DNA from: a virus
Direction: 5' to 3' (one strand)
Length of the DNA stretch: 64,000 nt
Virus record (IMG/VR): IMGVR_UViG_3300022690_000671
Coordinates: 15,948-79,947 of that record
The notes under the pieces are model-generated. The model ran no database searches and was not told the origin of the DNA. It was given only the letters and a program-made list of their open reading frames with translations. Positions 1 to 64,000 of the stretch are shown one piece after another. Numbering within the stretch: the first letter of the stretch is position 1; every line of letters starts with the position of its first letter. The translations under genes and the position numbers were made by a program.

Positions 1-1
1 A

Positions 2-1477
2 GCAGGGGGAGATAAAACTCTTGTCAGAAATTTAGGTGGTTTAGCTGAAGACGGGTTTGCGCTTGGATCGAAAGATGGGCGCGTTGGTACTACATCCACA
101 AATGGGGTTCAGACGTTTGATCTTGTAGGAGGAGGTAATGTCACAGCCTATGAAACTATCAATGGTACTAGAACGGGTATGGAAATTACCCAAACTGGAG
201 GAACAGAAGATATTTATTACACGTCGGGTGCTCTTGTCCATAAGGGTCAGAACGGATCTTCCGTGGCATCTAAGGATGCTGGGCATGGTAATATTGACGA
301 CGGTTACATATTTCATGACGCAACAAATAATGAAGTCATCCTGGTTGCTAATGGCTTCCTGGTTGTTATGGACGATGCTCTGACTACCATAGCAATTGAT
401 GTTCTTCTAACGGCAACAATTGCTGCTCCTCAATGTGTTGGATATGACGACGCGTCAAGAGTGGCATATGTGTTTGGAGATGATATTGCCAATGCTTCGG
501 CTAAGACTTTGTTTGAGGTAAGTAGAGACGGATTAACAATAACAGCAATATTTGATGCAACAGCCTCGGCCTTTACTGTCAAACAAAACTCACAGGGCGT
601 CCACGCATTTTTGGTAATATCAGACGGTTGTGTTGCGTCTATTCCTTCCCAAATTAGTCAAGAAGGTGGAAATGGAATCGTCTTCTTCGAGGAAAGTGTT
701 GGTCTGCGTTGGTTTACGTTAGATGATCCTACGACCGTTACAACAATTACAGGAACACCAACGACTGGTATTGCTGCTAATAGCGTATTCTATGACTTTA
801 CTAATGATCGCGTCTACTACGTTAGAGCGGGGTCGCTTCGCTATATTAAGAGAACTGGTGGGACAGAAATTACGATAGGGGTCGTAACTGGAACTCATAC
901 AGGACACGATATTACGAGAAGAGAAGTCTTTGTCGTTGATGATTCAGATGGCGGCGTTGATGTGTATAACATCGATACAGGTGCGCTTGTGTTATCTGCA
1001 TTTACTGGAGAGACATCCAAATCTCAACAAGCTATTGAGTATGATCCAACCACTGATGATTTTTGGTTGGGCGACAATACAGATGCGACGGACGAAATGC
1101 GTATAGGAGACCGACCTGACGCGACAGGTATCGTAGTGGCATTTAATCTCGACAGTCAGGGCGGGGCATCCTGCGACGACTTTGCTATTAGTGGTATAAA
1201 CCGAGAAATTTTCCGTGCTAGGGGAGCATCTATTGTTCGTCATGATGCAATTGATACGACGGGCACAGATACCAGTATCAAAACCGGACTTCTTGGAGCC
1301 GGGGCCGTAGCTATAATTTTCAATCATGAAGATTCTTTAGTATATTACTCAGAACAAGTTGGTGCAGGTGCCGCTTATAATATTCGAAGATTCACTCGAA
1401 CAGGTACTTCTGATACTTTACTTTACGCTGGAGCATCGACAAATGTCATCTCTTCTATTTCATTCATTACAGTTTAA
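2..1477 (+). CDS. Virion protein with beta-propeller-like repeats (tail/receptor-binding candidate), 5'-partial
   Basis: The frame of ORF 179..1477 is open back to base 2. G/T/D-rich, with repeated short beta-strand motifs (VFYDFTNDRVYY, IEYDPTTDDFW, IIFNHEDSLVYY). First gene of the + strand structural run. Confidence 0.55.
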   Translation, partial: AGGDKTLVRNLGGLAEDGFALGSKDGRVGTTSTNGVQTFDLVGGGNVTAYETINGTRTGMEITQTGGTEDIYYTSGALVHKGQNGSSVASKDAGHGNIDDGYIFHDATNNEVILVANGFLVVMDDALTTIAIDVLLTATIAAPQCVGYDDASRVAYVFGDDIANASAKTLFEVSRDGLTITAIFDATASAFTVKQNSQGVHAFLVISDGCVASIPSQISQEGGNGIVFFEESVGLRWFTLDDPTTVTTITGTPTTGIAANSVFYDFTNDRVYYVRAGSLRYIKRTGGTEITIGVVTGTHTGHDITRREVFVVDDSDGGVDVYNIDTGALVLSAFTGETSKSQQAIEYDPTTDDFWLGDNTDATDEMRIGDRPDATGIVVAFNLDSQGGASCDDFAISGINREIFRARGASIVRHDAIDTTGTDTSIKTGLLGAGAVAIIFNHEDSLVYYSEQVGAGAAYNIRRFTRTGTSDTLLYAGASTNVISSISFITV

Positions 1478-2082
1478 TGGCGAACTTAAATAAAGACATA
1501 TTAGAGACTGAAGTTAGACGCATACTCGACGAGTTTACACTCAGTGGAGAACTCGTTATTACAAGTGCTGATATGGAGGACGTTGCATCTAGTAACTTTG
1601 AATCTATTGATATTGGTAATGAACTCGATAGAGCGGCAAGATGGACCACCTCTCGTGTAAAGTCTACTCATTTGCCTAATCTTATTGTCGCATCATTAAC
1701 TGTCCCCTTACGCGCTATACGTCTATTAGGAAGTCGTGTTACTTTTAATAGTTTAAATGCAAACAGACGAACATTTAACGGCGACCGAAAAATAGAGGTA
1801 TCTGGTCGAGCAGCGACAGACGCTTTTCCTGTTTATATTTTCGAAGATGTAGAATTTGAAATCCGTGGTGTCGCAAAAAATCCTAGTGGCGCAACAGCAG
1901 ACTGGATTATTTATCCTCTACTTGTAAGTGAACTAACAGATATTTTCAGAAATGCAGTTGTACAACGTACTGCTGCAATTCTGTTTTTGGTTCTAGGACA
2001 AGCTAGTACGGCTAAGATTGCATTTGAACAAGCTAATGCCGAAATTGAAAGATATCGTTTAATAAATTTACGCTCTACATAA
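1477..2082 (+). CDS. Putative tail adaptor/ring protein
   Basis: 201 aa. Paralogue of the next ORF (RR..E.SGRAA...FPVY.[FY]ED). Size and position before the nozzle-like gene are typical of podovirus adaptors. Confidence 0.5.
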   Translation: MANLNKDILETEVRRILDEFTLSGELVITSADMEDVASSNFESIDIGNELDRAARWTTSRVKSTHLPNLIVASLTVPLRAIRLLGSRVTFNSLNANRRTFNGDRKIEVSGRAATDAFPVYIFEDVEFEIRGVAKNPSGATADWIIYPLLVSELTDIFRNAVVQRTAAILFLVLGQASTAKIAFEQANAEIERYRLINLRST

Positions 2083-2083
2083 C

Positions 2084-2743
2084 ATGGCTATTTTAGTATC
2101 AGATATTATTGTTCAAATTAGGCGTAAGTTAGATCAACGTCCGTTGGAAAACGAGGATGTCCAAACGGATTCCGCTGTTATTGGATCTCCCTCGACTAAT
2201 TTTGGGGATCTTAATTTGCTTACTCGTATTAATCATGCAGTTGTCTTCATTGCTAAACAGGTAAAAGCAATGCATATATCGGCGTCAATTTCCAACTACA
2301 CCGGGCCTTTTCCTGATGTAGCAGCAAACGCCGATCTTTTAAGGCCGCTTTTTAGCCGAGTTTTTGCAAATACGATAAGAGCAACACAACGAAGCGTCGA
2401 CCGACAACGTAGATTAGAAAATAGTGGCAGGGCCGCATCTGCAACTTTTCCAGTTTATACCTACGAAGATGGTAAACTGGAAATAACACCAAGTAGCGGA
2501 ACTGATAATGCTTTTATCGTCATAGTTCCCACTATACTGACAACAACTAATCAGAACTTGGGAATTGATGAACGTTTTGAAGCGGCTGTTATTTGGCACG
2601 TTGTAGCTTCGTGTTATGAAACCATGAGACAAACTGATATGCATTCGGCATTTATGGTTCTTTTTCAAGACGAGATTCAACCTTACTTGTTGGATAATAG
2701 GTTGGACAACGTGTTCGATGAGCGAGAAACGGCGACGGAGTAA
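2084..2743 (+). CDS. Putative tail adaptor/ring protein (paralogue of 1477..2082)
   Basis: 219 aa. Adaptor-like N-terminus (SDIIVQIRRKLDQ...LLTRINHA) plus the shared SGRAA...FPVY motif. Confidence 0.55.
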   Translation: MAILVSDIIVQIRRKLDQRPLENEDVQTDSAVIGSPSTNFGDLNLLTRINHAVVFIAKQVKAMHISASISNYTGPFPDVAANADLLRPLFSRVFANTIRATQRSVDRQRRLENSGRAASATFPVYTYEDGKLEITPSSGTDNAFIVIVPTILTTTNQNLGIDERFEAAVIWHVVASCYETMRQTDMHSAFMVLFQDEIQPYLLDNRLDNVFDERETATE

Positions 2744-2769
2744 ATTAAAAGATTTAAAGGTTAGAAATT

Positions 2770-3426
2770 ATGAGTTGCCCTGTAGTTACTATTATCACCG
2801 GCATCATTGCTGTTGCCGATTTGAGAATCATAATGGGAGATCCTACGCTTGATCAAGCTGAAATAGGATGGATGTCCAATGATATGTTATGTAACATCAT
2901 TCAGGAACATCATGATGCATTAGTAGAAGAGACCGATCATATTATTGGGTCGTTGGTCATGGAAGGTCGTAGTCCTGGACCGCCGGAAGTTTTTGAAGTC
3001 GTGGCTTTTACAGATGCAAACTCAACAAACCATCCTAATATAGCCAATGCCGTTGTTGCGGCCACAAATTATCCCTGGTCCACTTTTGCATACGTTACTA
3101 CAACTGGGGCAACTTTAGATTTTGATCCTGGTTTTCTTCGAACAGTAAAGACTTCTCCAGTAGGCGTTGTACGAAATAGATTTACACTTCAGGATAGAGA
3201 AATATTCTGGATCCCTGATGGTCTGGCCATTGAGATTTACTTACCTAATCTCACACTTTTAAGAAACTTTCACGCATCAGGTGAAATGATTAGACGAACA
3301 AACGAGTCTATCAAACAAGATGCATTTAGAGCACTACAACGTCGCATTGCTGAAGGTGCTCGGCAAGAGGGTACGTTGTTCGAAACAGATCGCCAACTCG
3401 GTGAACTGGATGAATTTATTCAATAG
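2770..3426 (+). CDS. Putative virion protein
   Basis: 218-aa ORF in the structural operon. Confidence 0.45.
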   Translation: MSCPVVTIITGIIAVADLRIIMGDPTLDQAEIGWMSNDMLCNIIQEHHDALVEETDHIIGSLVMEGRSPGPPEVFEVVAFTDANSTNHPNIANAVVAATNYPWSTFAYVTTTGATLDFDPGFLRTVKTSPVGVVRNRFTLQDREIFWIPDGLAIEIYLPNLTLLRNFHASGEMIRRTNESIKQDAFRALQRRIAEGARQEGTLFETDRQLGELDEFIQ

Positions 3427-3437
3427 GAGGTATTACC

Positions 3438-3683
3438 ATGAGTGAGACACGTTATATCACAGTAGTCACAAACTTAAAGGTACAAGCTACATCCAGAAAT
3501 GCAGCATTGAAACTTGCCAAAAAATATGTTAATATTAATACTGGACCTGGTGATACAGTAACCCAAATCGAAGGTGAAACTACCTTTTATGATATGACAG
3601 ATTCTCATACAGAAAATTATGAAGAAATCGAAGATGAGACCGAGGACGATGTATTGAGAGAAACCGATAACTTTATCCAATAG
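3438..3683 (+). CDS. Hypothetical acidic protein (paralogue of the N-terminus of 3696..4307)
   Basis: GGAGG RBS. MS.TR...V..V.VQA.S..AALKLA..YV.I.TGPGD is shared with the next ORF. Confidence 0.7.
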   Translation: MSETRYITVVTNLKVQATSRNAALKLAKKYVNINTGPGDTVTQIEGETTFYDMTDSHTENYEEIEDETEDDVLRETDNFIQ

Positions 3684-3695
3684 AGAGGTATTACC

Positions 3696-4307
3696 ATGAG
3701 TAAGACACGTTTTGTAAGTATTGTTACAGTCGTAGAAGTTCAAGCTTCATCCAATGATGCGGCTCTTAAACTCGCAAGAAGGTATGTTGATATTAGTACT
3801 GGACCTGGCGATATCGTAAATGTTGTAGAAAACAAAACTCGTTTCTATGATATAACTGAGGACTATATTTTCTATGAACTTTATGACGCGGAGGAAGTCG
3901 AAGAGTATGAAGAATACGAAGATTATATAGAGACCGAAGATCAGGGAGTTTCCGATGGGACCACAACGTCGGACTATGTGCCGCTTATCAATTTCGACGA
4001 AGACAAGTTCGATGATGACGGTGGTCGTACTTATTTCGATGCAGATGAGGAATTACGATTACTTAAACTTGAGATTGAAGAAGAGGCTGAGGTAGATAAA
4101 GCTGTTATTTCAGCATTAGACCAAGCCCATAAAGATACGAAGGAATACCAAGAAAATGGTCGAACCTATTTCGATGTAGACGAGGAATTGCGCCTTGTTC
4201 AAGAAGAGGCTGAAGTTGATGGTTCTATTACTTCAGCATTAACTCAAACATATGAAACTGCTATGAGAGAACTAGGCGATAAGAACTACCAAAAAAACGC
4301 AGAATAA
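3696..4307 (+). CDS. Hypothetical acidic protein with internal repeat
   Basis: GAGG RBS. GRTYFD.DEELRL...EEAEVD occurs twice. Confidence 0.7.
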   Translation: MSKTRFVSIVTVVEVQASSNDAALKLARRYVDISTGPGDIVNVVENKTRFYDITEDYIFYELYDAEEVEEYEEYEDYIETEDQGVSDGTTTSDYVPLINFDEDKFDDDGGRTYFDADEELRLLKLEIEEEAEVDKAVISALDQAHKDTKEYQENGRTYFDVDEELRLVQEEAEVDGSITSALTQTYETAMRELGDKNYQKNAE

Positions 4308-4310
4308 ATT

Positions 4311-4709
4311 ATGGCCCTTACAGACGATCAAATAAGTCGTCTTGGTTATCGCCAAGCATTGACTACAAACAGTTCGCTGCCGTCCGATGATATAAACATC
4401 GGCCTTATATATATTCCATTGGCTAGAAATCTGATGGAAGATCGTTCTACGTATCTAACAGCAACTGATGCTCCGGACGTAGCAGATTTGGCAATAATCG
4501 AGTTTGTTAGATTGACACTTCTTGGCCTTCAGCCGGAAACTGATGTAAGATTTACGACGATGAAGATGAGATGGATGCAATCGGCATCTATTTCTAGACA
4601 ACAAGAAGCTGAAGTTTCGTCCGATTGTTATCAAGATCCGAAATTTAATAAGTTTCGGAAACGCCTTCGTAATTTCTCTGTTCGGGAGAATCTTTGTCCT
4701 GACAATTAA
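4311..4709 (+). CDS. Hypothetical protein (possible virion protein)
   Basis: 132-aa ORF tightly packed in the operon. Confidence 0.55.
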   Translation: MALTDDQISRLGYRQALTTNSSLPSDDINIGLIYIPLARNLMEDRSTYLTATDAPDVADLAIIEFVRLTLLGLQPETDVRFTTMKMRWMQSASISRQQEAEVSSDCYQDPKFNKFRKRLRNFSVRENLCPDN

Positions 4710-5053
4710 TGGAAATTACTGTAGAAGTCCTTCAAGAAGCTATTGCTCGATACTGTGAAAAATATCACACTCAAGTTGTCGACCTTAAAGAAATTGCTAA
4801 AGAATTAGGAGATCCTTCATTAACACTTCCTAAAATATTTGAGGTGATTGGAAAATCAACTAATCCTCTTAATTTAGGATCTACATTGCCTCCTTTTATT
4901 ATAGGAGATGTTATGATAGATCTTCCTTTGTATTCGATTCTACGATCTCCTGTAAGAGACGGAGGATTTCCTCATCGAATTATGCGTTTGACATATGAAG
5001 AAGCAAAAAAGATTAGAAAACAACGTCGAGAAATGAATACGTGCTCTGATTAA
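4709..5053 (+). CDS. Hypothetical protein
   Basis: 114-aa ORF with a TAATG overlap with the upstream stop. Confidence 0.55.
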   Translation: MEITVEVLQEAIARYCEKYHTQVVDLKEIAKELGDPSLTLPKIFEVIGKSTNPLNLGSTLPPFIIGDVMIDLPLYSILRSPVRDGGFPHRIMRLTYEEAKKIRKQRREMNTCSD

Positions 5054-5057
5054 TCCT

Positions 5058-5915
5058 ATGGAATTTATAATTGATATCAAAAATAGAATGGGCGTGTATA
5101 CCATTACCAATTTGGTGAATCGAAAGGTATATTTTGGATCTACCACTGTGTGTTTACATAAACGTATGATTCGTCATCTTTCTAGGTTAAAAAGTAAAAA
5201 GCATCGTAACAAATATCTTCAACGTTCATTTGACAAATATGGCGAAGAAAATTTTTATTTTGAGGTTTTAGAAATTGTTGACAAAAAAGAAGATGTTAGA
5301 ACACGAGAAGCGTTTTGGTTAAATGCTTTTTGGGGTAGCGGAAGAATATATAATCTAGTTAAAGTTGATGGTTATAATGTAGGAGATAAACCGTCAAACT
5401 ATTTAAGCGAAAAATATCAAGGCGAGGAACTTATTGATCCGGATGGTAATATTATCTTGTTTGAAGGAACTTGTGCTAATTTCGCAAGGAAACATGACAT
5501 TTGCGCTACCGGATTATATAGATTATTCAATGGGATAAGTCGTCACAGTCAAGGATGGTCTCTTAAAAAACACAACCTTCCATCTTTCGTTTCTCCCGAA
5601 GGAGTTATTTATGATCGTATTTATAATATTGCCTTATTTGCGAGAAAACATAATTTGAACAAAAGTTCATTACAACAACTGGTTCGTCATGAAATAAAAT
5701 ATCATAATGGGTGGACATTGGTGGGGAGTTATTTACCTACTTTGATTTCACCAGAAGGTAAAATATTCGAGAGAGTTTGCAATTTAAGTTCATTTGCTAA
5801 AAAGAATAATTTATCGGGATCTATGTTAAGTAGTATGATTCTTGGTAATCAACGAACACACAAAGGTTGGACTTGCGTTAATCCTAAAACAAAAAAAATC
5901 ATTCTACAGGATTAA
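5058..5915 (+). CDS. Free-standing GIY-YIG homing endonuclease with repeated C-terminal DNA-binding modules
   Basis: GVYTITNLVNRKVYFGST, R..H, E..W and YN motifs. Three repeats of (S/D)P(E/D)G...FA.K..L...H.GW. Confidence 0.9.
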   Translation: MEFIIDIKNRMGVYTITNLVNRKVYFGSTTVCLHKRMIRHLSRLKSKKHRNKYLQRSFDKYGEENFYFEVLEIVDKKEDVRTREAFWLNAFWGSGRIYNLVKVDGYNVGDKPSNYLSEKYQGEELIDPDGNIILFEGTCANFARKHDICATGLYRLFNGISRHSQGWSLKKHNLPSFVSPEGVIYDRIYNIALFARKHNLNKSSLQQLVRHEIKYHNGWTLVGSYLPTLISPEGKIFERVCNLSSFAKKNNLSGSMLSSMILGNQRTHKGWTCVNPKTKKIILQD

Positions 5916-5917
5916 AT

Positions 5918-8900
5918 ATGGCCCAACAGAAGACAATTCGCTTCAGCCAAGGACTTCGTAGGCTTGAGCATTCACAGCTACAACACCCATTTTTGATGCG
6001 AAATAGTCGCATAGAAAAATTGGGCGATGTACGACACGTCAAGACTGGTGTGACGCTTGGAGACGACTGTCCGGGCGGTGCCAAGCCTTGGTTTCGCCAC
6101 GACGATGCGTGGATTACTGCTGCCGATGGTGTTCTATCTGGGGACTTCTTTAAACGTAGACTTTATACGTCCGATTTCGTTAATCAAAAACTTCAGAAAA
6201 GAGATCTGGATAACAATATCATTGAGGACCCTGCTTATCTTTTCAGGGTTAATTTCATTAGTGGAGCCAATGAAGGATTCAGTGCCGACTCTTCTGATAT
6301 TGAAGGAATCACGAATGGTAAAGCAGTAGATTATGTTTTCATTCCACATAACGAAAATGATGAGGCGGGGCCTTGGCATTTTCTTACATTTATCGCTAGA
6401 AATCCTGATGCTGCATCTGGTGACATTGTTGTTCAAAAACCAAAATGGAGAATGTTGGCTAATGGTGAAGCTGCATATGTAGATGTTTATCGCACTGTAG
6501 AATATGATTTGACGAACAGGTGGAAATATCAATTCCGTGGAGTTCGTGGACTTCAGGATACTGAAACTACTGAAGTTTTCGATGTTTTAGGACGTAAAGT
6601 AAATCCTGTACATGTTACATCTTTATTTGAACGACAAAGTACCGGGATACCTGCTTCTGCGTTCCATTTCGAAGGCAGAATGACATTAGGCGATCAAATT
6701 ACTCAACCCGATTCGTCGTTTATGGTCGGAGAAGATGCTTTTATAGGGGAATATGAATCGGCCAGGTATTGGCCACTAAACATCGAAAAGAAAGATCAGG
6801 GTACATCAGATGCTCTTGGCCCTATTCTCGATAAACAACATAATTTTTGGTCCGCACAAAAAACAATAAGTGGCGGTGGGTTGCTCAATACAGCCGATAA
6901 TGGCGTAACTGGTCCTGTAGCAAAAACCATGTTTAACCATGCTGGTAGAATGATGTATGGAAATGTTAAAATTCCGTTGAAAAAGCCTAACCCTACTATT
7001 CATTACAATATTTCGACGCTTCAGGCGGCTGGTGATTTTACAGTTCGTTTTCAATATGAATATGATACTCCAGAAGGAAGAATATATGGCCCCCTTTCTG
7101 AAATTATGAATCGTGTTACTACTGTAGTGCCGTGGGAAGGCGAAGATGCTTTACTTGTTTTTGCGGAGGGACCCGGTCTTGGTAGCGGAGAGAAACTGAT
7201 TGAAAGAATTGAACCTAATGAAGCAGGTAAATATGTATCGACCTACAATATTCTTGGAGGCAACTTTACATATACTTCAGTTGGATTAGAGGACAAGATT
7301 CAAACCGGAGCATCTTTTGTGTCTGGACCCAATATAATTAGCGCTACTGTTTCTCTACCTAACTTTGTTTTCATGGCCGACCAAAATAGACCATTTGAAG
7401 TGACTTATGTAGGATTTCCCGCACCCGATAGTCAAGAAATCGTTGCTCTAACGGGAACACGACTAGCTGAGGAGGAAGCTCTAAAAGGATATGATTTTTA
7501 CGTGTTTACAGATAAACATGTGTACCACGCCCAACGTAACGATAGTACGGTTGTTTTGGATTTTCTAATTCACGGGGCTGGACTTCTAAGAGGAAACGCA
7601 GAGAACCCTCTATATATTGCTGTACGCGACGGAGTAGCATTTGCTGGTACTGATAACAAAATTTATTTTGCGTCTGGTAGACGCACCACAGAACTCTCAC
7701 AGGAGGTTCTGGGCAACGACGGAGTGCGTCCCCTTTGGACAAGCGTAAAAGACATTACATATTCAAACTTATGGAATGAGGTTGAGGTAGGAACTGACAC
7801 CGGAGTCTGGGTCTATAGTTTTGACCAGACCGGATGGATTGCTCATCGTGACTTTAAAGCATATGAGACTCTTTTGAATCCTGGAGGAGAAGCACCTTCC
7901 TCTCAAACTGCACCATATGATATTTCAGTGTTTTGGGAAAAATCATTTACGCCCAGTGTTTCGGTTCTGACTCACAATGCACAACAAGTGATTACCATCA
8001 CCGATTTTGGTATTACTGCGGAGGTAACAGCAACAACTCTCATGCTTTTTGATGTTCAGGTAAATGGTCTTTCACGAGGCGAGATTGCTTTATCAGGAAC
8101 ATCTAGTTTTTACAATGGGAACACAATAGTTCTTCTTCCCGGCGAACAATTGGATATCGTTGCCCCAAGCGTTGTTGATTCTAATGTTCAGGATTCTCTT
8201 ATTTTTGCTGAAGCAACAGCAGAATTTTTGTTACCTCCTGGTTTTGTGATAGAAACAAGAACAGAGGCTTATGATATTTCGGCATTTTGGGAAAGTCGTT
8301 TGTTCGACGAAACGGCACTACCAGCACCCACGATTCTGCCAAATCAGGAAGTATTAAGACATATTGTCAGGCGTAATGATATTACTATAACAGAATTTGG
8401 TGCTGCTGTTGAAACCATATCTACTTCGTTGGGTACTTTATTTGACGTATATATAAACGGAACAGTTATCGGACAGATAGTTCTTCCAGTTGGAGCCCTA
8501 TCGTCTACTCTATGGTCAGGACCAAGTTCAATCTCCGTGTCTCAGGGAGATATCATTCGTATCGTAGGACCAACATTACCTGATTTTCACTTAGCAGATA
8601 TAAATGTTTTTGCTACTGCTACAATACAAGTACAAGTTACCGTTGCTGATCCTGATATTGAAGACGACGACAATGCGACAGAATTTATAGATTCGGCACA
8701 TCTATATTATTGGCACGAACGCCGAGGAACCATTATTAAAGATAAACCTTTACAAGGTAGTGATCCTGGTCCTCCTGAATGTGTTCTTTGGAATGGTCAA
8801 GGACCCATAATTACTCCAAACTTTATAGAAATGCAACCGATAAGGTCTTCTATTACAATGAAAGTTAAAGAACTTCGTTGCGATTTTGATCCTCTTTCAA

Positions 8901-9307
8901 GAATAGTTCAAGGAGCAGTTTCCGATACTTTCTTGTCGATAGATCCACTGAGCGGATTTGCCGCATTTAACGATGTTCACGGTGCTGTACGTATGATCGA
9001 TAGATTCGGGACCGGATTTGATCATAACGCGTATGTTAGTCGTATTTTAGGTACGACGTTTCTTGAACTAACGGACAATGCAAGAGGAGGGTTTACCGGA
9101 AAGGTGGATATCGGGCAGACTCTTAAAGTTAGATATCGTGTACGAACGTCTGGTGTTAATCGTGTACATGATCAATTGTTTGATCTTCCTCCCGGAAGGG
9201 TGAGATATTTACGCAACAGAGGTCGAAGCGTCCAGATAAGAGTATCTAACTATGACTTGTTTAGGGAGATATTTATTCTTTTCGACGTTGACATAGAAAT
9301 TGACTAA
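5918..9307 (+). CDS. Putative tail nozzle/stabilization protein
   Basis: 1129 aa, between the adaptor-like genes and the ejection-protein genes. Propeller-like segment (GVAFAGTDNKIYF, VWVYSFDQTGW). Confidence 0.55.
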   Translation: MAQQKTIRFSQGLRRLEHSQLQHPFLMRNSRIEKLGDVRHVKTGVTLGDDCPGGAKPWFRHDDAWITAADGVLSGDFFKRRLYTSDFVNQKLQKRDLDNNIIEDPAYLFRVNFISGANEGFSADSSDIEGITNGKAVDYVFIPHNENDEAGPWHFLTFIARNPDAASGDIVVQKPKWRMLANGEAAYVDVYRTVEYDLTNRWKYQFRGVRGLQDTETTEVFDVLGRKVNPVHVTSLFERQSTGIPASAFHFEGRMTLGDQITQPDSSFMVGEDAFIGEYESARYWPLNIEKKDQGTSDALGPILDKQHNFWSAQKTISGGGLLNTADNGVTGPVAKTMFNHAGRMMYGNVKIPLKKPNPTIHYNISTLQAAGDFTVRFQYEYDTPEGRIYGPLSEIMNRVTTVVPWEGEDALLVFAEGPGLGSGEKLIERIEPNEAGKYVSTYNILGGNFTYTSVGLEDKIQTGASFVSGPNIISATVSLPNFVFMADQNRPFEVTYVGFPAPDSQEIVALTGTRLAEEEALKGYDFYVFTDKHVYHAQRNDSTVVLDFLIHGAGLLRGNAENPLYIAVRDGVAFAGTDNKIYFASGRRTTELSQEVLGNDGVRPLWTSVKDITYSNLWNEVEVGTDTGVWVYSFDQTGWIAHRDFKAYETLLNPGGEAPSSQTAPYDISVFWEKSFTPSVSVLTHNAQQVITITDFGITAEVTATTLMLFDVQVNGLSRGEIALSGTSSFYNGNTIVLLPGEQLDIVAPSVVDSNVQDSLIFAEATAEFLLPPGFVIETRTEAYDISAFWESRLFDETALPAPTILPNQEVLRHIVRRNDITITEFGAAVETISTSLGTLFDVYINGTVIGQIVLPVGALSSTLWSGPSSISVSQGDIIRIVGPTLPDFHLADINVFATATIQVQVTVADPDIEDDDNATEFIDSAHLYYWHERRGTIIKDKPLQGSDPGPPECVLWNGQGPIITPNFIEMQPIRSSITMKVKELRCDFDPLSRIVQGAVSDTFLSIDPLSGFAAFNDVHGAVRMIDRFGTGFDHNAYVSRILGTTFLELTDNARGGFTGKVDIGQTLKVRYRVRTSGVNRVHDQLFDLPPGRVRYLRNRGRSVQIRVSNYDLFREIFILFDVDIEID

Positions 9308-9362
9308 CATTTTAAAAATCGTTAATTTAAATATAGTAGTAACTTAAACGCAGGTATAAATT

Positions 9363-10127
9363 TTGGACCCCTTAACTTTAGCTTTACTTAGTAACATTGG
9401 TATCCCAATAGCATCCGGCCTAATTAGTCGAGCTTTTGGCGGCACCCCCCGTGTACCTGATTTTGTCCGCCCCGCATTACAAGCAGCCGAGGAAGCGCTT
9501 CGTCGTACCGAAGATTTTGGAGAAAGACAATTACAGAGAACTGAAGGTGAACTAGCTGCACAGGGCGTAACCGGATTCGCTGGTGGAACTGCCGCGAGAG
9601 AAGCCATTTCTCGTCGTGTTGGAGACGTTTTTGCGTCGGTCAGAGCATCCTCCTTGGACGCAATAACAAGAGCAAGACAACAGCAAGAGTTGGCCGAGAC
9701 CCAACTCGCTAATCAGCAAGTGACCCAGACTCGCGGTGCTATTCAGAGAGCAGCATCAGGTGCGGGTCAGATAGGAAATTTTTTCGTACAACAAAGTCTT
9801 CTGGATTCTGGTGATTCAATACTTGCTCCAGCCCAACAAGGGGCAGTTAGTGGTGGTATTACTCCTCCTCCTATCCCTCAACTTCCTCCGTTTCAACCAT
9901 TTAGTGAAGCCGCGCTTATGCAGCAACAACAAATAAGTAGTCTTATTTCACAAGGTGGCGCAAATTTATTAGAATTTGATGAGAGAGGCATACCAGGATT
10001 TTCAGTAACACCAACAAATCCTCTCAATAGAAATTTGGGTGGACAACAAACTATTTTTGACGGTATTGGACAGGATCTAAATCGTCCATTAACTCCGGAA
10101 CTACTCTTTCAAATTCTTAATAGGTAA
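9363..10127 (+). CDS. Putative internal virion/ejection protein
   Basis: TTG start. N-terminus MDPLTLALL..G...ASGLIS..FGG and A/Q/G-rich coiled coil are typical of ejected proteins. Confidence 0.6.
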   Translation: MDPLTLALLSNIGIPIASGLISRAFGGTPRVPDFVRPALQAAEEALRRTEDFGERQLQRTEGELAAQGVTGFAGGTAAREAISRRVGDVFASVRASSLDAITRARQQQELAETQLANQQVTQTRGAIQRAASGAGQIGNFFVQQSLLDSGDSILAPAQQGAVSGGITPPPIPQLPPFQPFSEAALMQQQQISSLISQGGANLLEFDERGIPGFSVTPTNPLNRNLGGQQTIFDGIGQDLNRPLTPELLFQILNR

Positions 10128-10129
10128 AA

Positions 10130-11686
10130 ATGGACGAACGAGAACTTCAGAGACTTGTAGAACTTGTAGAAGGGATTATAAGTGGTCCTTTCGGAACTGA
10201 CCCCGAGGCTGAAGCCGCGAGGGCAGAAGCACTATTGGCTCCAGTTTCTTCTCCTACAGAGTTCAGTGCCGCATTAGCAGCGGGTCGTTCTCCTCAGATT
10301 GTTAATCTAGATCAATTTCTTGGCCCAGTTCCACAAGAAACGTTTACTCCAACGCCTACTGAAGGACTAGAAAGTGCTATTCAGGATATTGCTGGAGCCC
10401 AGAGAGAAGCCGCCGCTGCTGGTGTTACAACTGCCGAAGGAGGTCAACGCCTAGCACTTCTAAACTTGTTGAATTCTATTGGCACCAATATATCTCAAGC
10501 CATTGCACCGACGCCAGAATCTCTATCTGCACAGCAAAGTCTTGACGCATCTCAGGGACTTAACCAAGCTCAACTTAATCTTCTAGAAGCTCAAGAACGT
10601 GCATCGGCTACAAATGCCACAGCCGCAGCGCAGCAAAATTTGGCGACGGAACAGTTCAGGTTTAATGCAGCAGAGCGTAATGCTGATATTCAACGAGGAG
10701 TTAATCGACGTAATCTTAAAGCCGAACTTGATCGTAGATTGAGTCAGACCAAAGCTATGGTAGCTTTTGGTGAAAGATTCGAACAGGCTCGGGGCATAAA
10801 ACAAAAGCTTGAACTTGAGAACAGACGAAATGCTCAAAAATTGTTACAAACGCTTGTAAGAGACGATATAACACAAGATCGTCTAGATAGAAGAGCAGCT
10901 ATAACAAGAGCCACTCAACAAAACATTGCGACTACTGCTGATGTTGTTATTTCAAGTATTAACGATGGTCTTGGTCGAGCATTGGGTGAAATAAATGACC
11001 TGGAATTTAATCTTGAAGAATTTAAGTCTGGGGTATGGCCATTTCGTAGTGGAACAAAAAGAGAAACATTTAGAAACAATGTAGATCAGATTTTTACTAT
11101 GTTGAGCGGTGTTCAAAGTCTCAGAGATAATGTTTTAAGTGCATCAACAAAAGACCATGCTGCATTTGAGAAAAAAGGATTTCAACGAGAAGCTGCTGAA
11201 GTAATTGAAAATCTAAATAAAGCTAATTTTATTTTAGATCTTGCTCCTCGTATTCAGGGCAAGGACGAAAGTAATGATGATTATGCTGAATTTTTAGTAA
11301 AATGGAACGTAAGTCCTGACGCAGATCGTTTGAGAAATGCGTTACCGTTATTGCTTGAAGGAGACGTGAATGAATCAGTGAGGGTTGCTGGTGGTCAACC
11401 AACCGCCAATATGACACGAAGTCAAGCTCAACGTATTCAAAATTTGATAAATGATGGTGTATCAGGAGAAGATGCTTTGAGAAGTGAAGGATTCAACGTT
11501 GATTCTCTTCCTGAAGGTACTATAGTTGATGGCGCTGCTATTACTAGAGATCCTACTCAACCAGTAGACGCCACAACGTCTCAACGAGAACGCATCAGAG
11601 GATCTAGTAATGTACTCGCCAAACCTTTAAGTGATCAAGAACTAGACGAACTTTCTGACTTTAAACAAGAACTTGAAAATCAATAA
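10130..11686 (+). CDS. Putative internal virion/ejection protein
   Basis: 518 aa, A/Q-rich and helical; second of three ejection-like genes. Confidence 0.55.
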   Translation: MDERELQRLVELVEGIISGPFGTDPEAEAARAEALLAPVSSPTEFSAALAAGRSPQIVNLDQFLGPVPQETFTPTPTEGLESAIQDIAGAQREAAAAGVTTAEGGQRLALLNLLNSIGTNISQAIAPTPESLSAQQSLDASQGLNQAQLNLLEAQERASATNATAAAQQNLATEQFRFNAAERNADIQRGVNRRNLKAELDRRLSQTKAMVAFGERFEQARGIKQKLELENRRNAQKLLQTLVRDDITQDRLDRRAAITRATQQNIATTADVVISSINDGLGRALGEINDLEFNLEEFKSGVWPFRSGTKRETFRNNVDQIFTMLSGVQSLRDNVLSASTKDHAAFEKKGFQREAAEVIENLNKANFILDLAPRIQGKDESNDDYAEFLVKWNVSPDADRLRNALPLLLEGDVNESVRVAGGQPTANMTRSQAQRIQNLINDGVSGEDALRSEGFNVDSLPEGTIVDGAAITRDPTQPVDATTSQRERIRGSSNVLAKPLSDQELDELSDFKQELENQ

Positions 11687-11707
11687 AAACTTTCTTACTT
11701 TGTAAGG

Positions 11708-14700
11708 ATGGAAAATCAAGAGTTATTAGACCTTCTCCAAGCGATCATAGATCGCCAACCAGAAGGCCCCGCCGATATCGCTCGTCCACAGGACGAAGCT
11801 GCGGCCCCAGAACCATTAGAAATTCTTCCTCAACCAGGAGTATCAACAGCAGAACAACTTGCTGCGGCCCCAGAACCATTAGAAATTCTTCCTCAACCAG
11901 GAGTATCAACAGCAGAACAACTTGCTGCGGCGACAACTCAGGAAGAGGCAGATATTCTTGAACGCCGAGTTTCCGAAGAAAGATTTCAAGAAACAGCATC
12001 TCTCCAAGATTTTCTGAGAAGAAAATCTGAAGGACCATTAACGAGGGTAACAGGACCAAGAGAAGTACAAGAAGAAGATAATCCTGTTGTTGCTCTTCTC
12101 GGAGCTATTGATAAACGTACACAAGAAGACGAAGGCTTCTTTAACGATTTACTTTCGGGACTTTCTGAAGGTAGTCGCATCGTTGTTAGTGATGCTGCAC
12201 GAAATTTTGGATTTCAAGATTTCGCCAATCGATTAGAAGAAACTGCTCCAAGGGAAAGAACAACGACACCCGCCGCAGCCATTGGTAGAGCTATTGTTGG
12301 TGGAACTAAATTCTTCATAGAAGGAGGTTTAAGTCTTGCTTTGGGTCCTGTTTTAGGTGGTTCGTCTCTTGAAGAACAATTTGGTTTTGATCCTGGAGAA
12401 CAACGCGATATTCTAGATGAGATTCGTCAAGTAAAAACAAGACCTGATGATTTTACTGAAGAACAAGTTACGGATCTTGTTAATAGACGAGATGCCGCTC
12501 TTCGTAATACACAAATCTTTGAAGCTCGTCAAATTCTCTCTGAACTGACGCCTGAAGGAACCGGAATCGATGATTTCCTTGAAGGATTCGAACGTTCAAA
12601 GTTTACGATATTAGCTAATGTGGCTGCTGCTTTTGGTGATATAGATGACTTTGAAACGGCAAATAGGTTGCGAGAAATAGCATCGACAGAACAATTCGAT
12701 GCCCAAAGCGCCTATGCTACGGCGGGTGAAATTGGAGCGCAGAGTATTCCTTCTGCTGCTGCTCTTCTCATAGGAGGCCCTGTTGCTGCTGGTCTCATGG
12801 GCGCGTTTTATTTTACCCAAGGTCTTGGTAGTGGACGTACCGTATACAGAGACATCAAGGAAAAGACGGGAGAAGAAGTCAAATTCATTGAAGAAATGAC
12901 TCTGGGCATTGGGTTTGGTTTGGCTGAAATGCTAACTGAACGTTTTGGTCTTAAAGTTCTCGAAAATATTAGTACAAAGTTGGCGTTTGAACTTGGGGAA
13001 AAAGCACTTCTTACACAAATAAGAAAAGGTACACTTACTCAAGCACAAATAGTAGCAATGAGCAAATGGACCGTTGCAACGATGGGCGCAGAGGCATATG
13101 AGGAAGCAGTTAACTCAGTTGCCCAGACCACAATGATTTCCATGTTTGATCCTGAAACGGGCGTAATGGATCAAGGATTATGGGACTTTACCAAGGATTT
13201 AACTGAAGATGCACTAATTAGTGCGGCGGGTGGTGCGTTGGGTGGTGGTTTTGTCGGCCCCGCTGCTAGATTTCGTGGTCGCCAAAATATTAGAAATGCT
13301 CGTCGGGAGTTAAATGAAGCATCAGATGATGAACTCTTTAACGTACTTCAGGATGAGAATGTTAATGAAGGTATTCGCGGTGTAGCAGAAGAAATTTTCA
13401 ATAGTCGTTTGGCTGGACAAGCCCCAACGGTTGACGGCGCTAGACTACCTACGCCTCAAATGACGCCAGAATTTCGTGAGGAGTTTACTGCCGCAGCAAA
13501 CGAAGCGTCTTCAGCAGATTTACAACGAGGTCTTTTAGATGGTCGGTTTACCGGAGAACAAACTGACATTATTATAGGAATTCTTGAACAAAAACCTTCG
13601 GAAGAAGCTCCTGTACGCTTTGGTCCTGAACGAGTTAGAGAACAACGCCGCCGATTTGCGGAAACCCTGGAAGAGGCGGAACGTTTAGGTCAACCCGTTG
13701 AAGAATTAGAGCCTCGTGTTGGTATTCGTACTCAAGTTCCCGGTACGGAGCGTATTGTGCGGCCCGGTGCTGTATTAGAAGGTGCGATTGATATTGAAGC
13801 CGCAAGGCAAGGCGCTGAAATAGTAGATGCTGAAGAGGCAGTTGTAAACCAAGAAAATGCAATTCAGATTTTCAATTCATTTATTGATGCAACAAATCTT
13901 GTAGAGGAAGAAAAAACTAGATTTAAAAATGCCATAATTTTAGCAGATGTTGCAGGTAGACGTGGCACAGAAGAAGAACTACGTTCAAGAGGTATTCTTA
14001 GTGGAGATCCCGGTAGTCCTGTTATTACTATCGGGGATCAAACATATGAAGGTGATACCGCAAAAGAAATGTTGGGCACGTTTCGGATTGGTGCGGTAAC
14101 AGTAGGGTCAAAAGATCAGTTGCGTAATATTTTTCTATTGGCCAATGTTGACGAAACAGACGTACGTGATGAAATATTCCACGCATTTATGGATTTCGCT
14201 CCTGGTGAAGTTAAGCGAGACGCGATTAATGCCTTTAACGAAGAATTCGACACTACATTTAAGACGTACTCGGAGGGACGTGAACGTATGGCCAGGGAAT
14301 TCGCCAATCATTTAGGTGGTATACGTCGTACAGAACGGGGCGGATTCCTTCGTGGCTTGTTCGATACACATAACAGAGCGTGGAGACAAACTATTAATCC
14401 GTTCAAACGCGGAGATGTTGCTGAACAAGTACAGACTGGAGCATTTACAGATCTTCTTCTCAAGATAGGACGAGGTGAGGTTGCTGATCTTGTACAACCT
14501 GGTATTGTTGAGGAAATTGTAGAAGAAGCGGCAGAACCACAAGAAGCGGAAATCCGTCAGGTTATTAACGAAGATTCTGATCGTAGAGCAGATGTTCTTC
14601 GTGAGATCGAAGAAGAAGGACGCCCCTTTGGTATCGGTGAAGTTGCGTTTCAAGCATTAGCACGAGGAGAACCTACAGCGACATTTTTTGCTGAACCAGG

Positions 14701-17700
14701 TGTTGTAGAAGGTGAGGAAGCTATTGAAGGCGAAGCCGCTGTAACACTAACCCGCGAACAATTCTTGGAGCGCTTAACGAACGAGGAAAATATTCGTCGT
14801 TTGGCTCAGAATCAGGCTAATTTAGAACAAAGAACAATTACCGTTCAGATAGATCCCGGTGCAGCGCCAGAGATCTTTACGCCTACGAAGCTACGTGTGC
14901 CTCGACCTGGTCCCGTAACGGAAGCGGAGCGTCAGGAGACCCTGGCAGAGGAACGTATCGCTCGGACGCGACAGCAGCAGCTACAGCGCGTGGAGGAGGC
15001 TGCTACGGTGGCGACGGAGGACCCGTTAACTGCTCTTCGAGAAGCCATAGCCAATCAGGACGTTAATCGTATAGCAGAAATTGTCGATATTAACCCAGAT
15101 GCGTTTGAAACTGCTGATCGACAAAGTCTAATAGAGGAAGCAGAAGAACAAGGTCCAGGTGTTGCGGCATTTGTAGAAAGTCAATTAGCCTTTCCTACGG
15201 AAGCGGTTGAACGTGAGCCTACTCAACTAAGAGTTCCGGTAACACCACAGGTAGATGTTCAGGAAGAAGCCGTACGCGCAGAATCAGCACAGCGTGTCTC
15301 AGAGCGTAATAAACTCGAAACACAACGCACAGAACTTATTAATCAATTTAACGCATCTGAACAATCTGTTCAGGACGCATTGGCCGCCTTTGATGAAAAA
15401 TTTCCAACTTCAACTTCAGCACAAATATTGCAAACTAAGACATCTTTGGAGCAAGGCGAAATACCTGCACCTCTCACAAGAGTCAACCGAAACAACACCA
15501 CGTTGGTCGCTGTTCGTGATGCTATTCAGCGGCTCAATGATGTAAACGATCAGTTAGAACAAGTTGAAACTACTATTGGTGATGTCGAAGGTCGTATGAC
15601 TGGTCTAGAACTCGCCGTAAGTCCAGAAGGCACTACCCCAGAAGAACGAGACGAAATAGCAGCAATTCAGGCGTTACGTCTAGATGAAAACCAGGAAGTT
15701 TCACTCATTCGTCAAGTGTTGGGGCGTCAGTTTGTGACTGATAAAGTCTCGTCAAAATCAGTTGTCGACACAGAAAACGGCACATTTAGGATTGATTTAT
15801 ATCAGGACTTCCGTAATCCCGGACAATCAATAGCTTTTGTTGAGGGCACAATCGTTGAAGATGGCGACGATCCTCATATGCAAATTACAAGTCGTGGAAC
15901 CGAACGTGGTTTCCGTGGTCGAGGGTTTGGTTCGCAACTTCTAGATGAGGCTTTTCAAGAAGCTACGTTCAGAAATATTCCTCTACGAAGCGACAACAAC
16001 GTTTCCGCAGCGGCAGTACGTACATTCCGACGCTTTGGTGAACAAAGCAACGTTGATCTGGTTCAGTCTGATAATACAACAGAACTTCCAGACGGATCTT
16101 TCTTCCTTGCGGGGGATAATCCTAATTACGTTTTCCAACTTACTGTCTCTAGTGACGATCCGCTCCCTCCGGACTTCTTTGGAGAAGACACGCCCCTGGT
16201 AGAAAACGTTGAAGAAGCCGAAGAACAATTCAATGAAGCTACTGCTACACCAGACGAGGATACGACACTGGAAACTGAAGAAAACGTAGTGCGTTTGCGT
16301 ATGGAAGACGAACTTCGTAAGACAAGTGTAGACTTGCAGGGTCCTATTCCATCTGTAGTACGTCGCGACGATCCCAAAGAAGGACAAGAAGATACTATTC
16401 CTGATGGTGTTCAAAGTAGCGAAGAATTTGCTCAATTCTTTGCCGATACCGTAAGAGCAGAAGATGGTGGGGCTCAAAATGTAGAGGATCCTCTTAATGC
16501 TTCGGTAATGGATACAGAAGAACACGAAAGTATTTACGAGACCTACGAAAGCTTTCAGGGTAATTTCGACACTCATATTTCAACCAGTATTCCTGGATTT
16601 GTTGACGCTCAAGTTCGTGTAGTAGATGCTCTAAGTAAAATACTTGAAGAAGGTTCCGAAGTGCTTGATATAGGCGCTGGGGAAAACACATTCCTCAAAA
16701 CGCTACAGGTAACAAGTAGAGCAAATGATCGAAGAATTGAAGGTTTAGGTATTGATTCATCAGCAGCTATGAGAGATGCGGCTAAGAAGCGTCGTGTTCG
16801 TGGAATCAGATTCCGACTAAGTGCGTGGGGCGAGTCTTTTGTAGATCCGGACACAGGACGCAGAGTTAAAGTGTTCGAGGCTGATGATGGAACATATGAC
16901 CTTGTATATGAGGGTATGACCTTTCAGTTCATTAGCGATGATCGCAGTGGGCAGTTAGATGAAGTTGTTCGTATAATGAAGGACGATGGTCTTTTTGTGA
17001 CGTTAGAGAAATTTAATCAACAAAATGAAGATACCTATTTCCAACAGGAAAAAGCCAAAGACGCATTTAAGCTCCTATTCTATGAGCAGAGTGATATAGA
17101 TACCAAGAAAAAAACTGTTCTTGGTAATGCCGCGTCTCGTGAAGGTATGCGTAGCAATATGGTAGATCAGACGACATTCGAGAATTTACTTCTCGACCGT
17201 TTTGAACATGTCGCCCAAATATGGTCATCTGGAAACTTCAGTGGCTACATTGCAACAAATGACAGAGCCAAATTCGATGCGTTTATTTCAAACCTAAGTT
17301 CGACGAATAGTGACTTTGCTGTTAAGCAAACGCCTCATTTAATAAGCGATAGCCCTGCCCAACGCGATGGACTTAATACTGCCCAGCGCACCCAGGAACA
17401 AGAAGTTGAAACTACATTACAAGGAACTCCTGTTGTGGCTCAATGGACCAAGCAAGAGACAGGGCGATACACACACGAAATAGACGGATCTGTTTGGGAG
17501 ATTAAACTAGAAGAGGGCGATTGGAACACAACTCGCGATGGCGTTTCAGTACTCGATCCTACTCGTACACTAAGAGAAGCTAAAACTCTGGTGTCAGAAG
17601 CTATTAATCTCACTCGTAATGATGCACTTCAAGATGATGGCGATTTGATTCAATTTAATCCTCTTAGTCTCCCTGATAATGTAGTCGTTATCGATACAAA

Positions 17701-20700
17701 CACTGATCTTTCGAGAGGTCATATAGGAATAAACGATAGTGACGAATATTTTGCGGACCACATGGGTCATGTTTTCCGTTCTCCTATTGGTAACAGTGTT
17801 GATGAAATTACTCATTATCGTAGAGGTGCGATACTTGTCGGAAAGGTCGAAGATGCAAAAGTAGGACAATTGTTAGACGAAAACAACGTGGAACCGGGCG
17901 ATATTGACGATATTGATCTTCTAGGTCATGAGGTTTGGTCTTCGCTTGTCGAACAACAAGGAGATACACCAGAACCATTAGCAATAGATCCTCTTGAAAT
18001 TACTGAGTTGGCCCTGCGTGGACAAAGAAGCTTCTTACTTGATCTAGGAGGTGAGTTACGTGGTCAATTTCAATCTCCCGGACTTAAAAAGGCTCTTCAA
18101 GCACTTGAAAGAAACGAACGCCCCCAAGAAATACGCTCCATAGCTGAAGGCAATGAGGAGTTAGAAGATTTCAACCGTAGACTCAAAGACTACGCTGCTC
18201 TATGGGATCAACGTGAGGCCATTTTGAACCCTATTACTCCTCTTCGCGATTCTCAGGGTAATCCTGATTGGGTAACAGCAGAGATTCTTATGTTAGATGA
18301 CGATATCAATGAGATCTCTATTGATGATGATAATACGGTTGTTGGTTTTGTTGAAAACGAGAATAGCGAAACGCTTTTTTACAGACGCAACCTCGCCGAT
18401 CAGTGGGAATCTGTAGAAGAGATCACGGAAGAAGAACATGGTAAGGCCCTAGAAGTCGCAGAGAAACGTTTGATGACTATGCGCAATGAAGGCACTGTTT
18501 TCACAATCAACGGCCAAGTTGTTGCAGATCTCAAAGTTCAATCTGCTTCGAAGAAACGTAAAACTGCTGAAACTGCTGCTATTAAAGCAGGGGAAAAGTA
18601 TAAGGGTAAGGCCGAGGCCGCACTAAGAGCGAAAGCTGAATTGGCGTTAAGTATTGTACCAGATGCAATGACTCCCAGCGGGGGACCTGCACTGCGTACT
18701 TTTGTGCGCTTGGTTAACGACTATAGAACTGACGTTGAATCCTATCTCAGGGCAGAAGATGCGTATCACGAGGCAAATATTGGTTTAGAAGAAAACCCTG
18801 AAGACGAGATTAATGACAACGGTCGTGGATTTCGTAGTTTCCGTAAGGACATAGAAGCATATTTCAGTGGTAAAGGTATTGCCATATTTGATGGTAAGGA
18901 TCCTTCTGATCTCGCGAATCGTAGTCTTCAAAAGATGATTCATCAGGAATCTATGGCGAGAGTGAGACTTGAAGAAAACACAACTGCCCCAGAACTAGAC
19001 GAAGAAATTCAACGTCAGATATCTGATGGTGTGGTTAGGGGTTTGAGTCTAACTGAAATTCTCAATGAACTACCAAAACAGAATCCTCAATCTGTTGAAA
19101 ATCTGTACAATGTATTAGCCTCATCCATAATTGGTGTTGATGAGGATATTGATTTTGAAGATCCTCACCTGGACATTAATGACATAGTATCGTATTCTAT
19201 GTCATCGCCATCGCCTCGTGTTCGTGAATCAAGAGCACGGCGCGTAATATCTTGGTTTAAACCTAGTACTCCTAATATACACCGTCGAAATGTTATATCT
19301 ACCTCGTTTCGTCGTCTCACATATCAAGCTGCGAAATACCCTGGCGCAGTGATGAATATTGCTCGTAAAGTGTATGCTTCTCCTGAAAAAAGATTAAGGG
19401 TAGGTGGAGTTCCTAGAACTTTATTTGAAGCAAGAGAATTCGAAGAAGAGAAATGGTTTACTAAATATCTTGATATTCAAGAAGATGCTGATAGGTGGAT
19501 GAAGAATAATGTTCCTATTGGAAACAGAGAAAAAGCATGGGGACGTATTGGTGCATTACAGCGTCAACCAAGTCTCGCAACTGCGACAGATCGCGATCAA
19601 GCATTATTGGGATTTGCAAATCAATTGCATAACCTGATGGAGAAATTTGGCAAATACTTGAGTGATGAAAAAAACGACGATTTCAACCTTCTTTCTGAAG
19701 CCCAACTTATCCAGTTTGATCCTGTAAAGGGAACGCGTTACTTTCCTCGTACCTGGAATGCTATGGAGATGGAGAGAAGAGAGTCGCAGTGGAAGGAAAT
19801 CCTTCGTCGACAATCGCTTCCTATTTTCCGTAAGCGCATAGAAGAAAAACGGAAGGAATTAAATGCCGAACTTCTTGAGGCTGAAGCTGATCTTCAAAAA
19901 GCAATAGATAAGGATTCTGATTCCAGAGCCTCAAAAAGAGGTAGAGACCTCGTCGATATCGTTAAAAATAATTTACAATCTCTTGATGGAACCCTTGACG
20001 AATTTATCGATCAAATATTCAATAAGATTACAAAGGGCGATACCTTTGCTTATGATAAGTGGTTATTTAGCGACAAGAGTCGTCTTATAAGGGAAATGCT
20101 TGATACTTTTCCTAATGCTCCTCGTGGTATCCACGCCAAACAGCGTAAGTTATGGTGGATAAACGAAAACGAATTTGCACAAGCTAATTTCTTGGCTGAT
20201 GATCCGCGTGATGCGTTACCTACGTATCTAAGAAACTTTATTCGTCAAAGAGAATATATTAGACGTTTTGGTCGCAGTAATCAAGAACTTGAGATTACTG
20301 CTAAGGAAATGGAAATTATCGGTAAGGCCAAAGGTTATGATTCGAAAACAATTAAAAGCGACATAGAAGAATTCAAACGAATAATGGAGGGTCTTGCCGG
20401 AGTCTTGCATATCGAAAATATTGCAAGATATCACGGTGCTGATAAAGTTATTCGTTTGAGTCATACACTATCTGTTATGTCCGCGCTAACCTTTACGGGC
20501 GTCACGTCATTTATTGAAACCGCTGCGATTCCTTTAAGATTTGGTTTTGAAGCAGCGGCGTTAGGACTTACAGCACTTCCTGGCTTTGCCAAGGAGAAAA
20601 TGGGTGTACCAGTAAGAGCCTTTATGAAGGGTATTGGTATTATGGTACCAAAACACTTTGGGCGTAGTCAAATTATGGAAATGGGTAGAATGGTGGCTGT

Positions 20701-21760
20701 TATTTCCCACCATACTATTAATACACTTATTGACGAACGGGCTCTTGGTTATGCTTTAGATGACACTCAACCCAACTCAAAAGCAGCTAAATATTCTCGC
20801 AAGTTAATTAGAGGATTTTATAAAATTAATTTAGTTGCTCCAATTACAGAACTTCAGAGAGTAATGTCGGCTGTAGCTGCTCAAAGACATATTACCAGAT
20901 TATTTCGTAAACCGCGCAGTAAACTAACTACCAGAGAATTGGATTTACTCGAAATCCTTAATCTTAAAAATGATTTTGATCGTCTCCGAGAAGTCTGGCG
21001 CTCAAATAAAGCAAATTTGTTCAGAATTCGCGAACGTGAAAGTCAAGAAGATTTCGAGACGTTTCAAACAGCCATTTATCGTGCAGTTAATCAGGCAATA
21101 ACGAAACCCAACGCAGCAACTAAACCTGTCTGGGGTAATAGTCTTGATCCCATTCTTCAGGCAGTATATTCTTTGAAAAGTTTCTCTGATGGTTTTAGAG
21201 AAGGTGCCTTTGCTTTTTGGCTTGACCGTATGAGAAATGGAGATTGGCCCGAAAAATTCTCTATGATGGTGAGATTTTTAAATTTATTATTTGTTTCTTG
21301 GCTCACTGAATCGATCATTCGACCTGGAGTAAAAGTAATACTTGGTGCAGATGCTCAAGAACTAAAAGAAAGGGAAGAAAGAACAGGAAGACTTCTCAAC
21401 GCAATTGCTGTAATAGATAAGACAGGATTTACAGTACAAGGCAGTAACTTTCTTGGTGCATTTTATGCCTCTAAATATGGACGATCTCCTGAATCAGGTG
21501 TCGTAGGGCCTGGAGTAACTGCTGTGTCAGATGTTGCCAAAGGATTTTACGTTTCGCTTGATAGAGGCGACCCTGCTTTTTTATGGAATGCTTTGTACAA
21601 TAGCTACGTTCCAGGAGCAAAACTTCCATTCCTCAAAGATTTGGCAACCATCGAACCGGGCAAGTTTAAAGTTGATGTTCCGGCCCTACTTGGTATCGAA
21701 AAGGAATCTACTGGAGGTGGTCGACGCCGTAGTAGAACACGTCGTAGTAAAGAACGTTAA
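11708..21760 (+). CDS. Giant polyvalent internal virion/DNA-ejection protein with GNAT and class I SAM-methyltransferase-fold (CmoA-like) domains
   Basis: 3350 aa with Gly/Ala-rich hydrophobic segments near the N-terminus. GNAT motif A (FRGRGFGSQLLDEAF, ~15900). MTase motifs FDTHISTSIPGF, VLDIGAGE, GIDSSAAM, FQFI, LEK, IWSSGNF (~16550-17260). Confidence 0.75.
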   Translation: MENQELLDLLQAIIDRQPEGPADIARPQDEAAAPEPLEILPQPGVSTAEQLAAAPEPLEILPQPGVSTAEQLAAATTQEEADILERRVSEERFQETASLQDFLRRKSEGPLTRVTGPREVQEEDNPVVALLGAIDKRTQEDEGFFNDLLSGLSEGSRIVVSDAARNFGFQDFANRLEETAPRERTTTPAAAIGRAIVGGTKFFIEGGLSLALGPVLGGSSLEEQFGFDPGEQRDILDEIRQVKTRPDDFTEEQVTDLVNRRDAALRNTQIFEARQILSELTPEGTGIDDFLEGFERSKFTILANVAAAFGDIDDFETANRLREIASTEQFDAQSAYATAGEIGAQSIPSAAALLIGGPVAAGLMGAFYFTQGLGSGRTVYRDIKEKTGEEVKFIEEMTLGIGFGLAEMLTERFGLKVLENISTKLAFELGEKALLTQIRKGTLTQAQIVAMSKWTVATMGAEAYEEAVNSVAQTTMISMFDPETGVMDQGLWDFTKDLTEDALISAAGGALGGGFVGPAARFRGRQNIRNARRELNEASDDELFNVLQDENVNEGIRGVAEEIFNSRLAGQAPTVDGARLPTPQMTPEFREEFTAAANEASSADLQRGLLDGRFTGEQTDIIIGILEQKPSEEAPVRFGPERVREQRRRFAETLEEAERLGQPVEELEPRVGIRTQVPGTERIVRPGAVLEGAIDIEAARQGAEIVDAEEAVVNQENAIQIFNSFIDATNLVEEEKTRFKNAIILADVAGRRGTEEELRSRGILSGDPGSPVITIGDQTYEGDTAKEMLGTFRIGAVTVGSKDQLRNIFLLANVDETDVRDEIFHAFMDFAPGEVKRDAINAFNEEFDTTFKTYSEGRERMAREFANHLGGIRRTERGGFLRGLFDTHNRAWRQTINPFKRGDVAEQVQTGAFTDLLLKIGRGEVADLVQPGIVEEIVEEAAEPQEAEIRQVINEDSDRRADVLREIEEEGRPFGIGEVAFQALARGEPTATFFAEPGVVEGEEAIEGEAAVTLTREQFLERLTNEENIRRLAQNQANLEQRTITVQIDPGAAPEIFTPTKLRVPRPGPVTEAERQETLAEERIARTRQQQLQRVEEAATVATEDPLTALREAIANQDVNRIAEIVDINPDAFETADRQSLIEEAEEQGPGVAAFVESQLAFPTEAVEREPTQLRVPVTPQVDVQEEAVRAESAQRVSERNKLETQRTELINQFNASEQSVQDALAAFDEKFPTSTSAQILQTKTSLEQGEIPAPLTRVNRNNTTLVAVRDAIQRLNDVNDQLEQVETTIGDVEGRMTGLELAVSPEGTTPEERDEIAAIQALRLDENQEVSLIRQVLGRQFVTDKVSSKSVVDTENGTFRIDLYQDFRNPGQSIAFVEGTIVEDGDDPHMQITSRGTERGFRGRGFGSQLLDEAFQEATFRNIPLRSDNNVSAAAVRTFRRFGEQSNVDLVQSDNTTELPDGSFFLAGDNPNYVFQLTVSSDDPLPPDFFGEDTPLVENVEEAEEQFNEATATPDEDTTLETEENVVRLRMEDELRKTSVDLQGPIPSVVRRDDPKEGQEDTIPDGVQSSEEFAQFFADTVRAEDGGAQNVEDPLNASVMDTEEHESIYETYESFQGNFDTHISTSIPGFVDAQVRVVDALSKILEEGSEVLDIGAGENTFLKTLQVTSRANDRRIEGLGIDSSAAMRDAAKKRRVRGIRFRLSAWGESFVDPDTGRRVKVFEADDGTYDLVYEGMTFQFISDDRSGQLDEVVRIMKDDGLFVTLEKFNQQNEDTYFQQEKAKDAFKLLFYEQSDIDTKKKTVLGNAASREGMRSNMVDQTTFENLLLDRFEHVAQIWSSGNFSGYIATNDRAKFDAFISNLSSTNSDFAVKQTPHLISDSPAQRDGLNTAQRTQEQEVETTLQGTPVVAQWTKQETGRYTHEIDGSVWEIKLEEGDWNTTRDGVSVLDPTRTLREAKTLVSEAINLTRNDALQDDGDLIQFNPLSLPDNVVVIDTNTDLSRGHIGINDSDEYFADHMGHVFRSPIGNSVDEITHYRRGAILVGKVEDAKVGQLLDENNVEPGDIDDIDLLGHEVWSSLVEQQGDTPEPLAIDPLEITELALRGQRSFLLDLGGELRGQFQSPGLKKALQALERNERPQEIRSIAEGNEELEDFNRRLKDYAALWDQREAILNPITPLRDSQGNPDWVTAEILMLDDDINEISIDDDNTVVGFVENENSETLFYRRNLADQWESVEEITEEEHGKALEVAEKRLMTMRNEGTVFTINGQVVADLKVQSASKKRKTAETAAIKAGEKYKGKAEAALRAKAELALSIVPDAMTPSGGPALRTFVRLVNDYRTDVESYLRAEDAYHEANIGLEENPEDEINDNGRGFRSFRKDIEAYFSGKGIAIFDGKDPSDLANRSLQKMIHQESMARVRLEENTTAPELDEEIQRQISDGVVRGLSLTEILNELPKQNPQSVENLYNVLASSIIGVDEDIDFEDPHLDINDIVSYSMSSPSPRVRESRARRVISWFKPSTPNIHRRNVISTSFRRLTYQAAKYPGAVMNIARKVYASPEKRLRVGGVPRTLFEAREFEEEKWFTKYLDIQEDADRWMKNNVPIGNREKAWGRIGALQRQPSLATATDRDQALLGFANQLHNLMEKFGKYLSDEKNDDFNLLSEAQLIQFDPVKGTRYFPRTWNAMEMERRESQWKEILRRQSLPIFRKRIEEKRKELNAELLEAEADLQKAIDKDSDSRASKRGRDLVDIVKNNLQSLDGTLDEFIDQIFNKITKGDTFAYDKWLFSDKSRLIREMLDTFPNAPRGIHAKQRKLWWINENEFAQANFLADDPRDALPTYLRNFIRQREYIRRFGRSNQELEITAKEMEIIGKAKGYDSKTIKSDIEEFKRIMEGLAGVLHIENIARYHGADKVIRLSHTLSVMSALTFTGVTSFIETAAIPLRFGFEAAALGLTALPGFAKEKMGVPVRAFMKGIGIMVPKHFGRSQIMEMGRMVAVISHHTINTLIDERALGYALDDTQPNSKAAKYSRKLIRGFYKINLVAPITELQRVMSAVAAQRHITRLFRKPRSKLTTRELDLLEILNLKNDFDRLREVWRSNKANLFRIRERESQEDFETFQTAIYRAVNQAITKPNAATKPVWGNSLDPILQAVYSLKSFSDGFREGAFAFWLDRMRNGDWPEKFSMMVRFLNLLFVSWLTESIIRPGVKVILGADAQELKEREERTGRLLNAIAVIDKTGFTVQGSNFLGAFYASKYGRSPESGVVGPGVTAVSDVAKGFYVSLDRGDPAFLWNALYNSYVPGAKLPFLKDLATIEPGKFKVDVPALLGIEKESTGGGRRRSRTRRSKER
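11798..11931 (+). repeat. Perfect in-frame 63-bp tandem repeat (2.1 copies; AAAPEPLEILPQPGVSTAEQL)
   Basis: Identical units at 11798-11860 and 11861-11923. Confidence 0.95.
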
Positions 21761-21768
21761 CAAGTTGA

Positions 21769-21987
21769 TTAGTTTCTAAGAACTGTTCTACATACGCATT
21801 GCTCAGATAATATATACACTTCTCCTCGACACAATAATTCAAGCTTTCCGTTTTCGTACCTATGAATCACTTTGTATAAAGGGCTTCCTGAATTGAGCCG
21901 TACTATGTCGCCTTTCTGTTTTGGCCCTGGATCTGGAGCCTTTTTTACCAACTGCAAATCCTCTGTATGAAAATTGTCGTTATTCAT
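21769..21987 (-). CDS. Small YodC/DUF2158-like protein
   Basis: GDIVRLNSGSPLYKV resembles the GD.V.LKSGGP.M.V signature. Confidence 0.5.
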   Translation of the reverse strand: MNNDNFHTEDLQLVKKAPDPGPKQKGDIVRLNSGSPLYKVIHRYENGKLELLCRGEVYILSEQCVCRTVLRN

Positions 21988-22272
21988 AATTTCTATAGAG
22001 AAGCCCCGGCAACACGCTTAGTCATCGGGGTTTCCATGTCTCCGGCCTTTACAGTTTAGATAATTATTGACACAATCAAGCCTGAATCACTTATTTTCGT
22101 TACTGAGAAGCAAAACTATCAGCTTTCTGAATTGACGCCTGAAGGAATCGGAATACATGATTTGCTTGAGTGCCAATTGCTTATCGGTCATTTGGGACAG
22201 ATTGGTTTTTGGTGTCGTGTTCGTGATTTTTTTACCTCGGTTGATGGATTCTTTTGTTTTACAGATATCTAA

Positions 22273-22761
22273 TTATTTACCCTCCAAATCTGGGAAATGA
22301 AACGCCTTCCCTTCAAGTGTATTAACGACAATGTATCCTACCTTCTTTCCCTCTTCCATCAAAGGCTCGATAGGGTAAAAAACGTTGGGATTCACGAAAC
22401 CATGTTGTTCTTGTCCGTAGGGAACGAAATTGTGATATCCTCCATAGGATTCATAACCGTCTTCCTTGTACGTGAGACGAATCCAGGGGGCTTTCGCGAG
22501 TACGGCGTACGGAAACGTAAGGTCAGTGTCCAGACGAGAAAGACTTTTTGATGCTTTAAGTCTGGGGCTGTAGAACTCAAGATATGTGTAGACCTTGCCC
22601 TTCTTGTCGGCAGTTCTACGTGTACGAATCTGTGCATCTGCCACGACGCGCAGTGCTATTTCGTTCAAGGCACTGACCTGCTCCATATGCTCGGACCAGT
22701 CTTCGCTTTCTATCCAATGGACTTCTGCGCCGACTCTTACTGCTGTGCGATAGCTGCTCAT
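22273..22761 (-). CDS. Hypothetical protein
   Basis: 162-aa ORF in the - strand run. Confidence 0.6.
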   Translation of the reverse strand: MSSYRTAVRVGAEVHWIESEDWSEHMEQVSALNEIALRVVADAQIRTRRTADKKGKVYTYLEFYSPRLKASKSLSRLDTDLTFPYAVLAKAPWIRLTYKEDGYESYGGYHNFVPYGQEQHGFVNPNVFYPIEPLMEEGKKVGYIVVNTLEGKAFHFPDLEGK

Positions 22762-22775
22762 GTGTTTGTATTATG

Positions 22776-23018
22776 TTAAATTTCGAAGTAGTTGTCCCAG
22801 ACAAAGTTTGGTGAAATACTATATGGCTTACTGCCATCTTCAGGATAAGCTACATAGTATCCACCATGCCAGTCGTCGACAGTCTCGGGCGATATCAACA
22901 TTTCTCCTTCCTGAGTTTCGACCGTGAAAGGTTCATTGATAAAAGCGAGAGCCACTATTGTCTTCTTTCTGTGTGAAACAAGATTTTCGGGCCTGTTGTC
23001 GAGTGTAAACGTTGCCAT
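22776..23018 (-). CDS. Hypothetical phage protein (PGDYG-like)
   Basis: FTVETQEGEM...GGYY...KPY...F...Y pattern; AGGAG RBS. Confidence 0.55.
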   Translation of the reverse strand: MATFTLDNRPENLVSHRKKTIVALAFINEPFTVETQEGEMLISPETVDDWHGGYYVAYPEDGSKPYSISPNFVWDNYFEI

Positions 23019-23078
23019 GATGTATTATCTCCTAGTTGGTGAGTGTGTTATCTATCATACGACATTCAGATAGATTTG

Positions 23079-24707
23079 TTACGTTTTCCCAGTCATTAAA
23101 TCAGCAGCAGAAGGTTCGGTCGAGATCATTCCTAGTTCCCTCCGAACATCCGTATAATCCTGTTTAAGGATCTTAGTAATAGATGCTTCGCTTACATCGT
23201 GATCTTTGGCTATTTTCTTTTTACCACCTTTCTGACGAGGAACATAGTTATCCTGGATAGAGATCTGCTCCCAAACGTTAAGTCTTGCAATCTCTAAATG
23301 TTGGTATTTGGTCAAGATCAAAATCTCGGCCTCAAACGCTTCACTATCTTCCTCTTTAATGAGACTGGGACGTATGCCTTTCCGTTCAAGGGCTTTGAAA
23401 CGATTCTTGTCGAATATAGGCCCGGTGCGTTTTTGCCACTGAGTAAGTGTGAGACAAGACTGGAAACCGATGAAATGTTCATCGAGCAACACGATCTCTT
23501 TGGCTTGAAAGGATCTACCATCTTTAGGAACACGGAGAATGATTGCGACTTCGATAGGTTCCCACGGGACTTCATCAAAGATGTCGAAGGCCACATATTT
23601 TTTTTCTTCTTCATAGGCAAAGACATATGCAGCTAATTGTAAATAGTATTCCGGCCAAATCCTTTTACTAGATTTCCAGTCTACCATTGCTAATCTACCA
23701 TCGACATAGGCTAAGAAGTCGAAGGTTCCAGAATAATTGTATTTGCGGCTATATACTTTGCGTTCTGTATGGATAGGAATAACGTCGTGATTTTTCCACC
23801 ACTTGGTAAATGCAATAATGGCAGATTCGGCCTCGTCATTGTCAGGTAATTCGGGATAAAGTGACGGATTATCCTCAGTTCCACCCAACACTGAAATTTT
23901 AACCTTGATAAATTTTTCTATCCATTCATGAACGATATGACCTATATCTCCAGCCTTTTCCAGAGTAACGTTTCTTGCCTTTTCGGCAGTTTGTAGCATT
24001 GCTTCCCATTGAACTTTATCGTAGTACAATGTAGGATCTACGTGATCGCGAAGCCAATTGGTCGTCTCTTTCACGGCCCACGGAATAAGACCCGGTTTAT
24101 TGACTATTCGAGTAATGGATGTAGTTGAGGTTACTAGCTCTCCCGTAGATTCCAATCGATACTGATGAGAATCGTCATCATATAGTAGTACAACTTCTCC
24201 ACCATATAAGACGTGTCGTTCTGCTTGATCTTTATTAAACTCAGGAATATATTCCGTCCGAGCCCACACTCTCATTTTTTCTATACCATCTATTAACCAT
24301 TCATAAGATCTACCATCAATTCGATCTCCAGAATATACATAGTAATGATCAAACGGAAGTTCCGACTCGGCCAATAGCTTCAACAACTCCTCAGTCTGTT
24401 TGACCTTGTTGAGTATTGCTATCAGAATGCTTTTCTGAAATCCTCCGGGATTGCGTCTAGATTCATTGTCGGTCATTATTCGACCAACACGTTTAGCCTC
24501 ATAGCCGTGAAGATTCATGAGTTGGTCGCGATCAGGATGAGAACTACGCAACCAGTACCAATATCCTTCTATACTACGAAAAGCACCGTCTGGACAAATG
24601 AACGGAGCGTCAGCAAAGTTCGACATCCATTGACCTATAGCAGTGTTACCTTTACTGTATATGTTGATATGATCGACGCCATCGTTCTCAGGTAAGAAGG
24701 TGCTCAT
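23079..24707 (-). CDS. Fusion of an N-terminal NADAR-like domain and a PD-(D/E)XK phage exonuclease
   Basis: N-terminal MSNFADAPF..DG.F.SIEGYW resembles T4 gp30.3-type NADAR. C-terminal STTSI, G..VHEWIE, E.KVYS..Y.YSGTFD, VDWKSS and LQLAAY are nuclease motifs. Confidence 0.75.
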   Translation of the reverse strand: MSTFLPENDGVDHINIYSKGNTAIGQWMSNFADAPFICPDGAFRSIEGYWYWLRSSHPDRDQLMNLHGYEAKRVGRIMTDNESRRNPGGFQKSILIAILNKVKQTEELLKLLAESELPFDHYYVYSGDRIDGRSYEWLIDGIEKMRVWARTEYIPEFNKDQAERHVLYGGEVVLLYDDDSHQYRLESTGELVTSTTSITRIVNKPGLIPWAVKETTNWLRDHVDPTLYYDKVQWEAMLQTAEKARNVTLEKAGDIGHIVHEWIEKFIKVKISVLGGTEDNPSLYPELPDNDEAESAIIAFTKWWKNHDVIPIHTERKVYSRKYNYSGTFDFLAYVDGRLAMVDWKSSKRIWPEYYLQLAAYVFAYEEEKKYVAFDIFDEVPWEPIEVAIILRVPKDGRSFQAKEIVLLDEHFIGFQSCLTLTQWQKRTGPIFDKNRFKALERKGIRPSLIKEEDSEAFEAEILILTKYQHLEIARLNVWEQISIQDNYVPRQKGGKKKIAKDHDVSEASITKILKQDYTDVRRELGMISTEPSAADLMTGKT

Positions 24708-25705
24708 ATCTGTAACCCCGCAAATTCTTTGAGAGAAATTGGAAACCCAGCAGAAGAGAAATGCCCCCCACCACCGAGAGATTTAGCTAATTTGCCTACG
24801 TCGTATAAAAGACCCTCCTTGCGACTACGAAGATTGAAAATTACGTTTTCGTCTCCTGTAATGAAATAGCTCATGGTAAAGGCCCACTCTGAATGAAGCG
24901 CCAAAGCGGCGTGGTGGGTTTCAGAAATGGTGTGAGAAAGATTCGCCAGTCCGTATGGGATACTATCCTTTATACGTTCTTGGGCAGTGAAAGTTGCGGC
25001 TTGTTGCTCTGCGATCATATCTCGATAGAGAATCATTGCTTTGCCTTGTTCAAACAATCTAGGATAATATGGACCAACGTAACTTATTTGATTTGGTTTT
25101 TCTTCATATAGATTTTTCAAAGCTTTAAATCCGTACTTATGAATGTACGATTCCAAAGCTATTGTGTATTCGTCAGTATAAGGCAACTCCCAATTCCATA
25201 GATCTCTATCCTCTATGTGGAGTAGAATAGGAGGAATAGGTTCAATACTTATGTTAAGAGGAACATAACCATTCCAATAGTACCAGGCCAGTGTTGCCGC
25301 ACTATGATCTGGAGCATATACCCATTTAAAATTGTTACCTTTGTCCGTTGCAGTAATAACGTAAACAGTTCCCCAATCATATTCTGATCTCGTCTTATTA
25401 CCACGCTCTACAGTATTAAAAAATTCTTTAAATGCATCGAATCCATACTGGTGATGATCGATAACTGTCACAGGAACGTGGAGATTGAAGAGTTGTTCTG
25501 GAGGGTAAACCCAGTCGAGGACCACTAATTCCTTTGTGTCATGAGGCAGTTGTGGTACAATCTTTCGTGATCCTCCCATGTGACCCGTCGAGAAAAATGC
25601 CAATTCCGTGTTCAAGTATTGTCTACACCACCACCAGGTGGCATATGCAGCGCCCACACCATCCAGGTCGTCGTCGTGTAGTATTACTACTTTGTGGTTT
25701 TTCAT
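24704..25705 (-). CDS. DHH/DHHA1 family phosphoesterase
   Basis: HDDDLDG, VLD, IDHH, EDRDLW, LRS, GGGGH..AG motifs. Confidence 0.9.
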   Translation of the reverse strand: MKNHKVVILHDDDLDGVGAAYATWWWCRQYLNTELAFFSTGHMGGSRKIVPQLPHDTKELVVLDWVYPPEQLFNLHVPVTVIDHHQYGFDAFKEFFNTVERGNKTRSEYDWGTVYVITATDKGNNFKWVYAPDHSAATLAWYYWNGYVPLNISIEPIPPILLHIEDRDLWNWELPYTDEYTIALESYIHKYGFKALKNLYEEKPNQISYVGPYYPRLFEQGKAMILYRDMIAEQQAATFTAQERIKDSIPYGLANLSHTISETHHAALALHSEWAFTMSYFITGDENVIFNLRSRKEGLLYDVGKLAKSLGGGGHFSSAGFPISLKEFAGLQI

Positions 25706-26322
25706 GATGACGTTAGCTGTTTAATTTCTTGAAATATTTCCTCAACCTTAATCCATAGACCCGACATAGTATGGTTATTGTCAATGACATAGTCCCATTT
25801 GTTAAAATCATCCAAGGCGATTTCCGAACGATGTTGATTGTCTCTTGCTGTATCAACACCTTCACCTCTAAGTCGCTCCGAGGCATCCACCTTGATCAAT
25901 ACGCCGCCCATATCTATAATCATACGAGCTTCGTTAGGAAACCGAACATCAGATATAACAACGTGCTGAATGGATGAAAGGTCGATAATTTTCCTCTTAA
26001 CGTTTAATGCCCAGATGTTCGCATGGACACGGTTACGAAAAATATCAGTTCCGATGAACTGAAGAAGCCAAGTTACTGTTACATCCCGACCAAAGACGGC
26101 AGACCAAAAAGGAAGAACATCCAACTTCCGGTCGTCAAACATGATCGCTGGATCAAGACAAAATGCAGCAGCCGTAGTTTTTTTCAAAGCCTCGGCAAAT
26201 GATAGGCTAACGAAATCTAGACCTTGTTCTCGGCCCAGTTCCACAATCATTTCGGCAACGGTATCTTTTCCGTGCCTGGCCTTATGGCCTATACCTATAA
26301 TGAGTCTTTCTGGATTAGGCAT
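25702..26322 (-). CDS. Deoxynucleoside monophosphate kinase
   Basis: GHKARHGKDT, SFAEALK, LLQFIGTD..R, ISDVRFPNE, H.SE, IDN motifs. Confidence 0.9.
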   Translation of the reverse strand: MPNPERLIIGIGHKARHGKDTVAEMIVELGREQGLDFVSLSFAEALKKTTAAAFCLDPAIMFDDRKLDVLPFWSAVFGRDVTVTWLLQFIGTDIFRNRVHANIWALNVKRKIIDLSSIQHVVISDVRFPNEARMIIDMGGVLIKVDASERLRGEGVDTARDNQHRSEIALDDFNKWDYVIDNNHTMSGLWIKVEEIFQEIKQLTSS

Positions 26323-26920
26323 ATGATACCTCCTGCATTTTCTTTTTGAGTTGTTTGAATCGTTTCATAAAGGAAAACATCGCCATCTTGGAGTCCATCG
26401 GAAAGATAGTAACATCATCATACGGAGGATGATTCGTATATTTAGAAATATCGTACCAGGGATGAAGGTCTCGACGTTCCGTGGTGTAGATGCGATAGTC
26501 TACCTCCTTCATCTCATCATGGTGTATCGTCATAGTTTCATGTATACCAAATTTTTGTTCTATGACGCGTTGCATATTAGCTGCAATTTCTTTGTAACGA
26601 GGCAATAGAGCTTTCAATGGAGACGGCAAATCTTGCATATATGCTTCATGAGCATCATGTAGCAAGAAACCCATTGCTTTCCAGGGATCTTTAAACTTTC
26701 GACTCCCTAGAACACTGTGTTGTGAGACGGAATAATGCCAACTCGTTTGACCCGTGAACCTGGCAACATTGCTAAGACCAGTGGCGATATCTTGAATACG
26801 GAACATGTCTTCTGTAGGGCTCAGATAATCGATCTTAATCCCTGAGTTGGACATGATCGATGTTTTGGCAACAACTAGATCTACTCGCTCATCTTCGATA
26901 TTCTCTAAATTGCGCTCCAT
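26315..26920 (-). CDS. HD-domain phosphohydrolase (YfdR/YfbR-like 5'-deoxynucleotidase)
   Basis: DIA.GLS..ARF.G, YSVSQHSV, LLHDAHEAY..D.PSPLK. Confidence 0.9.
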   Translation of the reverse strand: MERNLENIEDERVDLVVAKTSIMSNSGIKIDYLSPTEDMFRIQDIATGLSNVARFTGQTSWHYSVSQHSVLGSRKFKDPWKAMGFLLHDAHEAYMQDLPSPLKALLPRYKEIAANMQRVIEQKFGIHETMTIHHDEMKEVDYRIYTTERRDLHPWYDISKYTNHPPYDDVTIFPMDSKMAMFSFMKRFKQLKKKMQEVSYA

Positions 26921-26937
26921 GATATCATCAGGTATGG

Positions 26938-27399
26938 TTATGAAGGTTTGAGATTGTCAAGATCTACTCCGGGAATCCCTTGTGATAAAGCAGCTTTGGT
27001 TATTCTATTTTGTTGTTCTCGGACAAATGTTTCAACTTCGTCGACGAATTCAAGTCGAGCATTGGCCCATGCTTCGTGCCAAATCACTTCATCTAGAATA
27101 GTAAATTGTTGAGAATATACCATGAATCGTGCAATAGCATTGTATAAATCAATAAGGGTATCACGATGAACGTCAGAGACTTCTTCTACACGACCCAGAT
27201 CAGTGTCGAGACTTATCTCAAATATATCAGCAGCAACAATGGAAATCTTAGCAACACTTTGCATCAACTGTACCAGTTGGCGCTTATCTCCATAGATCTG
27301 CATGGCAATTTTGACAAGTTCAGGATAGGCCCCAACGCGATCATATTCGTCGTCTTGATTTTCTTCTTGTGGTGTCTGATTTCCCTGGTCTTCGGTCAT
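26938..27399 (-). CDS. Hypothetical protein
   Basis: 153-aa helical ORF. Confidence 0.55.
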   Translation of the reverse strand: MTEDQGNQTPQEENQDDEYDRVGAYPELVKIAMQIYGDKRQLVQLMQSVAKISIVAADIFEISLDTDLGRVEEVSDVHRDTLIDLYNAIARFMVYSQQFTILDEVIWHEAWANARLEFVDEVETFVREQQNRITKAALSQGIPGVDLDNLKPS

Positions 27400-27584
27400 G
27401 AGTTTGTAGTAGATTTAGGTTGACATTTACTCCTACGAACAAAGCTTCTAATCTTGACGGCTTCGTCTCTCATAGGTCGTATTTGATGAGTAGACCATCC
27501 TCCGTCGACAGATTCGTCGGCCCATACTTCTAATTGCTTTGCCACTTCTAATAGCTTTTCATGTGGAGTCATGATTTCTTCCAT
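27396..27584 (-). CDS. Hypothetical protein
   Basis: 62-aa ORF with a 4-bp overlap with the downstream gene. Confidence 0.5.
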   Translation of the reverse strand: MEEIMTPHEKLLEVAKQLEVWADESVDGGWSTHQIRPMRDEAVKIRSFVRRSKCQPKSTTNS

Positions 27585-27993
27585 TATGTTTCGATAGCTA
27601 TACGGTTAATTTCTGCTTGATAAGACGACATCTGTGCTCGTGCTTGTGCCGCGTACGGGTGGAGGAACGCTGTATGCGACGAGATTAATGACGAATAAGA
27701 TAATGCCGCCCGGAAAAGTTGGTCGCTCTGGTTGCGTTGTTGTTCTCCAAGCTTGTCAACGTTAACATCGACTTTATCTCTCCAAAGCTCTTCTTCGCTC
27801 CAAGGTTGATCATATTTTACGTCTATACACCAATCCTTATCTTCATCATATTTTATATACCATCCTCTAACAATTAACTATATGAACACGATGCCAAAAA
27901 CACCTCCGAAAACAACATGTATGAAAAGTAGCAACGATAAGAATATAACAGCCAATAGACTACCTATAACTTCATATGTTTTTTGGTTCAAAA

Positions 27994-30900
27994 TCATAAC
28001 GTCCGATGTTTTTTTGGTGGAACCAGGGATACGTGAACTCGCATACCAGCCTTTTTGGCGGTTTCTATCATATCCCTGGTTCCTCTTGAAGTTCCGTTCC
28101 ATACGGCAATAAGAGCAGCGCCATTCTTTCCAATAGAAGACATGGCCTTTTCCGCCATAAGTTGATTACGGTTATGCCCCGCCAAAGCATTGTATGGTAC
28201 TCCTAAAACGTTGCGTTTCATAAGAACGTTATCTACTTCGAAATTGTTCCATTGCGCCGCTTCTTCATGGTGGTCGATTCCTTCTCTAACTGCATATTCC
28301 TTGGCCGCAGCGTCAACTCCCTTAGCCCCGCCCTGAATAATTTTGGCAATAACATTACCAGAGGGATCACTATCGGCCTTTTCTATTAACTTCAAAAAAG
28401 GAGCCCCCGCAATGGCGCGTTCTATCCAAAAAATATCATTTATGTCACGCCCCCCTGCTATGATAACTTGCATAGGTTTACGTTTCACATCGCGTTGGAC
28501 AATCTCTATGCTATTATAATCGAAATCAGGATCCGTTTGTTCACTAAACAACATACGCCATCCCTCTTCAGTAAAGAATATCCCGAACTTCTTCGCGGAG
28601 TCCATGAGTTTCTTTAAATACCAGTTCGTGTTTTCGTCTGGATTGTCAGGATCGTGTTCCTCGGCCCATTTGCTATGTTGAAAAGCACGTATCTTATACA
28701 CCTTCATTTCCTTGGGCGCGGCGCAATAGTGAGCAAAGCGGTCGCCTACCACCACCTTGTGTTTCCCCGATTCGTGTATTCTCTTGGCGACCTCATATCC
28801 AGCATCAGCGTTGCGTCCTCCGTTTCCAACGCCTAGTTTTACCTTCTTGTCGTAGAGACTCAGCGGATCCTTAACTGTGCTGCGTTTACAAAACTCGTCA
28901 ATTGTCCAGTCGGACGTAAAGACTTTTGTCCAATACCTCGTGTAAATTTCATGTACCTTTACAGGATCTCTTTCCAAAATGGCTGTGATGATCTCTACTA
29001 CGAACTCACGACGAAAAAGTTCGATCACGCGGCTCTTGAAGCTACCGCCTTTAATCTTTAGCCGACCCTCAACAAGAGCGTAATTCTTCTTACGTAACGA
29101 AAGCATAGAAGTTGCTCTTCCATCGAAACCAACTACGATTCCTGATGGCATACGTTTTGTCAGAGACTCAACCCAATCCCTGTCTCCCATAGGAAACGGT
29201 CCCTTGATATCATGTTTTAATTCAATAATGGCGACCGCCTTACCTTCTGGATGATCCTGGTTGTATACCCATTTAGGAGGAATACAAAGTGTTCCGTCCG
29301 TATTCTTACAGAGAATTCCACCTACTCCACCAACAAATGTTCCGTCTTCTGTAGAAATATCATAAACATCTAATCCTGTCTTTCTTTCAATCAAAGCTCT
29401 AACTTCACTTGACTCATATTTTATCCGCCGCGTTCCAGTAAGAGTGCCCAAACGTACAATTGTTTCTTTATCTTTTCTAACATGTACATTAATTCTATGA
29501 GATAACTCCAGATCTCTCATCAACCACCACATCCCAGCAGCAAGTATGTGAGACTTTGTTGTATATTGTCCAGTACCGTCTTTATAAAAATGACCATCTC
29601 CCTTCATAGCTCCGTCAAAAAAACCATGTTTCATTTCTTTTGATCCGTTCAAGACAACGGAAGGAACTTTCTTTTGATGAGTTGCTTCATCATAGAGAAG
29701 ATTATTCCATATATTATATTGTATTATATTGTAACCGCCAGTTGCTTTATTACATCCTGTGGATTTCATTGTATCGTAAACCATCATCCTGGTTCTATAG
29801 TATTTAAACGCAAGATCACAAACAAGTTGAAGCAAATCCTTATCTTTTTCGGCGCACGATACATTCGTCGACCAACCATTTGGTTTTCTTGAAACCCTGG
29901 ACGTAGAGCCTTCTGCTACCATAATACCCAGGAGCCAACCGTGTTCATAGTCTCCTTCTTCGTTGTTCGGTAAAATAGGCAAATCGATAATCTCAAGTTT
30001 ATCCCCTATAATCAAATCACGGGGTTTAACCATTTCTCCATCTTCACGAAAAAGGCTATGATCTTCAGTTACAACAACAGTACCACACATTGTTCTGACT
30101 TCAAGCATACGTTTATCTGTATTGTGACGCTTAGTATATTTGATAGGTTTCCATCCCGATCTAGTTAAGACTTCTATTCCATCATATCCATCAAAACGAC
30201 GTAATTCGTCCGAATCATGAAGAGTAGCTATAGACACAACATCAATATCATCGCCGCGACGTATGTAAACAGGTGTATAAGCAGCAACAGAGTCACAAGC
30301 TATAGGTTGTCCTCCATCTTTAATGATTTCACGAAGCATCTTTTTAAGAAGACCCTGACCTATGGTACATACACGATCTGCTTGAATAAAATCATTAAAA
30401 ATAAAGAAGTTAAAACCAAGTGCGCCATACATCGAGTTGCCTTGTATTTTATAAGCCGCTTGTTTATGATCTAACGACTCGTGTTCTTTCTTTCTACCTG
30501 TCAGAGGTTTACCATTTAAATCTTCTAAGGCTTTCATCTCGGCCTTAGTCGCCAAACGTAAATCTGTCAACTCTCTTAAAATCCTTGGGAACGTATTTAA
30601 CGTGTCGGTTGACGGTTTTACATCATAGTTGAGCATAATACTTGGATACAGAGACTCGACATCTGCATAAACTATGTTCTCGTAGACTCCTATTTTGAAT
30701 ATATCAGTATAACCACCAACTTCCATTCGACCCGCCTTGAATGTTGGTATGCTATGTCGTTTTTCCAGATATTCCCTTACCATGATGTGTTCTACCTTAG
30801 TTGCAGAACCTCCTCTGGCTATACGCTCATAGGTCATTGGAACCATCTGGCTCAACGCAAAATGACTTCCGCCGAGATGTTTACCAATGGATCTGGTTTC

Positions 30901-31932
30901 ATATACATCGTCTAGAGCATAACGCAGTACACGTTCAGGGTCTTCGTCCCAGGTCTTTGCTATTTGATCTCCCTGGATGTATTCACGATTTTCTGAGGCA
31001 AAACCAAAGTATTTAGCTGCACCTTTCAGGGTGTGATCTTGCATCGATCTTTTAACTACGTCAAACGCCAATACCAAGAAATATGTATCTATGATGTGTC
31101 TCCCAGCTATAGTCCAGGCCGGGTATTCTATCTGGCGTTCAGCGAAACGTATTTGTGTATCATAGAATGTGGGAACGGATCCGTCTCGTCCTATGTTAAC
31201 CTCGATACCATAACGTTCGCACCTGGTCATCAGGTAAGGCATATCGAAACTCAGGAAGTTGTGGCCCTCGATAATGTCGGGGTCCAAAGCTTGAATGGTT
31301 TCGACCCATTCTTCCAACATTTCTTTTTCGGTATCAAACCTAATTGAATCTTTAGTGTGAACACCTTTTGGAGCAATATGAAAAACAACATCAAATCCTT
31401 TATTATCACACATAGATATGATAAAAATCTTATCGGTTTCTCTGGAAGCGTTAGGAAAACCTACCCTGCTATATGCCTCAATGTCGCACTGAAGACGATG
31501 GACATCATCAAACCCCCTGCCCTTAAACATGGTATTACCAGTCTGCATAAGCCACTGAGACTCAGCAGATGCGATCATGTAGATCTCTTTACGTTTCCAT
31601 TCCCTCGTTTTAAGATTCTTAAGCACTTGTTTTTTAGCTCCCCACATCTCAAACCAGTTGTTAAACACAACAAGCACCTGGTAATAGTTGTCGCCCTCAA
31701 GATTTACCCAACGATACTGTTCGCGAGGAAAGTTATTGAGAAGATTAATATCTTTGAGCCAGAAAAACGGATAAAAGTTTTCCAAAGTGAATTCTGTACG
31801 ACCAATATGATTATTCCACACCTGCATCTTGTTACCATCAGGATGCATCGCCAAACCGACAATACCCTGTCTGTCAGACTTACCGTAGAGTAGTGCAGAT
31901 TGTATAGGGTCGTCTTTTAATTCCACTCTCAA
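27994..31932 (-). CDS. polB: Family B DNA polymerase with 3'-5' exonuclease, intein and C-terminal SLOG (YspA/DUF2493-like) domain
   Basis: Exo I DIE, Exo II GHNFLSFDMPYL, Exo III YALDD; motif A DVESLYPSIM, motif B K...NSMYG, motif C ACD|TDG split by the intein, KKNY. C-terminal IIAGGRD...IQGGAKGVD...AGHNRN..MA...WNGTSRGTRDMI. Confidence 0.93.
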   Translation of the reverse strand: MRVELKDDPIQSALLYGKSDRQGIVGLAMHPDGNKMQVWNNHIGRTEFTLENFYPFFWLKDINLLNNFPREQYRWVNLEGDNYYQVLVVFNNWFEMWGAKKQVLKNLKTREWKRKEIYMIASAESQWLMQTGNTMFKGRGFDDVHRLQCDIEAYSRVGFPNASRETDKIFIISMCDNKGFDVVFHIAPKGVHTKDSIRFDTEKEMLEEWVETIQALDPDIIEGHNFLSFDMPYLMTRCERYGIEVNIGRDGSVPTFYDTQIRFAERQIEYPAWTIAGRHIIDTYFLVLAFDVVKRSMQDHTLKGAAKYFGFASENREYIQGDQIAKTWDEDPERVLRYALDDVYETRSIGKHLGGSHFALSQMVPMTYERIARGGSATKVEHIMVREYLEKRHSIPTFKAGRMEVGGYTDIFKIGVYENIVYADVESLYPSIMLNYDVKPSTDTLNTFPRILRELTDLRLATKAEMKALEDLNGKPLTGRKKEHESLDHKQAAYKIQGNSMYGALGFNFFIFNDFIQADRVCTIGQGLLKKMLREIIKDGGQPIACDSVAAYTPVYIRRGDDIDVVSIATLHDSDELRRFDGYDGIEVLTRSGWKPIKYTKRHNTDKRMLEVRTMCGTVVVTEDHSLFREDGEMVKPRDLIIGDKLEIIDLPILPNNEEGDYEHGWLLGIMVAEGSTSRVSRKPNGWSTNVSCAEKDKDLLQLVCDLAFKYYRTRMMVYDTMKSTGCNKATGGYNIIQYNIWNNLLYDEATHQKKVPSVVLNGSKEMKHGFFDGAMKGDGHFYKDGTGQYTTKSHILAAGMWWLMRDLELSHRINVHVRKDKETIVRLGTLTGTRRIKYESSEVRALIERKTGLDVYDISTEDGTFVGGVGGILCKNTDGTLCIPPKWVYNQDHPEGKAVAIIELKHDIKGPFPMGDRDWVESLTKRMPSGIVVGFDGRATSMLSLRKKNYALVEGRLKIKGGSFKSRVIELFRREFVVEIITAILERDPVKVHEIYTRYWTKVFTSDWTIDEFCKRSTVKDPLSLYDKKVKLGVGNGGRNADAGYEVAKRIHESGKHKVVVGDRFAHYCAAPKEMKVYKIRAFQHSKWAEEHDPDNPDENTNWYLKKLMDSAKKFGIFFTEEGWRMLFSEQTDPDFDYNSIEIVQRDVKRKPMQVIIAGGRDINDIFWIERAIAGAPFLKLIEKADSDPSGNVIAKIIQGGAKGVDAAAKEYAVREGIDHHEEAAQWNNFEVDNVLMKRNVLGVPYNALAGHNRNQLMAEKAMSSIGKNGAALIAVWNGTSRGTRDMIETAKKAGMRVHVSLVPPKKHRTL
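29302..30291 (-). mobile_element. Intein (330 aa) with LAGLIDADG endonuclease in PolB motif C
   Basis: Starts SVAAYTPV; block B VTEDHSLF; LLGIMVAEGS and FFDGAMKGDG; block F VYDISTEDGTF; ends LCKN followed by Thr. Confidence 0.92.
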
Positions 31933-31973
31933 CCTCCCTGCTGTTGATTGGCTTGTATTAACTTATATACAAC

Positions 31974-32186
31974 TTAGAGCGGGAATTTGTTTCGTGTTCG
32001 TTCATTCTTCAAATAAGGAAAACGAAGTTCCATGATATGTGTTAACTCTAATATCCAATTATAGACGTTCATATAACACCCAAATTTCGTAGTTCTATGT
32101 ATGGCAGCGCCAAGTTCAGTTGCTCGACACTCTAACCATAGGTCATATGGCATAATACCGCGTGGTGGTCTCTTCTGTTCTGACAT
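31974..32186 (-). CDS. Hypothetical protein
   Basis: Likely start MSEQKRPP immediately after the upstream stop. Confidence 0.5.
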   Translation of the reverse strand: MSEQKRPPRGIMPYDLWLECRATELGAAIHRTTKFGCYMNVYNWILELTHIMELRFPYLKNERTRNKFPL

Positions 32187-32188
32187 AA

Positions 32189-32500
32189 TTAATCTGTTCT
32201 CATTTGTGCCATATGTAAAGACTCCATTGAAGGAAGTCCTCGCATGGCGTCCTCGGGATCCAACCATAGTTCGATCTTTTTATTCAAAATGGATTCCTCT
32301 ATCCACTCCTTAGTCAGCAAAACTCTTCCTTTTTTCATACCTTTTATTCTGAATTGAGAGGCCACAATTTGACCTTCAACCACCTGGTCAGCGCTTTCAT
32401 CTTCGAAACCAATAACCAGGATTTTTCCATTCGGGTTGACAATACGTAAAAAGAATTTAAAATCCGTTATATTCATCATTTCCTTGTAATAGTATTTCAT
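32189..32500 (-). CDS. Hypothetical protein
   Basis: 103-aa ORF. Confidence 0.55.
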   Translation of the reverse strand: MKYYYKEMMNITDFKFFLRIVNPNGKILVIGFEDESADQVVEGQIVASQFRIKGMKKGRVLLTKEWIEESILNKKIELWLDPEDAMRGLPSMESLHMAQMRTD

Positions 32501-32602
32501 CGAATCGCTCGTCTATAGAGGCAGTAACTAATCGACACTTATCTCCGTCCCCGAGATAACATAATGATAATCTAACGGTTTGTGTTGACAAAAGCAATTG
32601 CG

Positions 32603-33157
32603 TCATCTGTTTATCCTTCGGCGCTTACGTCCTTTATGACGAACTTTTTTCACTTGTATAGAAGAAGACCAGCCCTCTGGTGCATAGATTTTTTCCCATA
32701 GTCGCCAGGTCATCGCTTTACCCATGCGTAAATATTGAGACTTGGTTGTTTTATTCCGATGTATGAAAGGTGCTTTTCGTTTAACAATAACAGTACCCTT
32801 TTTGTTGATCCAAATAAGCCCAGCATGGTCAGGTATGTCTTCCAATCCAAAAACATTATCAGGACACACGTAGTAGAAAAAATTGGGTAATCGTCGAGTC
32901 GACCTGTTTTGCCCCTTTTTCAACGTTTCATGTTTGTAACGCTTGTTACGAAGCTCACGCTTAAGATCCGCTTTGTTTATCTTAATTTCATACTCGGCAA
33001 TACGTTCCTGACTGTTCATTCCAATCAGATCACATTCCCAATCGTAGAATAATATGTTTGGTATAATATACGAATGGCCCAGCTTCAATAAATAGGGCCA
33101 CAAGAGACTTTGAATTCTCTTCTCTGTCCAACGTTCTATTTTCTTGGCTCTTCTCAA
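32603..33157 (-). CDS. MmcB-like PD-(D/E)XK nuclease-fold protein
   Basis: ECDLI...EYEIK..KAD, PNFFYYVCP, IP.HAGLI. Confidence 0.7.
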   Translation of the reverse strand: MRRAKKIERWTEKRIQSLLWPYLLKLGHSYIIPNILFYDWECDLIGMNSQERIAEYEIKINKADLKRELRNKRYKHETLKKGQNRSTRRLPNFFYYVCPDNVFGLEDIPDHAGLIWINKKGTVIVKRKAPFIHRNKTTKSQYLRMGKAMTWRLWEKIYAPEGWSSSIQVKKVRHKGRKRRRINR

Positions 33158-33290
33158 CCTTCTACTCGTATAACAAGAATTTTATCAGGAGTTTCATCAA
33201 CAATTTGACCATCCTTAACGCTGATAAGTCTTCCGTGCGGAAATCTCTCGGCGTCAGATTTTGTCTTGTCGTAATGAAAATACCATATTC

Positions 33291-33764
33291 TCATGTCTTT
33301 ATCGGAAAAGGACGTAGTTGCCCCTGGGTCGCATAAAAGGCAAGTGGCTTCTTAGAAGAACCAAAGTTAGATTTCTGAGCCAAATTGTGAATGTCTTGTC
33401 CCTTCATCCAACCGACCACTTTGTAATCAGGCGAATTCGAGATTACCAGGACAAAGACTTCATCAAGCTTGTCGTTGGGTCTGAAGATCAGTTTACCGTT
33501 TTTATGTGTCGTTCCTCTCACCTGTATGGAACCAACATCGGGCGCTTTGAATGTATTGTATGTAGGGAGGAAGTAAACATTTACTGCTTTAGCATATGCT
33601 ATTTCACAAAGAGCCCCAACCAGGTCGCTATTACTACCCCATCCTGGGCCATTGGCTTTTAACCCCATCTTACGAGATTCGGACCATCTCTTTCCAGCGA
33701 GTAGAGCGCCCAGATGGTGCTCTACCTCGCCAAGAGTTACGATTATGTTCTTTCCTTCAATCAT
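33291..33764 (-). CDS. Conserved-looking phage protein, possibly restriction-endonuclease fold
   Basis: GALCEIAYAK...PDVG.IQVR...VVGW..G pattern. Confidence 0.5.
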   Translation of the reverse strand: MIEGKNIIVTLGEVEHHLGALLAGKRWSESRKMGLKANGPGWGSNSDLVGALCEIAYAKAVNVYFLPTYNTFKAPDVGSIQVRGTTHKNGKLIFRPNDKLDEVFVLVISNSPDYKVVGWMKGQDIHNLAQKSNFGSSKKPLAFYATQGQLRPFPIKT

Positions 33765-33946
33765 ATCGTTATGAGCTTTTTATAACCTAATAGAGTTTCC
33801 CCATAGCTATGAGCATCTAAAAACTCAAAAATATGTTCGTCGTTTGAGTTTCTGACTATAGGAGGAGCTTCAGTAATAAATCCATTTGAATCTACACTTA
33901 AAGCAATCGTCGCATAAGTCAAAACAACGTAATACCAGATGTTCAT
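33761..33946 (-). CDS. Hypothetical protein
   Basis: 61 aa, AGGAG RBS, ATGA overlap with the next gene. Confidence 0.5.
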   Translation of the reverse strand: MNIWYYVVLTYATIALSVDSNGFITEAPPIVRNSNDEHIFEFLDAHSYGETLLGYKKLITI

Positions 33947-33960
33947 ATTGACTCCTGATT

Positions 33961-34329
33961 TTAGAGAAATAGATGTTGTCTTGCGTCATGTACTTCTTCG
34001 CCTTGTTGGGCAAAATCCGCAAGTTTGTAACTATTAAAATGGGGGCCGAAAATCGGCTGTCCGTTGAACTGAAATGACTCCCTGATTTCGTGTTCTTCTG
34101 CCATCAAAACTGCGGCAAATGCAGTTTGAACGATCTCGCTATCGGTCGAATGACAAGATACGTACCACTTTCGTCCACGTTGGACTGTTTGAATTCCAGT
34201 ATAAGCATCAGGAGCCTCAAAAGTTACTTGAAGGAAGTAACCTTCTTTGCCCATATTTTCACACCTGAAATTGACGTTTTTGTATTCGATATTGGATAAA
34301 ACATGAGTCAGTGTTTCTAACGTCTGCAT
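33961..34329 (-). CDS. Hypothetical phage protein
   Basis: GRKWYVS...SEIVQTAF.A....EEHE.RE.F.F....IFGPH; start taken at MQTLE. Confidence 0.6.
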   Translation of the reverse strand: MQTLETLTHVLSNIEYKNVNFRCENMGKEGYFLQVTFEAPDAYTGIQTVQRGRKWYVSCHSTDSEIVQTAFAAVLMAEEHEIRESFQFNGQPIFGPHFNSYKLADFAQQGEEVHDARQHLFL

Positions 34330-34348
34330 AGTTTTTATCCTTTTATAT

Positions 34349-34822
34349 TCAACCCTCTCTTCGACACAGTTCTGTCTGGAAATCTGTGAGCATAGACCTG
34401 GCATTTCGAACATATTCTAGAACGCTATACTCAAGTCTATCGAGCATATACAAAGCATCTTTGATTGATTTTATATCGTTTGCATAAAACCCAATACTTA
34501 ATATCCTATCTCTTGAAGACGTGTTAATCTTCAAGAAGCCAACAACTCTATCGCCTTCTCCTGAGAAAGCATTTAATTCCACGTTGAATCCTATTGAGTC
34601 TTGACTCCTAAGATCTCTCCGGAGAAATGCGCGGTGCCTTACTTCCCGATCTTGAAGCGTAGTATTTGCAGTTTTCTTTTTCATAGTCATAGGGCACGGT
34701 GTTATAATAGGTTTGTCCATGAGGATGATCGGGACGTAGATATCTGAGGCAGGTGTCTCTGATAGGACACCCATGTCCTTCACACTTAGGTTCGTGAATT
34801 TCAGCAGATAGCGTAAGGTCAA
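34349..34822 (-). CDS. Hypothetical protein (true start probably internal)
   Basis: Overlaps 34608..34865. Confidence 0.4.
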   Translation of the reverse strand: MTLRYLLKFTNLSVKDMGVLSETPASDIYVPIILMDKPIITPCPMTMKKKTANTTLQDREVRHRAFLRRDLRSQDSIGFNVELNAFSGEGDRVVGFLKINTSSRDRILSIGFYANDIKSIKDALYMLDRLEYSVLEYVRNARSMLTDFQTELCRREG

Positions 34823-34865
34823 AGTGTGACACTCGACGGTCGCGAGGCTGCAATGGATCTATCAT
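34608..34865 (-). CDS. Small Cys-rich phage protein
   Basis: KCEGHGCPIRDTCLRY...C.YY. Confidence 0.55.
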   Translation of the reverse strand: MIDPLQPRDRRVSHFDLTLSAEIHEPKCEGHGCPIRDTCLRYLRPDHPHGQTYYNTVPYDYEKENCKYYASRSGSKAPRISPERS

Positions 34866-35059
34866 TTACGTCTCGTTTGCATAGAAGTTTCGCGACCATA
34901 GTACAAACTACCCTCGACCTTAAAGGCCAGACTTCCTGAGACAAAAATGCGTTTACAATTCTGTCCAGTCGTGGGGCAAATAGTTAAAGGTTCGTCTAAT
35001 ATGGATTGACGATGTTCAAACATTGTTTGATCGGCGCGGCGGTAATCGTAAAACGGCAT
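34862..35059 (-). CDS. FmdB-family zinc-ribbon-like regulatory protein
   Basis: MPFYDYRR.D...FE..QSI.DEPLT.CPTTGQ.C.RI......F...G..Y. Confidence 0.75.
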   Translation of the reverse strand: MPFYDYRRADQTMFEHRQSILDEPLTICPTTGQNCKRIFVSGSLAFKVEGSLYYGRETSMQTRRK

Positions 35060-35062
35060 GGT

Positions 35063-35275
35063 TTATTCCTCTGATGGTCTCGAAGACTTGATGGTCGCAG
35101 TAACTACATCATCTTTAATTCGAATAGGACGGGTATAGTCAACCTCGATAGGATCAACTCCGCATTCTTCAAACCATTCTATAAGGTACTGCTCCCCGAC
35201 TTCGCCTAGCCAATCTAAAAACGCCACCACTTGTCCAGTATTATCGAAACCTTCTAGTACAAGTTTAACACTCAT
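35063..35275 (-). CDS. Hypothetical protein
   Basis: 70-aa ORF with overlap coupling. Confidence 0.55.
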   Translation of the reverse strand: MSVKLVLEGFDNTGQVVAFLDWLGEVGEQYLIEWFEECGVDPIEVDYTRPIRIKDDVVTATIKSSRPSEE

Positions 35276-35724
35276 CGATCATCTCCGTCGCCCTGAAGCG
35301 CACCTCGTTCCTGACGATCTTTTAATTTGGTGACGTTTCCTGTTGCGACTTCGCCCATGTCCAGATCAAGAAGAGTACAAAGTTCAGCAACGTACCAGAG
35401 CACATCACCTATTTCCTTCCCCAGAGCAGCACGTACTTCATCGGTCACATCTCCACCATTATCACGAAGAATTTTCTTGACTTTACCCGCGATTTCCCCA
35501 GCCTCGCCTACTAATCCAAGGGCGACGTAGAAAATACTCAACGTGTCGTTAAGCTCGTCGTCATTTTCAAAGTGAACGTCGGCTCTACCCAACATGAACT
35601 GAATAGCCATCTCATAGGGCGTTGCCGTACAATGCGCCGCTCTTTGATAATGGTCGAACGTGTTGTTGACGTGGGTAGACACCATGCCTTCGAGATTACT
35701 TCCACCAAAACAAGGATCATTCAT
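35272..35724 (-). CDS. MazG-like nucleotide pyrophosphohydrolase
   Basis: LGLVGEAGEIA.KVKK..RD, KEIGDVLWY, N..KL.DR..RG...G.GD.R. Confidence 0.9.
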   Translation of the reverse strand: MNDPCFGGSNLEGMVSTHVNNTFDHYQRAAHCTATPYEMAIQFMLGRADVHFENDDELNDTLSIFYVALGLVGEAGEIAGKVKKILRDNGGDVTDEVRAALGKEIGDVLWYVAELCTLLDLDMGEVATGNVTKLKDRQERGALQGDGDDR

Positions 35725-36085
35725 AAGTCGTTCTCGATTTAAAGTGAACGTGTACTTGAGCCACTAGACACTGATGTACGTAGCTCTCGTAGTAATGAGC
35801 AGAACGATCAATTAAACCGTGACGTAAATTGTCGACGCATCCTTCAGAAAAGATTCCCGAAGGATATATAATTGGAGACCGATACTCGTCTATATCCACT
35901 GGTGTTTTCATAACAACCGGATCAGTCTGTTGATCGTCTGTAGGTAATGGTTCGATAATAATAATATCGTCATCTACAATAGGAGCATTAGCGCTTCGAC
36001 ATTGACCTATCAGTAGAACCATTGAACAGAGTAACATGATCAATAGTAGAGCTAAATTAACATGGTGTTCTCTTTTGTGTGTCAT
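35717..36085 (-). CDS. Hypothetical membrane/secreted protein
   Basis: N-terminal hydrophobic helix. Confidence 0.55.
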   Translation of the reverse strand: MTHKREHHVNLALLLIMLLCSMVLLIGQCRSANAPIVDDDIIIIEPLPTDDQQTDPVVMKTPVDIDEYRSPIIYPSGIFSEGCVDNLRHGLIDRSAHYYESYVHQCLVAQVHVHFKSRTTYE

Positions 36086-36273
36086 GGTAGTTAAGATTTA
36101 GGTTCGCGTTTAACGAATTGTCCTAATGTGTAAGCCATGATACTGAAAACTATTAGTGCTAAACCCAAATAGATATACATGTTGATTGATTCTTGGCCAA
36201 TGATCATCACGAACAACGCGAACGTCGTCAGAATCAAAATCATAATACGAATCAACCAATTAAATTTCATTTC

Positions 36274-36882
36274 TTACCTCAAGATACAGTTGTGCCAGTA
36301 CTTATTAGGATCAAAGTTGGTGTTCTCGTGTTCCGCCTCATAACCACAAACTAACCACACGTCGAGCAAAGTGTAAAAGAGACGACCCGCCTCTACGTAG
36401 AGCGCTTGTATTGCCCATTCTTCGTTGAGTACGGATAGTACCTCATCGGTAATAGGCATTATATATCCGAAAATAAATGCTGCTGGAACAACAGTACCTT
36501 TTATAGTTAGCCGGGTATTAACACAACGTCCCCAAAACTCCATCACTTCATTATCTGGAAGCCCTAGTTCCTCAGCAGTATAGGCACAGTTAACCCATAT
36601 TTCAGGAATAATATAATTAGGAACGCCACTATTGAAATATGTGATTCGAACCCCGATGTAGTACTGATCTTGCGCGGCTAAAGTAAAGAACCGTTCGCTC
36701 GGTTCATATTCAGGGGGCGCAGCGAACACAACTAACTCAGTGAATTCCTCGTTCTCGGGCGGATCTTCTTCCATCGCACTAGGAGCACCGCTACATCCAA
36801 GAACGAGTACGAGAATAAGCAATAATATTCCGTAAACAATCAAGCGCCAAAAAAGATTTGATGGTTCGTTAGAATAAGTCAC
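36274..36882 (-). CDS. Putative lipoprotein
   Basis: Hydrophobic signal ending in the lipobox VLGC. Confidence 0.6.
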   Translation of the reverse strand: MTYSNEPSNLFWRLIVYGILLLILVLVLGCSGAPSAMEEDPPENEEFTELVVFAAPPEYEPSERFFTLAAQDQYYIGVRITYFNSGVPNYIIPEIWVNCAYTAEELGLPDNEVMEFWGRCVNTRLTIKGTVVPAAFIFGYIMPITDEVLSVLNEEWAIQALYVEAGRLFYTLLDVWLVCGYEAEHENTNFDPNKYWHNCILR

Positions 36883-37760
36883 GAGTTCACCTTGGCCTCA
36901 GCCATTTCAATAAGTTGGTCAATTTCCTCTATCCACATGTCAACAGAATTGGGCGAGTAGCGGCCAAGACAAACCCCAAAAAAAGATTCGATGGTCGTTC
37001 GTTCATATTGCCCACGTTTCTGTATCCCGTAGATTTCCTCAAGTGCTTCAACGCCGACGTAGAGATCTTGGAGTGTAGACGGTTTGTCGTCTTCTAATAT
37101 CTCTTTTACGAGACTAAGACGAAAAAGTAACGCTCCCCATGCAGGTAATCGAGTCATCCAATAATCAAGGGTTATATCGGGTTCTATGTACCAACCGCTA
37201 CTACACTGTAAACAGGTAAGAAATCCCCTGGTACAATATTCGATAACCGTGCGAATCGAGACACCTTTCATCTCAGCAACATCACCGGCGTACAGCCAAC
37301 CAGTAGGAGGTTTAGGCAACTTAGGGTCGCCAGGATGTATGTGATATTGATAAAGACAAACGTCTTCTTTTTTTTCCGCTACTTGATTACGCTTTGTTAT
37401 TCGATCAAGTTCTTGCAACATATCGAACAAATTAAGCGCACTACCTTCCTCTTCATATCCCAGAAAAGGAGGAACATCTTCCGATCCGGTATGAAGTAGA
37501 TAAGCGTCGATCAGATCTGTTTCAGTGACACGAACAAAGCCGTCCTCTTCACCCTTGGATCCGAGGACGGCTTTAATCTGTCTCAATCGACCTTCCGGAG
37601 TTTTAGAGACCCTGGTTCTAATCGGTTCGATTACACGGAGACTAGAACGGGAGGTCGTCGTCGGGCGCGAAACTGCTTGGGACTGTTTCAGCAACTTCTG
37701 TAGCCCTTGAACGCTGCGCGGTAGATGCTTCTGATGTTCCATTTGATTCTCGATTGTCAA
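36879..37760 (-). CDS. HTH-containing DNA-binding protein (start uncertain)
   Basis: [21 protein letters not shown].....GWYI is an excisionase-like HTH. Confidence 0.55.
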
Positions 37761-38082
37761 GCATCATCATCTCGCGTACCTTGATCTCCGTCGTGTAGCG
37801 GGTATTGCCGTCGCGATCTTCCCACGAGCGCGTTTGCAACGACCCTTCAAAATAGACCCGACTGCCTTTTCTAAGATACTCAGCACAGATCTCGGCCAGA
37901 CGACTCCAGGCCACGATGCTGTGCCACTCGGTCCTCTCTACGAGTTGACCATCCTGATCCTTATAAGATTCGTTTGTGGCGAGGCGCAAGTTGCAAACAG
38001 CCGTGCCATTGCCAGTGTAGCGCAATTCGGGGTCTTGTCCTAAATTGCCAATGAGGATGACTTTGTTGATTGCTCGTGCCAT
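37642..38082 (-). CDS. ssb: Single-stranded DNA-binding protein (bacterial type)
   Basis: [45 protein letters not shown]-terminal DDDLPF. Confidence 0.97.
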
Positions 38083-38096
38083 GATAATTTCTGCTG

Positions 38097-38522
38097 TTAT
38101 GTGAGTATGTGAGTGGTTGTACCGTTGGCGAGGATATCTACGTAGCGAATGCCTTGTTCTACATCAAGAGAAGCAACTACAACACCATCTTCTCCATAGA
38201 TAAGATACTCAGATTCATAAATAGCAATCCAGGGTTTACGCGTACGCTTGTACAAGATCAACCACACCTCGCCTTGTGGCGTCTCTTCTTTGATTTTTGC
38301 AACCCAATCCTTAATAGCCTTGGTATGCAAATCAAATTCGTAACCAAACTTGACTTCGATTCGAACGTTTCGAATACACTGAAGCAAATCTGCTGAAAAG
38401 GGTAAAGGGCGAATTGCTGCGGCTTGGGCCGATCGCTTACATTCTGGATAACCCAAGCTGCGTAATAAAGCAGCGGCTTCGCGTTCTCCTCTAGCTCCTT
38501 TTCGTTTAGAGTTAATGGGCAT
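38097..38522 (-). CDS. Holliday junction resolvase-like PD-(D/E)XK nuclease
   Basis: [15 protein letters not shown]...IEVK, L.YKR.RKPW. Confidence 0.8.
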
Positions 38523-38760
38523 CTGTTTCTATAGATTGAAGATATTTTATTCTCTCTTCCTGAAGAAAACGCGTCCAGTCTTTTTCCCAACTCTCAGGAT
38601 CACAAGTACGACATACAAGTGGTTCTGATCCAAATTGAGATATAGTCGTCAAATGGCCGCATTTAGAACAATGTTTACAATAGATTGCCATATCTCCCTT
38701 TTCTGTATTTAAGTATTAGACGCAAAAGTTATAACACTTGTTTCAAATGTTCTGTGAAGA

Positions 38761-39147
38761 TCACATGGAGATCGCGAGACTCCGCCTAATCGCCAGTTCG
38801 GGATGTTGCCACTTGCCGCCGACAATACCTCGCAGTCGCCTTTCCTCGCGCTGTGTCAGCCCATCGGGGTTTTCGTGGTATACTACGCGGACGCCGTGTC
38901 CAGGAACAACCTCTGTGCCAACATGTCTGTCATAGTCGTTCCAGTATTCAAAAACACCACCCAAGAGCAAGTGGCCTGGGTGTTCATCAATAACAGCGTA
39001 GATCATATAAATAGGGTCTCCGTTAAATTCATAAGCGTCCGCGGGGTGTTCTTGGGGGTCGCAAGTCTTCGTCCTCTTCATCTTGTCAAAAGCAGGGAGT
39101 TCAAAGTCGCCGCCTGTTGTTCTATAAACGTGTAGTTCGGTTTTCAT
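38761..39147 (-). CDS. Hypothetical protein
   Basis: 128-aa ORF. Confidence 0.55.
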   Translation of the reverse strand: MKTELHVYRTTGGDFELPAFDKMKRTKTCDPQEHPADAYEFNGDPIYMIYAVIDEHPGHLLLGGVFEYWNDYDRHVGTEVVPGHGVRVVYHENPDGLTQREERRLRGIVGGKWQHPELAIRRSLAISM

Positions 39148-39349
39148 CGCTCCATCCGGTTTAGTTGGCGTGTTGTTTGTGAATCAATACTTCCTTCAGT
39201 TATCGGATAAAATTTATACGCTTCATCATATGGTTTTGCTGGAATTTTGTCTCTAATCTTAGAAAAAAACATTGTAATAGGCATCGGTTCTATTAATAAT
39301 ATATTAATAGAATTGTCAATATCTCCGATATATTCCTGTAGTAAAGACA

Positions 39350-39958
39350 TTATTCAGAAGGCGAGTTTAATCGACCAAGATTGATAAGAATCCGTATAGC
39401 ATGTTCTTGTGTAGGGCTCAAACGAGAAGGGAGTTTGTCCAAACTATTTTCTGCAAACGCAACAAAACGACTTCCTCCAATGTATTCAGCAACAAAAATA
39501 ATTCCGGTACTATTAAGAATTACATGTTTCAGATTAGTGCTATTCTCAGGAAAACACATTACCACAATATCGGCATCTCTAGCCAAAGGATAGATAAATC
39601 TCGTATTGTTCTCGGTCTGGTGTTGTACATACACCAAAAAAGTATCGCCTGTCACAGGGTACCAGGTGTTAGGATACATTTCTACGACATGCATATATCC
39701 ATAATTTAAACTATCGTTATCAAAAACCTCCGAGGCAGTTGATTCAATGTCCGGATAGACATAAACAAACTCTCTGTATACCTCGGGATCATAATACTTT
39801 TTTGCTGCATCAACCTCCGATTGTTCAACCGTTTTGCATCCCCAAGCAACCACTATCAATATGAGCAAGATTAAAAATTTTATAGTCTTCATGAGTTTGT
39901 CCAGTTTTGAGAGTAAATAAGTTAATTTCAATGTACAAACTAGACGTATTTTATTCAA
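39350..39958 (-). CDS. Putative lipoprotein (likely start MKTIKF)
   Basis: MKTIKFLILLILIVVAWGC lipobox. Confidence 0.6.
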   Translation of the reverse strand: MNKIRLVCTLKLTYLLSKLDKLMKTIKFLILLILIVVAWGCKTVEQSEVDAAKKYYDPEVYREFVYVYPDIESTASEVFDNDSLNYGYMHVVEMYPNTWYPVTGDTFLVYVQHQTENNTRFIYPLARDADIVVMCFPENSTNLKHVILNSTGIIFVAEYIGGSRFVAFAENSLDKLPSRLSPTQEHAIRILINLGRLNSPSE

Positions 39959-40581
39959 GCGGTATCGATTTCCTGAATGTAGAATGGTTCGTTGACATAG
40001 GTATTGTACTTTCGCGCAACTTCAAAAGCGCACTTCAATCTTTGTTTTGCGTCAAAATCTGAACCACAAAAATATTTTATAGTTTTCAACGATGCATTAA
40101 CTTCACGCCCTCCCGCCCCTATGGCATTGAAATTAGTCTGTGACTCCTCAACTAAATCAAACGTTCGTCCAATTTTAATGATACGAGGATCTCGTCCTTC
40201 TATTGAAGGAATACCAAAAAGAATACTGCCTGGCATTTCGTAATTATTCTCTCCTTCAATATCTATACCTCCTTTCATAAGTTCTTGCTGAATTCCTGGA
40301 ATCACAGATTTCAAAAGATATACAAAGAAATCTTCGTTTTTATCCATCCAATCGTATTCGTAATCGTAGTGAAGAACGAGTTGACCAAACCTCGAAAGAC
40401 CGCAGTAACCTACTAACATATAAGAATGTTGATTGGTTGTTTCAACATAAGCAAGTTTAATCTTTCTTAACTTGCTATATTGGGCGTTTGCCGTCAATTC
40501 ACCAGTCGATGCATTTGCCGCAGTTGAATCTTCACAACCAAAAAGCTTTCCGTCTTGATGTAGCATTGCAACAGCACTCAT
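39955..40581 (-). CDS. HslV/proteasome-beta-like Ntn hydrolase
   Basis: M-S-AVA....G.L.GCEDS, K, VGYCG..R.GQ, AIGAGG..V...L, A..Y...V..PF. Confidence 0.65.
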   Translation of the reverse strand: MSAVAMLHQDGKLFGCEDSTAANASTGELTANAQYSKLRKIKLAYVETTNQHSYMLVGYCGLSRFGQLVLHYDYEYDWMDKNEDFFVYLLKSVIPGIQQELMKGGIDIEGENNYEMPGSILFGIPSIEGRDPRIIKIGRTFDLVEESQTNFNAIGAGGREVNASLKTIKYFCGSDFDAKQRLKCAFEVARKYNTYVNEPFYIQEIDTA

Positions 40582-40766
40582 GAGGTTACCTCTTCGTCTA
40601 AAGTTTGTGGATAACGCGTATAAAGAATTTGTTCGTCTACGCAATCAATACATTGATGTACATATTCTGTTGGGGGACCATTCTCACTACTGGATTTTAT
40701 TTCCTTCATGCACACCATCAACCCCCCACATTCACAAAAGATCTCATATTTAACTCGCTGTAGCAT
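40578..40766 (-). CDS. Small zinc-finger protein
   Basis: CECGG.M...Y.HQC..C.....YP. Confidence 0.6.
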   Translation of the reverse strand: MLQRVKYEIFCECGGLMVCMKEIKSSSENGPPTEYVHQCIDCVDEQILYTRYPQTLDEEVTS

Positions 40767-43020
40767 CCTCGGCGGCTATTTCATTTCCAGTAATAAATGG
40801 TTGAAAGTCGATAATATGAACATCCAATTCCCTATCTTCTATACTTCCATATTCTCTGATAACTCTCATGGGAACTTCCCCTATCTTACCGTCTCTATTC
40901 TTCACAATTTGAACGAAATAATCTTCTTTGTTTGGTTCTTGCTCATATGGAATTCCTCCTTTCCAAAAGAACCAAGGATAGTAAAGCATTAATACTTGAT
41001 TGGCGAGTTGCTCTGCTTGGCCGGTGTACCTAAGATCAGAAAGACGGGGCTTGGGTTCAATTGAGAGCGATGCTCGTTTCTCCACCTCGCGACTTAGCTG
41101 AGATATAATAACAACCGGAGCCTTGGTACGTTTAGCTATTTCCTTAATCGAGACCAGAGCACGACTGAGTCGTTCCACGGTATTGTCGTGTTTTCCGTGT
41201 CCTTTATCAGTACCAACAAGTTCAAGAAAATCGAAAACCACTAAGCCAAGATTATGTTGGGCATGAACGGCCAACGATTTAGATAACATATATTGAGGCG
41301 TAGGACTAGGTGTCTCATCAATAAATATGTTTGTTTCTTGTTGATAATCATTAATAGCGCTGTTTATCCTTTGTTCTTCGGACTTGGTAATTGGGAGACG
41401 TGCCTTGGCCCATAACCTGATTCGTTTTGAATCGATTCTTGTCTCTCGACTTATTGTTCTAATCATAAGTTGTTCAACCGTCATTTCCGCAGAAAAAAAC
41501 AGGGCAGCTTTATCGTCTCCTTGAGCAAACCAACGCTTTGTCATCTGTCTAATCATCTGCAACACAAAGGCGGTTTTCATTTGCGACGGTCTGGCGGCTA
41601 TAATTGTTAGTTCGGCCTTTGGTAAACCAATGATTTTATCATCAATCGATACCCAACCCGTAGGTTCATTCAGATCAAGTTGGCCTCTTTTGGCCGCATC
41701 GATAAACACTTTAAATCTTCGCACTGACTCATCAGTATCGGCCATCATGTCCTCTGCTCCTCTTTGAAGCAGAGTCATAAGACGAGACGCAATGTCTCCA
41801 ATGAGTATATCAGGCTCTTCCGCTCCTTTACGAGCAATAGCAGTTGACTCGGCCAGGATTCTACTGGTTTCGCGTAGCATATACGCTTGATTGATCCTTA
41901 TCGCAAAGAATTTAGCATCTGAGTCTGTAACAATCTTCTCGCCATTGATAACAAGACGTTTGACAAACTGCGTATCTAGAGCAAAACGTCCATAATCTCC
42001 GTGTCGTTTGAGTTCTTCAACGATAAGATCAAACGAAGGCGTTACTCCTGAAATCCATAACCGCTGAATCGCTCGAAATATGAGGCGATGTTCCTGAACA
42101 TAGAACGCCTCGGCCTCTAACCGAAGAAGTAAATCCGCTATGATGACTCTGGTTTTGTCATACGATCCTATAATATATCCTAGAGCAACACGTTCGGCCT
42201 CTTCCGCATCTGTTTGGACCGTTAGTTCAATTTCTTCGGCGGCCATAAACCGAAGTAGTGTCGGATCTTCCGGCGCATATTTAGACACATTTTCAAGAAT
42301 TCTATCGACTTCGCCGTCATCAATACCAGGACAACGTAGATTCCGTTCAATCAATAGTGCTGCACGTATTGCTTCTTTTGAAAAGAATCCTCTCTGCATC
42401 CGACCACCCATGCTGAGAAGATAGCTATTACGAGAACCTTCAGGAACTTCTCCATCGACAAGATCAAAGGTTTGACTATGTTTTGAGATCTTAGCCATAT
42501 CGATCAGCCAGGAAGGCATCTGAGCAAAGTCATTATCGAAAGGGTCTACAATCCATTCATATTGAGCATCTGTTTTCGAAGGCGCGACAACAATGTATCC
42601 GCCATCTGTTCGAATGTCTATACCTGGCGCAATGGTTCGGTTACTGAGTGGCTCTTTGGGACGAGCAAAACAGTAATGTAGTCCATGTTGTCCTTCTGAC
42701 GCAACGCCACCCGTACGCTGAACCGGCGTACGATCTAGACGTTGTCCATCATTGTAGGTATCGAGAAGCCGTTTCATAACACGGTGTCCACCATGCCGAG
42801 AATCAATGTCTACGACAACAAAGGTTCCAGTAGCTAATCCCCAGTTGCAGTCAGGATATTGCTCAAACCATGTGCGAATTTGATCAGAGTCTGTTGTCGC
42901 ATCTTTATATCCTTTACCTCCATCCTGTCCGGACACCATAGGCACCTTCGATGACGGTCCCAATGGAAAAACGGGGAATCCGTGTTCTGCGTATTTGAGA
43001 ATCAGGTCAAGGTCTGACAT
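40750..43020 (-). CDS. Primase-helicase: prim-pol domain + PriCT + DnaB-like helicase
   Basis: VFPL...K.P, DATTD, NWGLATG..VVDID, GLH, GIDIR..GGYIV.APS; EGSRN..L; AARPSQMKT, FFSAEM, SQLSREVE, P.LSDLR.TG..EQ.A, KNRDG. Confidence 0.92.
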   Translation of the reverse strand: MSDLDLILKYAEHGFPVFPLGPSSKVPMVSGQDGGKGYKDATTDSDQIRTWFEQYPDCNWGLATGTFVVVDIDSRHGGHRVMKRLLDTYNDGQRLDRTPVQRTGGVASEGQHGLHYCFARPKEPLSNRTIAPGIDIRTDGGYIVVAPSKTDAQYEWIVDPFDNDFAQMPSWLIDMAKISKHSQTFDLVDGEVPEGSRNSYLLSMGGRMQRGFFSKEAIRAALLIERNLRCPGIDDGEVDRILENVSKYAPEDPTLLRFMAAEEIELTVQTDAEEAERVALGYIIGSYDKTRVIIADLLLRLEAEAFYVQEHRLIFRAIQRLWISGVTPSFDLIVEELKRHGDYGRFALDTQFVKRLVINGEKIVTDSDAKFFAIRINQAYMLRETSRILAESTAIARKGAEEPDILIGDIASRLMTLLQRGAEDMMADTDESVRRFKVFIDAAKRGQLDLNEPTGWVSIDDKIIGLPKAELTIIAARPSQMKTAFVLQMIRQMTKRWFAQGDDKAALFFSAEMTVEQLMIRTISRETRIDSKRIRLWAKARLPITKSEEQRINSAINDYQQETNIFIDETPSPTPQYMLSKSLAVHAQHNLGLVVFDFLELVGTDKGHGKHDNTVERLSRALVSIKEIAKRTKAPVVIISQLSREVEKRASLSIEPKPRLSDLRYTGQAEQLANQVLMLYYPWFFWKGGIPYEQEPNKEDYFVQIVKNRDGKIGEVPMRVIREYGSIEDRELDVHIIDFQPFITGNEIAAEDATAS

Positions 43021-43209
43021 TAAGCTCTCTATTTAGGATCGAATCCGTGTCTTACGTATGGGGACCCCGTTTGTTCAATGCGCCGTTTTAATTCGCTTCG
43101 AGCTTCTTTCTCGGTCCCTTCGAAAATTCCAATATGGTGTCTTTTAAAAAAAAGAACATCCTCCACCCAAAACGTCCACTGTCTAGATACATCTTCGAAT
43201 TTCATGTCA

Positions 43210-43845
43210 TCATGTCCGTTTAGGAAAATCCTTGCACTTGACCTTAGTGATGACACGATTTCCGCGCCGATCAAGCAATTCAACATCAGGCCGAGCCACA
43301 ATTCCTTCAGCTTCAAAATCGCCCCACTGGGAATCAAATCCGTATCGACACATTGCAACGGCGTCAAGTAACGTTCCTTCTCCAATAATGGGAACCGTAT
43401 CAATGTTGAGTCGATTCGCAATGTCTTCAACTAATTCGCGTATTAGCCAATTGCCCTCCATTCTGATATCAAAAAGAACGAAGTCGACATAATCGTTGTA
43501 ATTGCCACCACCCTTTTGAATTTTCGGACCATAGCCTTCACCATACAAAATTACTTCTTTGTCTTCTCCGTCGAAATACTCTTCAAAATAATCCTTAATT
43601 CCTGATGCAATCTCTACAAGGCGATGCAAAAGGAAAGGCGGAATTTGAGCTTTATCCGTTCTTCCATGTATCCCACCGTCACCATAAATGCGAATATTAG
43701 TCCCATCCACCTTCTCAGTGAAAATCCATCTGTTCAATGCCAGATAACGAAAAGCGTCGGTCGTCCACTCATTTTCAAGGAACGTCTTGTAATTATTACT
43801 CGAGTCTCTTAAACAGACGCTTTGGATTTTATGGTATGTGCTCAT
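43210..43845 (-). CDS. ATP-dependent RNA ligase (Rnl2-like nucleotidyltransferase)
   Basis: Motif I TEKVDGTNIR, YGEGYG..IQ, FVLFDI, EGIV.RP, ITKVK. Confidence 0.85.
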   Translation of the reverse strand: MSTYHKIQSVCLRDSSNNYKTFLENEWTTDAFRYLALNRWIFTEKVDGTNIRIYGDGGIHGRTDKAQIPPFLLHRLVEIASGIKDYFEEYFDGEDKEVILYGEGYGPKIQKGGGNYNDYVDFVLFDIRMEGNWLIRELVEDIANRLNIDTVPIIGEGTLLDAVAMCRYGFDSQWGDFEAEGIVARPDVELLDRRGNRVITKVKCKDFPKRT

Positions 43846-44048
43846 GACGCCTCCACTATTTCGAATTCCCAAATACCGTGATCGCCGTCCCAGGCTTTGT
43901 CCCAAGCTCGTTCCGCTTCAGCTATGGTATCAAACGTCTCAACCTCAAAGAAGTCATTTTCCAGATAACCATAGCCACCATCGAAACATCCTAGCGAATC
44001 AATGCCGGTACAATCAGGGCAGGTGATTTTAACAACATACTTTCTCAT
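43842..44048 (-). CDS. Hypothetical protein
   Basis: 68 aa with ATGA overlaps on both sides. Confidence 0.55.
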   Translation of the reverse strand: MRKYVVKITCPDCTGIDSLGCFDGGYGYLENDFFEVETFDTIAEAERAWDKAWDGDHGIWEFEIVEAS

Positions 44049-44890
44049 TCGAATGTCCCCGGTTGTGTTTTGCGTTTGTCTTTAGTGGCTGAAGTTTTCT
44101 TGAACTTCCGATACCCATTCACCATCTTATCGAAGGTCGTGAGGCGTTCCGGATTATCTTGTACGGGTCGACGCCTCCTTAAGTTTCCAAAAGAATTTAT
44201 ATTTGCTCTTTCAATCCAGAAATTATCCTTGTACATGATGAAACGTAAAACGGCTGCGATCTCTTTCTCTGAATATAAATCAATCCTATTAATGTCATCA
44301 AAAACCTTAGCCCAGATTTGGATCAATTCGTCATCCTTGAACTTTCTCAGCGATGGACTAAGAATGTTTTTACTACGGAAAAATCTGAGCCCTGTTACGG
44401 CGAGTTCATATTGCCACGAACCAGGATTGAATCCTTTATTTTTTTTAGTATTCTTAGTCAGGTTATTGGTCCGTTCTTCAGGACCAATAACGGATGATTT
44501 TGTCTTTTCGTCTGTTCCGAAATTCGGACTTGGACCTATGTTATTCTTTTTAACTCTTATATATAAGGCATCAATTAGAAGTTTTAGATGAGCCTGAGTC
44601 CGAATTCCTACACCAAAAATGTTTGTAGGGGTTAGAGAATCTACGTTCAAAACGGGCAAATCTGCGATGATTAAATCGTTGTCTCGAAGCCTCACATATC
44701 CTAACTCAGCCAATCGTTTTAGGGACGAATCTATCTTCACTCTACCGCAGTTCATATGATCGATTAAGAACCCTCTGGTGACATCAACGCTTTCCGGTTG
44801 CGATAGGGCGAAAGTCATCAGACCTATGTCCTCTGGCTGAAGTCGGGAGTCCTGACAAAACTTCTTGACGGTTAAGCGCATTGATGGCAT
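44045..44890 (-). CDS. Replication initiator-like protein (N-terminal winged HTH)
   Basis: DSRL.....GL..F.LS.P......L......GR..I...LK.L.ELGYV; lies upstream of the primase-helicase. Confidence 0.6.
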   Translation of the reverse strand: MPSMRLTVKKFCQDSRLQPEDIGLMTFALSQPESVDVTRGFLIDHMNCGRVKIDSSLKRLAELGYVRLRDNDLIIADLPVLNVDSLTPTNIFGVGIRTQAHLKLLIDALYIRVKKNNIGPSPNFGTDEKTKSSVIGPEERTNNLTKNTKKNKGFNPGSWQYELAVTGLRFFRSKNILSPSLRKFKDDELIQIWAKVFDDINRIDLYSEKEIAAVLRFIMYKDNFWIERANINSFGNLRRRRPVQDNPERLTTFDKMVNGYRKFKKTSATKDKRKTQPGTFE

Positions 44891-45104
44891 TTGCTACCCC
44901 CTTTCGGTCGTGTTTAAATGCTGAAAACAGCATACCCAGTAACAGGTTTCGATTCATTGGAACCTGGTCTCTCCACTCCATAACGATAACACTGGAACTT
45001 TTCTCAACGTGTGATATATAGCCCATGTTATGGAGTATGTGTATCAATTCATAGGTACTCAGACGTTTCATCTGAGATATTGTTACAGCGTACTTGGCAT
45101 TCAT
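44784..45104 (-). CDS. Hypothetical protein
   Basis: 106-aa ORF. Confidence 0.4.
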   Translation of the reverse strand: MNAKYAVTISQMKRLSTYELIHILHNMGYISHVEKSSSVIVMEWRDQVPMNRNLLLGMLFSAFKHDRKGVANAINALNRQEVLSGLPTSARGHRSDDFRPIATGKR

Positions 45105-45227
45105 TTAATTATTACCAGGTTGAGTTCTGAAAGGTTCCCTGCCGCAAGATATTTTTTTAGACTGAGTTTTCTGCGTATACTATATATGCCACTCAACCTC
45201 CTGTTCTCCCGTGGCGTTTCTCCCTAC

Positions 45228-45265
45228 AAAGAGCGACCCCGACGATGGCGCTGGGGTCGCTTTTT
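45228..45265. terminator. Probable bidirectional intrinsic terminator
   Basis: AAAGAGCGACCCC-N12-GGGGTCGCTTTTT. Confidence 0.7.
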
Positions 45266-45712
45266 GTATTAAAACATTTCTGTGAGTGCTCGGCGGACGT
45301 GTCGAGCAATCATTGTTAATTTTAGATTTTCGTCTTCTATATCTTTAATTCCAGAGAGAATATCTAGCGAAATATCTTTTGCTATAAGAACAACGAGTTC
45401 GCGTTCAGCCATTTGTCAGATACGTTTTTGTGCAACCATTTTGTCATAAATATCTATCTCTTTATCTGGTGGATATTTTATTATTGTTCCCGTCTTAGAC
45501 ATAGGTTTCACCGTCGTTTATGTGAGTGGTCATATTGACCTATGATTTCTATAGTAGAGAAATCAGCGTTTCTGCCATCATCCAGGTTAATGTCGCCCCT
45601 ACCTGGCCCACCGCGTTTGTTGTAATCTGTAGCGTTATATCGTGTGCTATTTATCACCTTTAATACGAGCCACTGACTTTTTTTGTTTCGGACTTTTAAT
45701 TTTATGATTGTA

Positions 45713-46045
45713 TTATTCGTGACTAAATTTCTCATCATTTTGGTCATCATATATAGTCGAAAATATATAATTTTTCTTTTTGTAATTAAGTGGTCCGTCA
45801 TCTGGATCATAATATATAGCCGAAAATCCCCGGACTCTAAATGGAAGATAAAAGAAGCGTAAGTCGTTGTGTCTGAACCACTCCTTCATGCGTTCAGGCA
45901 TTAACGTCCAAAGGCGTCGACGCCAACAACACTTGTTGGTATAGGTACTTTCTCGACAACACCAACCGCACCAGGTTCTCGTGATTGTGGTTTCGGTGTC
46001 TGATGTTATAGCTTGTAACTTTACGAGCATTGTTTTATAGGTCAA
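45713..46045 (-). CDS. Hypothetical protein
   Basis: 110-aa ORF. Confidence 0.45.
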   Translation of the reverse strand: MTYKTMLVKLQAITSDTETTITRTWCGWCCRESTYTNKCCWRRRLWTLMPERMKEWFRHNDLRFFYLPFRVRGFSAIYYDPDDGPLNYKKKNYIFSTIYDDQNDEKFSHE

Positions 46046-46367
46046 GAAGTTCCAAGAGACGCCTCAAGATCCGAAAGTTATACAACTTACGTCCTCGGAC
46101 GACTGAATCAGAAAGCACTTGCTGAACGGTTTTGGGCTTGTACCCAAGTCGAATAGAAAGTTCCGACCAGATAAGTTTCTTATCTTTTATTCTTTGTTTG
46201 GCCCGTTCTCTATCCGTTAGGAATTGTTTCCTCTGATGAAGCTGTTGGATCTCGTTTGGTCTCAACAGGTTGAACAGTTCCATCTTCTGTTGGATGCTTT
46301 TTCTCGTTATCATTGGGTCTATACATTTGTCTAATCTTCTTAACCAGGGAAGGACTTGATGCGGCAC
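46035..46367 (-). CDS. Putative HTH DNA-binding protein
   Basis: WSELSIRLGYKPKTVQQVLS. Confidence 0.55.
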   Translation of the reverse strand: MPHQVLPWLRRLDKCIDPMITRKSIQQKMELFNLLRPNEIQQLHQRKQFLTDRERAKQRIKDKKLIWSELSIRLGYKPKTVQQVLSDSVVRGRKLYNFRILRRLLELLDL

Positions 46368-46902
46368 CTAACGCATCTATTTGTTCTCGATACTTCGTAG
46401 GTAGATCTTGTGCTTCTCCCATTAGCTTCGATAAGAAGTTAAAGGCCACAATTAGTTGCTGATGTGCCATATTGAATCTAGGATCCTTTACACTGCGTAC
46501 CGTGGGATCTGTGATAGTGATAAGCTTTATTATTTCTACCATTGGCACAGCGCCCCGCTTGACTTGCTGAGAGCGTTCGCCCATCTTTCGGGGAAATACA
46601 GTACCTTCATCAGAGTACCATACCCTTACAATGGAAATAGTAAATCTCCACCTAAACGGGAAAGGATAAACGTCAACGTCTTTTTCTACGACCACTCTTC
46701 CTCGTCTCTTTGCTGCGTTGAGTACTTCGCCCATCGCCCTTTTGAGGTTCCGAGGATCGATGTACTGGACGAGCATTTTCTGTGGAGGAATTACTCTTAC
46801 GTTGGTTGTTTGAATCTGTACCGTCTCCTCCTTCGGGGGTTTTGCCGTTTCCCGTACGTCTAACGTAGTCTTTGATGAAGAGGCGCGTTTTGTCGAACCC
46901 AT
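46210..46902 (-). CDS. Hypothetical protein
   Basis: 230-aa ORF overlapping its neighbours. Confidence 0.5.
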   Translation of the reverse strand: MGSTKRASSSKTTLDVRETAKPPKEETVQIQTTNVRVIPPQKMLVQYIDPRNLKRAMGEVLNAAKRRGRVVVEKDVDVYPFPFRWRFTISIVRVWYSDEGTVFPRKMGERSQQVKRGAVPMVEIIKLITITDPTVRSVKDPRFNMAHQQLIVAFNFLSKLMGEAQDLPTKYREQIDALGAASSPSLVKKIRQMYRPNDNEKKHPTEDGTVQPVETKRDPTASSEETIPNG

Positions 46903-47290
46903 AGCCTTGTCCGTTGAAGATGATTGCTGAGGTAAATCCGTTGGTCTCCATTTGCCTGATTACTTCATCAGGGAAATCCAGTCCTGGGACATTTGGATAA
47001 TCTTTTCGTATATCGATAATATGTTTCTTCTTTCCTCGAATAAACATGAGAGAAGAAGGATTTTGCTGTGTCTCCGCTGTATATTGATTATCACCATCTT
47101 GAATTGTTATCTTAATGATGTCGTAGAACTGAATGTAGATAACTTCAGGAGGGGTTGGAACCTCATAAGGGTTTCTAGATTTTACCCTATATTGTGCGTT
47201 CTCTGTATAGGTAAGTCTCCCATCTTCTGCAATGGTGGGTTTACCCATCGAGACCCAAATCTCCCTCCACGGTTCCTTGATCACCTTCAT
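46673..47290 (-). CDS. Hypothetical protein
   Basis: 205-aa ORF. Confidence 0.55.
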   Translation of the reverse strand: MKVIKEPWREIWVSMGKPTIAEDGRLTYTENAQYRVKSRNPYEVPTPPEVIYIQFYDIIKITIQDGDNQYTAETQQNPSSLMFIRGKKKHIIDIRKDYPNVPGLDFPDEVIRQMETNGFTSAIIFNGQGYGFDKTRLFIKDYVRRTGNGKTPEGGDGTDSNNQRKSNSSTENARPVHRSSEPQKGDGRSTQRSKETRKSGRRKRR

Positions 47291-47891
47291 TGTTTATTCC
47301 TTTATTTATTTTATTAGCAAAATCTATTATGATAGCGTTATATACTGAAAGGTGGGTTCGTATGGCATCTTTCATGGCGTGAACTATACCGCTAATTATA
47401 TTCAGAGAAGAGTATATTGAACTAGGAGGCGTGTCTCCACCCTCAAGGATAGCCATTGTTCTGGGGTCATTATGAAGAAAGTGATGTACTACAGCATATG
47501 CAGCCATTATCTCCTCCGTGTGTCCTTCCATAGCACGAAGATGGGTCAACGCTTGTTGAAGATGGGTATGAATGATCGGGTAAACATCAATTCCCGGCGG
47601 AAGAGAGTCAATTATTATGTTAATAAATGAGATATTTTCTTGGCCCGTAGCTATAAGAAATCTCTTTGCTGCCTCCATCATATCTTCTTGGGCATTTTTT
47701 TGTTCGTCAGATATAGACGGCTGTTGAGGTTCAGAATCTCCTGTAAGTTCTTCGTCCAAATTAGATTGAAACGATTCTTTTTCATTGAGATTGTCCAGAA
47801 ATCTTTGTATATATCCTGGATCATGTTCAGATTGTTTATTATCTTTTGGTCTTTCCTCTTCTTCCTCTGGAAAAGTGTCTTGGTCGCTCAT
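47241..47891 (-). CDS. Hypothetical protein
   Basis: 216-aa ORF. Confidence 0.6.
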   Translation of the reverse strand: MSDQDTFPEEEEERPKDNKQSEHDPGYIQRFLDNLNEKESFQSNLDEELTGDSEPQQPSISDEQKNAQEDMMEAAKRFLIATGQENISFINIIIDSLPPGIDVYPIIHTHLQQALTHLRAMEGHTEEIMAAYAVVHHFLHNDPRTMAILEGGDTPPSSIYSSLNIISGIVHAMKDAIRTHLSVYNAIIIDFANKINKGINNEGDQGTVEGDLGLDG

Positions 47892-47893
47892 GA

Positions 47894-48151
47894 TTAAATT
47901 CGTTGTACGTGCATGAATGTAGTGTGAACATCAGCAGCAAATGAAATGAGGGCGTCAAGATCCTTATAGGCCAGGAATAGTGCATCTTTCGCCCCACCTT
48001 CTTCCACGTCCTCATCGAATGGTGCCTCGGCTCTGAGTCTAGCCAATTGGTCACGGCAGCGTTGAAGTTCGGTCTCAACTTCAGAAGCCACGTCTTTAGG
48101 ATTTATGAATTCTACTTCGTCGTCGCTGAGATATAAGTCTTCTTCTTTCAT
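47894..48151 (-). CDS. Hypothetical acidic protein
   Basis: 85-aa ORF. Confidence 0.55.
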   Translation of the reverse strand: MKEEDLYLSDDEVEFINPKDVASEVETELQRCRDQLARLRAEAPFDEDVEEGGAKDALFLAYKDLDALISFAADVHTTFMHVQRI

Positions 48152-48153
48152 AT

Positions 48154-48312
48154 TTATGTGTTTCGTTTAGCAAAATAAAAAGCAGTTTTAAGTGACCAAC
48201 TTGGACTAAGCCAACCTAAAGAGAGAATGACTACAATACTTTCCAACAGGGCAACCCACGATGTAATCCATATATACCTTTTCGGTAGCCAGTCTTTATT
48301 CCAAATTTTCAT
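48154..48312 (-). CDS. Small membrane protein (52 aa, not in the ORF track)
   Basis: MKIWNKDWLPKRYIWITSWVALLESIVVILSLGW...; preceded by a duplicated leader. Confidence 0.5.
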   Translation of the reverse strand: MKIWNKDWLPKRYIWITSWVALLESIVVILSLGWLSPSWSLKTAFYFAKRNT

Positions 48313-48581
48313 AACGTTGATCTATTTAGACTAAACCCGATGTATAAAAAAACTCTGTCTAGAGTCTATAAAGCCAAATGTCGTCGCTAGTGAAACGATA
48401 GAGTCGTTTGCTCATTTCATTAAACATTTGAATTCGTTTTAATTTAGATTCTTGGCGCATTCTACGTCGAGCAATTATATGATGCACATACATTCCTATG
48501 TAAACGACAACGAAGAAGGAAACGATGACGATCCATTTCATAACGTTGATCCATTTAGGCTTAACCTTGTGTATAAAAAAA
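48307..48581. repeat. 46-bp imperfect direct repeat (48307-48352 and 48536-48581)
   Basis: 40/46 identical; each copy contains the ATG of a small - strand ORF. Confidence 0.85.
48359..48541 (-). CDS. Small membrane protein
   Basis: Start MKWIVIVSFFVVVYIG after the duplicated leader. Confidence 0.55.
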   Translation of the reverse strand: MKWIVIVSFFVVVYIGMYVHHIIARRRMRQESKLKRIQMFNEMSKRLYRFTSDDIWLYRL

Positions 48582-48977
48582 TGGCTGGACCTTCTTATTT
48601 CAACCCTCGAACCCCTGGTCGATCCTTCAGGGGACCTTCTCACCTTCGCTACTATTGCCGTTTCGCTAAGGGATGGGATTTACACGACCACGTTTAAATA
48701 TGAGCAAATCGCGTTTTAGATGATCCCAAGGTATTCCATCACCTTGATGATCACCCAAACGAAGAAACCTATTCCTACAAGGGACAACATCGCTGCAAAG
48801 GCAATATAGATGAGAACGCTCTTCCTGATTATCCGGTTAAAGTTCTTCATGATGTTGTGTTGGTTGTTTTTTGTTGTCGAAGAGGGGATAGAAGATTCAG
48901 CCTTATTTGTATATTCGGCTGCATCCCCCAGATGTTTATAAACATGAGAGGATGTGAAAACGCTTCTATCCGTGATG

Positions 48978-49050
48978 CTGAGGCACTAGGATTCGAACCT
49001 AGACTTAACAAGGTCAAAGCTTGTTGCACTGCCAATTATGCTATGCCTCA
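48978..49050 (-). tRNA. tRNA-Gln(UUG)
   Basis: TGAGGCA/TGCCTCA acceptor; ACAAG-CTTTGAC-CTTGT; TTCGAAT. Confidence 0.93.
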
Positions 49051-49146
49051 ATATAGGCAGATCGTGGGGAAAGTAATCTGTCTTCGTAGTCCCCACGATC
49101 TGCCGGGGGTCGGCAGGGCTCTACTAGAACCGACCAATTTAAATTA

Positions 49147-49172
49147 TACGAACAATTGTGAAGAATGTTTCA
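49147..49172 (-). promoter_or_regulatory. ECF-sigma-like promoter TGAAAC-N16-CGTA
   Basis: Same spacing at four intergenic sites. Confidence 0.6.
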
Positions 49173-49176
49173 TTAG

Positions 49177-49249
49177 AGCCTCGGGAGGGTCTCGAACCCC
49201 CAATCTTTTGATTACAAATCAAATGCCTTACCAATTCGGCCACCGAGGC
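49177..49249 (-). tRNA. tRNA-Thr(UGU)
   Basis: GCCTCGG/CCGAGGC acceptor; TTTGA-TTTGTAA-TCAAA. Confidence 0.93.
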
Positions 49250-49256
49250 ATATCTA

Positions 49257-49285
49257 AATATACGACTTGAACAATTAAACATCAA
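49257..49285 (-). promoter_or_regulatory. sigma70-like promoter TTGATG-N17-TATATT
   Basis: Directly upstream of tRNA-Thr. Confidence 0.6.
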
Positions 49286-49511
49286 CCTTTTCTATTTCTT
49301 TAATATCTATGGTATACGGATCTTTTTTATCAAGCAAAATAGGTATACCATTATAATGAATCGCTCCTTTTAGAGTCTCATCATATCCCCATTGATGCAT
49401 AACATAAAGTAGTTTATTATACATTTTTCGTCCTAAAGTTATTTCTACTTTGATGCCATGAGTTATATCTATAAGTTTAGTCAAGCATTCTATAATAGGA
49501 TAATCAATCAT
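49275..49511 (-). CDS. Hypothetical protein
   Basis: 78-aa ORF. Confidence 0.5.
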   Translation of the reverse strand: MIDYPIIECLTKLIDITHGIKVEITLGRKMYNKLLYVMHQWGYDETLKGAIHYNGIPILLDKKDPYTIDIKEIEKVDV

Positions 49512-50056
49512 ACTATTTCTCCTACTTTTTTATGTTTCTGTACGTAATTATCTGCGCAATGCATAGCGACGTAAGAAAGTGGTTTTGATTCAGCGGAAAC
49601 ACCTAGACCAGTACACCAACCAACATAGGTATGAATCAAATCCTTAACATCTGAGTTTTTCTTAAATGGATTATGTTCATGTTTCGGTAACTTTGTTTCT
49701 CCATTAAAGTCGAAACGAGCGATAATTTTATCTCGGTGTTCGGGAAGGGTTTCGATAAGTTCGATGACAATCTCCATCGTACGCTCTCCCTCGCCGTTAA
49801 GCTTCCTCTTAATCTCGCCGATTCGTTTTACGTTTTCTTTGTGAAGGATAACGTGAGCCCCCTTACCAACCCTATAAATAGCAACCACCGTTACATATGT
49901 AGTATGACGACCGCTGTTCTTCGAATCAGACGCAACATATAAAATGAAATCGTCAGTCGGATAGTGGCGTACCTCGTCGTCTTCGCGTTTCATCCATTTC
50001 CTGATGTACTCAGCCAGGTTGTCGACGGTTTGCCCCTGTACAGTCTGGAATTTCAT
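49508..50056 (-). CDS. RNase H-like YkuK family (DUF458) protein
   Basis: YVASDS.....TYVTV...YR.GKGA, KL..E..RT, G.....G.....KP.SY.A..CAD. Confidence 0.8.
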   Translation of the reverse strand: MKFQTVQGQTVDNLAEYIRKWMKREDDEVRHYPTDDFILYVASDSKNSGRHTTYVTVVAIYRVGKGAHVILHKENVKRIGEIKRKLNGEGERTMEIVIELIETLPEHRDKIIARFDFNGETKLPKHEHNPFKKNSDVKDLIHTYVGWCTGLGVSAESKPLSYVAMHCADNYVQKHKKVGEIV

Positions 50057-50076
50057 TAATCTTGGGTTCGTTCATG

Positions 50077-50430
50077 TTACTTGAGCATCGCTTCAAAGGT
50101 GATTAGTTGTAGCTTCCCGGTGAGTCGGCGATTCTTTTTTTGGGCGTCTTTTAACATCTTTTTCAATATTTTAAGCTCAAATTTCATTTCTAAACGCTGT
50201 TTTTTTAATTCTTGTCTCTTTATGTATTTGTAACGGATATCCTGTCTTTTACGAAAGTCAACTATAAATTTTCGTAATCCCCATTTTGCAAGGATCCAGA
50301 TCAGAACGGTACCGTATACGGCGATATCAATAAGGATATGTAACATCAGGAAAAGCCCTCCAGTTAAGATTGAAAATGAGTAGGTGGGTTCGTATATTTC
50401 TTCTACTCGACTACATATCAAATGTTTCAT
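50077..50430 (-). CDS. Membrane-anchored coiled-coil protein (start probably MLHIL)
   Basis: TM helix followed by a basic coiled coil. Confidence 0.5.
   Translation of the reverse strand: MKHLICSRVEEIYEPTYSFSILTGGLFLMLHILIDIAVYGTVLIWILAKWGLRKFIVDFRKRQDIRYKYIKRQELKKQRLEMKFELKILKKMLKDAQKKNRRLTGKLQLITFEAMLK
50370..50398 (+). promoter_or_regulatory. sigma70-like promoter TTGAAA-N17-TATATT
   Basis: Upstream of the only + strand gene in the right arm. Confidence 0.7.
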
Positions 50431-50793
50431 TCATACCGAATCAAAAAGGTGAATTTTTTAACAACTAAGAAAGTAACTATTTTACTACTGTCTAGCGTTA
50501 TTCCATTAACATCAGTTGGATTTCCCTTTATCTGGATGCAGATATCGTCGGACACTGTATTAGATAAGGCACTGGGACCACTTGGTGCTCTAGTAGTTGT
50601 TATTGCAGTTGCCTTTTTTCTGTATAAATATTTAATGAAACGAGAGAAAAAGCACGACGAGGAAACTGCTGAAAAGGATGAAGAAATTACTGCGCTTAGA
50701 AATGAGATGATCGAAGCGGCTAAGGAAGAGGCCGAGTTCTGGAAGAATAAGGCTGAGGCGCTTGAAGAAGAATTGAAGAAGGGAAAAGATTAG
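50422..50793 (+). CDS. Membrane protein with acidic coiled-coil tail (holin-like)
   Basis: Two hydrophobic segments; has its own promoter. Confidence 0.5.
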   Translation: MFHSYRIKKVNFLTTKKVTILLLSSVIPLTSVGFPFIWMQISSDTVLDKALGPLGALVVVIAVAFFLYKYLMKREKKHDEETAEKDEEITALRNEMIEAAKEEAEFWKNKAEALEEELKKGKD

Positions 50794-51011
50794 GATTCGA
50801 TCTCAGTTAAGTGTATAATAAGTGACGGTCTTCTTATCCAATAACGACGAACGTTTTCAATGGAGTATCCTGTTATTTCATAATAACGAGGTTGTTTACC
50901 GTACGCAAAATCTTGAATTAATGTACCGATAGGCGGAACTGATTTTCCCACCCACTGCCACGTTCCTGTCTTAACATGACACATAATCTTGTAGAAATCT
51001 TTCGTTTTCAT
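50790..51011 (-). CDS. Hypothetical protein
   Basis: 73-aa ORF. Confidence 0.45.
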   Translation of the reverse strand: MKTKDFYKIMCHVKTGTWQWVGKSVPPIGTLIQDFAYGKQPRYYEITGYSIENVRRYWIRRPSLIIHLTEIES

Positions 51012-51524
51012 TTTAACGTCTCTTGTTAGAAAAAATGGTGGGTTTCTTTGGGGTTGCGCTACATTCTAACATACGTTTCGCCCCTCAAACGTCTCAGGGC
51101 TCTCAAAACATACTCTTCCTCATAAAGCCTCGGTCCTAGTCCTATTTGATCGCAAGAATCAAATTGTCCTGAGAGGTTCAGAGAGGACAATAAACAAGAG
51201 TCGCAGATTTCATAATCACTGGGTATATGGCTTGTGCAACAATGTTGACATTTCGTATACCACACTTCACTCTTATCAAACTTGCGCTCAACCATTTTTA
51301 TATTCTCTTTGCGATGGTTTTCCAGTAGTGAAACTTTTTTCTTAAGATGGGAGCCATGTATTTTATCTTTCCATTTTGCACAAGGAATCCAGCGCATAGG
51401 TAGCGAGTTGTGACGCGGTAGAGTCCGTCTTTCATCTAAACGAAAGTTTTGTGGATATGTCAGATAACATTTAGTATTCGGTGGATCATGAGGGAATAAA
51501 TATATGTAAGACCTTAACTCAATT

Positions 51525-51800
51525 TTATCTGGATCTTAATGGCCATTTGATCATCGGGGTTAATCTTTTCCCTATGTTTATATATTCTTGGAAAGTGGGA
51601 AAATCCTTTTTAGCATCTTTGAACTCACCATGCGGCGGCCCGTCTACCAAGTTTCCCTCGCCTTCGCCATATTCGTCTTCGGGTTGATAACCAGATAGAA
51701 CACAATCAACCGAAGATCTAACACCCGAGTCCCAATACACCCAGACCATTGCATCATCCGGTACGTTGGTTAGAATATAACGTAGTTGTTTGGCAGTCAT
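51525..51800 (-). CDS. Hypothetical protein
   Basis: MTAKQL..IL.NVPDDA.V is a common phage small-protein N-terminus. Confidence 0.55.
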   Translation of the reverse strand: MTAKQLRYILTNVPDDAMVWVYWDSGVRSSVDCVLSGYQPEDEYGEGEGNLVDGPPHGEFKDAKKDFPTFQEYINIGKRLTPMIKWPLRSR

Positions 51801-51904
51801 AAGGCAAAGTCAGTTATGTGGTAATATAGATAACGGCGAGATTCTTTCTTATGTGTGAATCTCGCCGTTATCCTGTCCGAAGTGGTCGATCATACTTGAT
51901 CTTA

Positions 51905-51930
51905 TACGAAGATGAGATCAATTAGTTGCG
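51905..51930 (-). promoter_or_regulatory. ECF-sigma-like promoter CGCAAC-N16-CGTA
   Basis: Same spacing as the other three sites. Confidence 0.5.
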
Positions 51931-51931
51931 T

Positions 51932-52393
51932 TTAGTACACACCGTCTACAGGTTCGGCGGTCTTCCAGTAAAACACAGTTAGGGTTCCTACAATACCTGT
52001 AGAATCGGCTGACGCTGTAGCCGCTACAAAACCATTGGCCGCAACACTCTGAACCAGTACACCATTTGTACCAGTGCCGGAAAGTTCTGTAATGGCCGCC
52101 GTACCGATGTCAGTGCCGTCATGGAGCGTATCGTCGTCCGTAGCAGCAACGGTCCCGACACCAATATCTGCCGTCGCCGCACCTGTAGTCGGAGTCGTAA
52201 CGTTCAAAATGGTATAAACAGTTACCGCTACGTCATAGGGATTTTCCCACGAAGCCAATCCACCATTAGCTGGGGATGCTTCTACTACAAGCGCTATTCG
52301 CTCAACTTTTGCGAGTGAATCGATATCCGTTAGGAGTCGGCGTAGATTACCTGGGATGTACTTGTCTAATTCAGCAATAAGAAATTGAGACAT
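51932..52393 (-). CDS. Putative virion decoration/cement-like protein
   Basis: A/T/G-rich beta protein (LNVTTPTTGAATADIG...G.LTVFY). Confidence 0.5.
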   Translation of the reverse strand: MSQFLIAELDKYIPGNLRRLLTDIDSLAKVERIALVVEASPANGGLASWENPYDVAVTVYTILNVTTPTTGAATADIGVGTVAATDDDTLHDGTDIGTAAITELSGTGTNGVLVQSVAANGFVAATASADSTGIVGTLTVFYWKTAEPVDGVY

Positions 52394-52465
52394 AATTCTT
52401 TTACCTTTATTTTAAGGATGCGGAATGTGATAATGGACTAGCGTCCACTACCCGCGTGAGTCCTT

Positions 52466-52494
52466 AATATACGAAGGTAAAAGAATAGAATCAA
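52466..52494 (-). promoter_or_regulatory. sigma70-like promoter TTGATT-N17-TATATT
   Basis: Upstream of 51932..52393 and its structured leader. Confidence 0.6.
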
Positions 52495-52501
52495 TTGGAC
52501 G

Positions 52502-52579
52502 TGGTATCGGCTACGAGAATCGAACTCGTGTTTTCAGCTTGAAGGGCTGATGTCCTAGACCTGACTAGACGAAACCGAC
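52502..52579 (-). tRNA. tRNA-Glu(UUC) with atypical C33
   Basis: Glu-type D arm TCGTCTAG..GG..AGGAC; TCAGC-CCTTCAA-GCTGA; encoded CCA. Confidence 0.85.
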
Positions 52580-52612
52580 ACGTATTGTTTAACTGAAAGG
52601 CTTCCCATGTAG

Positions 52613-52683
52613 AAGTAACGGTGGGAATCAAACCCACATAAGAAGATTTGCAGTCCTCCGCCTAGTCACTCGGCCACGTTACC
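52613..52683 (-). tRNA. tRNA-Cys(GCA)
   Basis: GGTAACG/CGTTACT acceptor; GAGGA-CTGCAAA-TCTTC; U73. Confidence 0.88.
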
Positions 52684-52689
52684 TTGATA

Positions 52690-52760
52690 TCAGGGTAAAA
52701 AGAATCGAACTTTTTCCTTCGGCTTCCAAAACCGATACGCTACCATTACACCATACCCTG
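52690..52760 (-). tRNA. tRNA-Pro(UGG)
   Basis: CAGGGTA/TACCCTG acceptor; TCGGT-TTTGGAA-GCCGA. Confidence 0.9.
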
Positions 52761-52763
52761 ATG

Positions 52764-52958
52764 TTACTTTCTGTGTCGCAAATGGTAGATCCAACGACCA
52801 ATAGCCGCTGCTACAATTAAAGCACTTAGGCCCCAAACTGCAATAGAGGTAGCAATACCTTGATTGTTGTCTGTAGCGTAGTCAACAATTATAACCGCGA
52901 CAGTTAAGATCAGTGCTATTGCGCCTAGAACGAACGGGTTTTTAAGAAGTTTTAACAT
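52764..52958 (-). CDS. Small two-TM membrane protein
   Basis: 64 aa, two hydrophobic helices, between tRNAs. Confidence 0.6.
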   Translation of the reverse strand: MLKLLKNPFVLGAIALILTVAVIIVDYATDNNQGIATSIAVWGLSALIVAAAIGRWIYHLRHRK

Positions 52959-52981
52959 AATATTGTGTTTTTTTTGATTAG

Positions 52982-53056
52982 TACCTCCGGTAGGACTTGA
53001 ACCTACAACTCCCTGATTAAAAGTCAGGTACTCTAGCCTATTTGAGTTACGGAGGC
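52982..53056 (-). tRNA. tRNA-Lys(UUU)
   Basis: GCCTCCG/CGGAGGT acceptor; CCTGA-CTTTTAA-TCAGG. Confidence 0.93.
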
Positions 53057-53076
53057 ACTTGACGTTTTAGCCTTTG

Positions 53077-53149
53077 AACCCCCGGAGAGAATTAAACTCT
53101 CGACCTATTTGTTAGAAGCAAATTGCTCTGTTCACTGAGCTACAGGGGC
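53077..53149 (-). tRNA. tRNA-Arg(UCU)
   Basis: GCCCCTG/CGGGGGT acceptor; ATTTG-CTTCTAA-CAAAT. Confidence 0.88.
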
Positions 53150-53164
53150 ATTAGATTTACAATA

Positions 53165-53190
53165 TACGAAAACTTTAGATAAAAGTTTCA
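53165..53190 (-). promoter_or_regulatory. ECF-sigma-like promoter TGAAAC-N16-CGTA
   Basis: Immediately upstream of the tRNA-Arg/Lys/Pro/Cys/Glu run. Confidence 0.65.
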
Positions 53191-53862
53191 TAGAGATCTG
53201 TACGTTGTTCCATCTGAATGGATAATAATTTTTTGACCGCCAGTAAGTGTAGTGGCCGATCCGTCAATTGAAAAATTGAATGAGGTTGTATGTGCTAAGG
53301 CGTCGATACGTTTGATCGTCAAAACTCTACCCTTGTTTGTGGCTGGGTTCTGCAACAACAGTGTCAGGTTTCCGTCCTGGTCCAGGTATATGATACGATC
53401 CGCATCGTTGACTGTAACGTTAGATGATCCTCCTGTCAGACGAAAAGATTTTTCTTCTCTGGATGCAATAATACAGAGAAGTTCTTTGATAATACGTCTG
53501 AAGTCTAATTTTTTGAGACCAATACTTTCAGGCGAATCAAGCGCTTTTCTAATATCGATAAGAGACAGTTTATTAGGAGTATCTGCTTCGCCGCAACGAA
53601 AAACTTCGTCTCTAAATAGAATATTATCGGACGCATCTCCTTGTTTTAATCCCTCGGATAAACTTCGGAGAAAGTCGATAACTGAGTTAGTTGTATCGCC
53701 CTGTTTTATTCCATCTGTCGCACTAAGAATGAAATCAATGATTGAAGCATCAGCGTCTCCAGCGGCTAAACCTTCACTTAAACTTGTAACGAAGTCAATG
53801 GTAGAAGCATTAGTTTCGCCTCCTACGATACCTTCGGTAACTGAATTATTAAATGCGGTCAT
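53188..53862 (-). CDS. Putative virion fibre-like protein (paralogue of 55988..56575)
   Basis: MTAFNNSVTEGIVG start; ~20-aa repeats S.IDF..S..EG...GD; C-terminal G....IKRID....IDG.....IHSDG. Confidence 0.6.
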   Translation of the reverse strand: MTAFNNSVTEGIVGGETNASTIDFVTSLSEGLAAGDADASIIDFILSATDGIKQGDTTNSVIDFLRSLSEGLKQGDASDNILFRDEVFRCGEADTPNKLSLIDIRKALDSPESIGLKKLDFRRIIKELLCIIASREEKSFRLTGGSSNVTVNDADRIIYLDQDGNLTLLLQNPATNKGRVLTIKRIDALAHTTSFNFSIDGSATTLTGGQKIIIHSDGTTYRSL

Positions 53863-53997
53863 TTAATAAATGATAATAGAGGGGGGCAATGAAGAAGATA
53901 GTGGGTGTTGTAATATATGAAATGTATACATAAGAAAAAAATCAATTAGATAAGATCTTTTTTCCCACCTTGGACCGCCCACCAGTCCGCGATTATT

Positions 53998-55227
53998 CTA
54001 AACTATATCTCTCCACTGTATACCACCTACCATAGCCATATTGTTCGCCGATGGTCTAACGGCTAAATATAGTTCGTCTCTAGTTCCATCTATTAGAGAA
54101 CCCAAAAGTAATGTTTCATTAAACAAATCTTGATTTACAAAATCTACATTTGCGTTTATATATCCCCCAGCAAGGACAGTTCCTCCTGTTAGTGTTGAAT
54201 TGGACGAATTCCCTGCATTTCCAACTGCAAATTCTACAGAAGTATTATCTATTCCATTAAAAGTAACCGCATTGGCAACAACGGGATTCATAATTAGAAG
54301 CCACTCAAAATTAGAACCTGGAGGAGCAACGTTAACTTCATTTAGACTTATCAATACTGGTTTAATTGTTGAGTCCAGGGCTGTTGTTTTCAGTCTAAGG
54401 GCACAAATAGTATAGATAGTCCCTGAAACATTTGCGTTGATAGATGAGATTCCTGTTGAAGCGTAGCGTAACGATCCATCGTTTTGTCTACCTCCTTCTG
54501 AAATAACGGTTGCGCAGATGTGTTTGACCGATGCAGAAGGCCCTGTACCATCGTTTGAAATTTCATATCGTAGTGGAAGATTAGGTGTTGATAAATAGAC
54601 AACGTCTTCAGTATTAACGTGATCAACTTCGTGAATATATAGAATTAATCCGTTAATAAAAAAACCAAACCTGACTCTTCCTGAACCACACTCGTAATCG
54701 ATTATAAAATTTTGAAGTTTGTTAAAGTCTAATATTACTCGGCTGTCTCCCGAATCGTCTAGTTGATTAATTACCCAATCAGATCGAGCAATAGCTGTAT
54801 CTACAGGAGATCCCGATGTAGAACTTCGAACAACAACTTTAATGCTTACACCGTCATCTTCGAAGAAAAATCCGTTGTTCTCATCGAAAGCTCCTATGCG
54901 TCTAGTTATACCGGGCGTACTTACTCCTAATATACCTGACATCAAAATCAATTGTGATTTGCCAGGTAAACCATTGAAATGTCTTTTTGTTTGTCTTACT
55001 CTAGTTCCAGCAGTTGTTGCGGAAACGGAAATGGTTGTTTCAGATCTATTTGGATTGTGAAACGAAGCCGTTCCAGAGCCCGAAACTTCCTGATCGTCCC
55101 AGAAAAGAGGTAGATTATCATGGATTTGTTTATTTGCCATGATGGTATACTCATTAGATACTCTGAGTCTACCAAAGGCATTGACAACTTGATTATCAGA
55201 AGGGGTTATGGTTACAGTACGTGGCAT
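53998..55227 (-). CDS. Putative virion structural protein (lectin-like beta fold)
   Basis: NAFGRLRVS, RQTK..F...PGKSQ, RIG.FD..NG.FFE, G.VRFGF, TPNLPLRYEI..C.TVISEGG; a pattern recognised from aquatic phages. Confidence 0.6.
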   Translation of the reverse strand: MPRTVTITPSDNQVVNAFGRLRVSNEYTIMANKQIHDNLPLFWDDQEVSGSGTASFHNPNRSETTISVSATTAGTRVRQTKRHFNGLPGKSQLILMSGILGVSTPGITRRIGAFDENNGFFFEDDGVSIKVVVRSSTSGSPVDTAIARSDWVINQLDDSGDSRVILDFNKLQNFIIDYECGSGRVRFGFFINGLILYIHEVDHVNTEDVVYLSTPNLPLRYEISNDGTGPSASVKHICATVISEGGRQNDGSLRYASTGISSINANVSGTIYTICALRLKTTALDSTIKPVLISLNEVNVAPPGSNFEWLLIMNPVVANAVTFNGIDNTSVEFAVGNAGNSSNSTLTGGTVLAGGYINANVDFVNQDLFNETLLLGSLIDGTRDELYLAVRPSANNMAMVGGIQWRDIV

Positions 55228-55991
55228 TATTCGTCGTAGAGAAGAAGACTATATATGATGGCAGCTATGGTGGCATTTGTTGTTGTGGACGCAGTTGATC
55301 GTACATCTGATTTAGCCGGTAGAAGTGTCGAGATGTTTTGAGTTATTTCAATAACATCGGATACTGCTGCGTCTAAGAATACACTAAATAAATCTAACCA
55401 GGGACCGTTTTGGAGCCGCAAGAGAAGTTTAAACTCTACTACAGGAACTTGACCTCCGCTTAATTTATGCGTGAAGAATGATGCTCCTAAGACAAAACCT
55501 ATTTTTTTATTAGGTATTGTAAAGTGACTATTCTTTGTTATAGAATCCCCGGCCTTTATTACACTCTGAAGTTTTGATGAGATTGTAGAGGTAAATGTAA
55601 TATCTCCATCGTTTGTTTCAAGGCTCCCCGCAGTTAAAAGAATTGCTTTTTGTAAACGTAGACACGTTTTGGTGGTTGTAACTGGTGTTGTTCCATTAAG
55701 ACTGACGATTTCAGTAATTACATCGTAGTTAACATCAAGCATCTCCAGCAATACCGTCCTAGCGCCCGTACCGGAAGGATCTGAATCGTTTACTGATGTA
55801 GAAACAATATCCAAAGTTTCTGCGGTTGTCAAGTAGTCTAGTAAACCACCGCCTCCCCAAATGTCTTCTGTTGCAGCGGCAGATACATCGATATTTTGGC
55901 CTGAAACTATGAAGGTGTCTATTTCTTCATAGAAATTTCTGGACGCGTCTATAAAAAAATCAGTTGGATTTATTCTTCGAAGTAAGGTCAT
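55227..55991 (-). CDS. Putative virion structural protein
   Basis: G.N.DV....EDIW.GGG, STS.ND...GTGARTV....LD.NY...E.V.LNGT.PV.T; a phage-family pattern. Confidence 0.6.
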   Translation of the reverse strand: MTLLRRINPTDFFIDASRNFYEEIDTFIVSGQNIDVSAAATEDIWGGGGLLDYLTTAETLDIVSTSVNDSDPSGTGARTVLLEMLDVNYDVITEIVSLNGTTPVTTTKTCLRLQKAILLTAGSLETNDGDITFTSTISSKLQSVIKAGDSITKNSHFTIPNKKIGFVLGASFFTHKLSGGQVPVVEFKLLLRLQNGPWLDLFSVFLDAAVSDVIEITQNISTLLPAKSDVRSTASTTTNATIAAIIYSLLLYDE

Positions 55992-56575
55992 AATGCACTA
56001 TACTTAAGTCCATCCGAATGAATAGTAAAACACTCTTCACCAAATAATTCCTGAGTTTCGCCGTCTATGGGCAAATTAAATGTCGTTTTGTTGTTGGTCG
56101 TGTCGATTCGTTTTATATTAAATATTTGACCAACGGATTCGCCTGGCGTTAAAAGTGCAACCGTAGTGTCTCCAAGAGATCCGTCAACATAGACAATGGA
56201 ATCTAAAGGCGTGACTATTACATTCCCAGGAACAATAGGAGGTGGGGTAAATGCAGCTTCAGTGACCAGGTCTAACTTTAGAATTTCTTCGACAACACGT
56301 TTATCGCTTAGTCGTCGAAGTCTTTGAGACTCGGGTCTTTGTACTGCCTTAAGGAGTGTAGTACGAGTAAATTCCTTAAGAAAGAAATCTATTATTGTCT
56401 CTACCGTATCTCCCTGTTTAAACCCCTCTGCTACATTTCTAGGAAAATTAATTATCGATGCATCAATATCCCCAGCATCTAAACCATCAATTAAACTTCT
56501 AAGAAAGTCAATAATAGAAGCATCGGAGTCGCTACCTACTATACCTTCGGTAACTGAATTATTAAACGCCGTCAT
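55988..56575 (-). CDS. Putative virion fibre-like protein (paralogue of 53188..53862)
   Basis: Same N-terminus and ~20-aa repeats. Confidence 0.6.
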   Translation of the reverse strand: MTAFNNSVTEGIVGSDSDASIIDFLRSLIDGLDAGDIDASIINFPRNVAEGFKQGDTVETIIDFFLKEFTRTTLLKAVQRPESQRLRRLSDKRVVEEILKLDLVTEAAFTPPPIVPGNVIVTPLDSIVYVDGSLGDTTVALLTPGESVGQIFNIKRIDTTNNKTTFNLPIDGETQELFGEECFTIHSDGLKYSAL

Positions 56576-57068
56576 CTGCTGCTGTAGATGTGTAGGTAAC
56601 GTTAATAGTGTCGAGATTGATAACGGCCCTATCTCCCTCAGTAAACGCAGCTACGCTAATAAGGATATCCGTCGTGCCGCCCTTCGTGTTGCTGGTGGTC
56701 ACGAATACGCCACCTATGGTGGTCGTAGCGTTCATGGTGAAAATAGCCTTAGACGCACTGTTGTCGACGCTCTGGGACGACACAGTACCCAAAGTAAGTG
56801 TTTGTCGAACGGATTCAGAATAGTTCTCATCTTCAACCCAGCCGCCATGAGATGACATGGTGTCTGCTGCGGCAACAGTAGGGGAAGAGTCTGTTAGTCC
56901 TACAAAATGAGATGCCGTATACGCTGATCCTTTCCAAAATTTATCAAGAATCTCATCGAGTCCAACGTTGGTAACTATGTTGTCAATCTTTTCTCGCCAA
57001 CGAAGACTACCATCGGGCCTAAAACATTCTACAACGAACGCCCCCTCAAAACCAATTTTCTGATCCAT
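56562..57068 (-). CDS. Putative tail fibre/baseplate-type structural protein
   Basis: W.E...N.VTN.G...LD......Y.....VGL......AAADTM.SH.GW.E...Y....R.T. Confidence 0.65.
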   Translation of the reverse strand: MDQKIGFEGAFVVECFRPDGSLRWREKIDNIVTNVGLDEILDKFWKGSAYTASHFVGLTDSSPTVAAADTMSSHGGWVEDENYSESVRQTLTLGTVSSQSVDNSASKAIFTMNATTTIGGVFVTTSNTKGGTTDILISVAAFTEGDRAVINLDTINVTYTSTAADDGV

Positions 57069-57233
57069 AGTCTTATTGTATCTTTTTTTTTATGTTAATT
57101 GAATTACATTTATAATATAAGACCTTGTATATCCAAAAGCTATTGGACTAAGGTCCAATACTCGTAACTAAACTGTTACATTTTTATTACTTCTACTAAC
57201 ATCTAGTTTATCGCCCTACTGACGCTGTTATAG

Positions 57234-57307
57234 TGGACCTGGTCGGATACGAGCCGACAACCTCAACCTTGCAAAAGTCGCGCTCTGCCTATTGGAGCTA
57301 CAAGCCC
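57234..57307 (-). tRNA. tRNA-Ala(UGC)
   Basis: GGGCTTG/CAGGTCC acceptor with G3:U70; CGACT-TTTGCAA-GGTTG; atypical T loop CTCGTAT. Confidence 0.88.
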
Positions 57308-57747
57308 ATAAACAAAAATATAAAAAACGTAGCTAAAATTAAAGCGACTCCGGTTTGGCGTTGTATGCGTCGTCTATTTCCATACCATAGCTTGGGAATA
57401 TCATGGATACCTAGTTCCCAGGTAGACTCTTCGAAAGGATCGGGGGTAGGTAGATTAAACGCATCATTGATTCCCTTCTGGAAATAGTAGTTGCCTATTA
57501 TTGAAGCACCATATGCTGCAAAAAACGAGAGAATAAGAGACAGAAACAGATTAAATCTTAGGGAAAACACTAGAAGAGGAATCAACATAGTGTTTAGTTG
57601 TCCTATGATTCCTAATCCTGATTGCACAAAGTGAAGATTTGAGTTGTCTTTACTATATAAAGCATAGCTTTTTTGTCCATCTAATACACGTCTCACCGCT
57701 TCAAACGCAAGAGGCAATATAAAATAAATGATTAGGATAACGATCAT
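57298..57747 (-). CDS. Multi-pass membrane protein; stop codon lies inside tRNA-Ala
   Basis: 149 aa with several hydrophobic helices; ends ATG GGC TTG TAG, where TAG is tRNA nt 8-10. Confidence 0.65.
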   Translation of the reverse strand: MIVILIIYFILPLAFEAVRRVLDGQKSYALYSKDNSNLHFVQSGLGIIGQLNTMLIPLLVFSLRFNLFLSLILSFFAAYGASIIGNYYFQKGINDAFNLPTPDPFEESTWELGIHDIPKLWYGNRRRIQRQTGVALILATFFIFLFMGL

Positions 57748-57767
57748 AACAAATAGATTTTAATTAG

Positions 57768-57841
57768 TATGCCCGGTTGGATTCGAACCAACACTGTTTA
57801 GTTTCTAAAACTAACGTCTCCTACCTTTGGACTACGGGCAC
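57768..57841 (-). tRNA. tRNA-Leu(UAG) with short variable region
   Basis: GTGCCCG/CGGGCAT acceptor; TTAGT-TTTAGAA-ACTAA; A73. Confidence 0.88.
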
Positions 57842-57916
57842 ATTGATGGGGTATGGTGCCCCATTAAAGGTTGTGGGGACGAACACAACCAGTATAAACG
57901 TCCCGTATTAATTTCG

Positions 57917-57988
57917 TTGGGGCGGTCAGATTCGAACTGACATACAAAGGAATATGAGTCCTTCCGCTTACCTATCGCACACGCCCCG
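57917..57988 (-). tRNA. tRNA-Met(CAU), initiator-like
   Basis: C1:A72 mismatch; AAGGA-CTCATAT-TCCTT; lacks the full three G:C pairs. Confidence 0.8.
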
Positions 57989-57993
57989 ATGGA

Positions 57994-58212
57994 TTATTGT
58001 TCCAAAAACTTCTCTAGTTCATCATAGTCAGGCATACCCTCCGCCCCGACCAATTGATCAAACTCTTCATTATCATCGAGCCATTTGATTTTGTATTCTA
58101 AACCTAAATGTTCCAACAAAGTGTCAGACTCTAAGGAATGCCCCTGATGTTTTAATTCTCCATCAATATAAAGTCCACACCAATCGTCGACGTATACGAT
58201 TAGAATATCCAT
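57994..58212 (-). CDS. Hypothetical protein
   Basis: AGGAGG RBS before MDILIVYVDDW.GLYIDG.L..QGHS. Confidence 0.65.
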   Translation of the reverse strand: MDILIVYVDDWCGLYIDGELKHQGHSLESDTLLEHLGLEYKIKWLDDNEEFDQLVGAEGMPDYDELEKFLEQ

Positions 58213-58233
58213 GTTATCCTCCTTGTTTATGAG

Positions 58234-58308
58234 GGCGATTGGTCGGATTTGAACCAACGATCTTCTGAGTCACAATCAGACGCTTTAGCCCACTAAGCTA
58301 CAACCGCC
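58234..58308 (-). tRNA. tRNA-His(GUG)
   Basis: G-1:C73; TCTGA-TTGTGAC-TCAGA. Confidence 0.93.
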
Positions 58309-58319
58309 ATGTAAATTGT

Positions 58320-58396
58320 TGGAGCGCCCGGTGGAACTTGAATCCACAAACCTTCTGATTGGAAATCAGATGCTCTACCGATTGAGCTACGAACGC
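58320..58396 (-). tRNA. tRNA-Gly(UCC)
   Basis: GCG start, U73 and encoded CCA; TCTGA-TTTCCAA-TCAGA. Confidence 0.9.
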
Positions 58397-58401
58397 ATAA
58401 A

Positions 58402-58566
58402 CTATCTCAGATTACGTCTAATTATACCTGCGGCTCTTTGTTTCTTGCTTATCTCAATAGCTCTTAGTTGAGCCACTGCTTCTCCTTTCGTGTTGTGTGT
58501 ACCGAGAACTTTATCGCCTTTGCGGTTTGTGACGACGAACTTGTTGCCGCGTTTTCTGATTGCCAT
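58402..58566 (-). CDS. Small basic phage protein (54 aa, not in the ORF track)
   Basis: MAIRKRGNKFVVTNRKGDKVLGTHNTKGEAVAQLRAIEISK... fits exactly between RNA genes. Confidence 0.65.
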   Translation of the reverse strand: MAIRKRGNKFVVTNRKGDKVLGTHNTKGEAVAQLRAIEISKKQRAAGIIRRNLR

Positions 58567-58586
58567 GATGTTTCTTTTTCAATTAT

Positions 58587-58697
58587 TCTTGCGCACCCTT
58601 GTTTTCCAGACGGAGCAACCTCGCAGCTAACACGTCCTCGCCCAGTTCCCAAGATCAGGATAATAAATCCTTGTGGTGTTACACGTTCTGCGCAAGA
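58587..58697 (-). ncRNA. Candidate structured RNA (unclassified)
   Basis: 9-bp closing stem TCTTGCGCA/TGCGCAAGA; internal TAACAC/GTGTTA and AGGAT/ATCCT stems; directly 3' of tRNA-Tyr. Confidence 0.45.
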
Positions 58698-58701
58698 TAT
58701 G

Positions 58702-58785
58702 TGGATGCGGTAGGATTCGAACCTACAAGCGTCATAGACATTCGGGTTACAGCCGAGTAGGAGCACCAGTTCTCCCATCGCATCC
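58702..58785 (-). tRNA. tRNA-Tyr(GUA)
   Basis: GGATGCG/CGCATCC acceptor; CTGTAAC loop; long variable arm. Confidence 0.88.
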
Positions 58786-58884
58786 GTATAAAAGGTCGAT
58801 TTTTCACTCTTTCCTTTCGGAACTTACTCATCCTGGTTTAAAGACATATATCGCGATTAGCGTCTCCTTTTATATTTTGTTTTA

Positions 58885-58971
58885 TGGCGGAGAATGTGGT
58901 AGTCGAAACCACTTCACCTTTCGGTGGCCTCTGATTAGCAATCAGGCACATTACCGTTCTGTCAACTCTCC
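58885..58971 (-). tRNA. tRNA-Ser(GCU)
   Basis: GGAGAGT/ATTCTCC-GCCA; TTGCTAA loop; long variable arm CACC-GAAA-GGTG. Confidence 0.9.
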
Positions 58972-58973
58972 GT

Positions 58974-59011
58974 TTCGAAGGCAGGTGCTCTTCCAGTTGA
59001 GCTACCTGGCA
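58974..59011 (-). pseudogene. 5' half of a tRNA-Arg(UCG) gene
   Basis: TGCCAGG-TA-GCTC-AACTGGAA-GAGC-A-CCTGC-CTTCGAA, then 2 nt and tRNA-Ser. Confidence 0.8.
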
Positions 59012-59013
59012 TC

Positions 59014-59304
59014 TCAATAAATGTCATTCAAACGTTCTTTTGTCTGTCTCCAATCACCATCAAAGTGAACTCGACCACAGAAAACTTGGAAAAAGCTAGG
59101 ATCGCCGCGCTCGTACGTTTTACCTATGAACCACCGACGCTTTTTTAGATCGTTGAGAATGATATAATCCCAGACTGTTTCGTCTTTCTCGGCTGCTCTG
59201 ATCCATTCTGAAATCTCTTCAGGTATGTTGCCATATGCGCCCCAGGTGCCACGTCTATGTATTTTAGCTGAGGCGCGTTTCTTCTTTTTCGAAGTTTTTG
59301 GCAT
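59014..59304 (-). CDS. Hypothetical basic protein
   Basis: 96-aa ORF between tRNAs. Confidence 0.55.
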   Translation of the reverse strand: MPKTSKKKKRASAKIHRRGTWGAYGNIPEEISEWIRAAEKDETVWDYIILNDLKKRRWFIGKTYERGDPSFFQVFCGRVHFDGDWRQTKERLNDIY

Positions 59305-59332
59305 AAGAAGGTAAATTTTTCTTCGGTGGTTG

Positions 59333-59405
59333 CGGCACTGAACGGATTCGAACCGTCATCTTTCGCATAGACAGTGCGATGCTCTTGCCGTTAAGCTACA
59401 GTACC
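59333..59405 (-). tRNA. tRNA-Asp(GUC)
   Basis: GGTACTG/CAGTGCC acceptor, G73; TCGCA-CTGTCTA-TGCGA. Confidence 0.92.
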
Positions 59406-59576
59406 TTTGCTTTCGATTAAGGACTCAACGAAAACATGAACATCAAAGTCATCTACTCGCCATACTGGAAGTCGAGAATAAACCCATACGATAGCATCAG
59501 TGATAAGTTCACGATTATCTTCCCCAAATTCATTAACTAATGCGTCTATTTCCTTATTTTGCAACTCTACGCTCAT
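59391..59576 (-). CDS. Hypothetical protein; stop codon lies inside tRNA-Asp
   Basis: Ends GGT ACT GTA GCT TAA, which is tRNA nt 1-15. Confidence 0.55.
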   Translation of the reverse strand: MSVELQNKEIDALVNEFGEDNRELITDAIVWVYSRLPVWRVDDFDVHVFVESLIESKGTVA

Positions 59577-59627
59577 TAGGAATCCGGTCTGTGAAATGTT
59601 GCCTTGTTAAGCTACAGTACCGTGTTG

Positions 59628-59834
59628 TTATCTAAAGATGAATGAGTAGTAAATGAACGGAAGAGGATGAACAATCCATTCCCAGGTATCACCTATATCG
59701 AAACGTTGCACCCCAATCAAGAGTTCGCTCCAATTGAATTCAACGGAGAACTCTTCCGAGAAATATTTTAAGGCGTATGCTATGATGACGTTTGCTACAA
59801 CGTAAAATGCGGCAAAGACTAAAAAGTTATACAT
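59628..59834 (-). CDS. Small membrane protein
   Basis: 68 aa with an N-terminal TM helix. Confidence 0.55.
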   Translation of the reverse strand: MYNFLVFAAFYVVANVIIAYALKYFSEEFSVEFNWSELLIGVQRFDIGDTWEWIVHPLPFIYYSFIFR

Positions 59835-59838
59835 AGAC

Positions 59839-60267
59839 TATGAGTTTTAATGACAGAGTTAGGATAGTTCTCGTACTAGGTTAGTCCAAATCCTCTTGGT
59901 ATTGATGGTTGTTGCCTCAAAAAAGGTTCTCCTTTCTTCGAACGACGAATCACAACTCCCGGAACAAAGGTTAATGCTTCGGCCACTACGTAGGAGCCAT
60001 CAGGATTACGCTGTTGTGTTGTTACTTGAACTAAACAACCAGCGTTTACAATCTCCATTGCCTTTGTTGACTTCATCCAGCCCTCAGTTTCAGAAGAGGC
60101 TTTCGAAAGAAGTTGAAACAAATCTCCATCTCCGAAGACACTAACGTCGGACACATTTTTTTGGGTTCCGCTAATGTCAGTATTATGCAACGTTTTCATA
60201 ATTGTTCTCTAATTAGGTTATGAGTTTTAATGACAGAGTTAGGATAGTTCTGGCACTAGATTAATCC
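59839..60267. repeat. 49-bp direct repeat (59839-59887 and 60219-60267) flanking ORF 59876..60199
   Basis: 45/49 identical; first 33 bp perfect. Confidence 0.9.
59876..60199 (-). CDS. Conserved-looking phage hypothetical protein
   Basis: GDLFQLLSKASS..EGWMKSTKAMEI...GC.VQVTTQQ......AEALTFVPG. Confidence 0.75.
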   Translation of the reverse strand: MKTLHNTDISGTQKNVSDVSVFGDGDLFQLLSKASSETEGWMKSTKAMEIVNAGCLVQVTTQQRNPDGSYVVAEALTFVPGVVIRRSKKGEPFLRQQPSIPRGFGLT

Positions 60268-60364
60268 CTGTTCGCCACGTAGGTTTTAGCCTATAGTAAC
60301 CTGCCTACGACATACAGTTACCGAGGTTGCTGCTTAACAGCCAAATTAGGGATCCAGTCTGTCA
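60231..60364 (-). ncRNA. Candidate pseudoknotted structured RNA (unclassified)
   Basis: TGACAGA/TCTGTCA closing stem; GATCCCT/AGGGATT; GCTG-TTAAG-CAGC; GGTAACT/GGTTACT crossing CGTAGG/CCTACG. Confidence 0.55.
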
Positions 60365-60435
60365 ATGTTTGCCTAACGTATCAGATACAAAACGCCGCGA
60401 CGCGCTTCTCTTAACACGTTAGGACTTTATAAAAT

Positions 60436-60560
60436 CGCCAGGAGACGGAGTCGAACCGTTCTTACCTGTGGACTGTGTTGCAGCGTCCTACAACTCCACA
60501 CAACCCGCTATTTCTTACGCTTATTGCAAATCCACATAAGATTTCGCTTGTTGTCCCAGC
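60436..60560 (-). ncRNA. tRNA-like RNA with acceptor stem and T arm but an expanded core
   Basis: GCTGGGA/TCCTGGC; ACGG-TTCGACT-CCGT; long hairpin TGTGGA-GTTGTAG-GACG-CTGCAAC-ACAG-TCCACA. Confidence 0.55.
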
Positions 60561-60572
60561 ATAATATGTGAT

Positions 60573-60917
60573 TGGTGGAGACGGAGGGTAACGATCCCTC
60601 GTGCTGAAAGTCGTCAGTAGTTGCCATCTACATGGATAGCACATCGTGGTGTGCGGCCATCTAACAGGTACTACGGTTGAACGTTGCTAAAGTGACACTG
60701 AGTTTCTTGATCTAAGCAACAAGATCGAGAACAGTGGACGGAATCATTGTGATTGCGGCAAGATCCCCTTCGGAATCTCCGCCGACGAAGTTGGTCTGAG
60801 CCAAGAATTCGTCGACCGTCATTTGTGATGTGTTTGCATCTATGGTTGGTAGGCTCTTTACCTACAAGCACCATGCAGCAAAGACTTCGATCTCTCAGTC
60901 GAATCCATTTCGTCCCC
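60573..60917 (-). ncRNA. ssrA: tmRNA (345 nt)
   Basis: 5' GGGGACG-AAATGGATTCGAC; 3' GAGGG-ATCGTTA-CCCTC-CGTCTCC-ACCA; G3:U70; ATAGAT-GCA resume context; tag ORF 60837-60712. Confidence 0.93.
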
Positions 60918-60929
60918 ATGATGTAAAGA

Positions 60930-61170
60930 ACAAGTCACCACCCTATCCGTCTTTCGGGCAGATTTATCACACAGAACACCAAACGGACTGCGTGGGTTTC
61001 CCTAAGCTGCGGGTAATACATCTAATCCCGGTAAAGAGTCAATGTACCTTCTGAAAGAGTTACCGCTCAATCAGACAACCTTATTTAAGAACGTCCCACC
61101 CACTCATTTACCCGAGGTTCGTTGCAGCTACTACTCGGCACCTTCTTCTATTTCGGCTGAATGGTTAGGC
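60930..61170 (-). ncRNA. Candidate ~240-nt structured RNA between tRNA-Phe and tmRNA
   Basis: No credible ORF. Stems CCTAACCATTCA/TGAGTGGGTGGG, CCGAG/CTCGG, CTGA..GAG/CTC..TCAG, CGGG/CCCG; two GAAA-capped hairpins. Confidence 0.5.
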
Positions 61171-61172
61171 TG

Positions 61173-61244
61173 ATGAATCGGAAGGAATCGAACCTCCGAC
61201 GCGCAACGTTTCAAGTTGCCGCTCTACCACTGAGCTACGATTCA
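61173..61244 (-). tRNA. tRNA-Phe(GAA)
   Basis: TGAATCG/CGATTCA acceptor; GCAAC-TTGAAAC-GTTGC. Confidence 0.9.
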
Positions 61245-61358
61245 ATATTGGGCGGTGACGGAGAGGCCGAATAATAAACATTGACCCAAACACATACATC
61301 TCGCCACCGCCCTTTCCCAGAAACACATTAGAACTATAAACACACTAGAGATATAATA

Positions 61359-61384
61359 TACGAAACAATGACATTAAAGTTGCA
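61359..61384 (-). promoter_or_regulatory. ECF-sigma-like promoter TGCAAC-N16-CGTA heading the RNA island
   Basis: Intergenic; same spacing as three other sites. Confidence 0.6.
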
Positions 61385-61402
61385 TGAAGATTTAGTGAAC
61401 GT

Positions 61403-61975
61403 TTATTGGTGCCACAATATCCAGTTTAATGTTTCCTCGGCCTTTCTCTGCACTGTTTCGACCGGGGTTTCTCTTCCTGTAAGTTCACCTATACGCACTG
61501 GTGAAGACGCACCTCCGGACACACTGTACATAATAAAAATCCACTTATCTTCTCGGTGTTTCCTCATAATCTTTAGTATCCACTTGAGACCACTCATGGG
61601 ATGTCTGAAGTTGCGCGTTTGGTTTTCGTCGCTACCGTGCCACTCGTTTATCCATTTGCTCTTGTTGGTGCTTAAATCAATGGTGTGTTTCTCGATTGTA
61701 AACGACAATCCTGGGAGAGCGACGTTTAAACATTGATCGGCTTCAATTTTACCAACGATCAACTCTTTTCTATCAGGCGAAAGTCGAAATATATGAAACG
61801 CCCAACCCACATCATCTATATACATGACGTGATGTATAAGCTTGTGTCCAATAGCTTCACTATGCTTGGGATCGAGAGGATACGGCTGTATAAAGTCGTG
61901 GTCCGTGGTCAACTTCTGGGCGAAAAAAATTTCATCGTCCAACCGACCGACAATTACTTTGATGGTGAGTTTCAT
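61403..61975 (-). CDS. Hypothetical protein
   Basis: AGGAG RBS before MKLTIK. Confidence 0.6.
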   Translation of the reverse strand: MKLTIKVIVGRLDDEIFFAQKLTTDHDFIQPYPLDPKHSEAIGHKLIHHVMYIDDVGWAFHIFRLSPDRKELIVGKIEADQCLNVALPGLSFTIEKHTIDLSTNKSKWINEWHGSDENQTRNFRHPMSGLKWILKIMRKHREDKWIFIMYSVSGGASSPVRIGELTGRETPVETVQRKAEETLNWILWHQ

Positions 61976-61997
61976 GGTTAGTCTCCTAGTTCCTGGT

Positions 61998-62294
61998 TTA
62001 GTATAGTTCAGGGTTGCAAGGGGCGGGAAACACCAATAAGTCAACCGGACACATCGTGTTGTATATTCCATTGGCGCACCGATCCGCGATATGGGCTGCT
62101 CTACTGCCATAATAAAAGAAACGAGATTGCCGCCGACACGTTTCCCAGAGCAGTTCCTTGAATTTCCTGATTCCGGTCATCGTAGTTAGATTTACTTCTG
62201 TTTCGTCTATGCCCAATGTAGGCAATATGAAGATGAGTAACTCGCGATAATCGGCCTTTGCGGTTGGATCAGGAATTTTTTCTAATAGGGTCAT
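61998..62294 (-). CDS. Hypothetical protein
   Basis: 98-aa ORF with an ATGA overlap. Confidence 0.55.
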   Translation of the reverse strand: MTLLEKIPDPTAKADYRELLIFILPTLGIDETEVNLTTMTGIRKFKELLWETCRRQSRFFYYGSRAAHIADRCANGIYNTMCPVDLLVFPAPCNPELY

Positions 62295-62743
62295 AGGACA
62301 CCACCATTGGCCATGATTTCGTCATATGCTGCTCCAATGTGCCTACGCATTATATCCATAAACAACGGTGTTACATCATAATAGGGCACCATTATAGGAT
62401 ACAAGACAGTCATACGGTCTTGAACCCACAGGATGCGACGGCGAAAGTCATCGTCGTGTATGACGTGATAGATCACTCCGTTCACACGTAGCGCCGTTAC
62501 CTTGTCGTACAGAACCGTCCTGTATCCTTCCTTTTGTACGTCGTAGACAAAACGTCCAGTGCCTAGTGCTTTTGGATTCCACGAACCTCCAGTGCCTTTG
62601 AGACCTTTTGTGACTCCGAGACGACCGTTTAAGACACGGGTAGTCCTGTTTTTCTTGATGAATGTGACGCCGAATATACGGCCCTTCGTCGATTCGATGA
62701 CTTCACGTACCTGAGACCGAGGGATTGTGTTGTAACTGGTCAT
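62291..62743 (-). CDS. Phage Sm-like/SH3-barrel protein
   Basis: GRIFGVTFIKK....R.LNGRLGV.K.LKG.G...VYD.QK.GYR. Confidence 0.6.
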   Translation of the reverse strand: MTSYNTIPRSQVREVIESTKGRIFGVTFIKKNRTTRVLNGRLGVTKGLKGTGGSWNPKALGTGRFVYDVQKEGYRTVLYDKVTALRVNGVIYHVIHDDDFRRRILWVQDRMTVLYPIMVPYYDVTPLFMDIMRRHIGAAYDEIMANGGVL

Positions 62744-63024
62744 GGTTTTTTCGGTTGGATGAATAAGTGGATTACGAAGGATAGACAAACTGCTCCGGTT
62801 AGAAGCCAACACAACTGCGGTGCCCAGTCAATTGCTGAGTTTGTGCTGTCGAACAAATACATAAGCCCATTAAACGCATATATTGCAACATAAAATATCA
62901 AACAACTAGAATCTGGATAGGTCAGTCTAACTTTAATAAACGCGCATCTAACTGGACTCCACAAAATGGTTAAGACGAGCATGAAGTACCAGAAATAGTA
63001 CGGGTTATTGAAGAAGTTGAGCAT
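62740..63024 (-). CDS. Membrane protein
   Basis: Three hydrophobic segments. Confidence 0.55.
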   Translation of the reverse strand: MLNFFNNPYYFWYFMLVLTILWSPVRCAFIKVRLTYPDSSCLIFYVAIYAFNGLMYLFDSTNSAIDWAPQLCWLLTGAVCLSFVIHLFIQPKKP

Positions 63025-63114
63025 AGCCTTTTTGGAATAAGGATGGTTTCTTCGATTTGATGAGTAAGCAAATTACGAAACTCCCGCCCGTAAACGAGTG
63101 GGCTTTTTTTGGTG

Positions 63115-63345
63115 CTAATTGAAGCCTTCTATAAATAGTCTCATTTCGTCAACGGTTGACAACATTCCGCCCATAACCTGCATTGTCCCAAGTATGAGAC
63201 CAGAATGATTAGCTGTTTCTGGATGCTTTGAAAGATCCGATGCCATAGATGCCCAAGCGTTACTAACATCACCAACATCAAGGTATTGCCGAGCACGTAT
63301 CTTGCACCATTCTACATGTTCTTGTCGTGTTACGATGGTTTCCAT
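63115..63345 (-). CDS. Conserved-looking phage hypothetical protein
   Basis: R.EH.EWCK.RA.QYLD.GD...A.ASM.SDL.KHPET..H...FIEGFN. Confidence 0.7.
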   Translation of the reverse strand: METIVTRQEHVEWCKIRARQYLDVGDVSNAWASMASDLSKHPETANHSGLILGTMQVMGGMLSTVDEMRLFIEGFN

Positions 63346-63524
63346 AGTTGCACCTGGTTTTTAGGGATTAGGATAGTGTCAGTAGGACTACAATAGCGTG
63401 GGTCTACGCCGAACCGATCCATTAGTTGTTTACGGGTCAGTTCGTAATATGTTCCCCCTTTAATGTAGTAACGAAACTTTTTGGTGACTCGGAGACTACC
63501 TCCGATATTGATACGGTATGTCAT
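63330..63524 (-). CDS. Hypothetical protein
   Basis: 64-aa ORF. Confidence 0.45.
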   Translation of the reverse strand: MTYRINIGGSLRVTKKFRYYIKGGTYYELTRKQLMDRFGVDPRYCSPTDTILIPKNQVQLWKPS

Positions 63525-64000
63525 TCTATAACAGGATCTATTCCGAATTTGTTATCGATTAAACCCCCTATAATGTCAACGCCAGTGTGGGGAGCCATTC
63601 CGTCCCCCATAGCTACACCAACTTGCTCCCTTGCAACACCCCATTCTTCAATCAAATCACTGAAGAGTATCAAGTCGATACCTTGCAGTTGGCTCTGCAA
63701 AACATCTGGATCCGTAAGATCAAGTTTGTGGATATCCAGGGCTATTTTGAGTAGTTGTCCCGCATTGATTGTCCAGCCCCTCGATAAGAATTTTCGCAGA
63801 CGGATGAACGACGCCAAAGAAAACTCACTACCCGTGTAGAAGAGTTCTTTGGTTAAGATAGAGACTAAAGTTTCTTGCGGCAAACGAAGGTGTCCGTCTT
63901 TATACCAACCCTTCGTATGAACGAAATCAAAATTATTCGCCACGGTTTCTGCATCTCCATACCATCCAAGGATCAACTGGAACACATGGTTGTTGAGCTT
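63521..64000 (-). CDS. Phage protein, possibly nucleotidyltransferase-related, 5'-partial
   Basis: Frame open to the window end; NFDFVH...YTGS...L.S..R..KF..RGW.I.AGQ.LK. Confidence 0.5.
   Translation of the reverse strand, partial: KLNNHVFQLILGWYGDAETVANNFDFVHTKGWYKDGHLRLPQETLVSILTKELFYTGSEFSLASFIRLRKFLSRGWTINAGQLLKIALDIHKLDLTDPDVLQSQLQGIDLILFSDLIEEWGVAREQVGVAMGDGMAPHTGVDIIGGLIDNKFGIDPVIE

Follow-up and report, generated by a model that had tools for sequence, protein, structure and literature searches.

CmoA, which makes carboxy-SAM (Cx-SAM) from SAM and prephenate, is a stand-alone dimeric enzyme of ~240 aa. In the Escherichia coli protein, SAM is contacted by Asp62, Gly64, Ser66, Asp89, Asn132, and Tyr39 (PMC3663124), and Arg199, which is conserved in the CmoA family, provides the only contact to the Cx-SAM carboxylate (PMC4482062, PMC3663124). 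CmoA does not bind tRNA (PMC3663124, PMC4482062), and its lid blocks the region that RNA methyltransferases use for RNA binding (PMC3663124). In phages, as demonstrated in 2025, CmoA provides the Cx-SAM that is used for DNA carboxymethylation; in this CmoA-CmoX-CmoY system, CmoA has a gene of its own, of the early or metabolic class, next to those for a C5 DNA methylase homologue and a ligase (PMC12783734). Other SAM enzymes with a comparable fold are the BelI/CysG carboxyl O-methyltransferases and MM_2633 (PDB 9FCE, 9FCL, 9G0K, and 3DTN), which are small-molecule enzymes with a closed active site and dicarboxylate substrates, the BelI/CysG type having a His-His-Asp calcium site (PMC11408123).

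Polyvalent proteins (Iyer, Burroughs, Anand, de Souza, and Aravind, 2017; PMC5512222) are large polypeptides of phages and conjugative elements that join two or more domains of unrelated biochemical activity; in phages, they are giant late-module proteins in which cargo is swapped on a conserved scaffold. They are predicted to be injected and to work as early effectors (PMC5512222), probably acting in the infected cell before any other phage molecule, but substrates are known for only a few of their enzymatic cargo domains. The methyltransferases described in them are EcoKI/TaqI-like DNA adenine methyltransferases of the DarB type; a CmoA or CmoA-like domain is mentioned nowhere in the main text of this founding survey (PMC5512222), and our literature search returned nothing connecting such a domain with polyvalent proteins. 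Here, we describe a large family of CmoA-like SAM enzymes that is found almost only in giant proteins. The copy under study is encoded in a window of 64,000 nucleotides, which belongs to a 79.9-kb viral record that is 66% complete.

A giant late-module protein with a variable central cassette

The domain is harbored by a giant ORF of 3350 aa (P0002; positions 11708 to 21760, + strand, from the ORF list and its translation), which closes the structural (late) module on the + strand. Upstream of it, on the same strand, are the genes for the small and large terminase subunits, the portal, and the major head protein, and on its 3' side are replication genes and tRNAs on the opposite strand. PHROG and Pfam searches with the neighboring structural ORFs were mostly blank. 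The giant gene has no similarity to known phages at the nucleotide level. In protein searches against phages, the N-terminal 1559 aa gave no match and the C-terminal 1450 aa gave a single weak one. A weak similarity (E 3e-4) links the C-terminal scaffold with the C-terminal portion of a "peptidoglycan transglycosylase" (2441 aa) from Microcystis phage Mae-Yong1326-1, a protein encoded at the genomic position that corresponds to that of the giant ORF. The canonical HExxH peptidase motif is absent from P0002, in which only DEIFH (aa 821) was seen.

A homologous protein of 3192 aa (P0156) shares with the giant ORF an N-terminal scaffold segment (aa 283 to 945; 12554 to 14542, + strand), with a hydrophobic segment at aa 346 to 370, and a C-terminal scaffold (aa 2179 to 2684 and 2765 to 3296; 18242 to 21595, + strand), which contains a hydrophobic segment at aa 3186 to 3204 and after which comes a basic tail. 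Between them lies a central variable cassette (aa 946 to 2178; 14543 to 18241, + strand), at which the sequence of P0156 is unrelated and contains an LPD23 domain but lacks the CmoA-like one. In the giant ORF, the cassette houses two enzymatic cargo domains, one of them a probable GNAT acetyltransferase (aa 1372 to 1444; 15821 to 16039, + strand). The Pfam match of the latter to Acetyltransf_1 is weak (E 6.8e-4; 20.3 bits versus a cutoff of 20.7 bits), and its sequence contains a motif A of the R-G-x-G-x-G type. The GNAT and CmoA-like domains are also found together in a further protein, P0008.

The original prediction had placed a CmoA-like domain at positions 16520 to 17330 of the + strand, inside the giant protein. 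As seen, this stretch translates free of stops within one ORF and contains every motif that had been quoted, and the CmoA motifs quoted for comparison are present in the E. coli CmoA sequence. The location is real, but the true extent is somewhat larger, since a conserved N-terminal helix belongs to the domain too. Around the 270-aa core (P0001; 16520 to 17329, + strand), the domain spans approximately aa 1571 to 1880 (16418 to 17347, + strand) and comprises the N-terminal helix, a Rossmann core, a helical lid, and a β6-β7 hairpin.

Relationship to CmoA and distribution among giant proteins

The known representatives and profiles of CmoA considered here are E. coli b1870 (PDB 4GEK/4IWN), Haemophilus influenzae YecO (1IM8), phage S-B43 SpCmoA, TIGR00740, and phrog_4752. 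The predicted likeness to CmoA, which goes well past what chance would give, was borne out at the sequence level and at the level of the fold, with both the lid and the N-terminal helix, by phrog_4752, hhalign, a search of PDB sequences, and a structure search. The profile of phrog_4752, a phage CmoA family, matched the domain with an E value of 1.2e-20 over profile positions 14 to 238 of 241, and the TIGR00740 alignment spans positions 24 to 236 of 239. Alignment of a 151-sequence family with E. coli CmoA by hhalign gave a probability of 97.5% (E 8e-12; CmoA residues 26 to 241 of 247). Searching the family profile against PDB sequences matched three CmoA/YecO chains only (E ~3e-6), the next entry having an E value of 0.13; CysG was insignificant (E 0.68, compared with 3e-6 for CmoA).

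The domain is predicted with confidence to adopt a class I SAM-dependent fold (pLDDT 94.6), modeled as a Rossmann fold with a CmoA-type lid of α2, α6, and α7 over the cofactor site. In an unbiased structure search with this model, CmoA ranked first, with 221 residues aligned and the extra N-terminal helix included. BelI/CysG and MM_2633, despite their similar fold, have no match to this helix, and their alignments begin at model residue 63 (residue 19 for CmoA). The ESM Atlas returned generic viral methyltransferase clusters only, with no lead on function. By these comparisons, CmoA is the nearest known relative of the domain. The two share the motifs F..[MH]I..S.P.[YF], D[LI]G, Q-F, E-R, E-K, F-K, Y..E[IL]..K, and N-F, and they differ by an insertion of ~25 residues between β3 and β4 and by the embedding of the domain in a 3350-aa protein. 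Nevertheless, the domain scores 21.8 bits with TIGR00740, below the equivalog cutoff of 193.3 bits, and 74.8 bits with phrog_4752, on which true CmoAs reach 239 to 340 bits; moreover, the family split from nine true CmoAs in a tree with a support of 1.0. Because of the score below the TIGR00740 cutoff, the separate clade, the lack of a conserved Arg, and the invariant Glu131 described below, we assign the domain to a distinct clade, a sister of CmoA that had not been named before, and do not regard it as an orthodox CmoA.

Clustered at 50% identity, the family comprises 516 clusters or more, nearly all inside proteins of 1000 to 5700 aa. It occurs on at least 124 IMG/VR contigs, and Maribacter phage Panino is the only cultured phage carrier. 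An exhaustive search yielded a few short forms (327 to 445 aa), and a word search for close stand-alone homologues of 148 to 473 aa yielded none. ART-PolyVal is present in 8 of 16 carriers, which also contain DUF7178, LPD38, LPD22, LPD23, InPase, GNAT, GGDEF, and Kinase-PolyVal (PF18762). The domain is thus networked with recognized polyvalent-protein domains, LPD23 being present in the scaffold homologue P0156 as well, and unrelated activities (a weakly matched GNAT and a CmoA-like SAM enzyme) are joined in one 3350-aa phage protein. Since the carriers have nothing but the domain in common, and since the scaffold homologue lacks it, the domain is a mobile, interchangeable cargo module on the conserved scaffold of a giant polyvalent protein.

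The podovirus Panino, whose genome of ~77 kb encodes a tmRNA along with numerous tRNAs, shows the same late-module layout (PMC11590407). Its CDS0069 (WZE63588.1, 1829 aa) is likewise a large protein closing the structural module and carries the domain with 34% identity (E 1e-33), but it is half the size and has the domain alone in common with the giant ORF. The label of CDS0069, "tRNA methyltransferase," is an automatic PHROG annotation, and the gene is not discussed in the genome paper (PMC11590407).

Active-site signature of the family

Conservation was counted across 151 family domains, which share ~35% identity. Thirty-five positions are at least 90% conserved, among them the motif I Asp50 and the ribose-binding Asp79, and 33 of them are kept in the giant-ORF copy. 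Asp50, Gly52, and Asp79, which match residues that contact SAM in CmoA, are present. Ser66 of CmoA corresponds to Gly54 in the giant-ORF copy (Ser in 145 of the 151 members), Tyr39 to Phe27, and Asn132 to Gly132 (Ser, Ala, or Gly in the family). Motif I of this copy (LDIGAGENT) differs from the S-E-G of the family at two nearly invariant positions, departures that could weaken SAM binding; each variant is found singly in other members.

Two residues set the family signature. His19 (ORF aa 1623; 16574 to 16576, + strand) is His in 150 of the 151 domains; its counterpart in E. coli CmoA is Met31, and S-B43-type phage CmoAs also have His at this position. Glu131 (ORF aa 1735; 16910 to 16912, + strand), at the end of strand β4, is Glu in all 151 domains and is family specific, true CmoAs having Leu, Ser, or Ala. 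The alignment also places the lid-helix stretch K196-K197-K198-T199-V200-L201 (17105 to 17122, + strand) opposite the Arg sites of CmoA. K196 aligns with CmoA K198 and is Lys in 146 of the 151 members. K197 (ORF aa 1801) aligns with E. coli CmoA R199; the original prediction of a Lys in place of the key Arg is correct for the giant-ORF protein but does not extend to the family, where the position is variable (Ala in 30, Arg in 27, Gln in 21, and Lys in 19 of 151). L201 stands in the alignment where S-B43 CmoA has its Arg; in the family, this position is most often Leu (100 of 151), followed by Gly (23), Lys (10), and Val (9). A conserved, potentially carboxylate-binding Arg is found at neither site. 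With its invariant His19 and Glu131 and no such Arg, the signature is distinct from that of the carboxy-SAM synthases.

Possible activity, substrate, and delivery

The most likely explanation, which we consider probable, is that the domain is a catalytically competent, SAM-binding member of the sister clade, carried as cargo by a giant polyvalent protein, that is delivered with the virion and whose substrate is a small and probably anionic molecule. The giant protein would enter the cell together with the DNA; injection is plausible by analogy with other polyvalent proteins, and the scaffold resembles the kind packaged in podovirus heads. The domain would hold SAM beneath a closed helical lid, like CmoA, BelI/CysG, and MM_2633. 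The substrate might be gripped by the invariant basic residues K164, K180, K184, K196, and R142, and the family-specific H19 and E131 could form a catalytic pair beside the cofactor. Based on the alignment and on class I methyltransferase topology, we take H19, E131, and K197 to lie by the cofactor methyl. With a mechanism of this kind, methyl transfer would be more likely than orthodox Cx-SAM synthesis.

Alternatively, the domain might be a true carboxy-SAM synthase that, on entry, converts host SAM and prephenate into Cx-SAM, either supplying carboxymethyl transferases (CmoB of the host, for cmo5U, or a DNA enzyme of the CmoX type encoded by the phage) or draining SAM from SAM-dependent defenses, which we consider unlikely. 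The CmoA homology is full length, with the same fold, and the domain is nearest to the S-B43/S-CRM01 type (58 to 62 bits with the family HMM), the His-type phage CmoAs. This group includes the validated and highly active SpCmoA (PMC12783734), and the N-terminal motif of the domain, FD.HI..SIP, has the His typical of the S-B43 subtype. Most of the basic and acidic residues conserved in CmoA are retained, and nearly all other CmoA-conserved residues are matched as well (R143, E164, K165, K198, Q136, F137, N234, and F235), so that carboxy-SAM chemistry is still compatible with the aligned residues; at the R199 site itself, Lys is present here and Arg in the 27 members noted above. Against this stand the variable or Leu-occupied Arg sites, given the role of Arg199 in binding the Cx-SAM carboxylate in E. 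coli CmoA, and the invariant Glu131, which by the cofactor would be expected to repel a carboxylate, together with the low TIGR00740 score and the separate clade. Furthermore, true phage CmoAs are stand-alone and adjoin CmoX, whereas the giant-ORF domain lies within a structural-module protein without an adjoining CmoB, CmoX, or CmoY.

As had been noted before, no CmoB partner is encoded: PF08003 is absent from the 79.9-kb record, as is the CmoX-type PF00145. Among five complete related phage genomes, CmoB is missing from all, and a C5 DNA methylase is encoded by two and missing from three. A Cx-SAM-using partner could conceivably be encoded by the host. Overall, the carboxy-SAM synthase activity implied by the original prediction is weakened by the unconserved R199 site, the Leu at the S-B43 Arg site, the invariant Glu131, and the lack of a consistent CmoB or CmoX.

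It is also possible, although improbable, that the enzyme is active without being injected and works late, in the producing cell or the assembling head, where it might modify proteins of the virion, the giant protein that carries it, or a metabolite. The gene is located in the late module, and nothing in the analysis shows the giant protein leaving the capsid. However, carriers of the domain hold hallmark polyvalent domains, which are predicted to mark injected early effectors (PMC5512222), and the scaffold, with its hydrophobic segments and basic tail, is encoded at the position of podovirus internal or ejection proteins.

There is a still smaller chance that the domain is dead or structural, serving as a SAM-fold spacer or as a module that sequesters SAM without turnover. 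Cargo domains of giant proteins can decay, and the off-consensus motif I of the giant-ORF copy would suit such a fate, but all putative active-site residues are among the 33 conserved positions kept, the motif I variants recur singly elsewhere, the model is very confident, and strong conservation over 516 clusters argues for selected activity.

The original prediction had further linked the domain to the tRNAs of the phage. All four tRNAs named, Ala-UGC, Thr-UGU, Pro-UGG, and Leu-UAG, are encoded in the window. Nevertheless, among 80 related viral loci, only two have a tRNA gene within 10 kb. Such genes are also missing from 8 of the 10 long records of related phages, among them every record with a completeness of 95% or more. 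Moreover, U34 anticodons are usual among phage tRNAs. Given the rarity of nearby tRNAs and their absence from most long records, the tRNA link was rejected; the domain is not specifically connected with the tRNA genes of its phage, and to call its carriers "tRNA methyltransferase," as databases do, is misleading. A tRNA or other nucleic-acid methyltransferase acting on phage or host U34 family-box tRNAs or on entering DNA is very improbable. In its favor are the label borne by the related PHROG and the Panino homologue and the many tRNAs and the tmRNA encoded by both the studied phage and Panino. However, the label stems from an obsolete name of CmoA, itself no tRNA binder, the model retains the CmoA-type lid, Pfam shows no adjacent nucleic-acid-binding or target-recognition domain, and tRNA genes are rare among the related loci and records.

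Since phage CmoA supplies Cx-SAM for DNA carboxymethylation, a virion-delivered sister clade would be an obvious place in which to seek new SAM-based counter-defense chemistry. One further proposal, to which we assign a low probability, is that this widespread CmoA-clade family performs new SAM chemistry at DNA entry. Such chemistry might be Cx-SAM synthesis at an unorthodox carboxylate site, or another SAM-derivatizing or SAM-consuming reaction in which Glu131 and His19 target either the methyl group of the sulfonium or a small, anionic metabolite. It would disarm SAM-dependent defenses or make a cofactor before any phage gene expression.

The alignment also bears on CmoA itself, in that Arg199 is not universal among true CmoAs. 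In nine aligned CmoAs, the Arg is located at the R199 site or four residues later, with BHU-1 having it at neither; in the validated S-B43 enzyme, it lies one helical turn later and is paired with the Met-to-His change in the N-terminal helix.

Likeness of the giant-ORF domain to CmoA

Positions 16520-17330 of the window (plus strand) form a stop-free segment of a single ORF, 11708-21760, encoding 3350 aa. The motifs behind the original prediction of a CmoA-like domain were all found in its translation, with counterparts in E. coli CmoA (L002:4703-5443). Generic Pfam models recognized only a class I methyltransferase (Methyltransf_11, E 4.5e-7), and specific tests pointed to CmoA. The NCBIfam CmoA model TIGR00740 aligned nearly end to end (24-236 of 239), yet with just 21.8 bits, and phrog_4752 matched with an E value of 1.2e-20 over profile positions 14-238 of 241. 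This PHROG corresponds to the true CmoA family, as seen from its scores with E. coli CmoA (340 bits), the validated enzyme of S-B43 (239 bits) and an Erwinia phage homologue (270 bits). When all PDB sequences were compared with a 17-member profile of the related phage domains (hereafter, the family), three CmoA/YecO entries alone were retrieved at E 3-5e-6; the next match had an E value of 0.13, and CysG one of 0.68. Alignment of 151 family sequences against E. coli CmoA by hhalign gave a probability of 97.5% (E 8e-12, CmoA residues 26-241).

The domain was also modeled with AlphaFold2 from a 36-sequence alignment (pLDDT 94.6, pTM 0.93), resulting in a lid of four helices between beta5 and beta6. 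A second model, extended to aa 1555-1885 so as to span the entire conserved region (pLDDT 89.0), contained an extra helix at ORF aa 1571-1582. A Foldseek search with the domain model ranked CysG/BelI first and CmoA 12 to 18. The outcome named beforehand as refuting the idea, an unrelated methyltransferase lacking the CmoA lid as best match, did not occur. The model and the family alignment describe a strongly conserved SAM fold with a closed lid of the CmoA type.

Departures from orthodox CmoA

Next, 1.84 billion representative proteins were searched, yielding 516 clusters at E<1e-3 (383 below 1e-10), and 151 domains from the best 150 of the 516 were aligned. Pairwise identity was just ~35%, with 35 positions conserved in at least 90% of the domains. 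Residues common to CmoA and the domain (domain numbering second, within its 270-aa core) were S35/S23, P37/P25, D62/D50, D89/D79, Q136-F137 (identical numbering in both), R143/R142, E164-K165/E163-K164, K198/K196 and N234-F235/N239-F240.

Arg199 of CmoA is the sole contact to the Cx-SAM carboxylate and is conserved across the CmoA family (PMC4482062, PMC3663124). Its equivalent was variable among the 151 phage domains (A30, R27, Q21, K19), and the predicted Lys at this site was present in the giant-ORF copy. As controls for the tree and subtypes, we used a small sample of nine sequences, E. coli CmoA and eight phage CmoAs (L085-L092), all stand-alone proteins of 228-258 aa. Positions 31, 199 and 203 covaried between two subtypes of these true CmoAs. 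The first (Met31, Arg199, Glu203) comprises E. coli, Erwinia, Alcaligenes and PaBG; the second (His31, no Arg199, Arg203) comprises S-B43, S-CRM01, Staphylococcus phage PhiSepi-HH3 and Gordonia phage Evaa. Since S-B43 falls in the second subtype, the key Arg of the experimentally validated SpCmoA is shifted by one helical turn. The family scored highest on the His31 subtype (58-62 bits versus 42 for E. coli CmoA), and H19 was His in 150 of 151 members. However, the Arg203 equivalent was Leu in 100 of 151, and no conserved Arg was found at either equivalent among the aligned domains. Glu131, at the end of beta4, was present in 151/151, whereas this residue is Leu, Ser or Ala in each of the nine true CmoAs. 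In a maximum-likelihood tree, 46 family members split from the nine CmoAs on a long branch with a support of 1.0. Judged by these sequence comparisons, the domain is not an orthodox CmoA.

Of the 35 positions conserved in at least 90% of the domains, 33 are kept in the giant-ORF copy; both losses lie in motif I (LDIGAGENT versus S-E-G in the family), and each variant was found singly in other members. The domain already carries the database label 'tRNA methyltransferase' via PHROG 4752, so its existence was not hidden, and it belongs to known kinds, the CmoA superfamily and polyvalent proteins. The survey of polyvalent proteins covers, in its main text, no methyltransferases other than EcoKI/TaqI-like DNA adenine methylases and does not mention CmoA (PMC5512222), and our literature search retrieved no paper joining CmoA with polyvalent or virion proteins. 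That the domain forms a sister clade of its own, specific to polyvalent proteins and with an altered active site, appears not to have been described before.

Predicted chemistry and the proposed tRNA link

The nearest structural relatives (CmoA, BelI/CysG and MM_2633) are small-molecule enzymes with dicarboxylate substrates and enclosed pockets (PMC3663124, PMC11408123). From the alignment, we infer that the invariant residues sit on elements lining the class I methyltransferase substrate pocket: the N-terminal helix (H19), the ends of beta4 (E131, M133, Q136, F137) and beta5 (K164), the lid helices (E177, K180, K184, K196) and the beta6-7 hairpin (N239, F240). Such residues would give the pocket a polar, basic character and place a His/Glu pair next to the cofactor. 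Ylide-based carboxylation in CmoA depends on apolar surroundings and on an Arg that binds the carboxylate (PMC10491745). The predicted pocket is better suited to methyl transfer onto a small anionic substrate, and the domain probably has this activity.

True Cx-SAM synthesis seems unlikely. As originally noted, no CmoB (PF08003) was found in this record (79,947 bp, about 66% complete), nor was it found in five complete relatives. A DNA cytosine methylase adjoins at least four of the control CmoAs, the same pairing as in the CmoA-CmoX-CmoY system (PMC12783734). C5 DNA methylases (PF00145) were absent from this about 66% complete record and present in two of five complete relatives (G008:C1:41585-42685 and G009:C1:23642-24853; E ~1e-52).

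Methylation of nucleic acids by the domain is very improbable. ARAGORN identified 15 tRNAs on the minus strand of the window (48977-61244), confirming the four anticipated ones (Thr-UGU, Pro-UGG, Ala-UGC and Leu-UAG). The proposed link between the domain and tRNAs was nevertheless not borne out. Only 2 of 80 viral loci retrieved by the family pattern had a tRNA within 10 kb, and Rfam scans of whole long records showed none in 8 of 10, including all seven at least 95% complete. Given this rarity, the presence of tRNAs alongside the domain in this phage and in Maribacter phage Panino looks coincidental. Phage tRNAs usually carry U34 anticodons. The two tools also differed: a tRNA at 58888-58971 was called by Rfam alone, and the tRNA-Tyr at 58701-58785 by ARAGORN alone. 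A tmRNA at 60573-60917 (minus strand; Rfam 65.6 bits, E 6.5e-24), not among the ARAGORN calls, has a counterpart in Panino.

Carrier proteins and genome context

The IMG/VR contig encodes on its plus strand terminase small and large subunits, portal, major head protein, tail-fibre-like proteins and, last, the giant ORF; polymerase, primase-helicase, exonuclease and tRNAs lie on the minus strand. Proteins bearing the domain are almost all giants (median 2465 aa, maximum 5697 aa); the domain can lie anywhere along their length, and BLAST similarity between the whole giant ORF and 153 carriers was confined to aa ~1551-1900. Carriers also contain ART-PolyVal (8 of 16 scanned), DUF7178, LPD38, LPD22, LPD23, InPase, Kinase-PolyVal, GNAT, GGDEF and DUF3293, which are hallmarks of polyvalent proteins, predicted to be packaged and then injected along with DNA (Iyer et al. 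2017; PMC5512222). DUF3293 occurred in four of the short carriers, and one carrier had a weak S-AdoMet_lyase match (PF23780, E 4.7e-4). In the carrier P0009, the CmoA-like domain (aa 1307-1566) is directly followed by InPase (aa 1622-1754).

Only one homologue of the scaffold was found, P0156 (3192 aa), which matches the giant ORF at ~29% identity over aa 283-945, 2179-2684 and 2765-3296. In the middle the two proteins are unrelated: P0156 has LPD23 there and lacks the CmoA-like domain, so the central cassette (aa 946-2178) is exchangeable. Also in this cassette, about 130 residues before the CmoA-like domain, lies a probable GNAT acetyltransferase (15821-16039, plus strand; ORF aa 1372-1444; slightly under the Pfam cut-off at E 6.8e-4), and both domains occur together in the carrier P0008. 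Two segments of the scaffold are hydrophobic, and its C-terminal tail is basic. The scaffold is also weakly similar to the C-terminal portion of a 'peptidoglycan transglycosylase' of 2441 aa that occupies the corresponding genomic position in a Microcystis phage. Among cultured phages, the domain was found solely in the podovirus Maribacter phage Panino, in which the 1829-aa CDS0069 ends the structural module (PMC11590407). From this context, we infer that the giant protein is probably delivered with the virion.

A DEIFH motif (14168-14182, plus strand; ORF aa 821-825), inside DEIFHAFMDFAP and kept in P0156 (DEIFHAFMDYAP), may be a degenerate metallopeptidase remnant; the alignment consensus of many other carriers has a GHExxH zincin-like motif. 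Elsewhere in the window, a GIY-YIG/HNH-type homing endonuclease ORF (5058-5915, plus strand; phrog_314, E 1.4e-24) is inserted within the structural gene module. The family B DNA polymerase ORF (27994-31932, minus strand; 1311 aa) has a C-terminal extension (aa 1147-1308) matching phrog_289, 'GTP-binding domain' (E 2.6e-20), and in the exonuclease ORF (23079-24707, minus strand) the exonuclease core is preceded by a fused N-terminal domain of ~150 aa that matches phrog_652 (unknown function; E 3.3e-40).

Follow-up and report, generated by a model that had tools for sequence, protein, structure and literature searches.

A NADAR-exonuclease fusion and a DNA polymerase-SLOG fusion in the replication block of an uncultured phage

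Introduction

The NADAR of phage T4, gp30.3 (AdfN), counteracts DarTG1 (PMC11257639, PMC11125620), and all phage NADARs assayed hydrolyse guanine-ADP-ribose on DNA (PMC11257639). In viruses, SLOG, NADAR, Macro and DUF4326 domains occur together and as mutual fusions, and a published prediction is that the viral SLOG and NADAR domains act on soluble ADP-ribose derivatives (PMC9503650). For the SLOG protein DprA, single-stranded DNA (ssDNA) binding is assigned to the motifs G-S/T/A-R and F/L/Y(or A-M)-x-x-R-N/D (PMC3950713), and the DprA-like antitoxin ShosA binds both ssDNA and RecA (PMC12961424). The part played by gp30.3 against DarTG1 and the recurrence of SLOG domains in ADP-ribose conflicts had both been invoked in a first-pass annotation of the DNA analysed here, and on both points the literature agrees.

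The locus described below lies in a window of 64,000 nucleotides (positions 15,948 to 79,947 of IMG/VR record IMGVR_UViG_3300022690_000671) from an uncultured phage of a marine sediment metagenome. It forms the part of a tailed-phage genome devoted to replication and nucleotide metabolism, in which two common phage accessory domains are fused onto DNA enzymes. In the literature searched we found no description of NADAR and SLOG each joined to a core enzyme of DNA replication or recombination.

Results

Gene organization and assembly of the locus

Both fusion proteins are encoded on the minus strand, the NADAR::exonuclease by an open reading frame at 23079-24707 (542 aa) and the PolB::SLOG polymerase by one at 27994-31932 (1312 aa), for which the gene call on the record begins two codons later and yields 1310 aa. 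The 3.29 kb between the two frames matches the initial description of two replication enzymes about 3.3 kb apart that each carry an extra domain, and the DHH, dNMP kinase and HD genes placed between them are likewise present. These are, all on the minus strand, a DHH-family phosphoesterase gene (24704..25705; phrog_4771, E 3.4e-37, with Pfam DHH and DHHA1 matches under their cut-offs), whose stop overlaps the start of the exonuclease gene by 4 nt; a deoxynucleoside monophosphate kinase gene (25702..26322; PF21448, 46.8 bits against a cut-off of 27.1, E 4e-12; phrog_139, E 7e-43); and an HD-type deoxyribonucleoside 5'-monophosphate phosphatase gene (26315..26920; phrog_318, E 8.5e-55, with a weak YfbR-like Pfam match at E 0.012). 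Two small minus-strand frames of 153 and 62 aa (26938..27584), for which no Pfam or PHROG match was found, are the last of this tightly packed block, and a non-coding gap of 409 bp (27585..27993) separates it from PolB::SLOG. The gap holds no frame with a match and no Rfam match, and a promoter and terminator scan across it returned matches at chance level. The evidence for one operon, as proposed, covers 27584-23079, a stretch whose genes overlap by 4-8 nt, and does not reach the polymerase gene. A MazG gene is counted among the neighbouring nucleotide-metabolism genes, and the same phage also codes for an RNA ligase.

A separate Logan assembly of the same run contains a 13.5-kb contig at a depth of 40.6 that matches the record across 23000-32000 without a single difference or gap. 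No assembler error underlies the fusions, the two assemblies being identical at about 40x; because both come from one sample, their agreement is not biologically independent.

A phage-type NADAR fold precedes the exonuclease

The NADAR domain occupies residues 4-151 of the 542-aa protein (24255..24698, minus strand) and was assigned through phrog_652 (E 2.6e-40). Its AF2 model (pLDDT 91) retrieves with Foldseek, as its top three matches and each at probability 1.00, the YbiA structure 2b3w and the NADAR structures 8bau and 8bat, which also lead the VIA comparison with Z-scores of 12.4 (rmsd 3.5 over 140 aligned residues), 11.6 and 8.7, respectively, followed by a next match at 3.2. Profile comparisons agree, with E 0.003 for the NADAR profile (A1) against 8bau and a probability of 83% (E 9e-6) in hhalign against T4 gp30.3. 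Pfam Phage_30_3 (PF08010) reaches 14.5 bits on the domain, under its cut-off of 36, and the Pfam NADAR family (PF08719) has no match at E<=1 in the whole record; because the domain belongs to phrog_652 and falls under the Pfam cut-offs, we assign it to a separate sequence subfamily, joined to the characterized NADARs by fold and profile only.

The family-invariant residues include N30, F31, E47 and H121. E47, invariant among 37 homologues, pairs with the Glu of the 'SSEQYF' stretch in 8bau, an S-x-E motif, and the catalytic Glu of characterized enzymes is E43 in P. nicotianae NADAR and E88 in E. coli C7 NADAR (PMC11543638). H121 is invariant within 'LPFxHYYVY' at the start of the last strand (122-125), a position at which a His variant marks phage-type NADARs (PMC11125620). 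Seven residues after the Glu, R54 replaces the phosphate-binding Lys of characterized NADARs (K50 in P. nicotianae, K95 in E. coli C7) at a position that is variable in the subfamily, and K95R is still active in vitro (PMC11543638). In agreement with the NADAR domain first proposed for aa 1-150 of the exonuclease, the model matches to YbiA and two NADARs, together with the retained Glu and His, indicate that this region is an intact phage-type NADAR fold N-terminal to the nuclease.

The nuclease itself is a PD-(D/E)XK (RecB/Cas4-like) exonuclease domain at aa 161-447 (23367..24227, minus strand; PF12705, 27.8 bits against a cut-off of 22; phrog_298, E 7e-31) in which the motifs D...(D/E)xK...QxxxY are represented by D330, D343-W-K345 and Q357xxxY361. 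The remaining tail of about 95 aa (aa 448-542; 23079..23366 with the stop codon, minus strand) matches no Pfam or PHROG family.

Among 5.8 billion clustered proteins the fused architecture occurs as a singleton; it is a one-off, found on this contig only and in a single sample. Look-alikes in the protein atlas are exonuclease-only and align from about residue 155 onward, and a stand-alone exonuclease (P0123), 46% identical, has its residue 3 paired with residue 157 of the fusion. The singleton status, the single sample and a nearest exonuclease relative that begins at the junction would all fit an artefact, or a stop codon between adjacent genes that was lost very recently and without functional effect. 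We nevertheless regard either as exceedingly improbable, given that two assemblers returned the identical sequence at a depth of 40.6, that the linker is short and in frame with all family-invariant residues kept in both domains, and that a comparable NADAR fusion, to a PolB fragment (P0125), occurs elsewhere.

The polymerase carries an intein and a C-terminal SLOG domain

The polymerase begins with an N-extein (aa 1-547; 30292..31932, minus strand) that comprises the 3'-5' exonuclease and the palm up to the first motif C Asp ('PIACD'); PF03104 (E 3e-18) and PF00136 (E 7e-16) exceed their cut-offs, phrog_262 matches at E 1e-66, motif A reads 'DVESLYPSIM', and identity to a Salinibacter phage PolB is 38%. 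Overlooked in the earlier reading, a 330-aa intein with a LAGLIDADG homing endonuclease follows (S548-N877, with T878 as the +1 residue; 29302..30291, minus strand). It sits inside motif C, and removing it from 'CD|intein|TDG' restores D-T-D-G in register with intein-free relatives that read 'IE(A/V/I)DTDG' and leave an alignment gap exactly at the intein, which is missing in three close relatives. PF14528 matches it at E 4e-4, just below the cut-off, and among PDB sequences it best matches PI-PkoII, a PolB intein endonuclease (E 8.7e-7). The splice residues S548, N877 and T878 fit class 1, with the penultimate His replaced by Lys. The C-extein (aa 878-1133), at whose end the Salinibacter PolB alignment stops, supplies the remaining palm and the thumb and is joined to the SLOG domain by a 20-aa linker (aa 1134-1153; C-extein and linker together 28474..29301, minus strand) that is 44-61% identical across four fused polymerases.

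The SLOG domain (aa 1154-1312; 27997..28473, minus strand) belongs to the YAcAr family. Against a cut-off of 28.2 bits, PF10686 scores 32.2 on the isolated domain, 34.8 in the scan of the genome and only 25.2 on the full 1312-aa protein; phrog_289 matches at E 3e-20. The AF2 model (pLDDT 92.7) finds DprA, ShosA and YpsA as its best Foldseek matches, and the best PDB sequence matches are DprA and ShosA. Almost all of the top 24 rows in the VIA comparison (Z 10.9-7.7) belong to the SLOG superfamily (Moco carrier, ShosA, YpsA, DprA, ThsA and LOG), with Z-scores that do not separate DprA from the YpsA, ThsA, LOG or Moco-carrier clades. The prediction of a SLOG domain in the last ~160 aa of PolB is thus supported by both profile and fold, and the polymerase C-terminus is an intact YAcAr SLOG domain.

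Residues G1160, R1162, G1201, G1205, D1207, W1228, R1255, N1256 and G1284 are invariant in the family. An hhalign comparison with E. coli Smf, which used a single-sequence template and gave a probability of 27%, places G1160-G-R1162 opposite G-S-R, and R1255-N1256 opposite the R-N of F-P-R-R-N. Across 60 homologues the two Arg and the Asn are invariant or nearly so, and the first and middle motif residues differ from those of DprA. At that alignment probability (27%), the SLOG family appears to retain the two ssDNA-binding motifs of DprA, and the closest solved relatives by sequence profile and Foldseek, together with these motifs, suggest that it binds ssDNA as DprA does; they do not point specifically to ADP-ribose binding. 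A different assignment, in which the domain would be a nucleotide-processing enzyme or a sensor for the dNTP pool or a modified base, acting with the neighbouring dNMP kinase, dNMP phosphatase, DHH and MazG proteins, draws on the LOG clade of the superfamily, which cleaves nucleotide N-glycosidic bonds, on a gene block rich in nucleotide metabolism, and on the resemblance of the invariant pocket residues (R, D, W, R-N, S/T) to a ligand site. We consider it decidedly improbable: the LOG catalytic motif PGGxGTxxE is absent, the family consensus being G-x-S-x-G-T-x-D-M with neither the Pro-Gly-Gly nor the final Glu, and SLOG partners elsewhere are DNA-tracking enzymes, not enzymes of nucleotide metabolism.

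Separate histories and a wider fusion network

Three further PolB::SLOG proteins, all metagenomic (P0132, P0133/P0281 and P0134), are 44-48% identical end to end, and the four form a single clade with support 1.0 in a tree of 75 PolB cores. Judging from this tree, PolB::SLOG is an old, monophyletic architecture of single origin. Among its members SLOG identity is 44-49% and PolB identity 43-50%, so that the SLOG part has diverged no faster than the polymerase core. Compared with the one-off NADAR::exonuclease, the distributions indicate that the two fusions arose separately and have different histories.

Other phage proteins join the same domains to related partners. NADAR is fused to SLOG in at least four unrelated metagenomic proteins and, in a single case (P0125), to a C-terminal PolB fragment of motif C plus thumb; SLOG is fused to Pif1-like helicases in a 9-member cluster and in the cultured Pseudoalteromonas phage H101, and to an RNase_T (DnaQ-like) exonuclease. 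Salmonella phage GG32 carries stand-alone NADAR and SLOG genes 89 kb apart, and no NADAR of the type described here was found anywhere in the H101 genome. This independent fusion network lends support to a looser idea, that replicating DNA is where the two accessory domains act.

Two other explanations bear on these data. The first-pass annotation had proposed that the fusions form one replisome-coupled anti-ADP-ribosylation system, in which the PolB SLOG senses or binds template ADP-ribose and the exonuclease NADAR erases it so that replication can pass. The NADAR fusions to YAcAr SLOG are a Rosetta-stone hint in its favour, NADAR and SLOG co-occur in DNA viruses above chance (PMC9503650), ssDNA is the substrate of DarT toxins (PMC11543638), and both fusions lie here in one co-directional block. 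Since the fusions are separate in history, however, one common to four lineages and the other unique, the data do not bear out a single coupled system tethered to the replisome in the form proposed; helicase::SLOG in H101 goes without a NADAR of the type described here, the GG32 genes are far apart, and nothing points specifically to ADP-ribose binding by the DprA-like YAcAr clade. We judge this reading unlikely.

Similarly doubtful, in our estimate, is a role against soluble signals instead of DNA, with NADAR and SLOG breaking down or sequestering ADP-ribose derivatives (for example Thoeris signals of the cADPR type, or by-products of RNA repair) and fusion serving only early co-expression. 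Published work predicts such action on soluble derivatives for the NADAR and SLOG domains of viruses (PMC9503650, PMC7824862); ThsA SLOG, which binds 3'cADPR, is among the structural matches (Z 7.7-9.3), and an RNA ligase is coded by the same phage. Covalent fusion is unnecessary for co-expression, however, and such a role would leave unexplained both the linker and SLOG conserved at the polymerase rate in four lineages and the repeated DNA-enzyme partners (PolB, Pif1-like helicase, DnaQ-like exonuclease, PD-(D/E)XK). The DNA guanine-ADP-ribose activity of the assayed phage NADARs (PMC11257639) and the DprA motifs apparently retained in SLOG (hhalign against Smf, probability 27%) also argue against it.

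Discussion

We tentatively favour, at somewhat less than an even chance, a model in which NADAR is a DNA de-ADP-ribosylase and SLOG an ssDNA or nucleotide binder, as two separate solutions to one ssDNA need. The NADAR domain would be a DNA ADP-ribosylglycohydrolase that strips ADP-ribose from guanine modified on ssDNA by DarT1-like host toxins, a role we infer because every phage NADAR assayed has it, and fusion to the exonuclease would bring it to phage DNA in replication, at ends, at gaps and on resected ssDNA. The SLOG domain would be a DprA-like module whose conserved pocket grips one ssDNA nucleotide, possibly a modified one, and so may anchor the polymerase to its single-stranded template, as it may elsewhere anchor Pif1-like helicases, DnaQ-like exonucleases and, likewise, NADAR. 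The fusions would then be separate routes by which accessory activities reach the ssDNA of the fork, not halves of an obligate system.

Comparison with known systems

With T4 AdfN (gp30.3), NADAR-Bas32 and NADAR-Bas60 the NADAR domain shares the YbiA-like fold, the catalytic Glu and the phage-type His of the last strand, and its expected activity, removal of ADP-ribose from guanine in DNA against DarTG1, would be alike. It belongs to another subfamily (phrog_652) than AdfN, to which it is tied by profile only (E 9e-6), and is fused to a nuclease, whereas the known phage NADARs stand alone. DarG1, the DarT1-associated NADAR antitoxin, has the same fold and a Glu equivalent (E. coli C7 E88) but a catalytic Asp where the phage domain has His. 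The phage NADAR lacks the basic N-terminal extension of DarG1, a proposed ssDNA binder, and no darT gene lies near the locus; DNA targeting would come instead from the fused exonuclease. The viral multi-domain proteins of Iyer et al. 2022 (PMC9503650), which combine NADAR, SLOG, Macro and DUF4326, contain the same two domains, recurrent in large phages; theirs are joined to each other, with soluble ADP-ribose derivatives as the predicted targets, whereas here each sits on a core DNA enzyme.

The polymerase SLOG shares the Rossmannoid fold with DprA/Smf and ShosA and, as far as the 27% hhalign pairing with Smf goes, apparently also the Arg of G-S/T/A-R and the R-N of x-x-x-R-N, residues that in DprA grip a nucleotide of ssDNA. 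It differs in spanning only ~160 aa without SAM or winged-helix domains, in a family-specific hairpin insert with an invariant Trp, in lacking a known dimerisation or RecA-binding surface, and in its Pfam placement (YAcAr, not DNA_processg_A). ThsA SLOG of Thoeris, from the same superfamily, is a documented binder of an ADP-ribose-derived ligand, yet its structural Z is no better than that of other SLOG clades, and it serves host defence as an effector-activating sensor whereas the phage domain is a polymerase appendage. The Pif1/Dda-like helicase::SLOG of Pseudoalteromonas phage H101 (KR534323, 587-aa CDS) ends in the same C-terminal YAcAr SLOG (E 1e-45 to the profile), attached there to a helicase and here to a polymerase, both DNA-tracking replication enzymes. 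The intein, finally, resembles those of Thermococcales PolB (e.g. PI-PkoII) in being a LAGLIDADG intein at the polymerase active site with like Ser/Asn/Thr junctions, and differs in its phage polymerase host, in a penultimate Lys in place of His and in the remoteness of its similarity to PI-PkoII (E 8.7e-7).

A compact replication module houses both fused enzymes

The virus record is a linear sequence of 79,947 bp from a marine sediment metagenome, about 66% complete by CheckV, and the window is its right-hand 64 kb. The block of interest (31932-23079, minus strand) opens with the gene for a 1312-aa family-B polymerase (27994-31932), followed by a 409-bp gap (27585-27993), in which we found no credible ORF, no Rfam match and no promoter or terminator match above chance, and then by six close-packed genes whose starts and stops overlap by 4-8 nt. 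These encode, in order on the minus strand, a 62-aa ORF, a 153-aa ORF, an HD-type dNMP phosphatase, a dNMP kinase, a DHH phosphoesterase and a 542-aa exonuclease (23079-24707); the DHH, dNMP kinase and HD genes that the first-pass annotation had placed between the two enzymes are thus present in the packed block. Farther upstream on the same strand lie MazG, SSB, a PrimPol::DnaB primase-helicase, an RNA ligase and an RNaseH-like protein, which identifies the block as the phage's replication module. The primase-helicase is one 756-aa protein (40750-43020, minus strand) that joins an N-terminal PrimPol to DnaB N- and C-terminal helicase domains. On the plus strand, a 3350-aa ORF (11708-21760) has no tblastn match for its residues 1-1000 among 50,697 phage records.

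The 8.9-kb stretch gave zero megablast matches to cultured phages. The separate Logan assembly of the source run contains a 13.5-kb contig (depth 40.6) with the same sequence over 23000-32000. None of the sequencing runs listed for this sequence was an RNA run. Another sediment sample from the same study yielded short low-depth contigs, none covering either fusion junction, that are about 90% identical to 23214-23396 and 26748-27068, and a related strain of the phage therefore exists.

The polymerase carries an intein and a C-terminal SLOG domain

The nearest cultured relative of the polymerase is an 801-aa Salinibacter phage PolB (38% identity), and the alignment between the two breaks at motif C and picks up 330 residues on. 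The intervening segment is a 330-aa intein (S548-N877, followed by T878; 29302-30291, minus strand) located in motif C, after the first Asp and ahead of the Thr (D/S...N/TDG, slashes marking the intein boundaries), with Lys replacing the His before the terminal Asn. Taking the insert out leaves C-D-T-D-G in register with the relatives' DTDG; the insert contains a LAGLIDADG domain and its best PDB match is PI-PkoII, a PolB intein endonuclease. The original view of one extra domain per enzyme thus holds for the NADAR and the SLOG and had overlooked this second insert in the polymerase. Four of 160 related cellular PolBs (loci L011, L119, L137 and L171) are also intein-split, some near the same site.

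Similarity to PolB runs out at residue 1133; a 20-residue linker and a domain of about 160 aa follow. Among unfused proteins, those closest to the polymerase (40-50% identity) are chromosomal PolBs of Rhodothermales, Rubrivirga, Chlorobiales and other members of the Bacteroidota group, plus those of Salinibacter phages; the chromosomal loci (L093-L172, on GTDB genome contigs, and L006-L085) include complete chromosomes. Such cellular relatives hint at which lineage the host belongs to, or at a PolB captured from a cell, and not at function. SLOG, NADAR and this exonuclease are all absent within 10 kb of the 160 unfused relatives, which are mostly chromosomal, a sample uninformative on co-occurrence in the fused clade.

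The exonuclease begins with a phage-type NADAR

Residues 161-447 of the 542-aa protein form a PD-(D/E)XK nuclease (PF12705 over cut-off; phrog_298) with the motifs D330, D343-x-K345 and QxxxY, and residues 4-151 match phrog_652 (E 2.6e-40), a family without annotation; in the genomes of 571 cultured phages it is encoded as a separate protein of about 150 aa. The final 95 or so residues (23079-23366, minus strand) are matchless; the tail of P0123, a stand-alone homologous exonuclease, is different and Cys/His-rich.

The Pfam NADAR family gives no match to residues 4-151 and Phage_30_3 just 14.5 bits, and phmmer with a single sequence of either the NADAR or the SLOG domain found nothing in the PDB, where matches needed profiles: the NADAR family profile matches 8bau at E 0.003. 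In addition, hhalign links T4 gp30.3 to the phrog_652 family at E 9e-6. An AlphaFold model built from an alignment of 37 homologues (pLDDT 91) returned only three significant Foldseek matches, namely E. coli YbiA and the NADARs of Phytophthora and Geobacter, with VIA-align Z scores for YbiA and the two NADARs of 12.4, 11.6 and 8.7 and a next chain at 3.2, so the proposed presence of a NADAR on the exonuclease is borne out. The catalytic Glu of NADARs aligns with E47, and H121, in the last strand of the domain, is invariant; its position is occupied by Glu in YbiA, Asp in DarG1-type NADARs and His in phage NADARs (PMC11125620, PMC11543638). The position of the phosphate-binding Lys is Arg here and varies across the family. 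Taken together, the fold matches, E47 and H121 mark residues 4-151 as a NADAR of the phage type, intact and in a sequence subfamily of its own, with predicted activity. NADAR-Bas60 was considered as a possible further member of this subfamily; its primer-encoded N-terminus is unlike that of this domain.

The two fusions differ in age

To place the polymerase fusion, we searched with the SLOG domain by exhaustive HMMER against 1.84 billion representatives. Directly below the window's own protein came three metagenomic proteins, P0132 (1009 aa), P0133 (1051 aa) and P0134 (937 aa), each combining the exonuclease and polymerase domains of a PolB with YAcAr, the Pfam family of this SLOG, and every stand-alone SLOG ranked beneath them. 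All three lack the intein and are 44-48% identical to the window polymerase from end to end; P0132 sits on a 103,940-bp contig and P0281, grouped with P0133, on one of 29,119 bp. The four fused polymerases make up one clade (support 1.0) in a tree built from 75 PolB cores, and identity among them is as high in the SLOG (44-49%) and linker (44-61%) as in the polymerase core (43-50%). Depending on the lineage, Met, Leu or Ile precedes the SLOG, so this residue is not a remnant start codon. Membership in one clade and identity levels equal to those of the core indicate that PolB::SLOG is an old fusion kept by selection, which refutes an origin by recent loss of a stop codon. IMG/VR scans gave no useful relative for the PolB N-half, the PolB alignment, P0132, P0133 or P0134, and one metagenome scan found unfused PolBs only.

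For NADAR::exonuclease, a near-length search gave a full-coverage match to the protein itself alone. Its closest exonuclease, P0123 (46% identity), starts at the residue aligned with position 157, and look-alikes in the ESM Atlas are exonuclease-only. Word-indexed searches for fused forms found nothing beyond the window's own proteins, a blank result that is weak evidence given that such searches missed the three PolB::SLOG proteins later caught by HMMER. As judged by these comparisons, NADAR::exonuclease stands alone among the searched proteins.

In the first-pass annotation, both fusions were proposed to form a single replisome-coupled unit against DNA ADP-ribosylation. Its domain calls and background stand; the single system is better read as two independent fusions, one ancient and one unique. 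The 132-kb genome of Pseudoalteromonas phage H101 encodes a helicase::SLOG but lacks a NADAR of this type, Salmonella phage GG32 keeps its stand-alone NADAR and SLOG genes 89 kb apart, and Macro, DUF4326 and canonical NADAR domains are absent from the rest of the present record (79.9 kb, about 66% complete), all of which makes the coupled unit an unlikely reading. Instead, two independent fusions would each bring an accessory domain to replicating DNA.

Related fusions hint at a possible role at single-stranded DNA

Three search hits (P0035, P0126 and P0127) join a NADAR of this subfamily to a YAcAr SLOG, another, P0254, joins a Pfam-type NADAR (PF08719, without a match to the subfamily profile) to a YAcAr SLOG, and several proteins join NADAR to DUF4326. 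P0125 (364 aa), from a 4,045-bp NCBI metagenomic contig, has a NADAR of this subfamily at residues 1-145 and then a PolB piece running from motif C (NCDTDAI) through the thumb, which suggests a polymerase split in two, with this piece as its C-terminal half and the NADAR at the split site. SLOG domains are likewise attached to a Pif1-like helicase (P0243, a nine-member metagenomic cluster), to an RNase_T/DnaQ-type exonuclease (P0199) and, in phage H101 (KR534323, L002:2723-4486), to the C-terminus of a 587-aa "5' to 3' DNA helicase-like protein" (YAcAr, E 1e-45), an architecture that Vibrio phage 424E50-1 probably shares. By their domain architectures, NADAR and SLOG fuse with each other and also, repeatedly and independently, with DNA-tracking enzymes. 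Fusions of either domain to PolB or PD-(D/E)XK are undescribed in the literature searched, which left aside the founding SLOG classification paper.

Phage NADARs were recently shown to erase DarT1-type guanine ADP-ribosylation (PMC11257639), and fusion to DNA-tracking enzymes fits the recent finding that NADARs act on ssDNA lesions. We tentatively lean, at a little short of even confidence, towards a NADAR that acts as an exonuclease-delivered DNA de-ADP-ribosylase together with a SLOG that acts as a DprA-like binder of ssDNA or nucleotides. That the two domains process soluble signals instead seems improbable, because repeated independent fusion to DNA-tracking enzymes would be hard to account for by that role only; other explanations share what weight remains.

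A polymerase lineage whose SLOG is as conserved as its core, and the independent fusions that place SLOG or NADAR on helicases, exonucleases and a polymerase fragment, provide a testable lead towards ssDNA at the fork and away from soluble signals. If true, the de-ADP-ribosylase and ssDNA-binder reading would change the expected role of a domain present in hundreds of cultured phages and supply a natural construct for asking whether replication and the repair of ADP-ribosylated DNA are coupled.

The SLOG domain resembles DprA and ShosA

YAcAr, reportedly defined by Burroughs et al. in 2015, comprises SLOG proteins that are very common in phages and carry the label "GTP-binding domain" in PHROG-based annotation. 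The polymerase's C-terminal domain of about 160 aa passes the Pfam YAcAr cut-off (PF10686, 32.2 and 34.8 bits against 28.2) and also matches phrog_289. A model from a 60-sequence alignment (pLDDT 92.7) has DprA, ShosA, H. pylori DprA and YpsA as Foldseek leaders, in agreement with the initial SLOG call, and the best 24 VIA-align rows (Z 10.9-7.7) are nearly all from the SLOG superfamily, with its clades unseparated.

A more radical and still less probable proposal is that the YAcAr SLOG reads damaged or ADP-ribosylated nucleotides in the ssDNA template and makes up, with NADAR, a fork-travelling phage repair pair. A flipped base or adduct would then occupy the DprA-like pocket, this phage would carry the reader on its polymerase and the eraser on its exonuclease, and, to judge from their fusions elsewhere, reader and eraser may also bind one another.

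The top PDB sequence matches of the SLOG family profile are DprA proteins (E 0.0075-0.013). Wang et al. described DprA ssDNA-binding motifs, G-S/T/A-R and F/L/Y-x-x-R-N/D with its variant A-M-x-R-N/D, and set them against the LOG motif PGGxGTxxE (PMC3950713). In an hhalign comparison with E. coli Smf, of low probability (27%), G1160-G-R1162 aligns with G-S-R, GGAKGVD with SGLARGID, and R1255-N1256 with the R-N of F-P-R-R-N; R1162, R1255 and N1256 are invariant or almost so among the 60 homologues, and the LOG motif is missing from the domain in their alignment. The residues aligned with the DprA motifs and the missing LOG motif, together with the likeness to ShosA, the second-ranked Foldseek match to the polymerase's SLOG domain and a protein whose function requires ssDNA binding (PMC12961424), favour a predicted DprA-like pocket holding an ssDNA nucleotide.

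Follow-up and report, generated by a model that had tools for sequence, protein, structure and literature searches.

A protein-free island in a viral genome fragment with a tRNA-Phe, a tmRNA and a candidate non-decoding tRNA-shaped RNA

We consider it moderately probable that the protein-free island described here is an RNA operon driven by a phage promoter, whose genuine products are a tRNA-Phe, a tmRNA and a 125-nt non-decoding tRNA mimic built like the rnaC RNA of phage T4. The 125-nt element is the sole discrete unclassified RNA in the island that we find credible. All positions refer to the window, that is the whole 64,000-nt stretch of DNA that was analysed, and the features are collected in Table 1.

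Table 1. Features of the island and its downstream neighbour, from high to low coordinates
Feature	Position	Strand	Remarks
Promoter-like motif AAC-N16-CGTATA (TGCAAC...CGTATATT)	61357..61381	-	6 exact matches in window
63-nt leader hairpin	61250..61312	-	MFE -29.6 kcal/mol; 5 nt upstream of tRNA-Phe
tRNA-Phe (GAA)	61172..61244	-	ARAGORN; Rfam RF00005; CCA not encoded
254-nt ORF-free spacer (earlier '~240-nt multi-stem RNA')	60918..61171	-	z +0.53
tmRNA (ssrA)	60573..60917	-	Rfam RF00023, 65.6 bits, cut-off 47, model 1-374
125-nt non-decoding tRNA-shaped RNA	60436..60560	-	MFE -45.1 kcal/mol; no Rfam match
52-nt hairpin (12 bp + internal loop + 7 bp)	60372..60423	-	-24.8 kcal/mol
ORF-free 5' region of next gene (earlier '134-nt pseudoknotted RNA')	60200..60371	-	no Rfam match
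54-nt direct repeat, copy A	60214..60267	-	89% identical to copy B, 59834-59887 (family D3)
107-aa ORF, directly downstream of island	59876..60199	-	523 relatives in IMG/VR

The first-pass annotation had reported a protein-free island of 1.15 kb (60219-61384), and this is borne out by a 1203-nt gap at 60200-61402, between the ORF at 61403..62110 and the 107-aa ORF, in which neither strand holds a credible ORF. The only ORFs of at least 50 aa in this gap overlie the tRNA-Phe, the tmRNA and the tRNA-like element, and none of them matched a PHROG family at E <= 0.01. Once these spurious ORFs are dismissed, the gap is the longest ORF-free stretch of the window, the runner-up (370 nt) being a tRNA cluster. 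Hidden coding in the 254-nt and 134-nt stretches was considered and rejected, with stops in six of six frames and no PHROG matches. Elsewhere in the tRNA region of this phage, gaps of 200-300 nt between tRNAs hold small ORFs and the island holds none, which favours the RNA operon and equally the full reading of the first-pass annotation, in which tRNA/tmRNA punctuation of one precursor yields seven separate structured RNAs (five of them new), each having a function of its own. We regard that reading as quite unlikely, for reasons given below with the two long stretches on which it depends.

Upstream of the island, the promoter that had been placed near 61384 finds its counterpart in a promoter-like motif, AAC-N16-CGTATA, whose six copies in the window compare with an expectation of 0.56. 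The motif is enriched and positioned ahead of tRNA clusters: minus-strand copies in the tRNA region lie at 49145-49169, 51903-51927, 53163-53187 and 61357-61381, and the flanks of the last of these are 73% identical to the copy immediately upstream of tRNA-Arg (repeat family D5). The copy ahead of the island probably acts as a promoter. The leader hairpin has parallels elsewhere in the tRNA region, as perfect hairpins of 15 and 16 bp (inverted repeats I10 and I7) follow the motifs at 49145-49169 and 51903-51927 by 30-44 nt, a comparable distance. Its fold, with z-scores of -2.3 (minus strand) and -3.3 (plus strand), is not strand-specific and is the weakest of the three above-shuffle folds discussed below; it may serve as a 5' stabiliser or as an RNase III site. 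The tRNA-Phe that comes next is recognised by RF00005 with 63.2 bits (E 6e-13, cut-off 29), and ARAGORN reads its anticodon as GAA.

Of the seven structured RNAs that had been claimed, the tRNA-Phe, the tmRNA and the 63-nt, 125-nt and 52-nt elements stand, the last three folding better than their shuffles, while the ~240-nt (z +0.53) and 134-nt (z -0.97) RNAs do not. The cmscan search against Rfam that the annotation had named as a check assigns two of the seven to families, tRNA-Phe and tmRNA, and the other five to none. Its description of the set as new phage RNAs, most of them unclassified, is therefore overstated, two belonging to known families, two being at chance level and two being simple hairpins. 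The proposed spacers of 2-13 nt agree with those that can be measured, namely 5 nt between leader hairpin and tRNA-Phe, 12 nt between tmRNA and tRNA-like element, and 12 nt between the latter and the 52-nt hairpin; the borders of the two long elements are arbitrary, and hence so are the spacers given for them. Likewise, the proposed minus-strand bias is seen in the 125-nt element (-45.1 versus -26.5 kcal/mol) and the 52-nt hairpin (-24.8 versus -12.5 kcal/mol) and is missing from the 134-nt stretch.

The tmRNA is a full-length match to its family model, with the T arm and the terminal encoded CCA aligned, and its acceptor stem (GGGGACG/CGUCUCC) contains G3:U70, the alanine identity pair. Its tag frame (60712-60837) runs from a GCA resume codon over 41 codons, an atypical length, to the end ...DLVA-stop. 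ARAGORN did not call this tmRNA. A search for a second or permuted tmRNA gave an Rfam score of 14.7 bits (E 2.3) and a relaxed ARAGORN call on the wrong strand, which was unconvincing, and the candidate was rejected; so was the idea of a CCA-adding enzyme encoded by the phage. No SmpB gene was found on the 80-kb fragment (estimated completeness of the record, 66%), and SmpB of the host could serve. Phage tmRNAs have been reported in the tRNA arrays of large phages, such as the phiCbK-like Caulobacter phages and mycobacteriophage Bxz1, and the island tmRNA is similarly embedded among phage tRNA genes. Another uncultured phage locus has a tmRNA and, 1.6 kb downstream of it, a homologue of the 107-aa gene, yet that tmRNA is permuted, whereas the one of the island is in one piece. 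The first 20 nt of the island tmRNA are identical to those of ssrA in metagenome-assembled Bacteroidota genomes, to one of which its global identity is ~65%.

The 254-nt stretch ahead of the tmRNA had been described as a ~240-nt multi-stem RNA, a description that we could not distinguish from chance: 139 of 200 shuffles fold as well as the native sequence, and a sliding 100-nt profile is flat on both strands. In favour of a discrete RNA, its folding energy is consistently lower on the minus strand than on the plus strand. The last 16 nt of the stretch (TGTTCTTT(G)ACATCAT) recur in a Bacteroidota genome just upstream of ssrA, a similarity equalled by 2 of 500 shuffles; homology to bacterial ssrA upstream regions past these proximal 16 nt was considered and is not significant. 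The 254-nt stretch is most likely spacer or untranslated sequence, of which 16 nt arrived with the tmRNA gene, a relative of ssrA in Bacteroidota. The same proximal ssrA-like box leaves open that the tmRNA could have a promoter of its own, in which case the island would not be a single transcript.

At the other end of the island, the proposed 134-nt pseudoknotted RNA fares no better, as its z-scores on the two strands (minus -0.97, plus -1.22) reveal no preference for either. The possible H-type pseudoknot at 60278-60322 is a real pairing scheme and somewhat unusual, being matched by 15 of 400 dinucleotide shuffles, a figure that lends the seven-RNA reading some weight and is at the same time too high to uphold the claim. 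That reading is further opposed by the 54-nt repeat. Copy A forms the 3' 54 nt of the 134-nt stretch, and copy B overlaps the stop codon of the 107-aa ORF, where it recurs without the proposed pairing partner; the two copies thus flank the 107-aa gene. The ~170 nt ahead of this gene are most likely spacer or untranslated sequence, including a gene junction that was duplicated when an anti-defence gene inserted. In a permissive cmscan of 60000-61600 (E <= 10), only chance-level Rfam matches were obtained for this region and for the 254-nt stretch. The tRNA-Phe itself has a z-score of only about -0.5 in the sliding 100-nt profile, which indicates that fold z-scores are insensitive and that a flat value says little against function; functional RNAs could therefore still lie in the 254-nt and ~170-nt stretches.

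The 125-nt element differs from these two stretches in its fold. On the minus strand its z-score is -3.33, as against -0.43 on the plus strand, and its MFE structure coincides with the centroid. In this single-sequence fold, a 6-bp acceptor-like stem and the stem of a T arm (loop UUCGACU) together form a stack of 12 pairs, and long hairpins take the place of the D and anticodon arms. The element starts 12 nt after the CCA of the tmRNA, on the same strand and within the tRNA gene cluster of the phage. The permissive cmscan (E <= 10) returned no Rfam match for it. The possibility of an intron-containing tRNA was examined and rejected, as ARAGORN under relaxed settings yields a poor tRNA-Cys with a broken acceptor stem. 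Our best guess at its role is that the mimic, as a decoy or sink, ties up some protein by which the acceptor/T-arm half of tRNA is recognised.

This build has a precedent in phage T4. The T4 tRNA cluster, which includes rnaC and rnaD, is the textbook precedent for tRNA punctuation of a polycistronic precursor (PMC3014915), and the roles of RNAC and RNAD remain unknown (PMC3014915, PMC9697503). The cluster ends with tRNA-Arg, followed by rnaD (species 2, 119 nt) and rnaC (species 1, 139 nt), with spacers of 24 and 6 nt. In our fold of T4 rnaC (z -4.6), an acceptor-like stem is followed by a long hairpin, a 10-bp hairpin and a T arm, CCGGGUUCGAAUCCCGG. Compensatory changes are found at 19 of 46 pairs among the rnaC sequences of five Tevenvirinae, and in KaAlpha rnaC sits directly after tRNA-Trp. 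Both rnaC and the 125-nt element form a four-way junction in which an acceptor-like stem is stacked on a canonical T arm, and both have long hairpins in place of the D and anticodon arms and lack a 7-nt anticodon loop. Like rnaC and rnaD, the 125-nt element is non-coding and lies back-to-back with RNA genes of a cluster, on the same strand and with short spacers. It follows a tmRNA, whereas the T4 RNAs follow a tRNA, and the loop motifs UUGACG and CGUCAA, conserved in the T4 type, are absent from it. Processing and stability have been shown for the T4 RNAs and are presumed here for the 125-nt element; T4 infects Enterobacteria, whereas the host of the island phage is probably a member of the Bacteroidota. 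Rfam has no family for rnaC or rnaD, and so the absence of a match for an RNA of the 125-nt type is to be expected. A covariance model of the five rnaC sequences did not match the 125-nt element at E <= 10, nor did a model of the 125-nt element match T4, IME523, KM16, KaAlpha or NM4.3. As the models fail in both directions, we treat the element as an analogue of rnaC and not as a member of its family.

YrlA (RF02553) is likewise a non-decoding RNA with a tRNA-like module. Its termini lie away from that module, whereas those of the 125-nt element form the acceptor stem. The sole YrlA match, with 17.2 bits (cut-off 69), was rejected, and so was a Y-RNA/Ro60 system; the match covers the leader hairpin and tRNA-Phe, not the 125-nt element, and no Ro60/TROVE gene was found on the fragment.

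Three modules of the island are tRNA-shaped: the tRNA-Phe, the tRNA-like domain of the tmRNA and the 125-nt mimic. By analogy with T4, it is reasonable to think that such modules punctuate a polycistronic precursor. In the operon reading, transcription would start at the recurring AAC-N16-CGTATA motif, the leader hairpin and the stable hairpin after the last RNA gene would frame the unit, and host RNase P together with 3' tRNA-processing enzymes would cut at the three acceptor/T-arm modules, freeing three RNAs, as the structures and the T4 case suggest. The 52-nt hairpin, which would close the unit, contains the 12-bp stem that had been described, two G:U pairs included, and none of 200 shuffles folds as well on the minus strand (z -4.68; plus strand -1.28). 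It does not qualify as an intrinsic terminator, as the stem is followed by CAAACAUUGACA with no U tract and no terminator-like site was called there, nor was any predicted in 59500-62200. The hairpin may act as a 3' barrier or as an RNase III site.

No relative of the island appeared in the collections searched. When the island was compared by blastn with 50,697 phage records, only the tRNA-Phe matched. Nothing was found by blastn and nhmmer in 113 IMG/VR loci gathered via the flanking 107-aa protein and the nearby 409-aa virion structural protein (53998-55227). Rfam detected no tmRNA in the eight closest of these loci, and the tmRNA matches in two large related records resemble host ssrA genes beside a provirus. 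Exact patterns taken from the mimic (3' end), the tmRNA (5' end) and the tRNA-Phe had no matches in IMG/VR. One scan of JGI metagenomes was empty, and the other returned 18 tRNA-Phe genes of unrelated phages and bacteria that have no similarity to the island. Among 20 Bacteroidota genomes, the match to the island is limited to the 5' end of the tmRNA. We did not use a strict motif scan for long elements framed by tRNA modules as a survey, since it recovered neither T4 rnaC nor the 125-nt element.

The lack of homologues, together with the lack of Rfam matches, speaks against seven discrete RNAs. It also fits the possible, though doubtful, view that function is confined to the tRNA-Phe and the tmRNA, the 125-nt element being a decaying tRNA or tmRNA pseudogene and the rest debris of capture and cassette turnover in an accessory region, as nothing shows selection on the island. 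The tmRNA does look as if it had been captured from an ssrA locus of Bacteroidota type together with 16 nt lying upstream, and the neighbouring Lockin-like gene looks like a promiscuous cassette flanked by the 54-nt repeats. The 125-nt element itself offers some signs of such an origin: the 10-mer CUCCGUCUCC occurs at its 3' end and, equivalently placed, at the 3' end of the tmRNA (5 of 1000 shuffles), its T arm resembles the one in tRNA-Asp, and its acceptor stem holds two adjacent wobble pairs. However, random decay would hardly produce two long, well-defined hairpins exactly where the D and anticodon arms belong, together with an intact T loop and a coaxial stack of 12 pairs. The strand-specific fold with MFE equal to centroid is equally at odds with a pseudogene, and T4 rnaC shows that so odd a build can be conserved under selection. 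The operon with three genuine products is our preferred reading.

The 107-aa ORF downstream of the island gave no match in local Pfam and PHROG searches. In the ESM Atlas it is placed near clusters of PF26760 Lockin (feature score 0.93, TM 0.83), and from these structural models it is likely to be an anti-defence signal sponge of the Lockin family, whose function has been described (bioRxiv 10.1101/2025.07.12.664507); it forms part of the context and lies outside the RNA set. In other phages with this gene the repeat is absent and the ORF is conserved over residues 1-84 only. A tblastn search of the island with the 107-aa protein found no pseudogene remnant beyond the repeat. With this neighbour in mind, one may picture the island as an RNA accessory or counter-defence module, in which the 125-nt mimic, and possibly the 254-nt and ~135-nt stretches as additional processed RNAs, would act as decoys or sinks for the host factors by which tRNAs are sensed or cut, co-expressed with a long-tag tmRNA beside a Lockin-type sponge. 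We hold this to be improbable as it stands; if true, it would give a function to RNAs of the T4 rnaC type, which have gone unexplained for ~50 years.

That phage tRNA arrays include stable RNAs, co-transcribed and without an explanation, has been known since T4. The locus described here contributes a further, independent case from what is probably a Bacteroidota phage: its non-decoding tRNA-shaped RNA has the rnaC build and an unrelated sequence, and is coupled to a phage tmRNA, beside an anti-defence gene. It is a singleton among the collections searched, and we offer its interpretation for now as a hypothesis. The same build in unrelated sequence hints that selection acts on architecture rather than on sequence. 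For the 235-aa ORF upstream of the island, the one relative found (76% identity) is encoded on a Logan contig of 1.4 kb.

On the best reading, the locus holds a phage RNA operon that includes three genuine tRNA-shaped genes: a tRNA-Phe, a tmRNA and a tRNA mimic resembling T4 rnaC (see table). The window covers the 3' 64 kb of a linear IMG/VR virus record of 80 kb. This fragment has genes for a DnaB-like helicase/primase and a family-A-type DNA polymerase, an ORF of 3350 aa and 16 or more tRNAs; no genes for SmpB, a CCA-adding enzyme or Ro60 were found on it. The protein-free island proposed in the first-pass annotation was borne out: the 1203 nt between an orphan ORF (61403..62110) and the ORF at 59876..60199 hold no credible ORF, the three ORFs of 53-82 aa within them are matchless and overlie the tRNA-Phe, tmRNA and tRNA-like element, and stop codons interrupt every one of the six frames in both unclassified stretches. 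Since small ORFs almost exactly fill the other gaps of this phage's tRNA region (200-300 nt between tRNAs), an ORF-free 1.2 kb is unusual for this genome. An 84-nt tRNA detected by Rfam at 58888-58971 (45.8 bits) is absent from the ARAGORN calls.

Features of the island (60200-61402) and related loci; coordinates refer to the window unless a contig is named
Feature	Position	Strand	Support
tRNA-Phe	61172-61244	-	ARAGORN; Rfam 63 bits
tmRNA	60573-60917	-	RF00023, full model, 65.6 bits (cut-off 47)
125-nt tRNA-shaped element	60436-60560	-	four-way junction fold, -45.1 kcal/mol
52-nt hairpin	60372-60423	-	z -4.7, 0/200 shuffles as good; plus strand -1.3
63-nt leader hairpin	61250-61312	-	z -2.3; plus strand equally good
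254-nt stretch	60918-61171	-	z +0.5
Stretch before the 107-aa ORF	60200-60371	-	z -1.0, no strand preference
AAC-N16-CGTATA, tRNA region	49145-49169, 51903-51927, 53163-53187, 61357-61381	-	motif match
AAC-N16-CGTATA, other copies	1716-1740, 24971-24995		motif match
Oversized tRNA-like genes, contig L094	18719-18858, 19180-19277, 19891-20000		

Of the set of new RNAs originally proposed, the 125-nt element is credible as a discrete RNA. Its well-defined four-way junction, in which the centroid equals the minimum-free-energy structure, is specific to the minus strand (z -3.3 versus -0.4 on the plus strand) and comprises an acceptor-like helix (GCUGGG/CCUGGC), a 55-nt composite hairpin at the D position, a 5+7-bp hairpin with a GACG loop at the anticodon position, and a T arm (AGA-A-CGG UUCGACU CCG UCU). 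The fold has no anticodon loop. The acceptor and T stems together form a stack of 12 pairs, as long as a tRNA minihelix; this acceptor/T-arm half of a tRNA is the part recognised by RNase P, RNase Z and the CCA-adding enzyme. The 10-mer CUCCGUCUCC occurs in the mimic (60441-60450) and in the tmRNA (60577-60586), a match equalled by 5 of 1000 shuffles, and in both it runs from the 3' T-stem strand into the acceptor 3' strand; the mimic also has a T arm much like that of tRNA-Asp. These resemblances may hint at the origin of the mimic.

A similar architecture is known from T4, whose rnaC and rnaD were re-detected in 2022 as late RNAs (PMC9697503). The order in T4T is tRNA-Arg, 24 nt, rnaD (119 nt), 6 nt and rnaC (139 nt), and in phage KaAlpha an rnaC homologue lies directly between tRNA-Trp and tRNA-Gly. 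T4 rnaC folds (z -4.6) on the same structural plan as our element: an acceptor-like stem of 7 bp is followed by a long composite hairpin, then by one of 10 bp, and the T arm is CCGGGUUCGAAUCCCGG. This structure is backed by five Tevenvirinae homologues, in which 19 of 46 pairs vary in a compensatory manner. Rfam holds no model for rnaC or rnaD, so that the lack of an Rfam match is no sign of novelty. No homology was detected: the rnaC covariance model did not match the 125-nt element, nor did a model of that element match T4 or the rest of 494 kb of phage loci. Because the models fail both ways, the link to rnaC is one of analogy, in architecture and genomic setting. In rnaC of T4 (L136:2445-2583) and four Tevenvirinae homologues (alignment A2), the apical loop region of the long hairpin (UUGACG) complements the invariant loop CGUCAA of the second hairpin, and RNAfold pairs these regions as a duplex in the KaAlpha homologue; this could be a loop-loop contact mimicking the tRNA elbow.

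The tRNA-Phe and tmRNA belong to known Rfam families. The tmRNA carries G3:U70 in its acceptor, encodes its CCA and contains a tag frame of 41 codons (60712-60837) with a terminal DLVA and an internal DLAA; ARAGORN did not call it, even under relaxed settings. Its 5' 20 nt are identical in the ssrA of three metagenome-assembled Bacteroidota/Cytophagia genomes, and the 16 nt directly upstream are also common to one Bacteroidota genome (2 of 500 shuffles score equally), with no significant similarity to that ssrA locus further upstream and about 65% overall identity between the two tmRNAs. These matches point to a probable Bacteroidota host and to an ssrA gene that would have been captured together with the box just 5' of it.

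The two long "new RNAs" fared less well; most probably they represent spacer and untranslated sequence. The supposed multi-stem RNA of about 240 nt, corresponding to the 254-nt stretch, found no backing, as its 100-nt sliding fold profile is flat for either strand and Rfam yields no match at E <= 10. For the 134-nt pseudoknotted RNA, the pairing scheme is present as an H-type pseudoknot at 60278-60322 (GGUAACU/GGUUACU with CGUAGG/CCUACG), but 15 of 400 shuffles do equally well. The fold z-score test is insensitive, giving only about -0.5 for the tRNA-Phe itself, and both stretches are therefore unsupported rather than disproved.

The 52-nt hairpin holds up as described, its 12-bp stem including two G:U pairs; it has no U tract. 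The 63-nt hairpin does fold, without strand preference. No sigma-70-like promoter or intrinsic terminator was called on the minus strand within the island. The window contains six copies of the motif AAC-N16-CGTATA where 0.56 would be expected. Four copies lie 5' of tRNA or small-gene units, one of them 14 nt before a tRNA-Arg; its flanks and those of the copy preceding the island's RNAs are 73% identical. Strong hairpins (49056-49104, 51829-51872 and the leader hairpin) follow three copies at 30-44 nt; the first two are perfect, of 15 and 16 bp, in the same layout as the leader hairpin. It is reasonable to infer a single precursor that starts near 61350 and extends across the 52-nt hairpin, in which leader and trailing hairpins would frame the RNA operon. 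With an ssrA-like box upstream of it, the tmRNA may instead have a separate start.

At the downstream end of the island, a 54-nt direct repeat (60214-60267 and 59834-59887, 89% identical) brackets the 107-aa ORF; the first copy is the 3' end of the stretch 60200-60371, and the second contains the stop codon of the ORF. Among 523 IMG/VR relatives of the ORF the repeat is absent and residues 1-84 alone are conserved, which argues that the repeat arose by duplication of a local junction on either side of an inserted cassette, and that the last 23 codons read into local sequence. The arrangement looks like a cassette insertion with junction duplication, and the repeat is judged not to be part of a dedicated RNA. 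A comparison with Lockin-family clusters in the ESM Atlas (feature score 0.93, TM 0.83) provides a lead that the ORF is a Lockin-family anti-Thoeris sponge; members of that family form hexamers that act as sponges for Thoeris signals (bioRxiv 10.1101/2025.07.12.664507). The promiscuous distribution of its homologues, often beside tRNAs and once beside a permuted tmRNA, fits this assignment. The neighbour and its distribution place the island in an accessory, anti-defence-flavoured region; in such a setting, a function as decoy would be an attractive idea for the tRNA mimic. Homologues in L019, L034 and L079 directly follow tRNA genes, and in L042, an uncultured phage, a permuted, two-piece-type tmRNA lies 1.6 kb upstream of the homologue (4076-4395, 6001-6252).

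No relatives of the unclassified island parts were found in phage records, in 113 IMG/VR loci reached via flanking proteins, in three IMG/VR pattern scans, in two JGI metagenome scans or in the Bacteroidota genomes examined. When compared by the 409-aa virion structural protein encoded nearby (53998-55227), the closest phages reach just 45-52% identity; the one closer relative is on a Logan contig of 1.4 kb. The structural protein identifies as nearest relative the 303-kb contig L094, which carries oversized tRNA-like genes: one of 140 nt has a perfect 7-bp acceptor stem together with D and T arms, and its anticodon arm contains three tandem repeats of about 22 nt, and those of 98 and 110 nt are tRNAs by Rfam, the former with a 4-base anticodon according to ARAGORN.

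Follow-up and report, generated by a model that had tools for sequence, protein, structure and literature searches.

We identified a tmRNA gene in a 64,000-nucleotide stretch of viral DNA (the window; bases 15948-79947 of a linear 79,947-bp IMG/VR viral contig), and we put at about 75% the probability that it encodes a working, phage-borne one-piece tmRNA transcribed with the tRNA/RNA island of the phage (Table 1). Its tag frame runs to 41 codons, and folding indicates that the extension is a discrete, stably folded module of 84 nt inserted exactly in frame, which a sequence-only reading of the same DNA had missed. The RNA is a structural variant of a known RNA, and what is new in it is chiefly this folded module within the reading frame. 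The contig (66% complete by CheckV, G+C about 42%) contains long ORFs under the standard code and genes for phage replication and the virion, and 16 tRNA genes lie on the minus strand of the window. No close cultured phage was found (the best protein identities are about 30%), and blastn and megablast searches of INPHARED gave no nucleotide match for the phage.

The gene matches RF00023 over the full model (1-374), its score of 65.6 bits (E=2.7e-25) exceeding the gathering score of 47, and the whole RNA folds far better than its shuffles; the sequence-only reading had called a phage tmRNA here, which the match and the phage contig around it bear out. The acceptor stem consists of 7 bp (GGGGACG paired with CGUCUCC), followed by ACCA (the discriminator A and CCA), and contains a G3:U70 wobble, the mark of alanine acceptors, which can be read directly off the sequence. 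The T stem has 5 bp, and the T loop, AUCGUUA, is an unusual variant; the same T arm recurs in another phage tmRNA (L004) and in the TLD-only RNAs described below. With this acceptor stem, the T arm and ACCA, the RNA keeps, at the level of its sequence, everything needed for alanine charging. The helices of the acceptor stem, the T arm, H2 and H5 are all predicted at high pair probability. The four pseudoknots expected of a one-piece tmRNA (PK1-PK4) are largely missing, which explains the modest Rfam score. In the place of PK1, folding predicts a nested hairpin, as had been supposed from the letters; Rfam puts it in the PK1 columns, with a deletion, and the sole alternative crossing pairing would, by inspection, have zero-length connecting loops. 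The usual PK2-PK4 region is reduced to about 78 nt with one well-supported hairpin (tmRNA positions 258-286), and yet the total length is typical. These losses do not bar the RNA from membership among the tmRNAs, since pseudoknots are dispensable or replaceable in E. coli tmRNA (PMC2481249).

Table 1. Features of the tmRNA gene, with positions in the window.
Feature	Window positions	Strand	Basis
Complete one-piece tmRNA gene with encoded CCA end, 345 nt	60573..60917	-	RF00023, 65.6 bits; fold z=-3.81
Acceptor stem, 5' strand (tmRNA 1-7, GGGGACG)	60911..60917	-	helix 1-7/335-341, pair probability 0.99
Nested hairpin at the position of PK1 (tmRNA 44-76; helix 44-48/72-76 around helix 53-58/64-69)	60842..60874	-	pair probabilities 0.82 and 0.99
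Frame-setting upstream AUAGAU, U at -5 and A at -4 (compare E. coli U85, A86)	60838..60843	-	Rfam alignment; rule from PMC2481249
Tag frame (protein P0003), opening with the GCA resume codon, 41 sense codons	60715..60837	-	translation; codon usage
Predicted in-frame four-way junction, 84 nt = 28 codons (tmRNA 98-181)	60737..60820	-	fold
Helix 5 (tmRNA 182-222), directly adjoining the four-way junction	60696..60736	-	Rfam H5 columns; pair probabilities 0.96-0.99
UAG stop codon (60714-60712; tmRNA 204-206), at the loop/3' stem edge of helix 5	60712..60714	-	frame and fold
Much reduced pseudoknot domain (tmRNA 223-300)	60618..60695	-	Rfam alignment with large deletions; fold
T arm (tmRNA 318-334), acceptor stem 3' strand (335-341) and ACCA (342-345)	60573..60600	-	Rfam alignment and fold

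Three independent lines point to the GCA at tmRNA position 81 (60837-60835) as the resume codon, where the sequence-only reading had placed it. Rfam aligns AUAGAU|GCA AAC with the consensus resume region at the top posterior probability. In E. coli, the frame is set by U85 and A86, the resume codon following four bases after A86 (PMC2481249), and a U(-5)A(-4) pair stands at the same offsets here, as it does in four tmRNAs whose tags were called by ARAGORN (L004, L044, Bxz1, and L069). ARAGORN itself made no call on the native sequence and stayed silent as long as 34 codons or more were left in the frame; when we trimmed the frame in silico to at most 33 codons, a tmRNA was called, with the resume position (81) and the stop given here. 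Because the call returns on the shortened frame, the silence on the native gene reflects a built-in ceiling on tag length and is no verdict on the gene. As far as can be judged from the letters, the frame-setting elements are thus kept: U(-5)A(-4), and then GCA. The position of the stop codon follows the rule for tmRNAs, in which it lies in the loop of helix 5 (PMC1168896). Translation from GCA would have to reach this UAG after 41 codons, so that 42 residues would be appended, including the alanine carried by the tmRNA.

The translation is identical to the one first proposed, in frame, stop, and length (126 of the 345 nt, with the stop codon). The tag starts with ANTSQ and ends with TVLDLVA; it has a net charge of about -6 and no basic residue, and contains DLAA at residues 25-28 in addition to the terminal LVA, both of which had been noticed before. 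C-terminal LVA is a good ClpXP degron, as known from variants of the ssrA tag, and its presence at the end of the frame argues that an ordinary degron is retained. AlphaFold predicts the bare 41-mer with low confidence (pLDDT 62) and only two short helices.

An open frame of 41 codons is not significant by itself (P=0.42; 42% of dinucleotide-preserving shuffles are open), and we rejected it as stand-alone evidence. The codon usage of the frame is informative. When 13 long ORFs of the window are used to train a log-odds model, with stop codons ignored, the tag frame scores 9.49, as compared to 8.10 +/- 5.65 for real in-frame windows of 41 codons, -10.7 +/- 5.6 for stop-free off-frame windows (0 of 164 reach 9.49), and -3.8 +/- 4.6 for stop-free shuffles (P=0.0007 for the tag frame); the other two frames of the tag region score -11.7 and -13.6. 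The 28 codons of the 84-nt module also look coding when scored alone (4.21, P=0.012 against both nulls). Codon usage thus matches that of the real genes of the phage in the tag frame only, and the module alone is likewise gene-like. An ORF of 82 amino acids in another frame over the tmRNA was discarded, having non-coding codon usage (-0.28 per codon).

The module is predicted to fold into a four-way junction with a closing stem (GACGG/CCGUC) and three hairpins (tmRNA 104-135, 136-163, and 164-176), all helices having pair probabilities of 0.84-0.98. The MFE structure (-34.2 kcal/mol) is the same as the centroid and makes up 27% of the ensemble, and none of 200 shuffles folds as well (z=-3.67). 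The junction starts 17 nt past the resume codon and abuts helix 5. When the 84 nt are taken out, the tag is left with 13 codons and ordinary ends, an Ala-Asn start and an LVA finish; by our own estimate, an insert of 84 nt would be both in frame and free of stop codons by chance in roughly one case out of six. Such a stable junction, so soon after the resume codon, could hinder translation. The phage genome contains the insert only once, so we do not see it as a mobile or repeated element. We also considered an origin by tandem duplication of the tag end together with helix 5: TVDEFLA-CAG in hairpin 1 lies 84 nt from TVLDLVA-UAG in helix 5 and could be its copy, with a change from UAG to CAG. 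We rejected this origin: 84 is the best self-offset, but it lacks significance (P=0.34; P=0.25 by local alignment), and TRF reports no tandem repeat. The tag of Cellulophaga phage phi14:2 (see below) is not structured (z=+1.32), and among the long-tag phage tmRNAs examined, a folded module within the frame was predicted only in the window tmRNA.

By the usual teaching, a tmRNA tag is a short degron of some 10 residues. The commonest length is 10 among 97,179 curated sequences (PMC11915505), and the published range is 8-35 amino acids (PMC8012679, PMC2862035), so a tag of 41 codons lies outside it. The sequence-only reading had called this length exceptional, which holds against the literature and is overstated otherwise: 41 codons is beyond the published range and yet not unique, since tags of the phi14:2 family run from 34 to 50 codons, two of them having exactly 41. 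Cellulophaga phage phi14:2 (NC_021806), a cultured, crAss-like phage, carries an unannotated tmRNA of 472 nt at 4031-4502 (L075:1501-1972), with an RF00023 score of 46 bits, slightly under the gathering score of 47. Its tag has 38 codons by the U(-5)A(-4) rule, of which ARAGORN gives only the last 11 residues. A peptide-level pattern made from this tag retrieved 25-26 IMG/VR contigs (L078-L103) with 17 distinct tags, from which the range above is taken. Taken together, the window tmRNA and the phi14:2 family indicate that standard tools and the literature understate how long phage tags can be, and phage surveys built on ARAGORN (e.g., PMC7162821) probably miss or mis-report tmRNAs with long tags. 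ARAGORN also missed three jumbo-phage tmRNAs scoring 71-122 bits (L041:1501-1855(+), L042:1501-1855(-), and L045:8712-9066(+)); their tags are ordinary by eye, with 10-12 codons, and the absence of an encoded CCA end may have caused ARAGORN to pass them over.

Searches for relatives of the window tmRNA were negative in every collection that we scanned. None was found in INPHARED (blastn and megablast) or in GTDB genomes; scans of IMG/VR with patterns for the 5' end, the 3' end, helix 2, and the tag at the peptide level returned only unrelated tmRNAs, TLD-only RNAs, or nothing; and a scan of JGI metagenomes yielded only L004-like tmRNAs and TLD-only RNAs. The tag peptide has no homologue in Pfam, in the phage's own genome, in a set of 5.8 billion proteins (longer proteins), or among 1.84 billion representatives. 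The weight of the window tmRNA is limited accordingly, as it is a singleton.

As the sequence-only reading had observed for the window, no smpB is seen: SmpB (PF01668) was not found in the whole 79.9-kb contig (66% complete), and smpB is also absent from three other tmRNA-bearing phage contigs that we examined. The contig encodes no ClpP and no proteasome/HslV-type peptidase, and a promoter and terminator scan around the tmRNA gene gave nothing exceeding chance. The upstream flanking ORF of 235 amino acids (called product, 190 amino acids) has one relative, P0002, with 76% identity on a 1.4-kb Logan contig, and no relative in IMG/VR.

Immediately downstream of the tmRNA, at 60436-60560(-), a further RNA (about 115-125 nt) combines an acceptor-like stem of 7 bp with a T arm of the canonical type, GGUUCGACUCC; it has no recognisable D or anticodon arms and was called neither by ARAGORN nor by Rfam (E up to 1). 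No credible ORF lies in the roughly 250 nt that separate tRNA-Phe from the tmRNA, at 60918-61171(-), and Rfam matches nothing there (E up to 1; scanned range, 60400-61100); presumably this stretch is a further structured RNA of the island. A long-arm tRNA at 58888-58971(-) was detected by Rfam (45.8 bits) and is missing from the ARAGORN list. In addition, the stop codons of two ORFs lie within the tRNA that follows: that of the ORF at 57298-57747(-) in tRNA-Ala (57233-57307(-)) and that of the ORF at 59391-59576(-) in tRNA-Asp (59332-59405(-)). Both ORFs have gene-like codon usage (0.09 and 0.30 per codon, respectively). With the stop codons so placed, an RNase P cut at the 5' end of the tRNA would yield non-stop mRNAs, and these could serve the phage tmRNA as built-in substrates.

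Our best explanation is that the tmRNA would be released from the tRNA/RNA island by processing and would receive its alanine from the AlaRS of the host, and that host AlaRS, SmpB, and EF-Tu would all serve it; for SmpB we suppose this because the contig has no smpB. Host SmpB would deliver the tmRNA to stalled ribosomes, and the ribosome would restart at GCA, unwind the junction and helix 5, translate the module, and end at UAG, leaving the rescued chain with 42 more residues that end in LVA. This end would still route the tagged chains to ClpXP-type proteolysis. The acidic insert of 28 residues may serve as a spacer or as the binding site of a putative partner, and the folded RNA module may also substitute for the lost PK2-PK4 domain. 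The sequence-only reading had suggested that the extra peptide redirects rescued chains to another protease or is an appended functional peptide; the present data appear to favor neither side of this suggestion.

The strongest rival to this explanation concerns what the module is selected for. It could be kept mainly as RNA, whether as a scaffold for the lost PK2-PK4 ring, as a protein-binding site, or as a brake at the mRNA entrance; the 28 residues would then be a tolerated by-product, and the frame would be kept open only so that the ribosome gets to the LVA degron and the stop. The fold is indeed very well defined (MFE equal to the centroid, 27% of the ensemble, z=-3.67), the pseudoknot domain has only about 78 nt while the total length is a typical 345 nt, and the long tag of phi14:2 is unstructured (z=+1.32), so the structure is special to the window RNA; moreover, in E. 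coli, both the pseudoknots and the tag template can be replaced (PMC2481249). On the other hand, read in the tag frame, the insert has gene-like codon usage (P=0.012), a property not required of an element that serves as structure alone. We regard an RNA-level role as a serious alternative that is compatible with our best explanation, and selection mainly for the RNA as possible, if on the unlikely side.

The other rivals would do away with the long tag or with its function. The tmRNA may be a decaying or decoy molecule that mainly soaks up the SmpB or AlaRS of the host, as has been proposed for TLD-only phage RNAs, its long frame being the result of a lost stop codon. TLD-only phage tmRNAs are known, and a similar molecule inhibits tmRNA (PMC4131195, PMC11915505); TLD-only RNAs with the T arm of the window tmRNA are common, its pseudoknots are largely lost, and the loop of hairpin 1 has CAG where helix 5 has UAG. 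We nevertheless consider a decoy improbable, because the resume motif, the frame, the degron-like end, and the stop in helix 5 are all intact, the codon usage is gene-like, and the self-similarity at offset 84 that duplication with stop loss would leave is not significant (P=0.34). Resumption elsewhere or in another frame, for example at an internal GCC GCA, would give a short real tag, and could be suspected from the internal DLAA, from the in-frame Ala codons at residues 27-28, and from the later start that ARAGORN places in phi14:2. We give it slim odds, since U(-5)A(-4) is found only at the GCA of position 81, where the Rfam alignment also has its top posterior probability, while the internal Ala codons fall within one of the helices of the junction; a tag in the +1 or -1 frame would have 5 or 55 codons, in neither case with a tag-like hydrophobic end; and the ARAGORN call in phi14:2 is most simply the length-ceiling effect that we measured on the window tmRNA. 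The least probable of the rivals, and one that we hardly credit, is that the module is an intervening sequence that is removed from the mature RNA and leaves a tag of 13 codons. It is self-contained, with exactly 28 codons and its own closing stem, and its removal leaves a normal-looking tag, but it matches no Rfam family, intron families included, has gene-like codon usage and no second genomic copy, and we know of no mechanism in bacteria for splicing such an element.

Returning to translation of the whole 41-codon frame, the window tmRNA represents one more, independent lineage of phage tmRNAs with long tags. Its folded module within the frame is a natural test of how much template structure the ribosome tolerates, and also of whether phages re-programme what becomes of rescued proteins. 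A broader and quite tentative proposal, which we think is rather doubtful as a whole, is that long tags (34-50 residues) arose repeatedly and independently in phage tmRNAs; that the extension arose here as an in-frame folded module, constrained both as RNA and as peptide; that the extra peptide alters the fate of proteins rescued in infected cells away from plain ClpXP degradation (through a phage adaptor, sequestration, or counter-defence); and that the module replaces the pseudoknot ring.

Among known systems, the TLD-only phage tmRNA of the mycobacteriophage DS6A type shares the alanine-type tRNA-like domain with the window tmRNA, and differs from it in having no reading frame, whereas the window tmRNA has a complete mRNA-like domain with the resume motif, the 41-codon frame, and helix 5. 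The "TLD only" form of DS6A was reported to inhibit tmRNA (PMC4131195). We observed RNAs of about 72 nt that resemble this form in phage-type tRNA arrays of metagenome contigs, at L049:9828-9899(+), L050:20-91(-), L051:581-652(-), and, in L052, at 33-104(+) and about 207-288(+). They have G3:U70, the CCA end, and the AUCGUUA T loop, as in the window tmRNA, with no reading frame, and were not called by ARAGORN, nor by Rfam at the gathering score. The array of L051 also contains, at 2375-2449(-), a tRNA with the anticodon CUA (an amber suppressor, labelled tRNA-Pyl by ARAGORN), which hints at TAG recoding in that phage. TLD-only matches to RF00023 of 81 nt (47.5-60 bits) were also found in Lentisphaerota/Victivallales MAG contigs (L055, L056, L060-L064, L067, L068, and L071), often in several copies per contig (for example, two copies about 705 nt apart in L060 and two about 706 nt apart in L063); they are highly conserved across MAGs (alignment A2) and share the odd T arm of the window tmRNA. 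They may represent either a phage or defence element or this lineage's own unusual form of tmRNA.

The tmRNA of the mycobacteriophage Bxz1 group (PMC4131195) is likewise phage-borne, lies in a tRNA array, and has a long acidic tag with a hydrophobic end and no basic residue; together with the phi14:2 family, it sets a precedent for phage tmRNAs that stand in tRNA arrays and have long tags. It differs in having 435 nt, a fuller pseudoknot domain, and a tag of 25 codons that stays inside the ARAGORN limit and the published range, and there is no sequence relationship between the two. With the standard tmRNA (SsrA of the E. coli type), the window tmRNA shares the tRNA-like domain with G3:U70 and CCA, the long helix 2, the UA motif four bases before the Ala resume codon, the stop codon in the loop of helix 5, and a tag that begins with Ala-Asn and ends with hydrophobic residues and Ala. 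It departs from the standard form in its 41-codon tag (as compared to the commonest length of 10) and the folded junction inside the frame, as well as in the hairpin in place of PK1, the near loss of PK2-PK4, the T loop AUCGUUA, and its location in a phage contig with no smpB.

The phi14:2-type tmRNAs, which belong to crAss-like flavobacterial phages, are similar to the window tmRNA in being phage-borne, in having long tags with ordinary ends around an extra middle, and in that the full tag is not reported by ARAGORN. Their frame is unstructured and their T loop canonical, whereas the window tmRNA has a folded frame and the T loop AUCGUUA. Their tags also hold a conserved core, Q..ANMTVVHNILNG, ten residues of which (MTVVHNILNG) were fixed by the search pattern, and the window tag lacks this core. 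Comparison of the phi14:2-family alignment (A3) with P0003 by hhalign aligned only MTV, with a probability of 0.4%, and BLASTP found nothing. Judging from these comparisons, the window tag is unrelated to the phi14:2 family.
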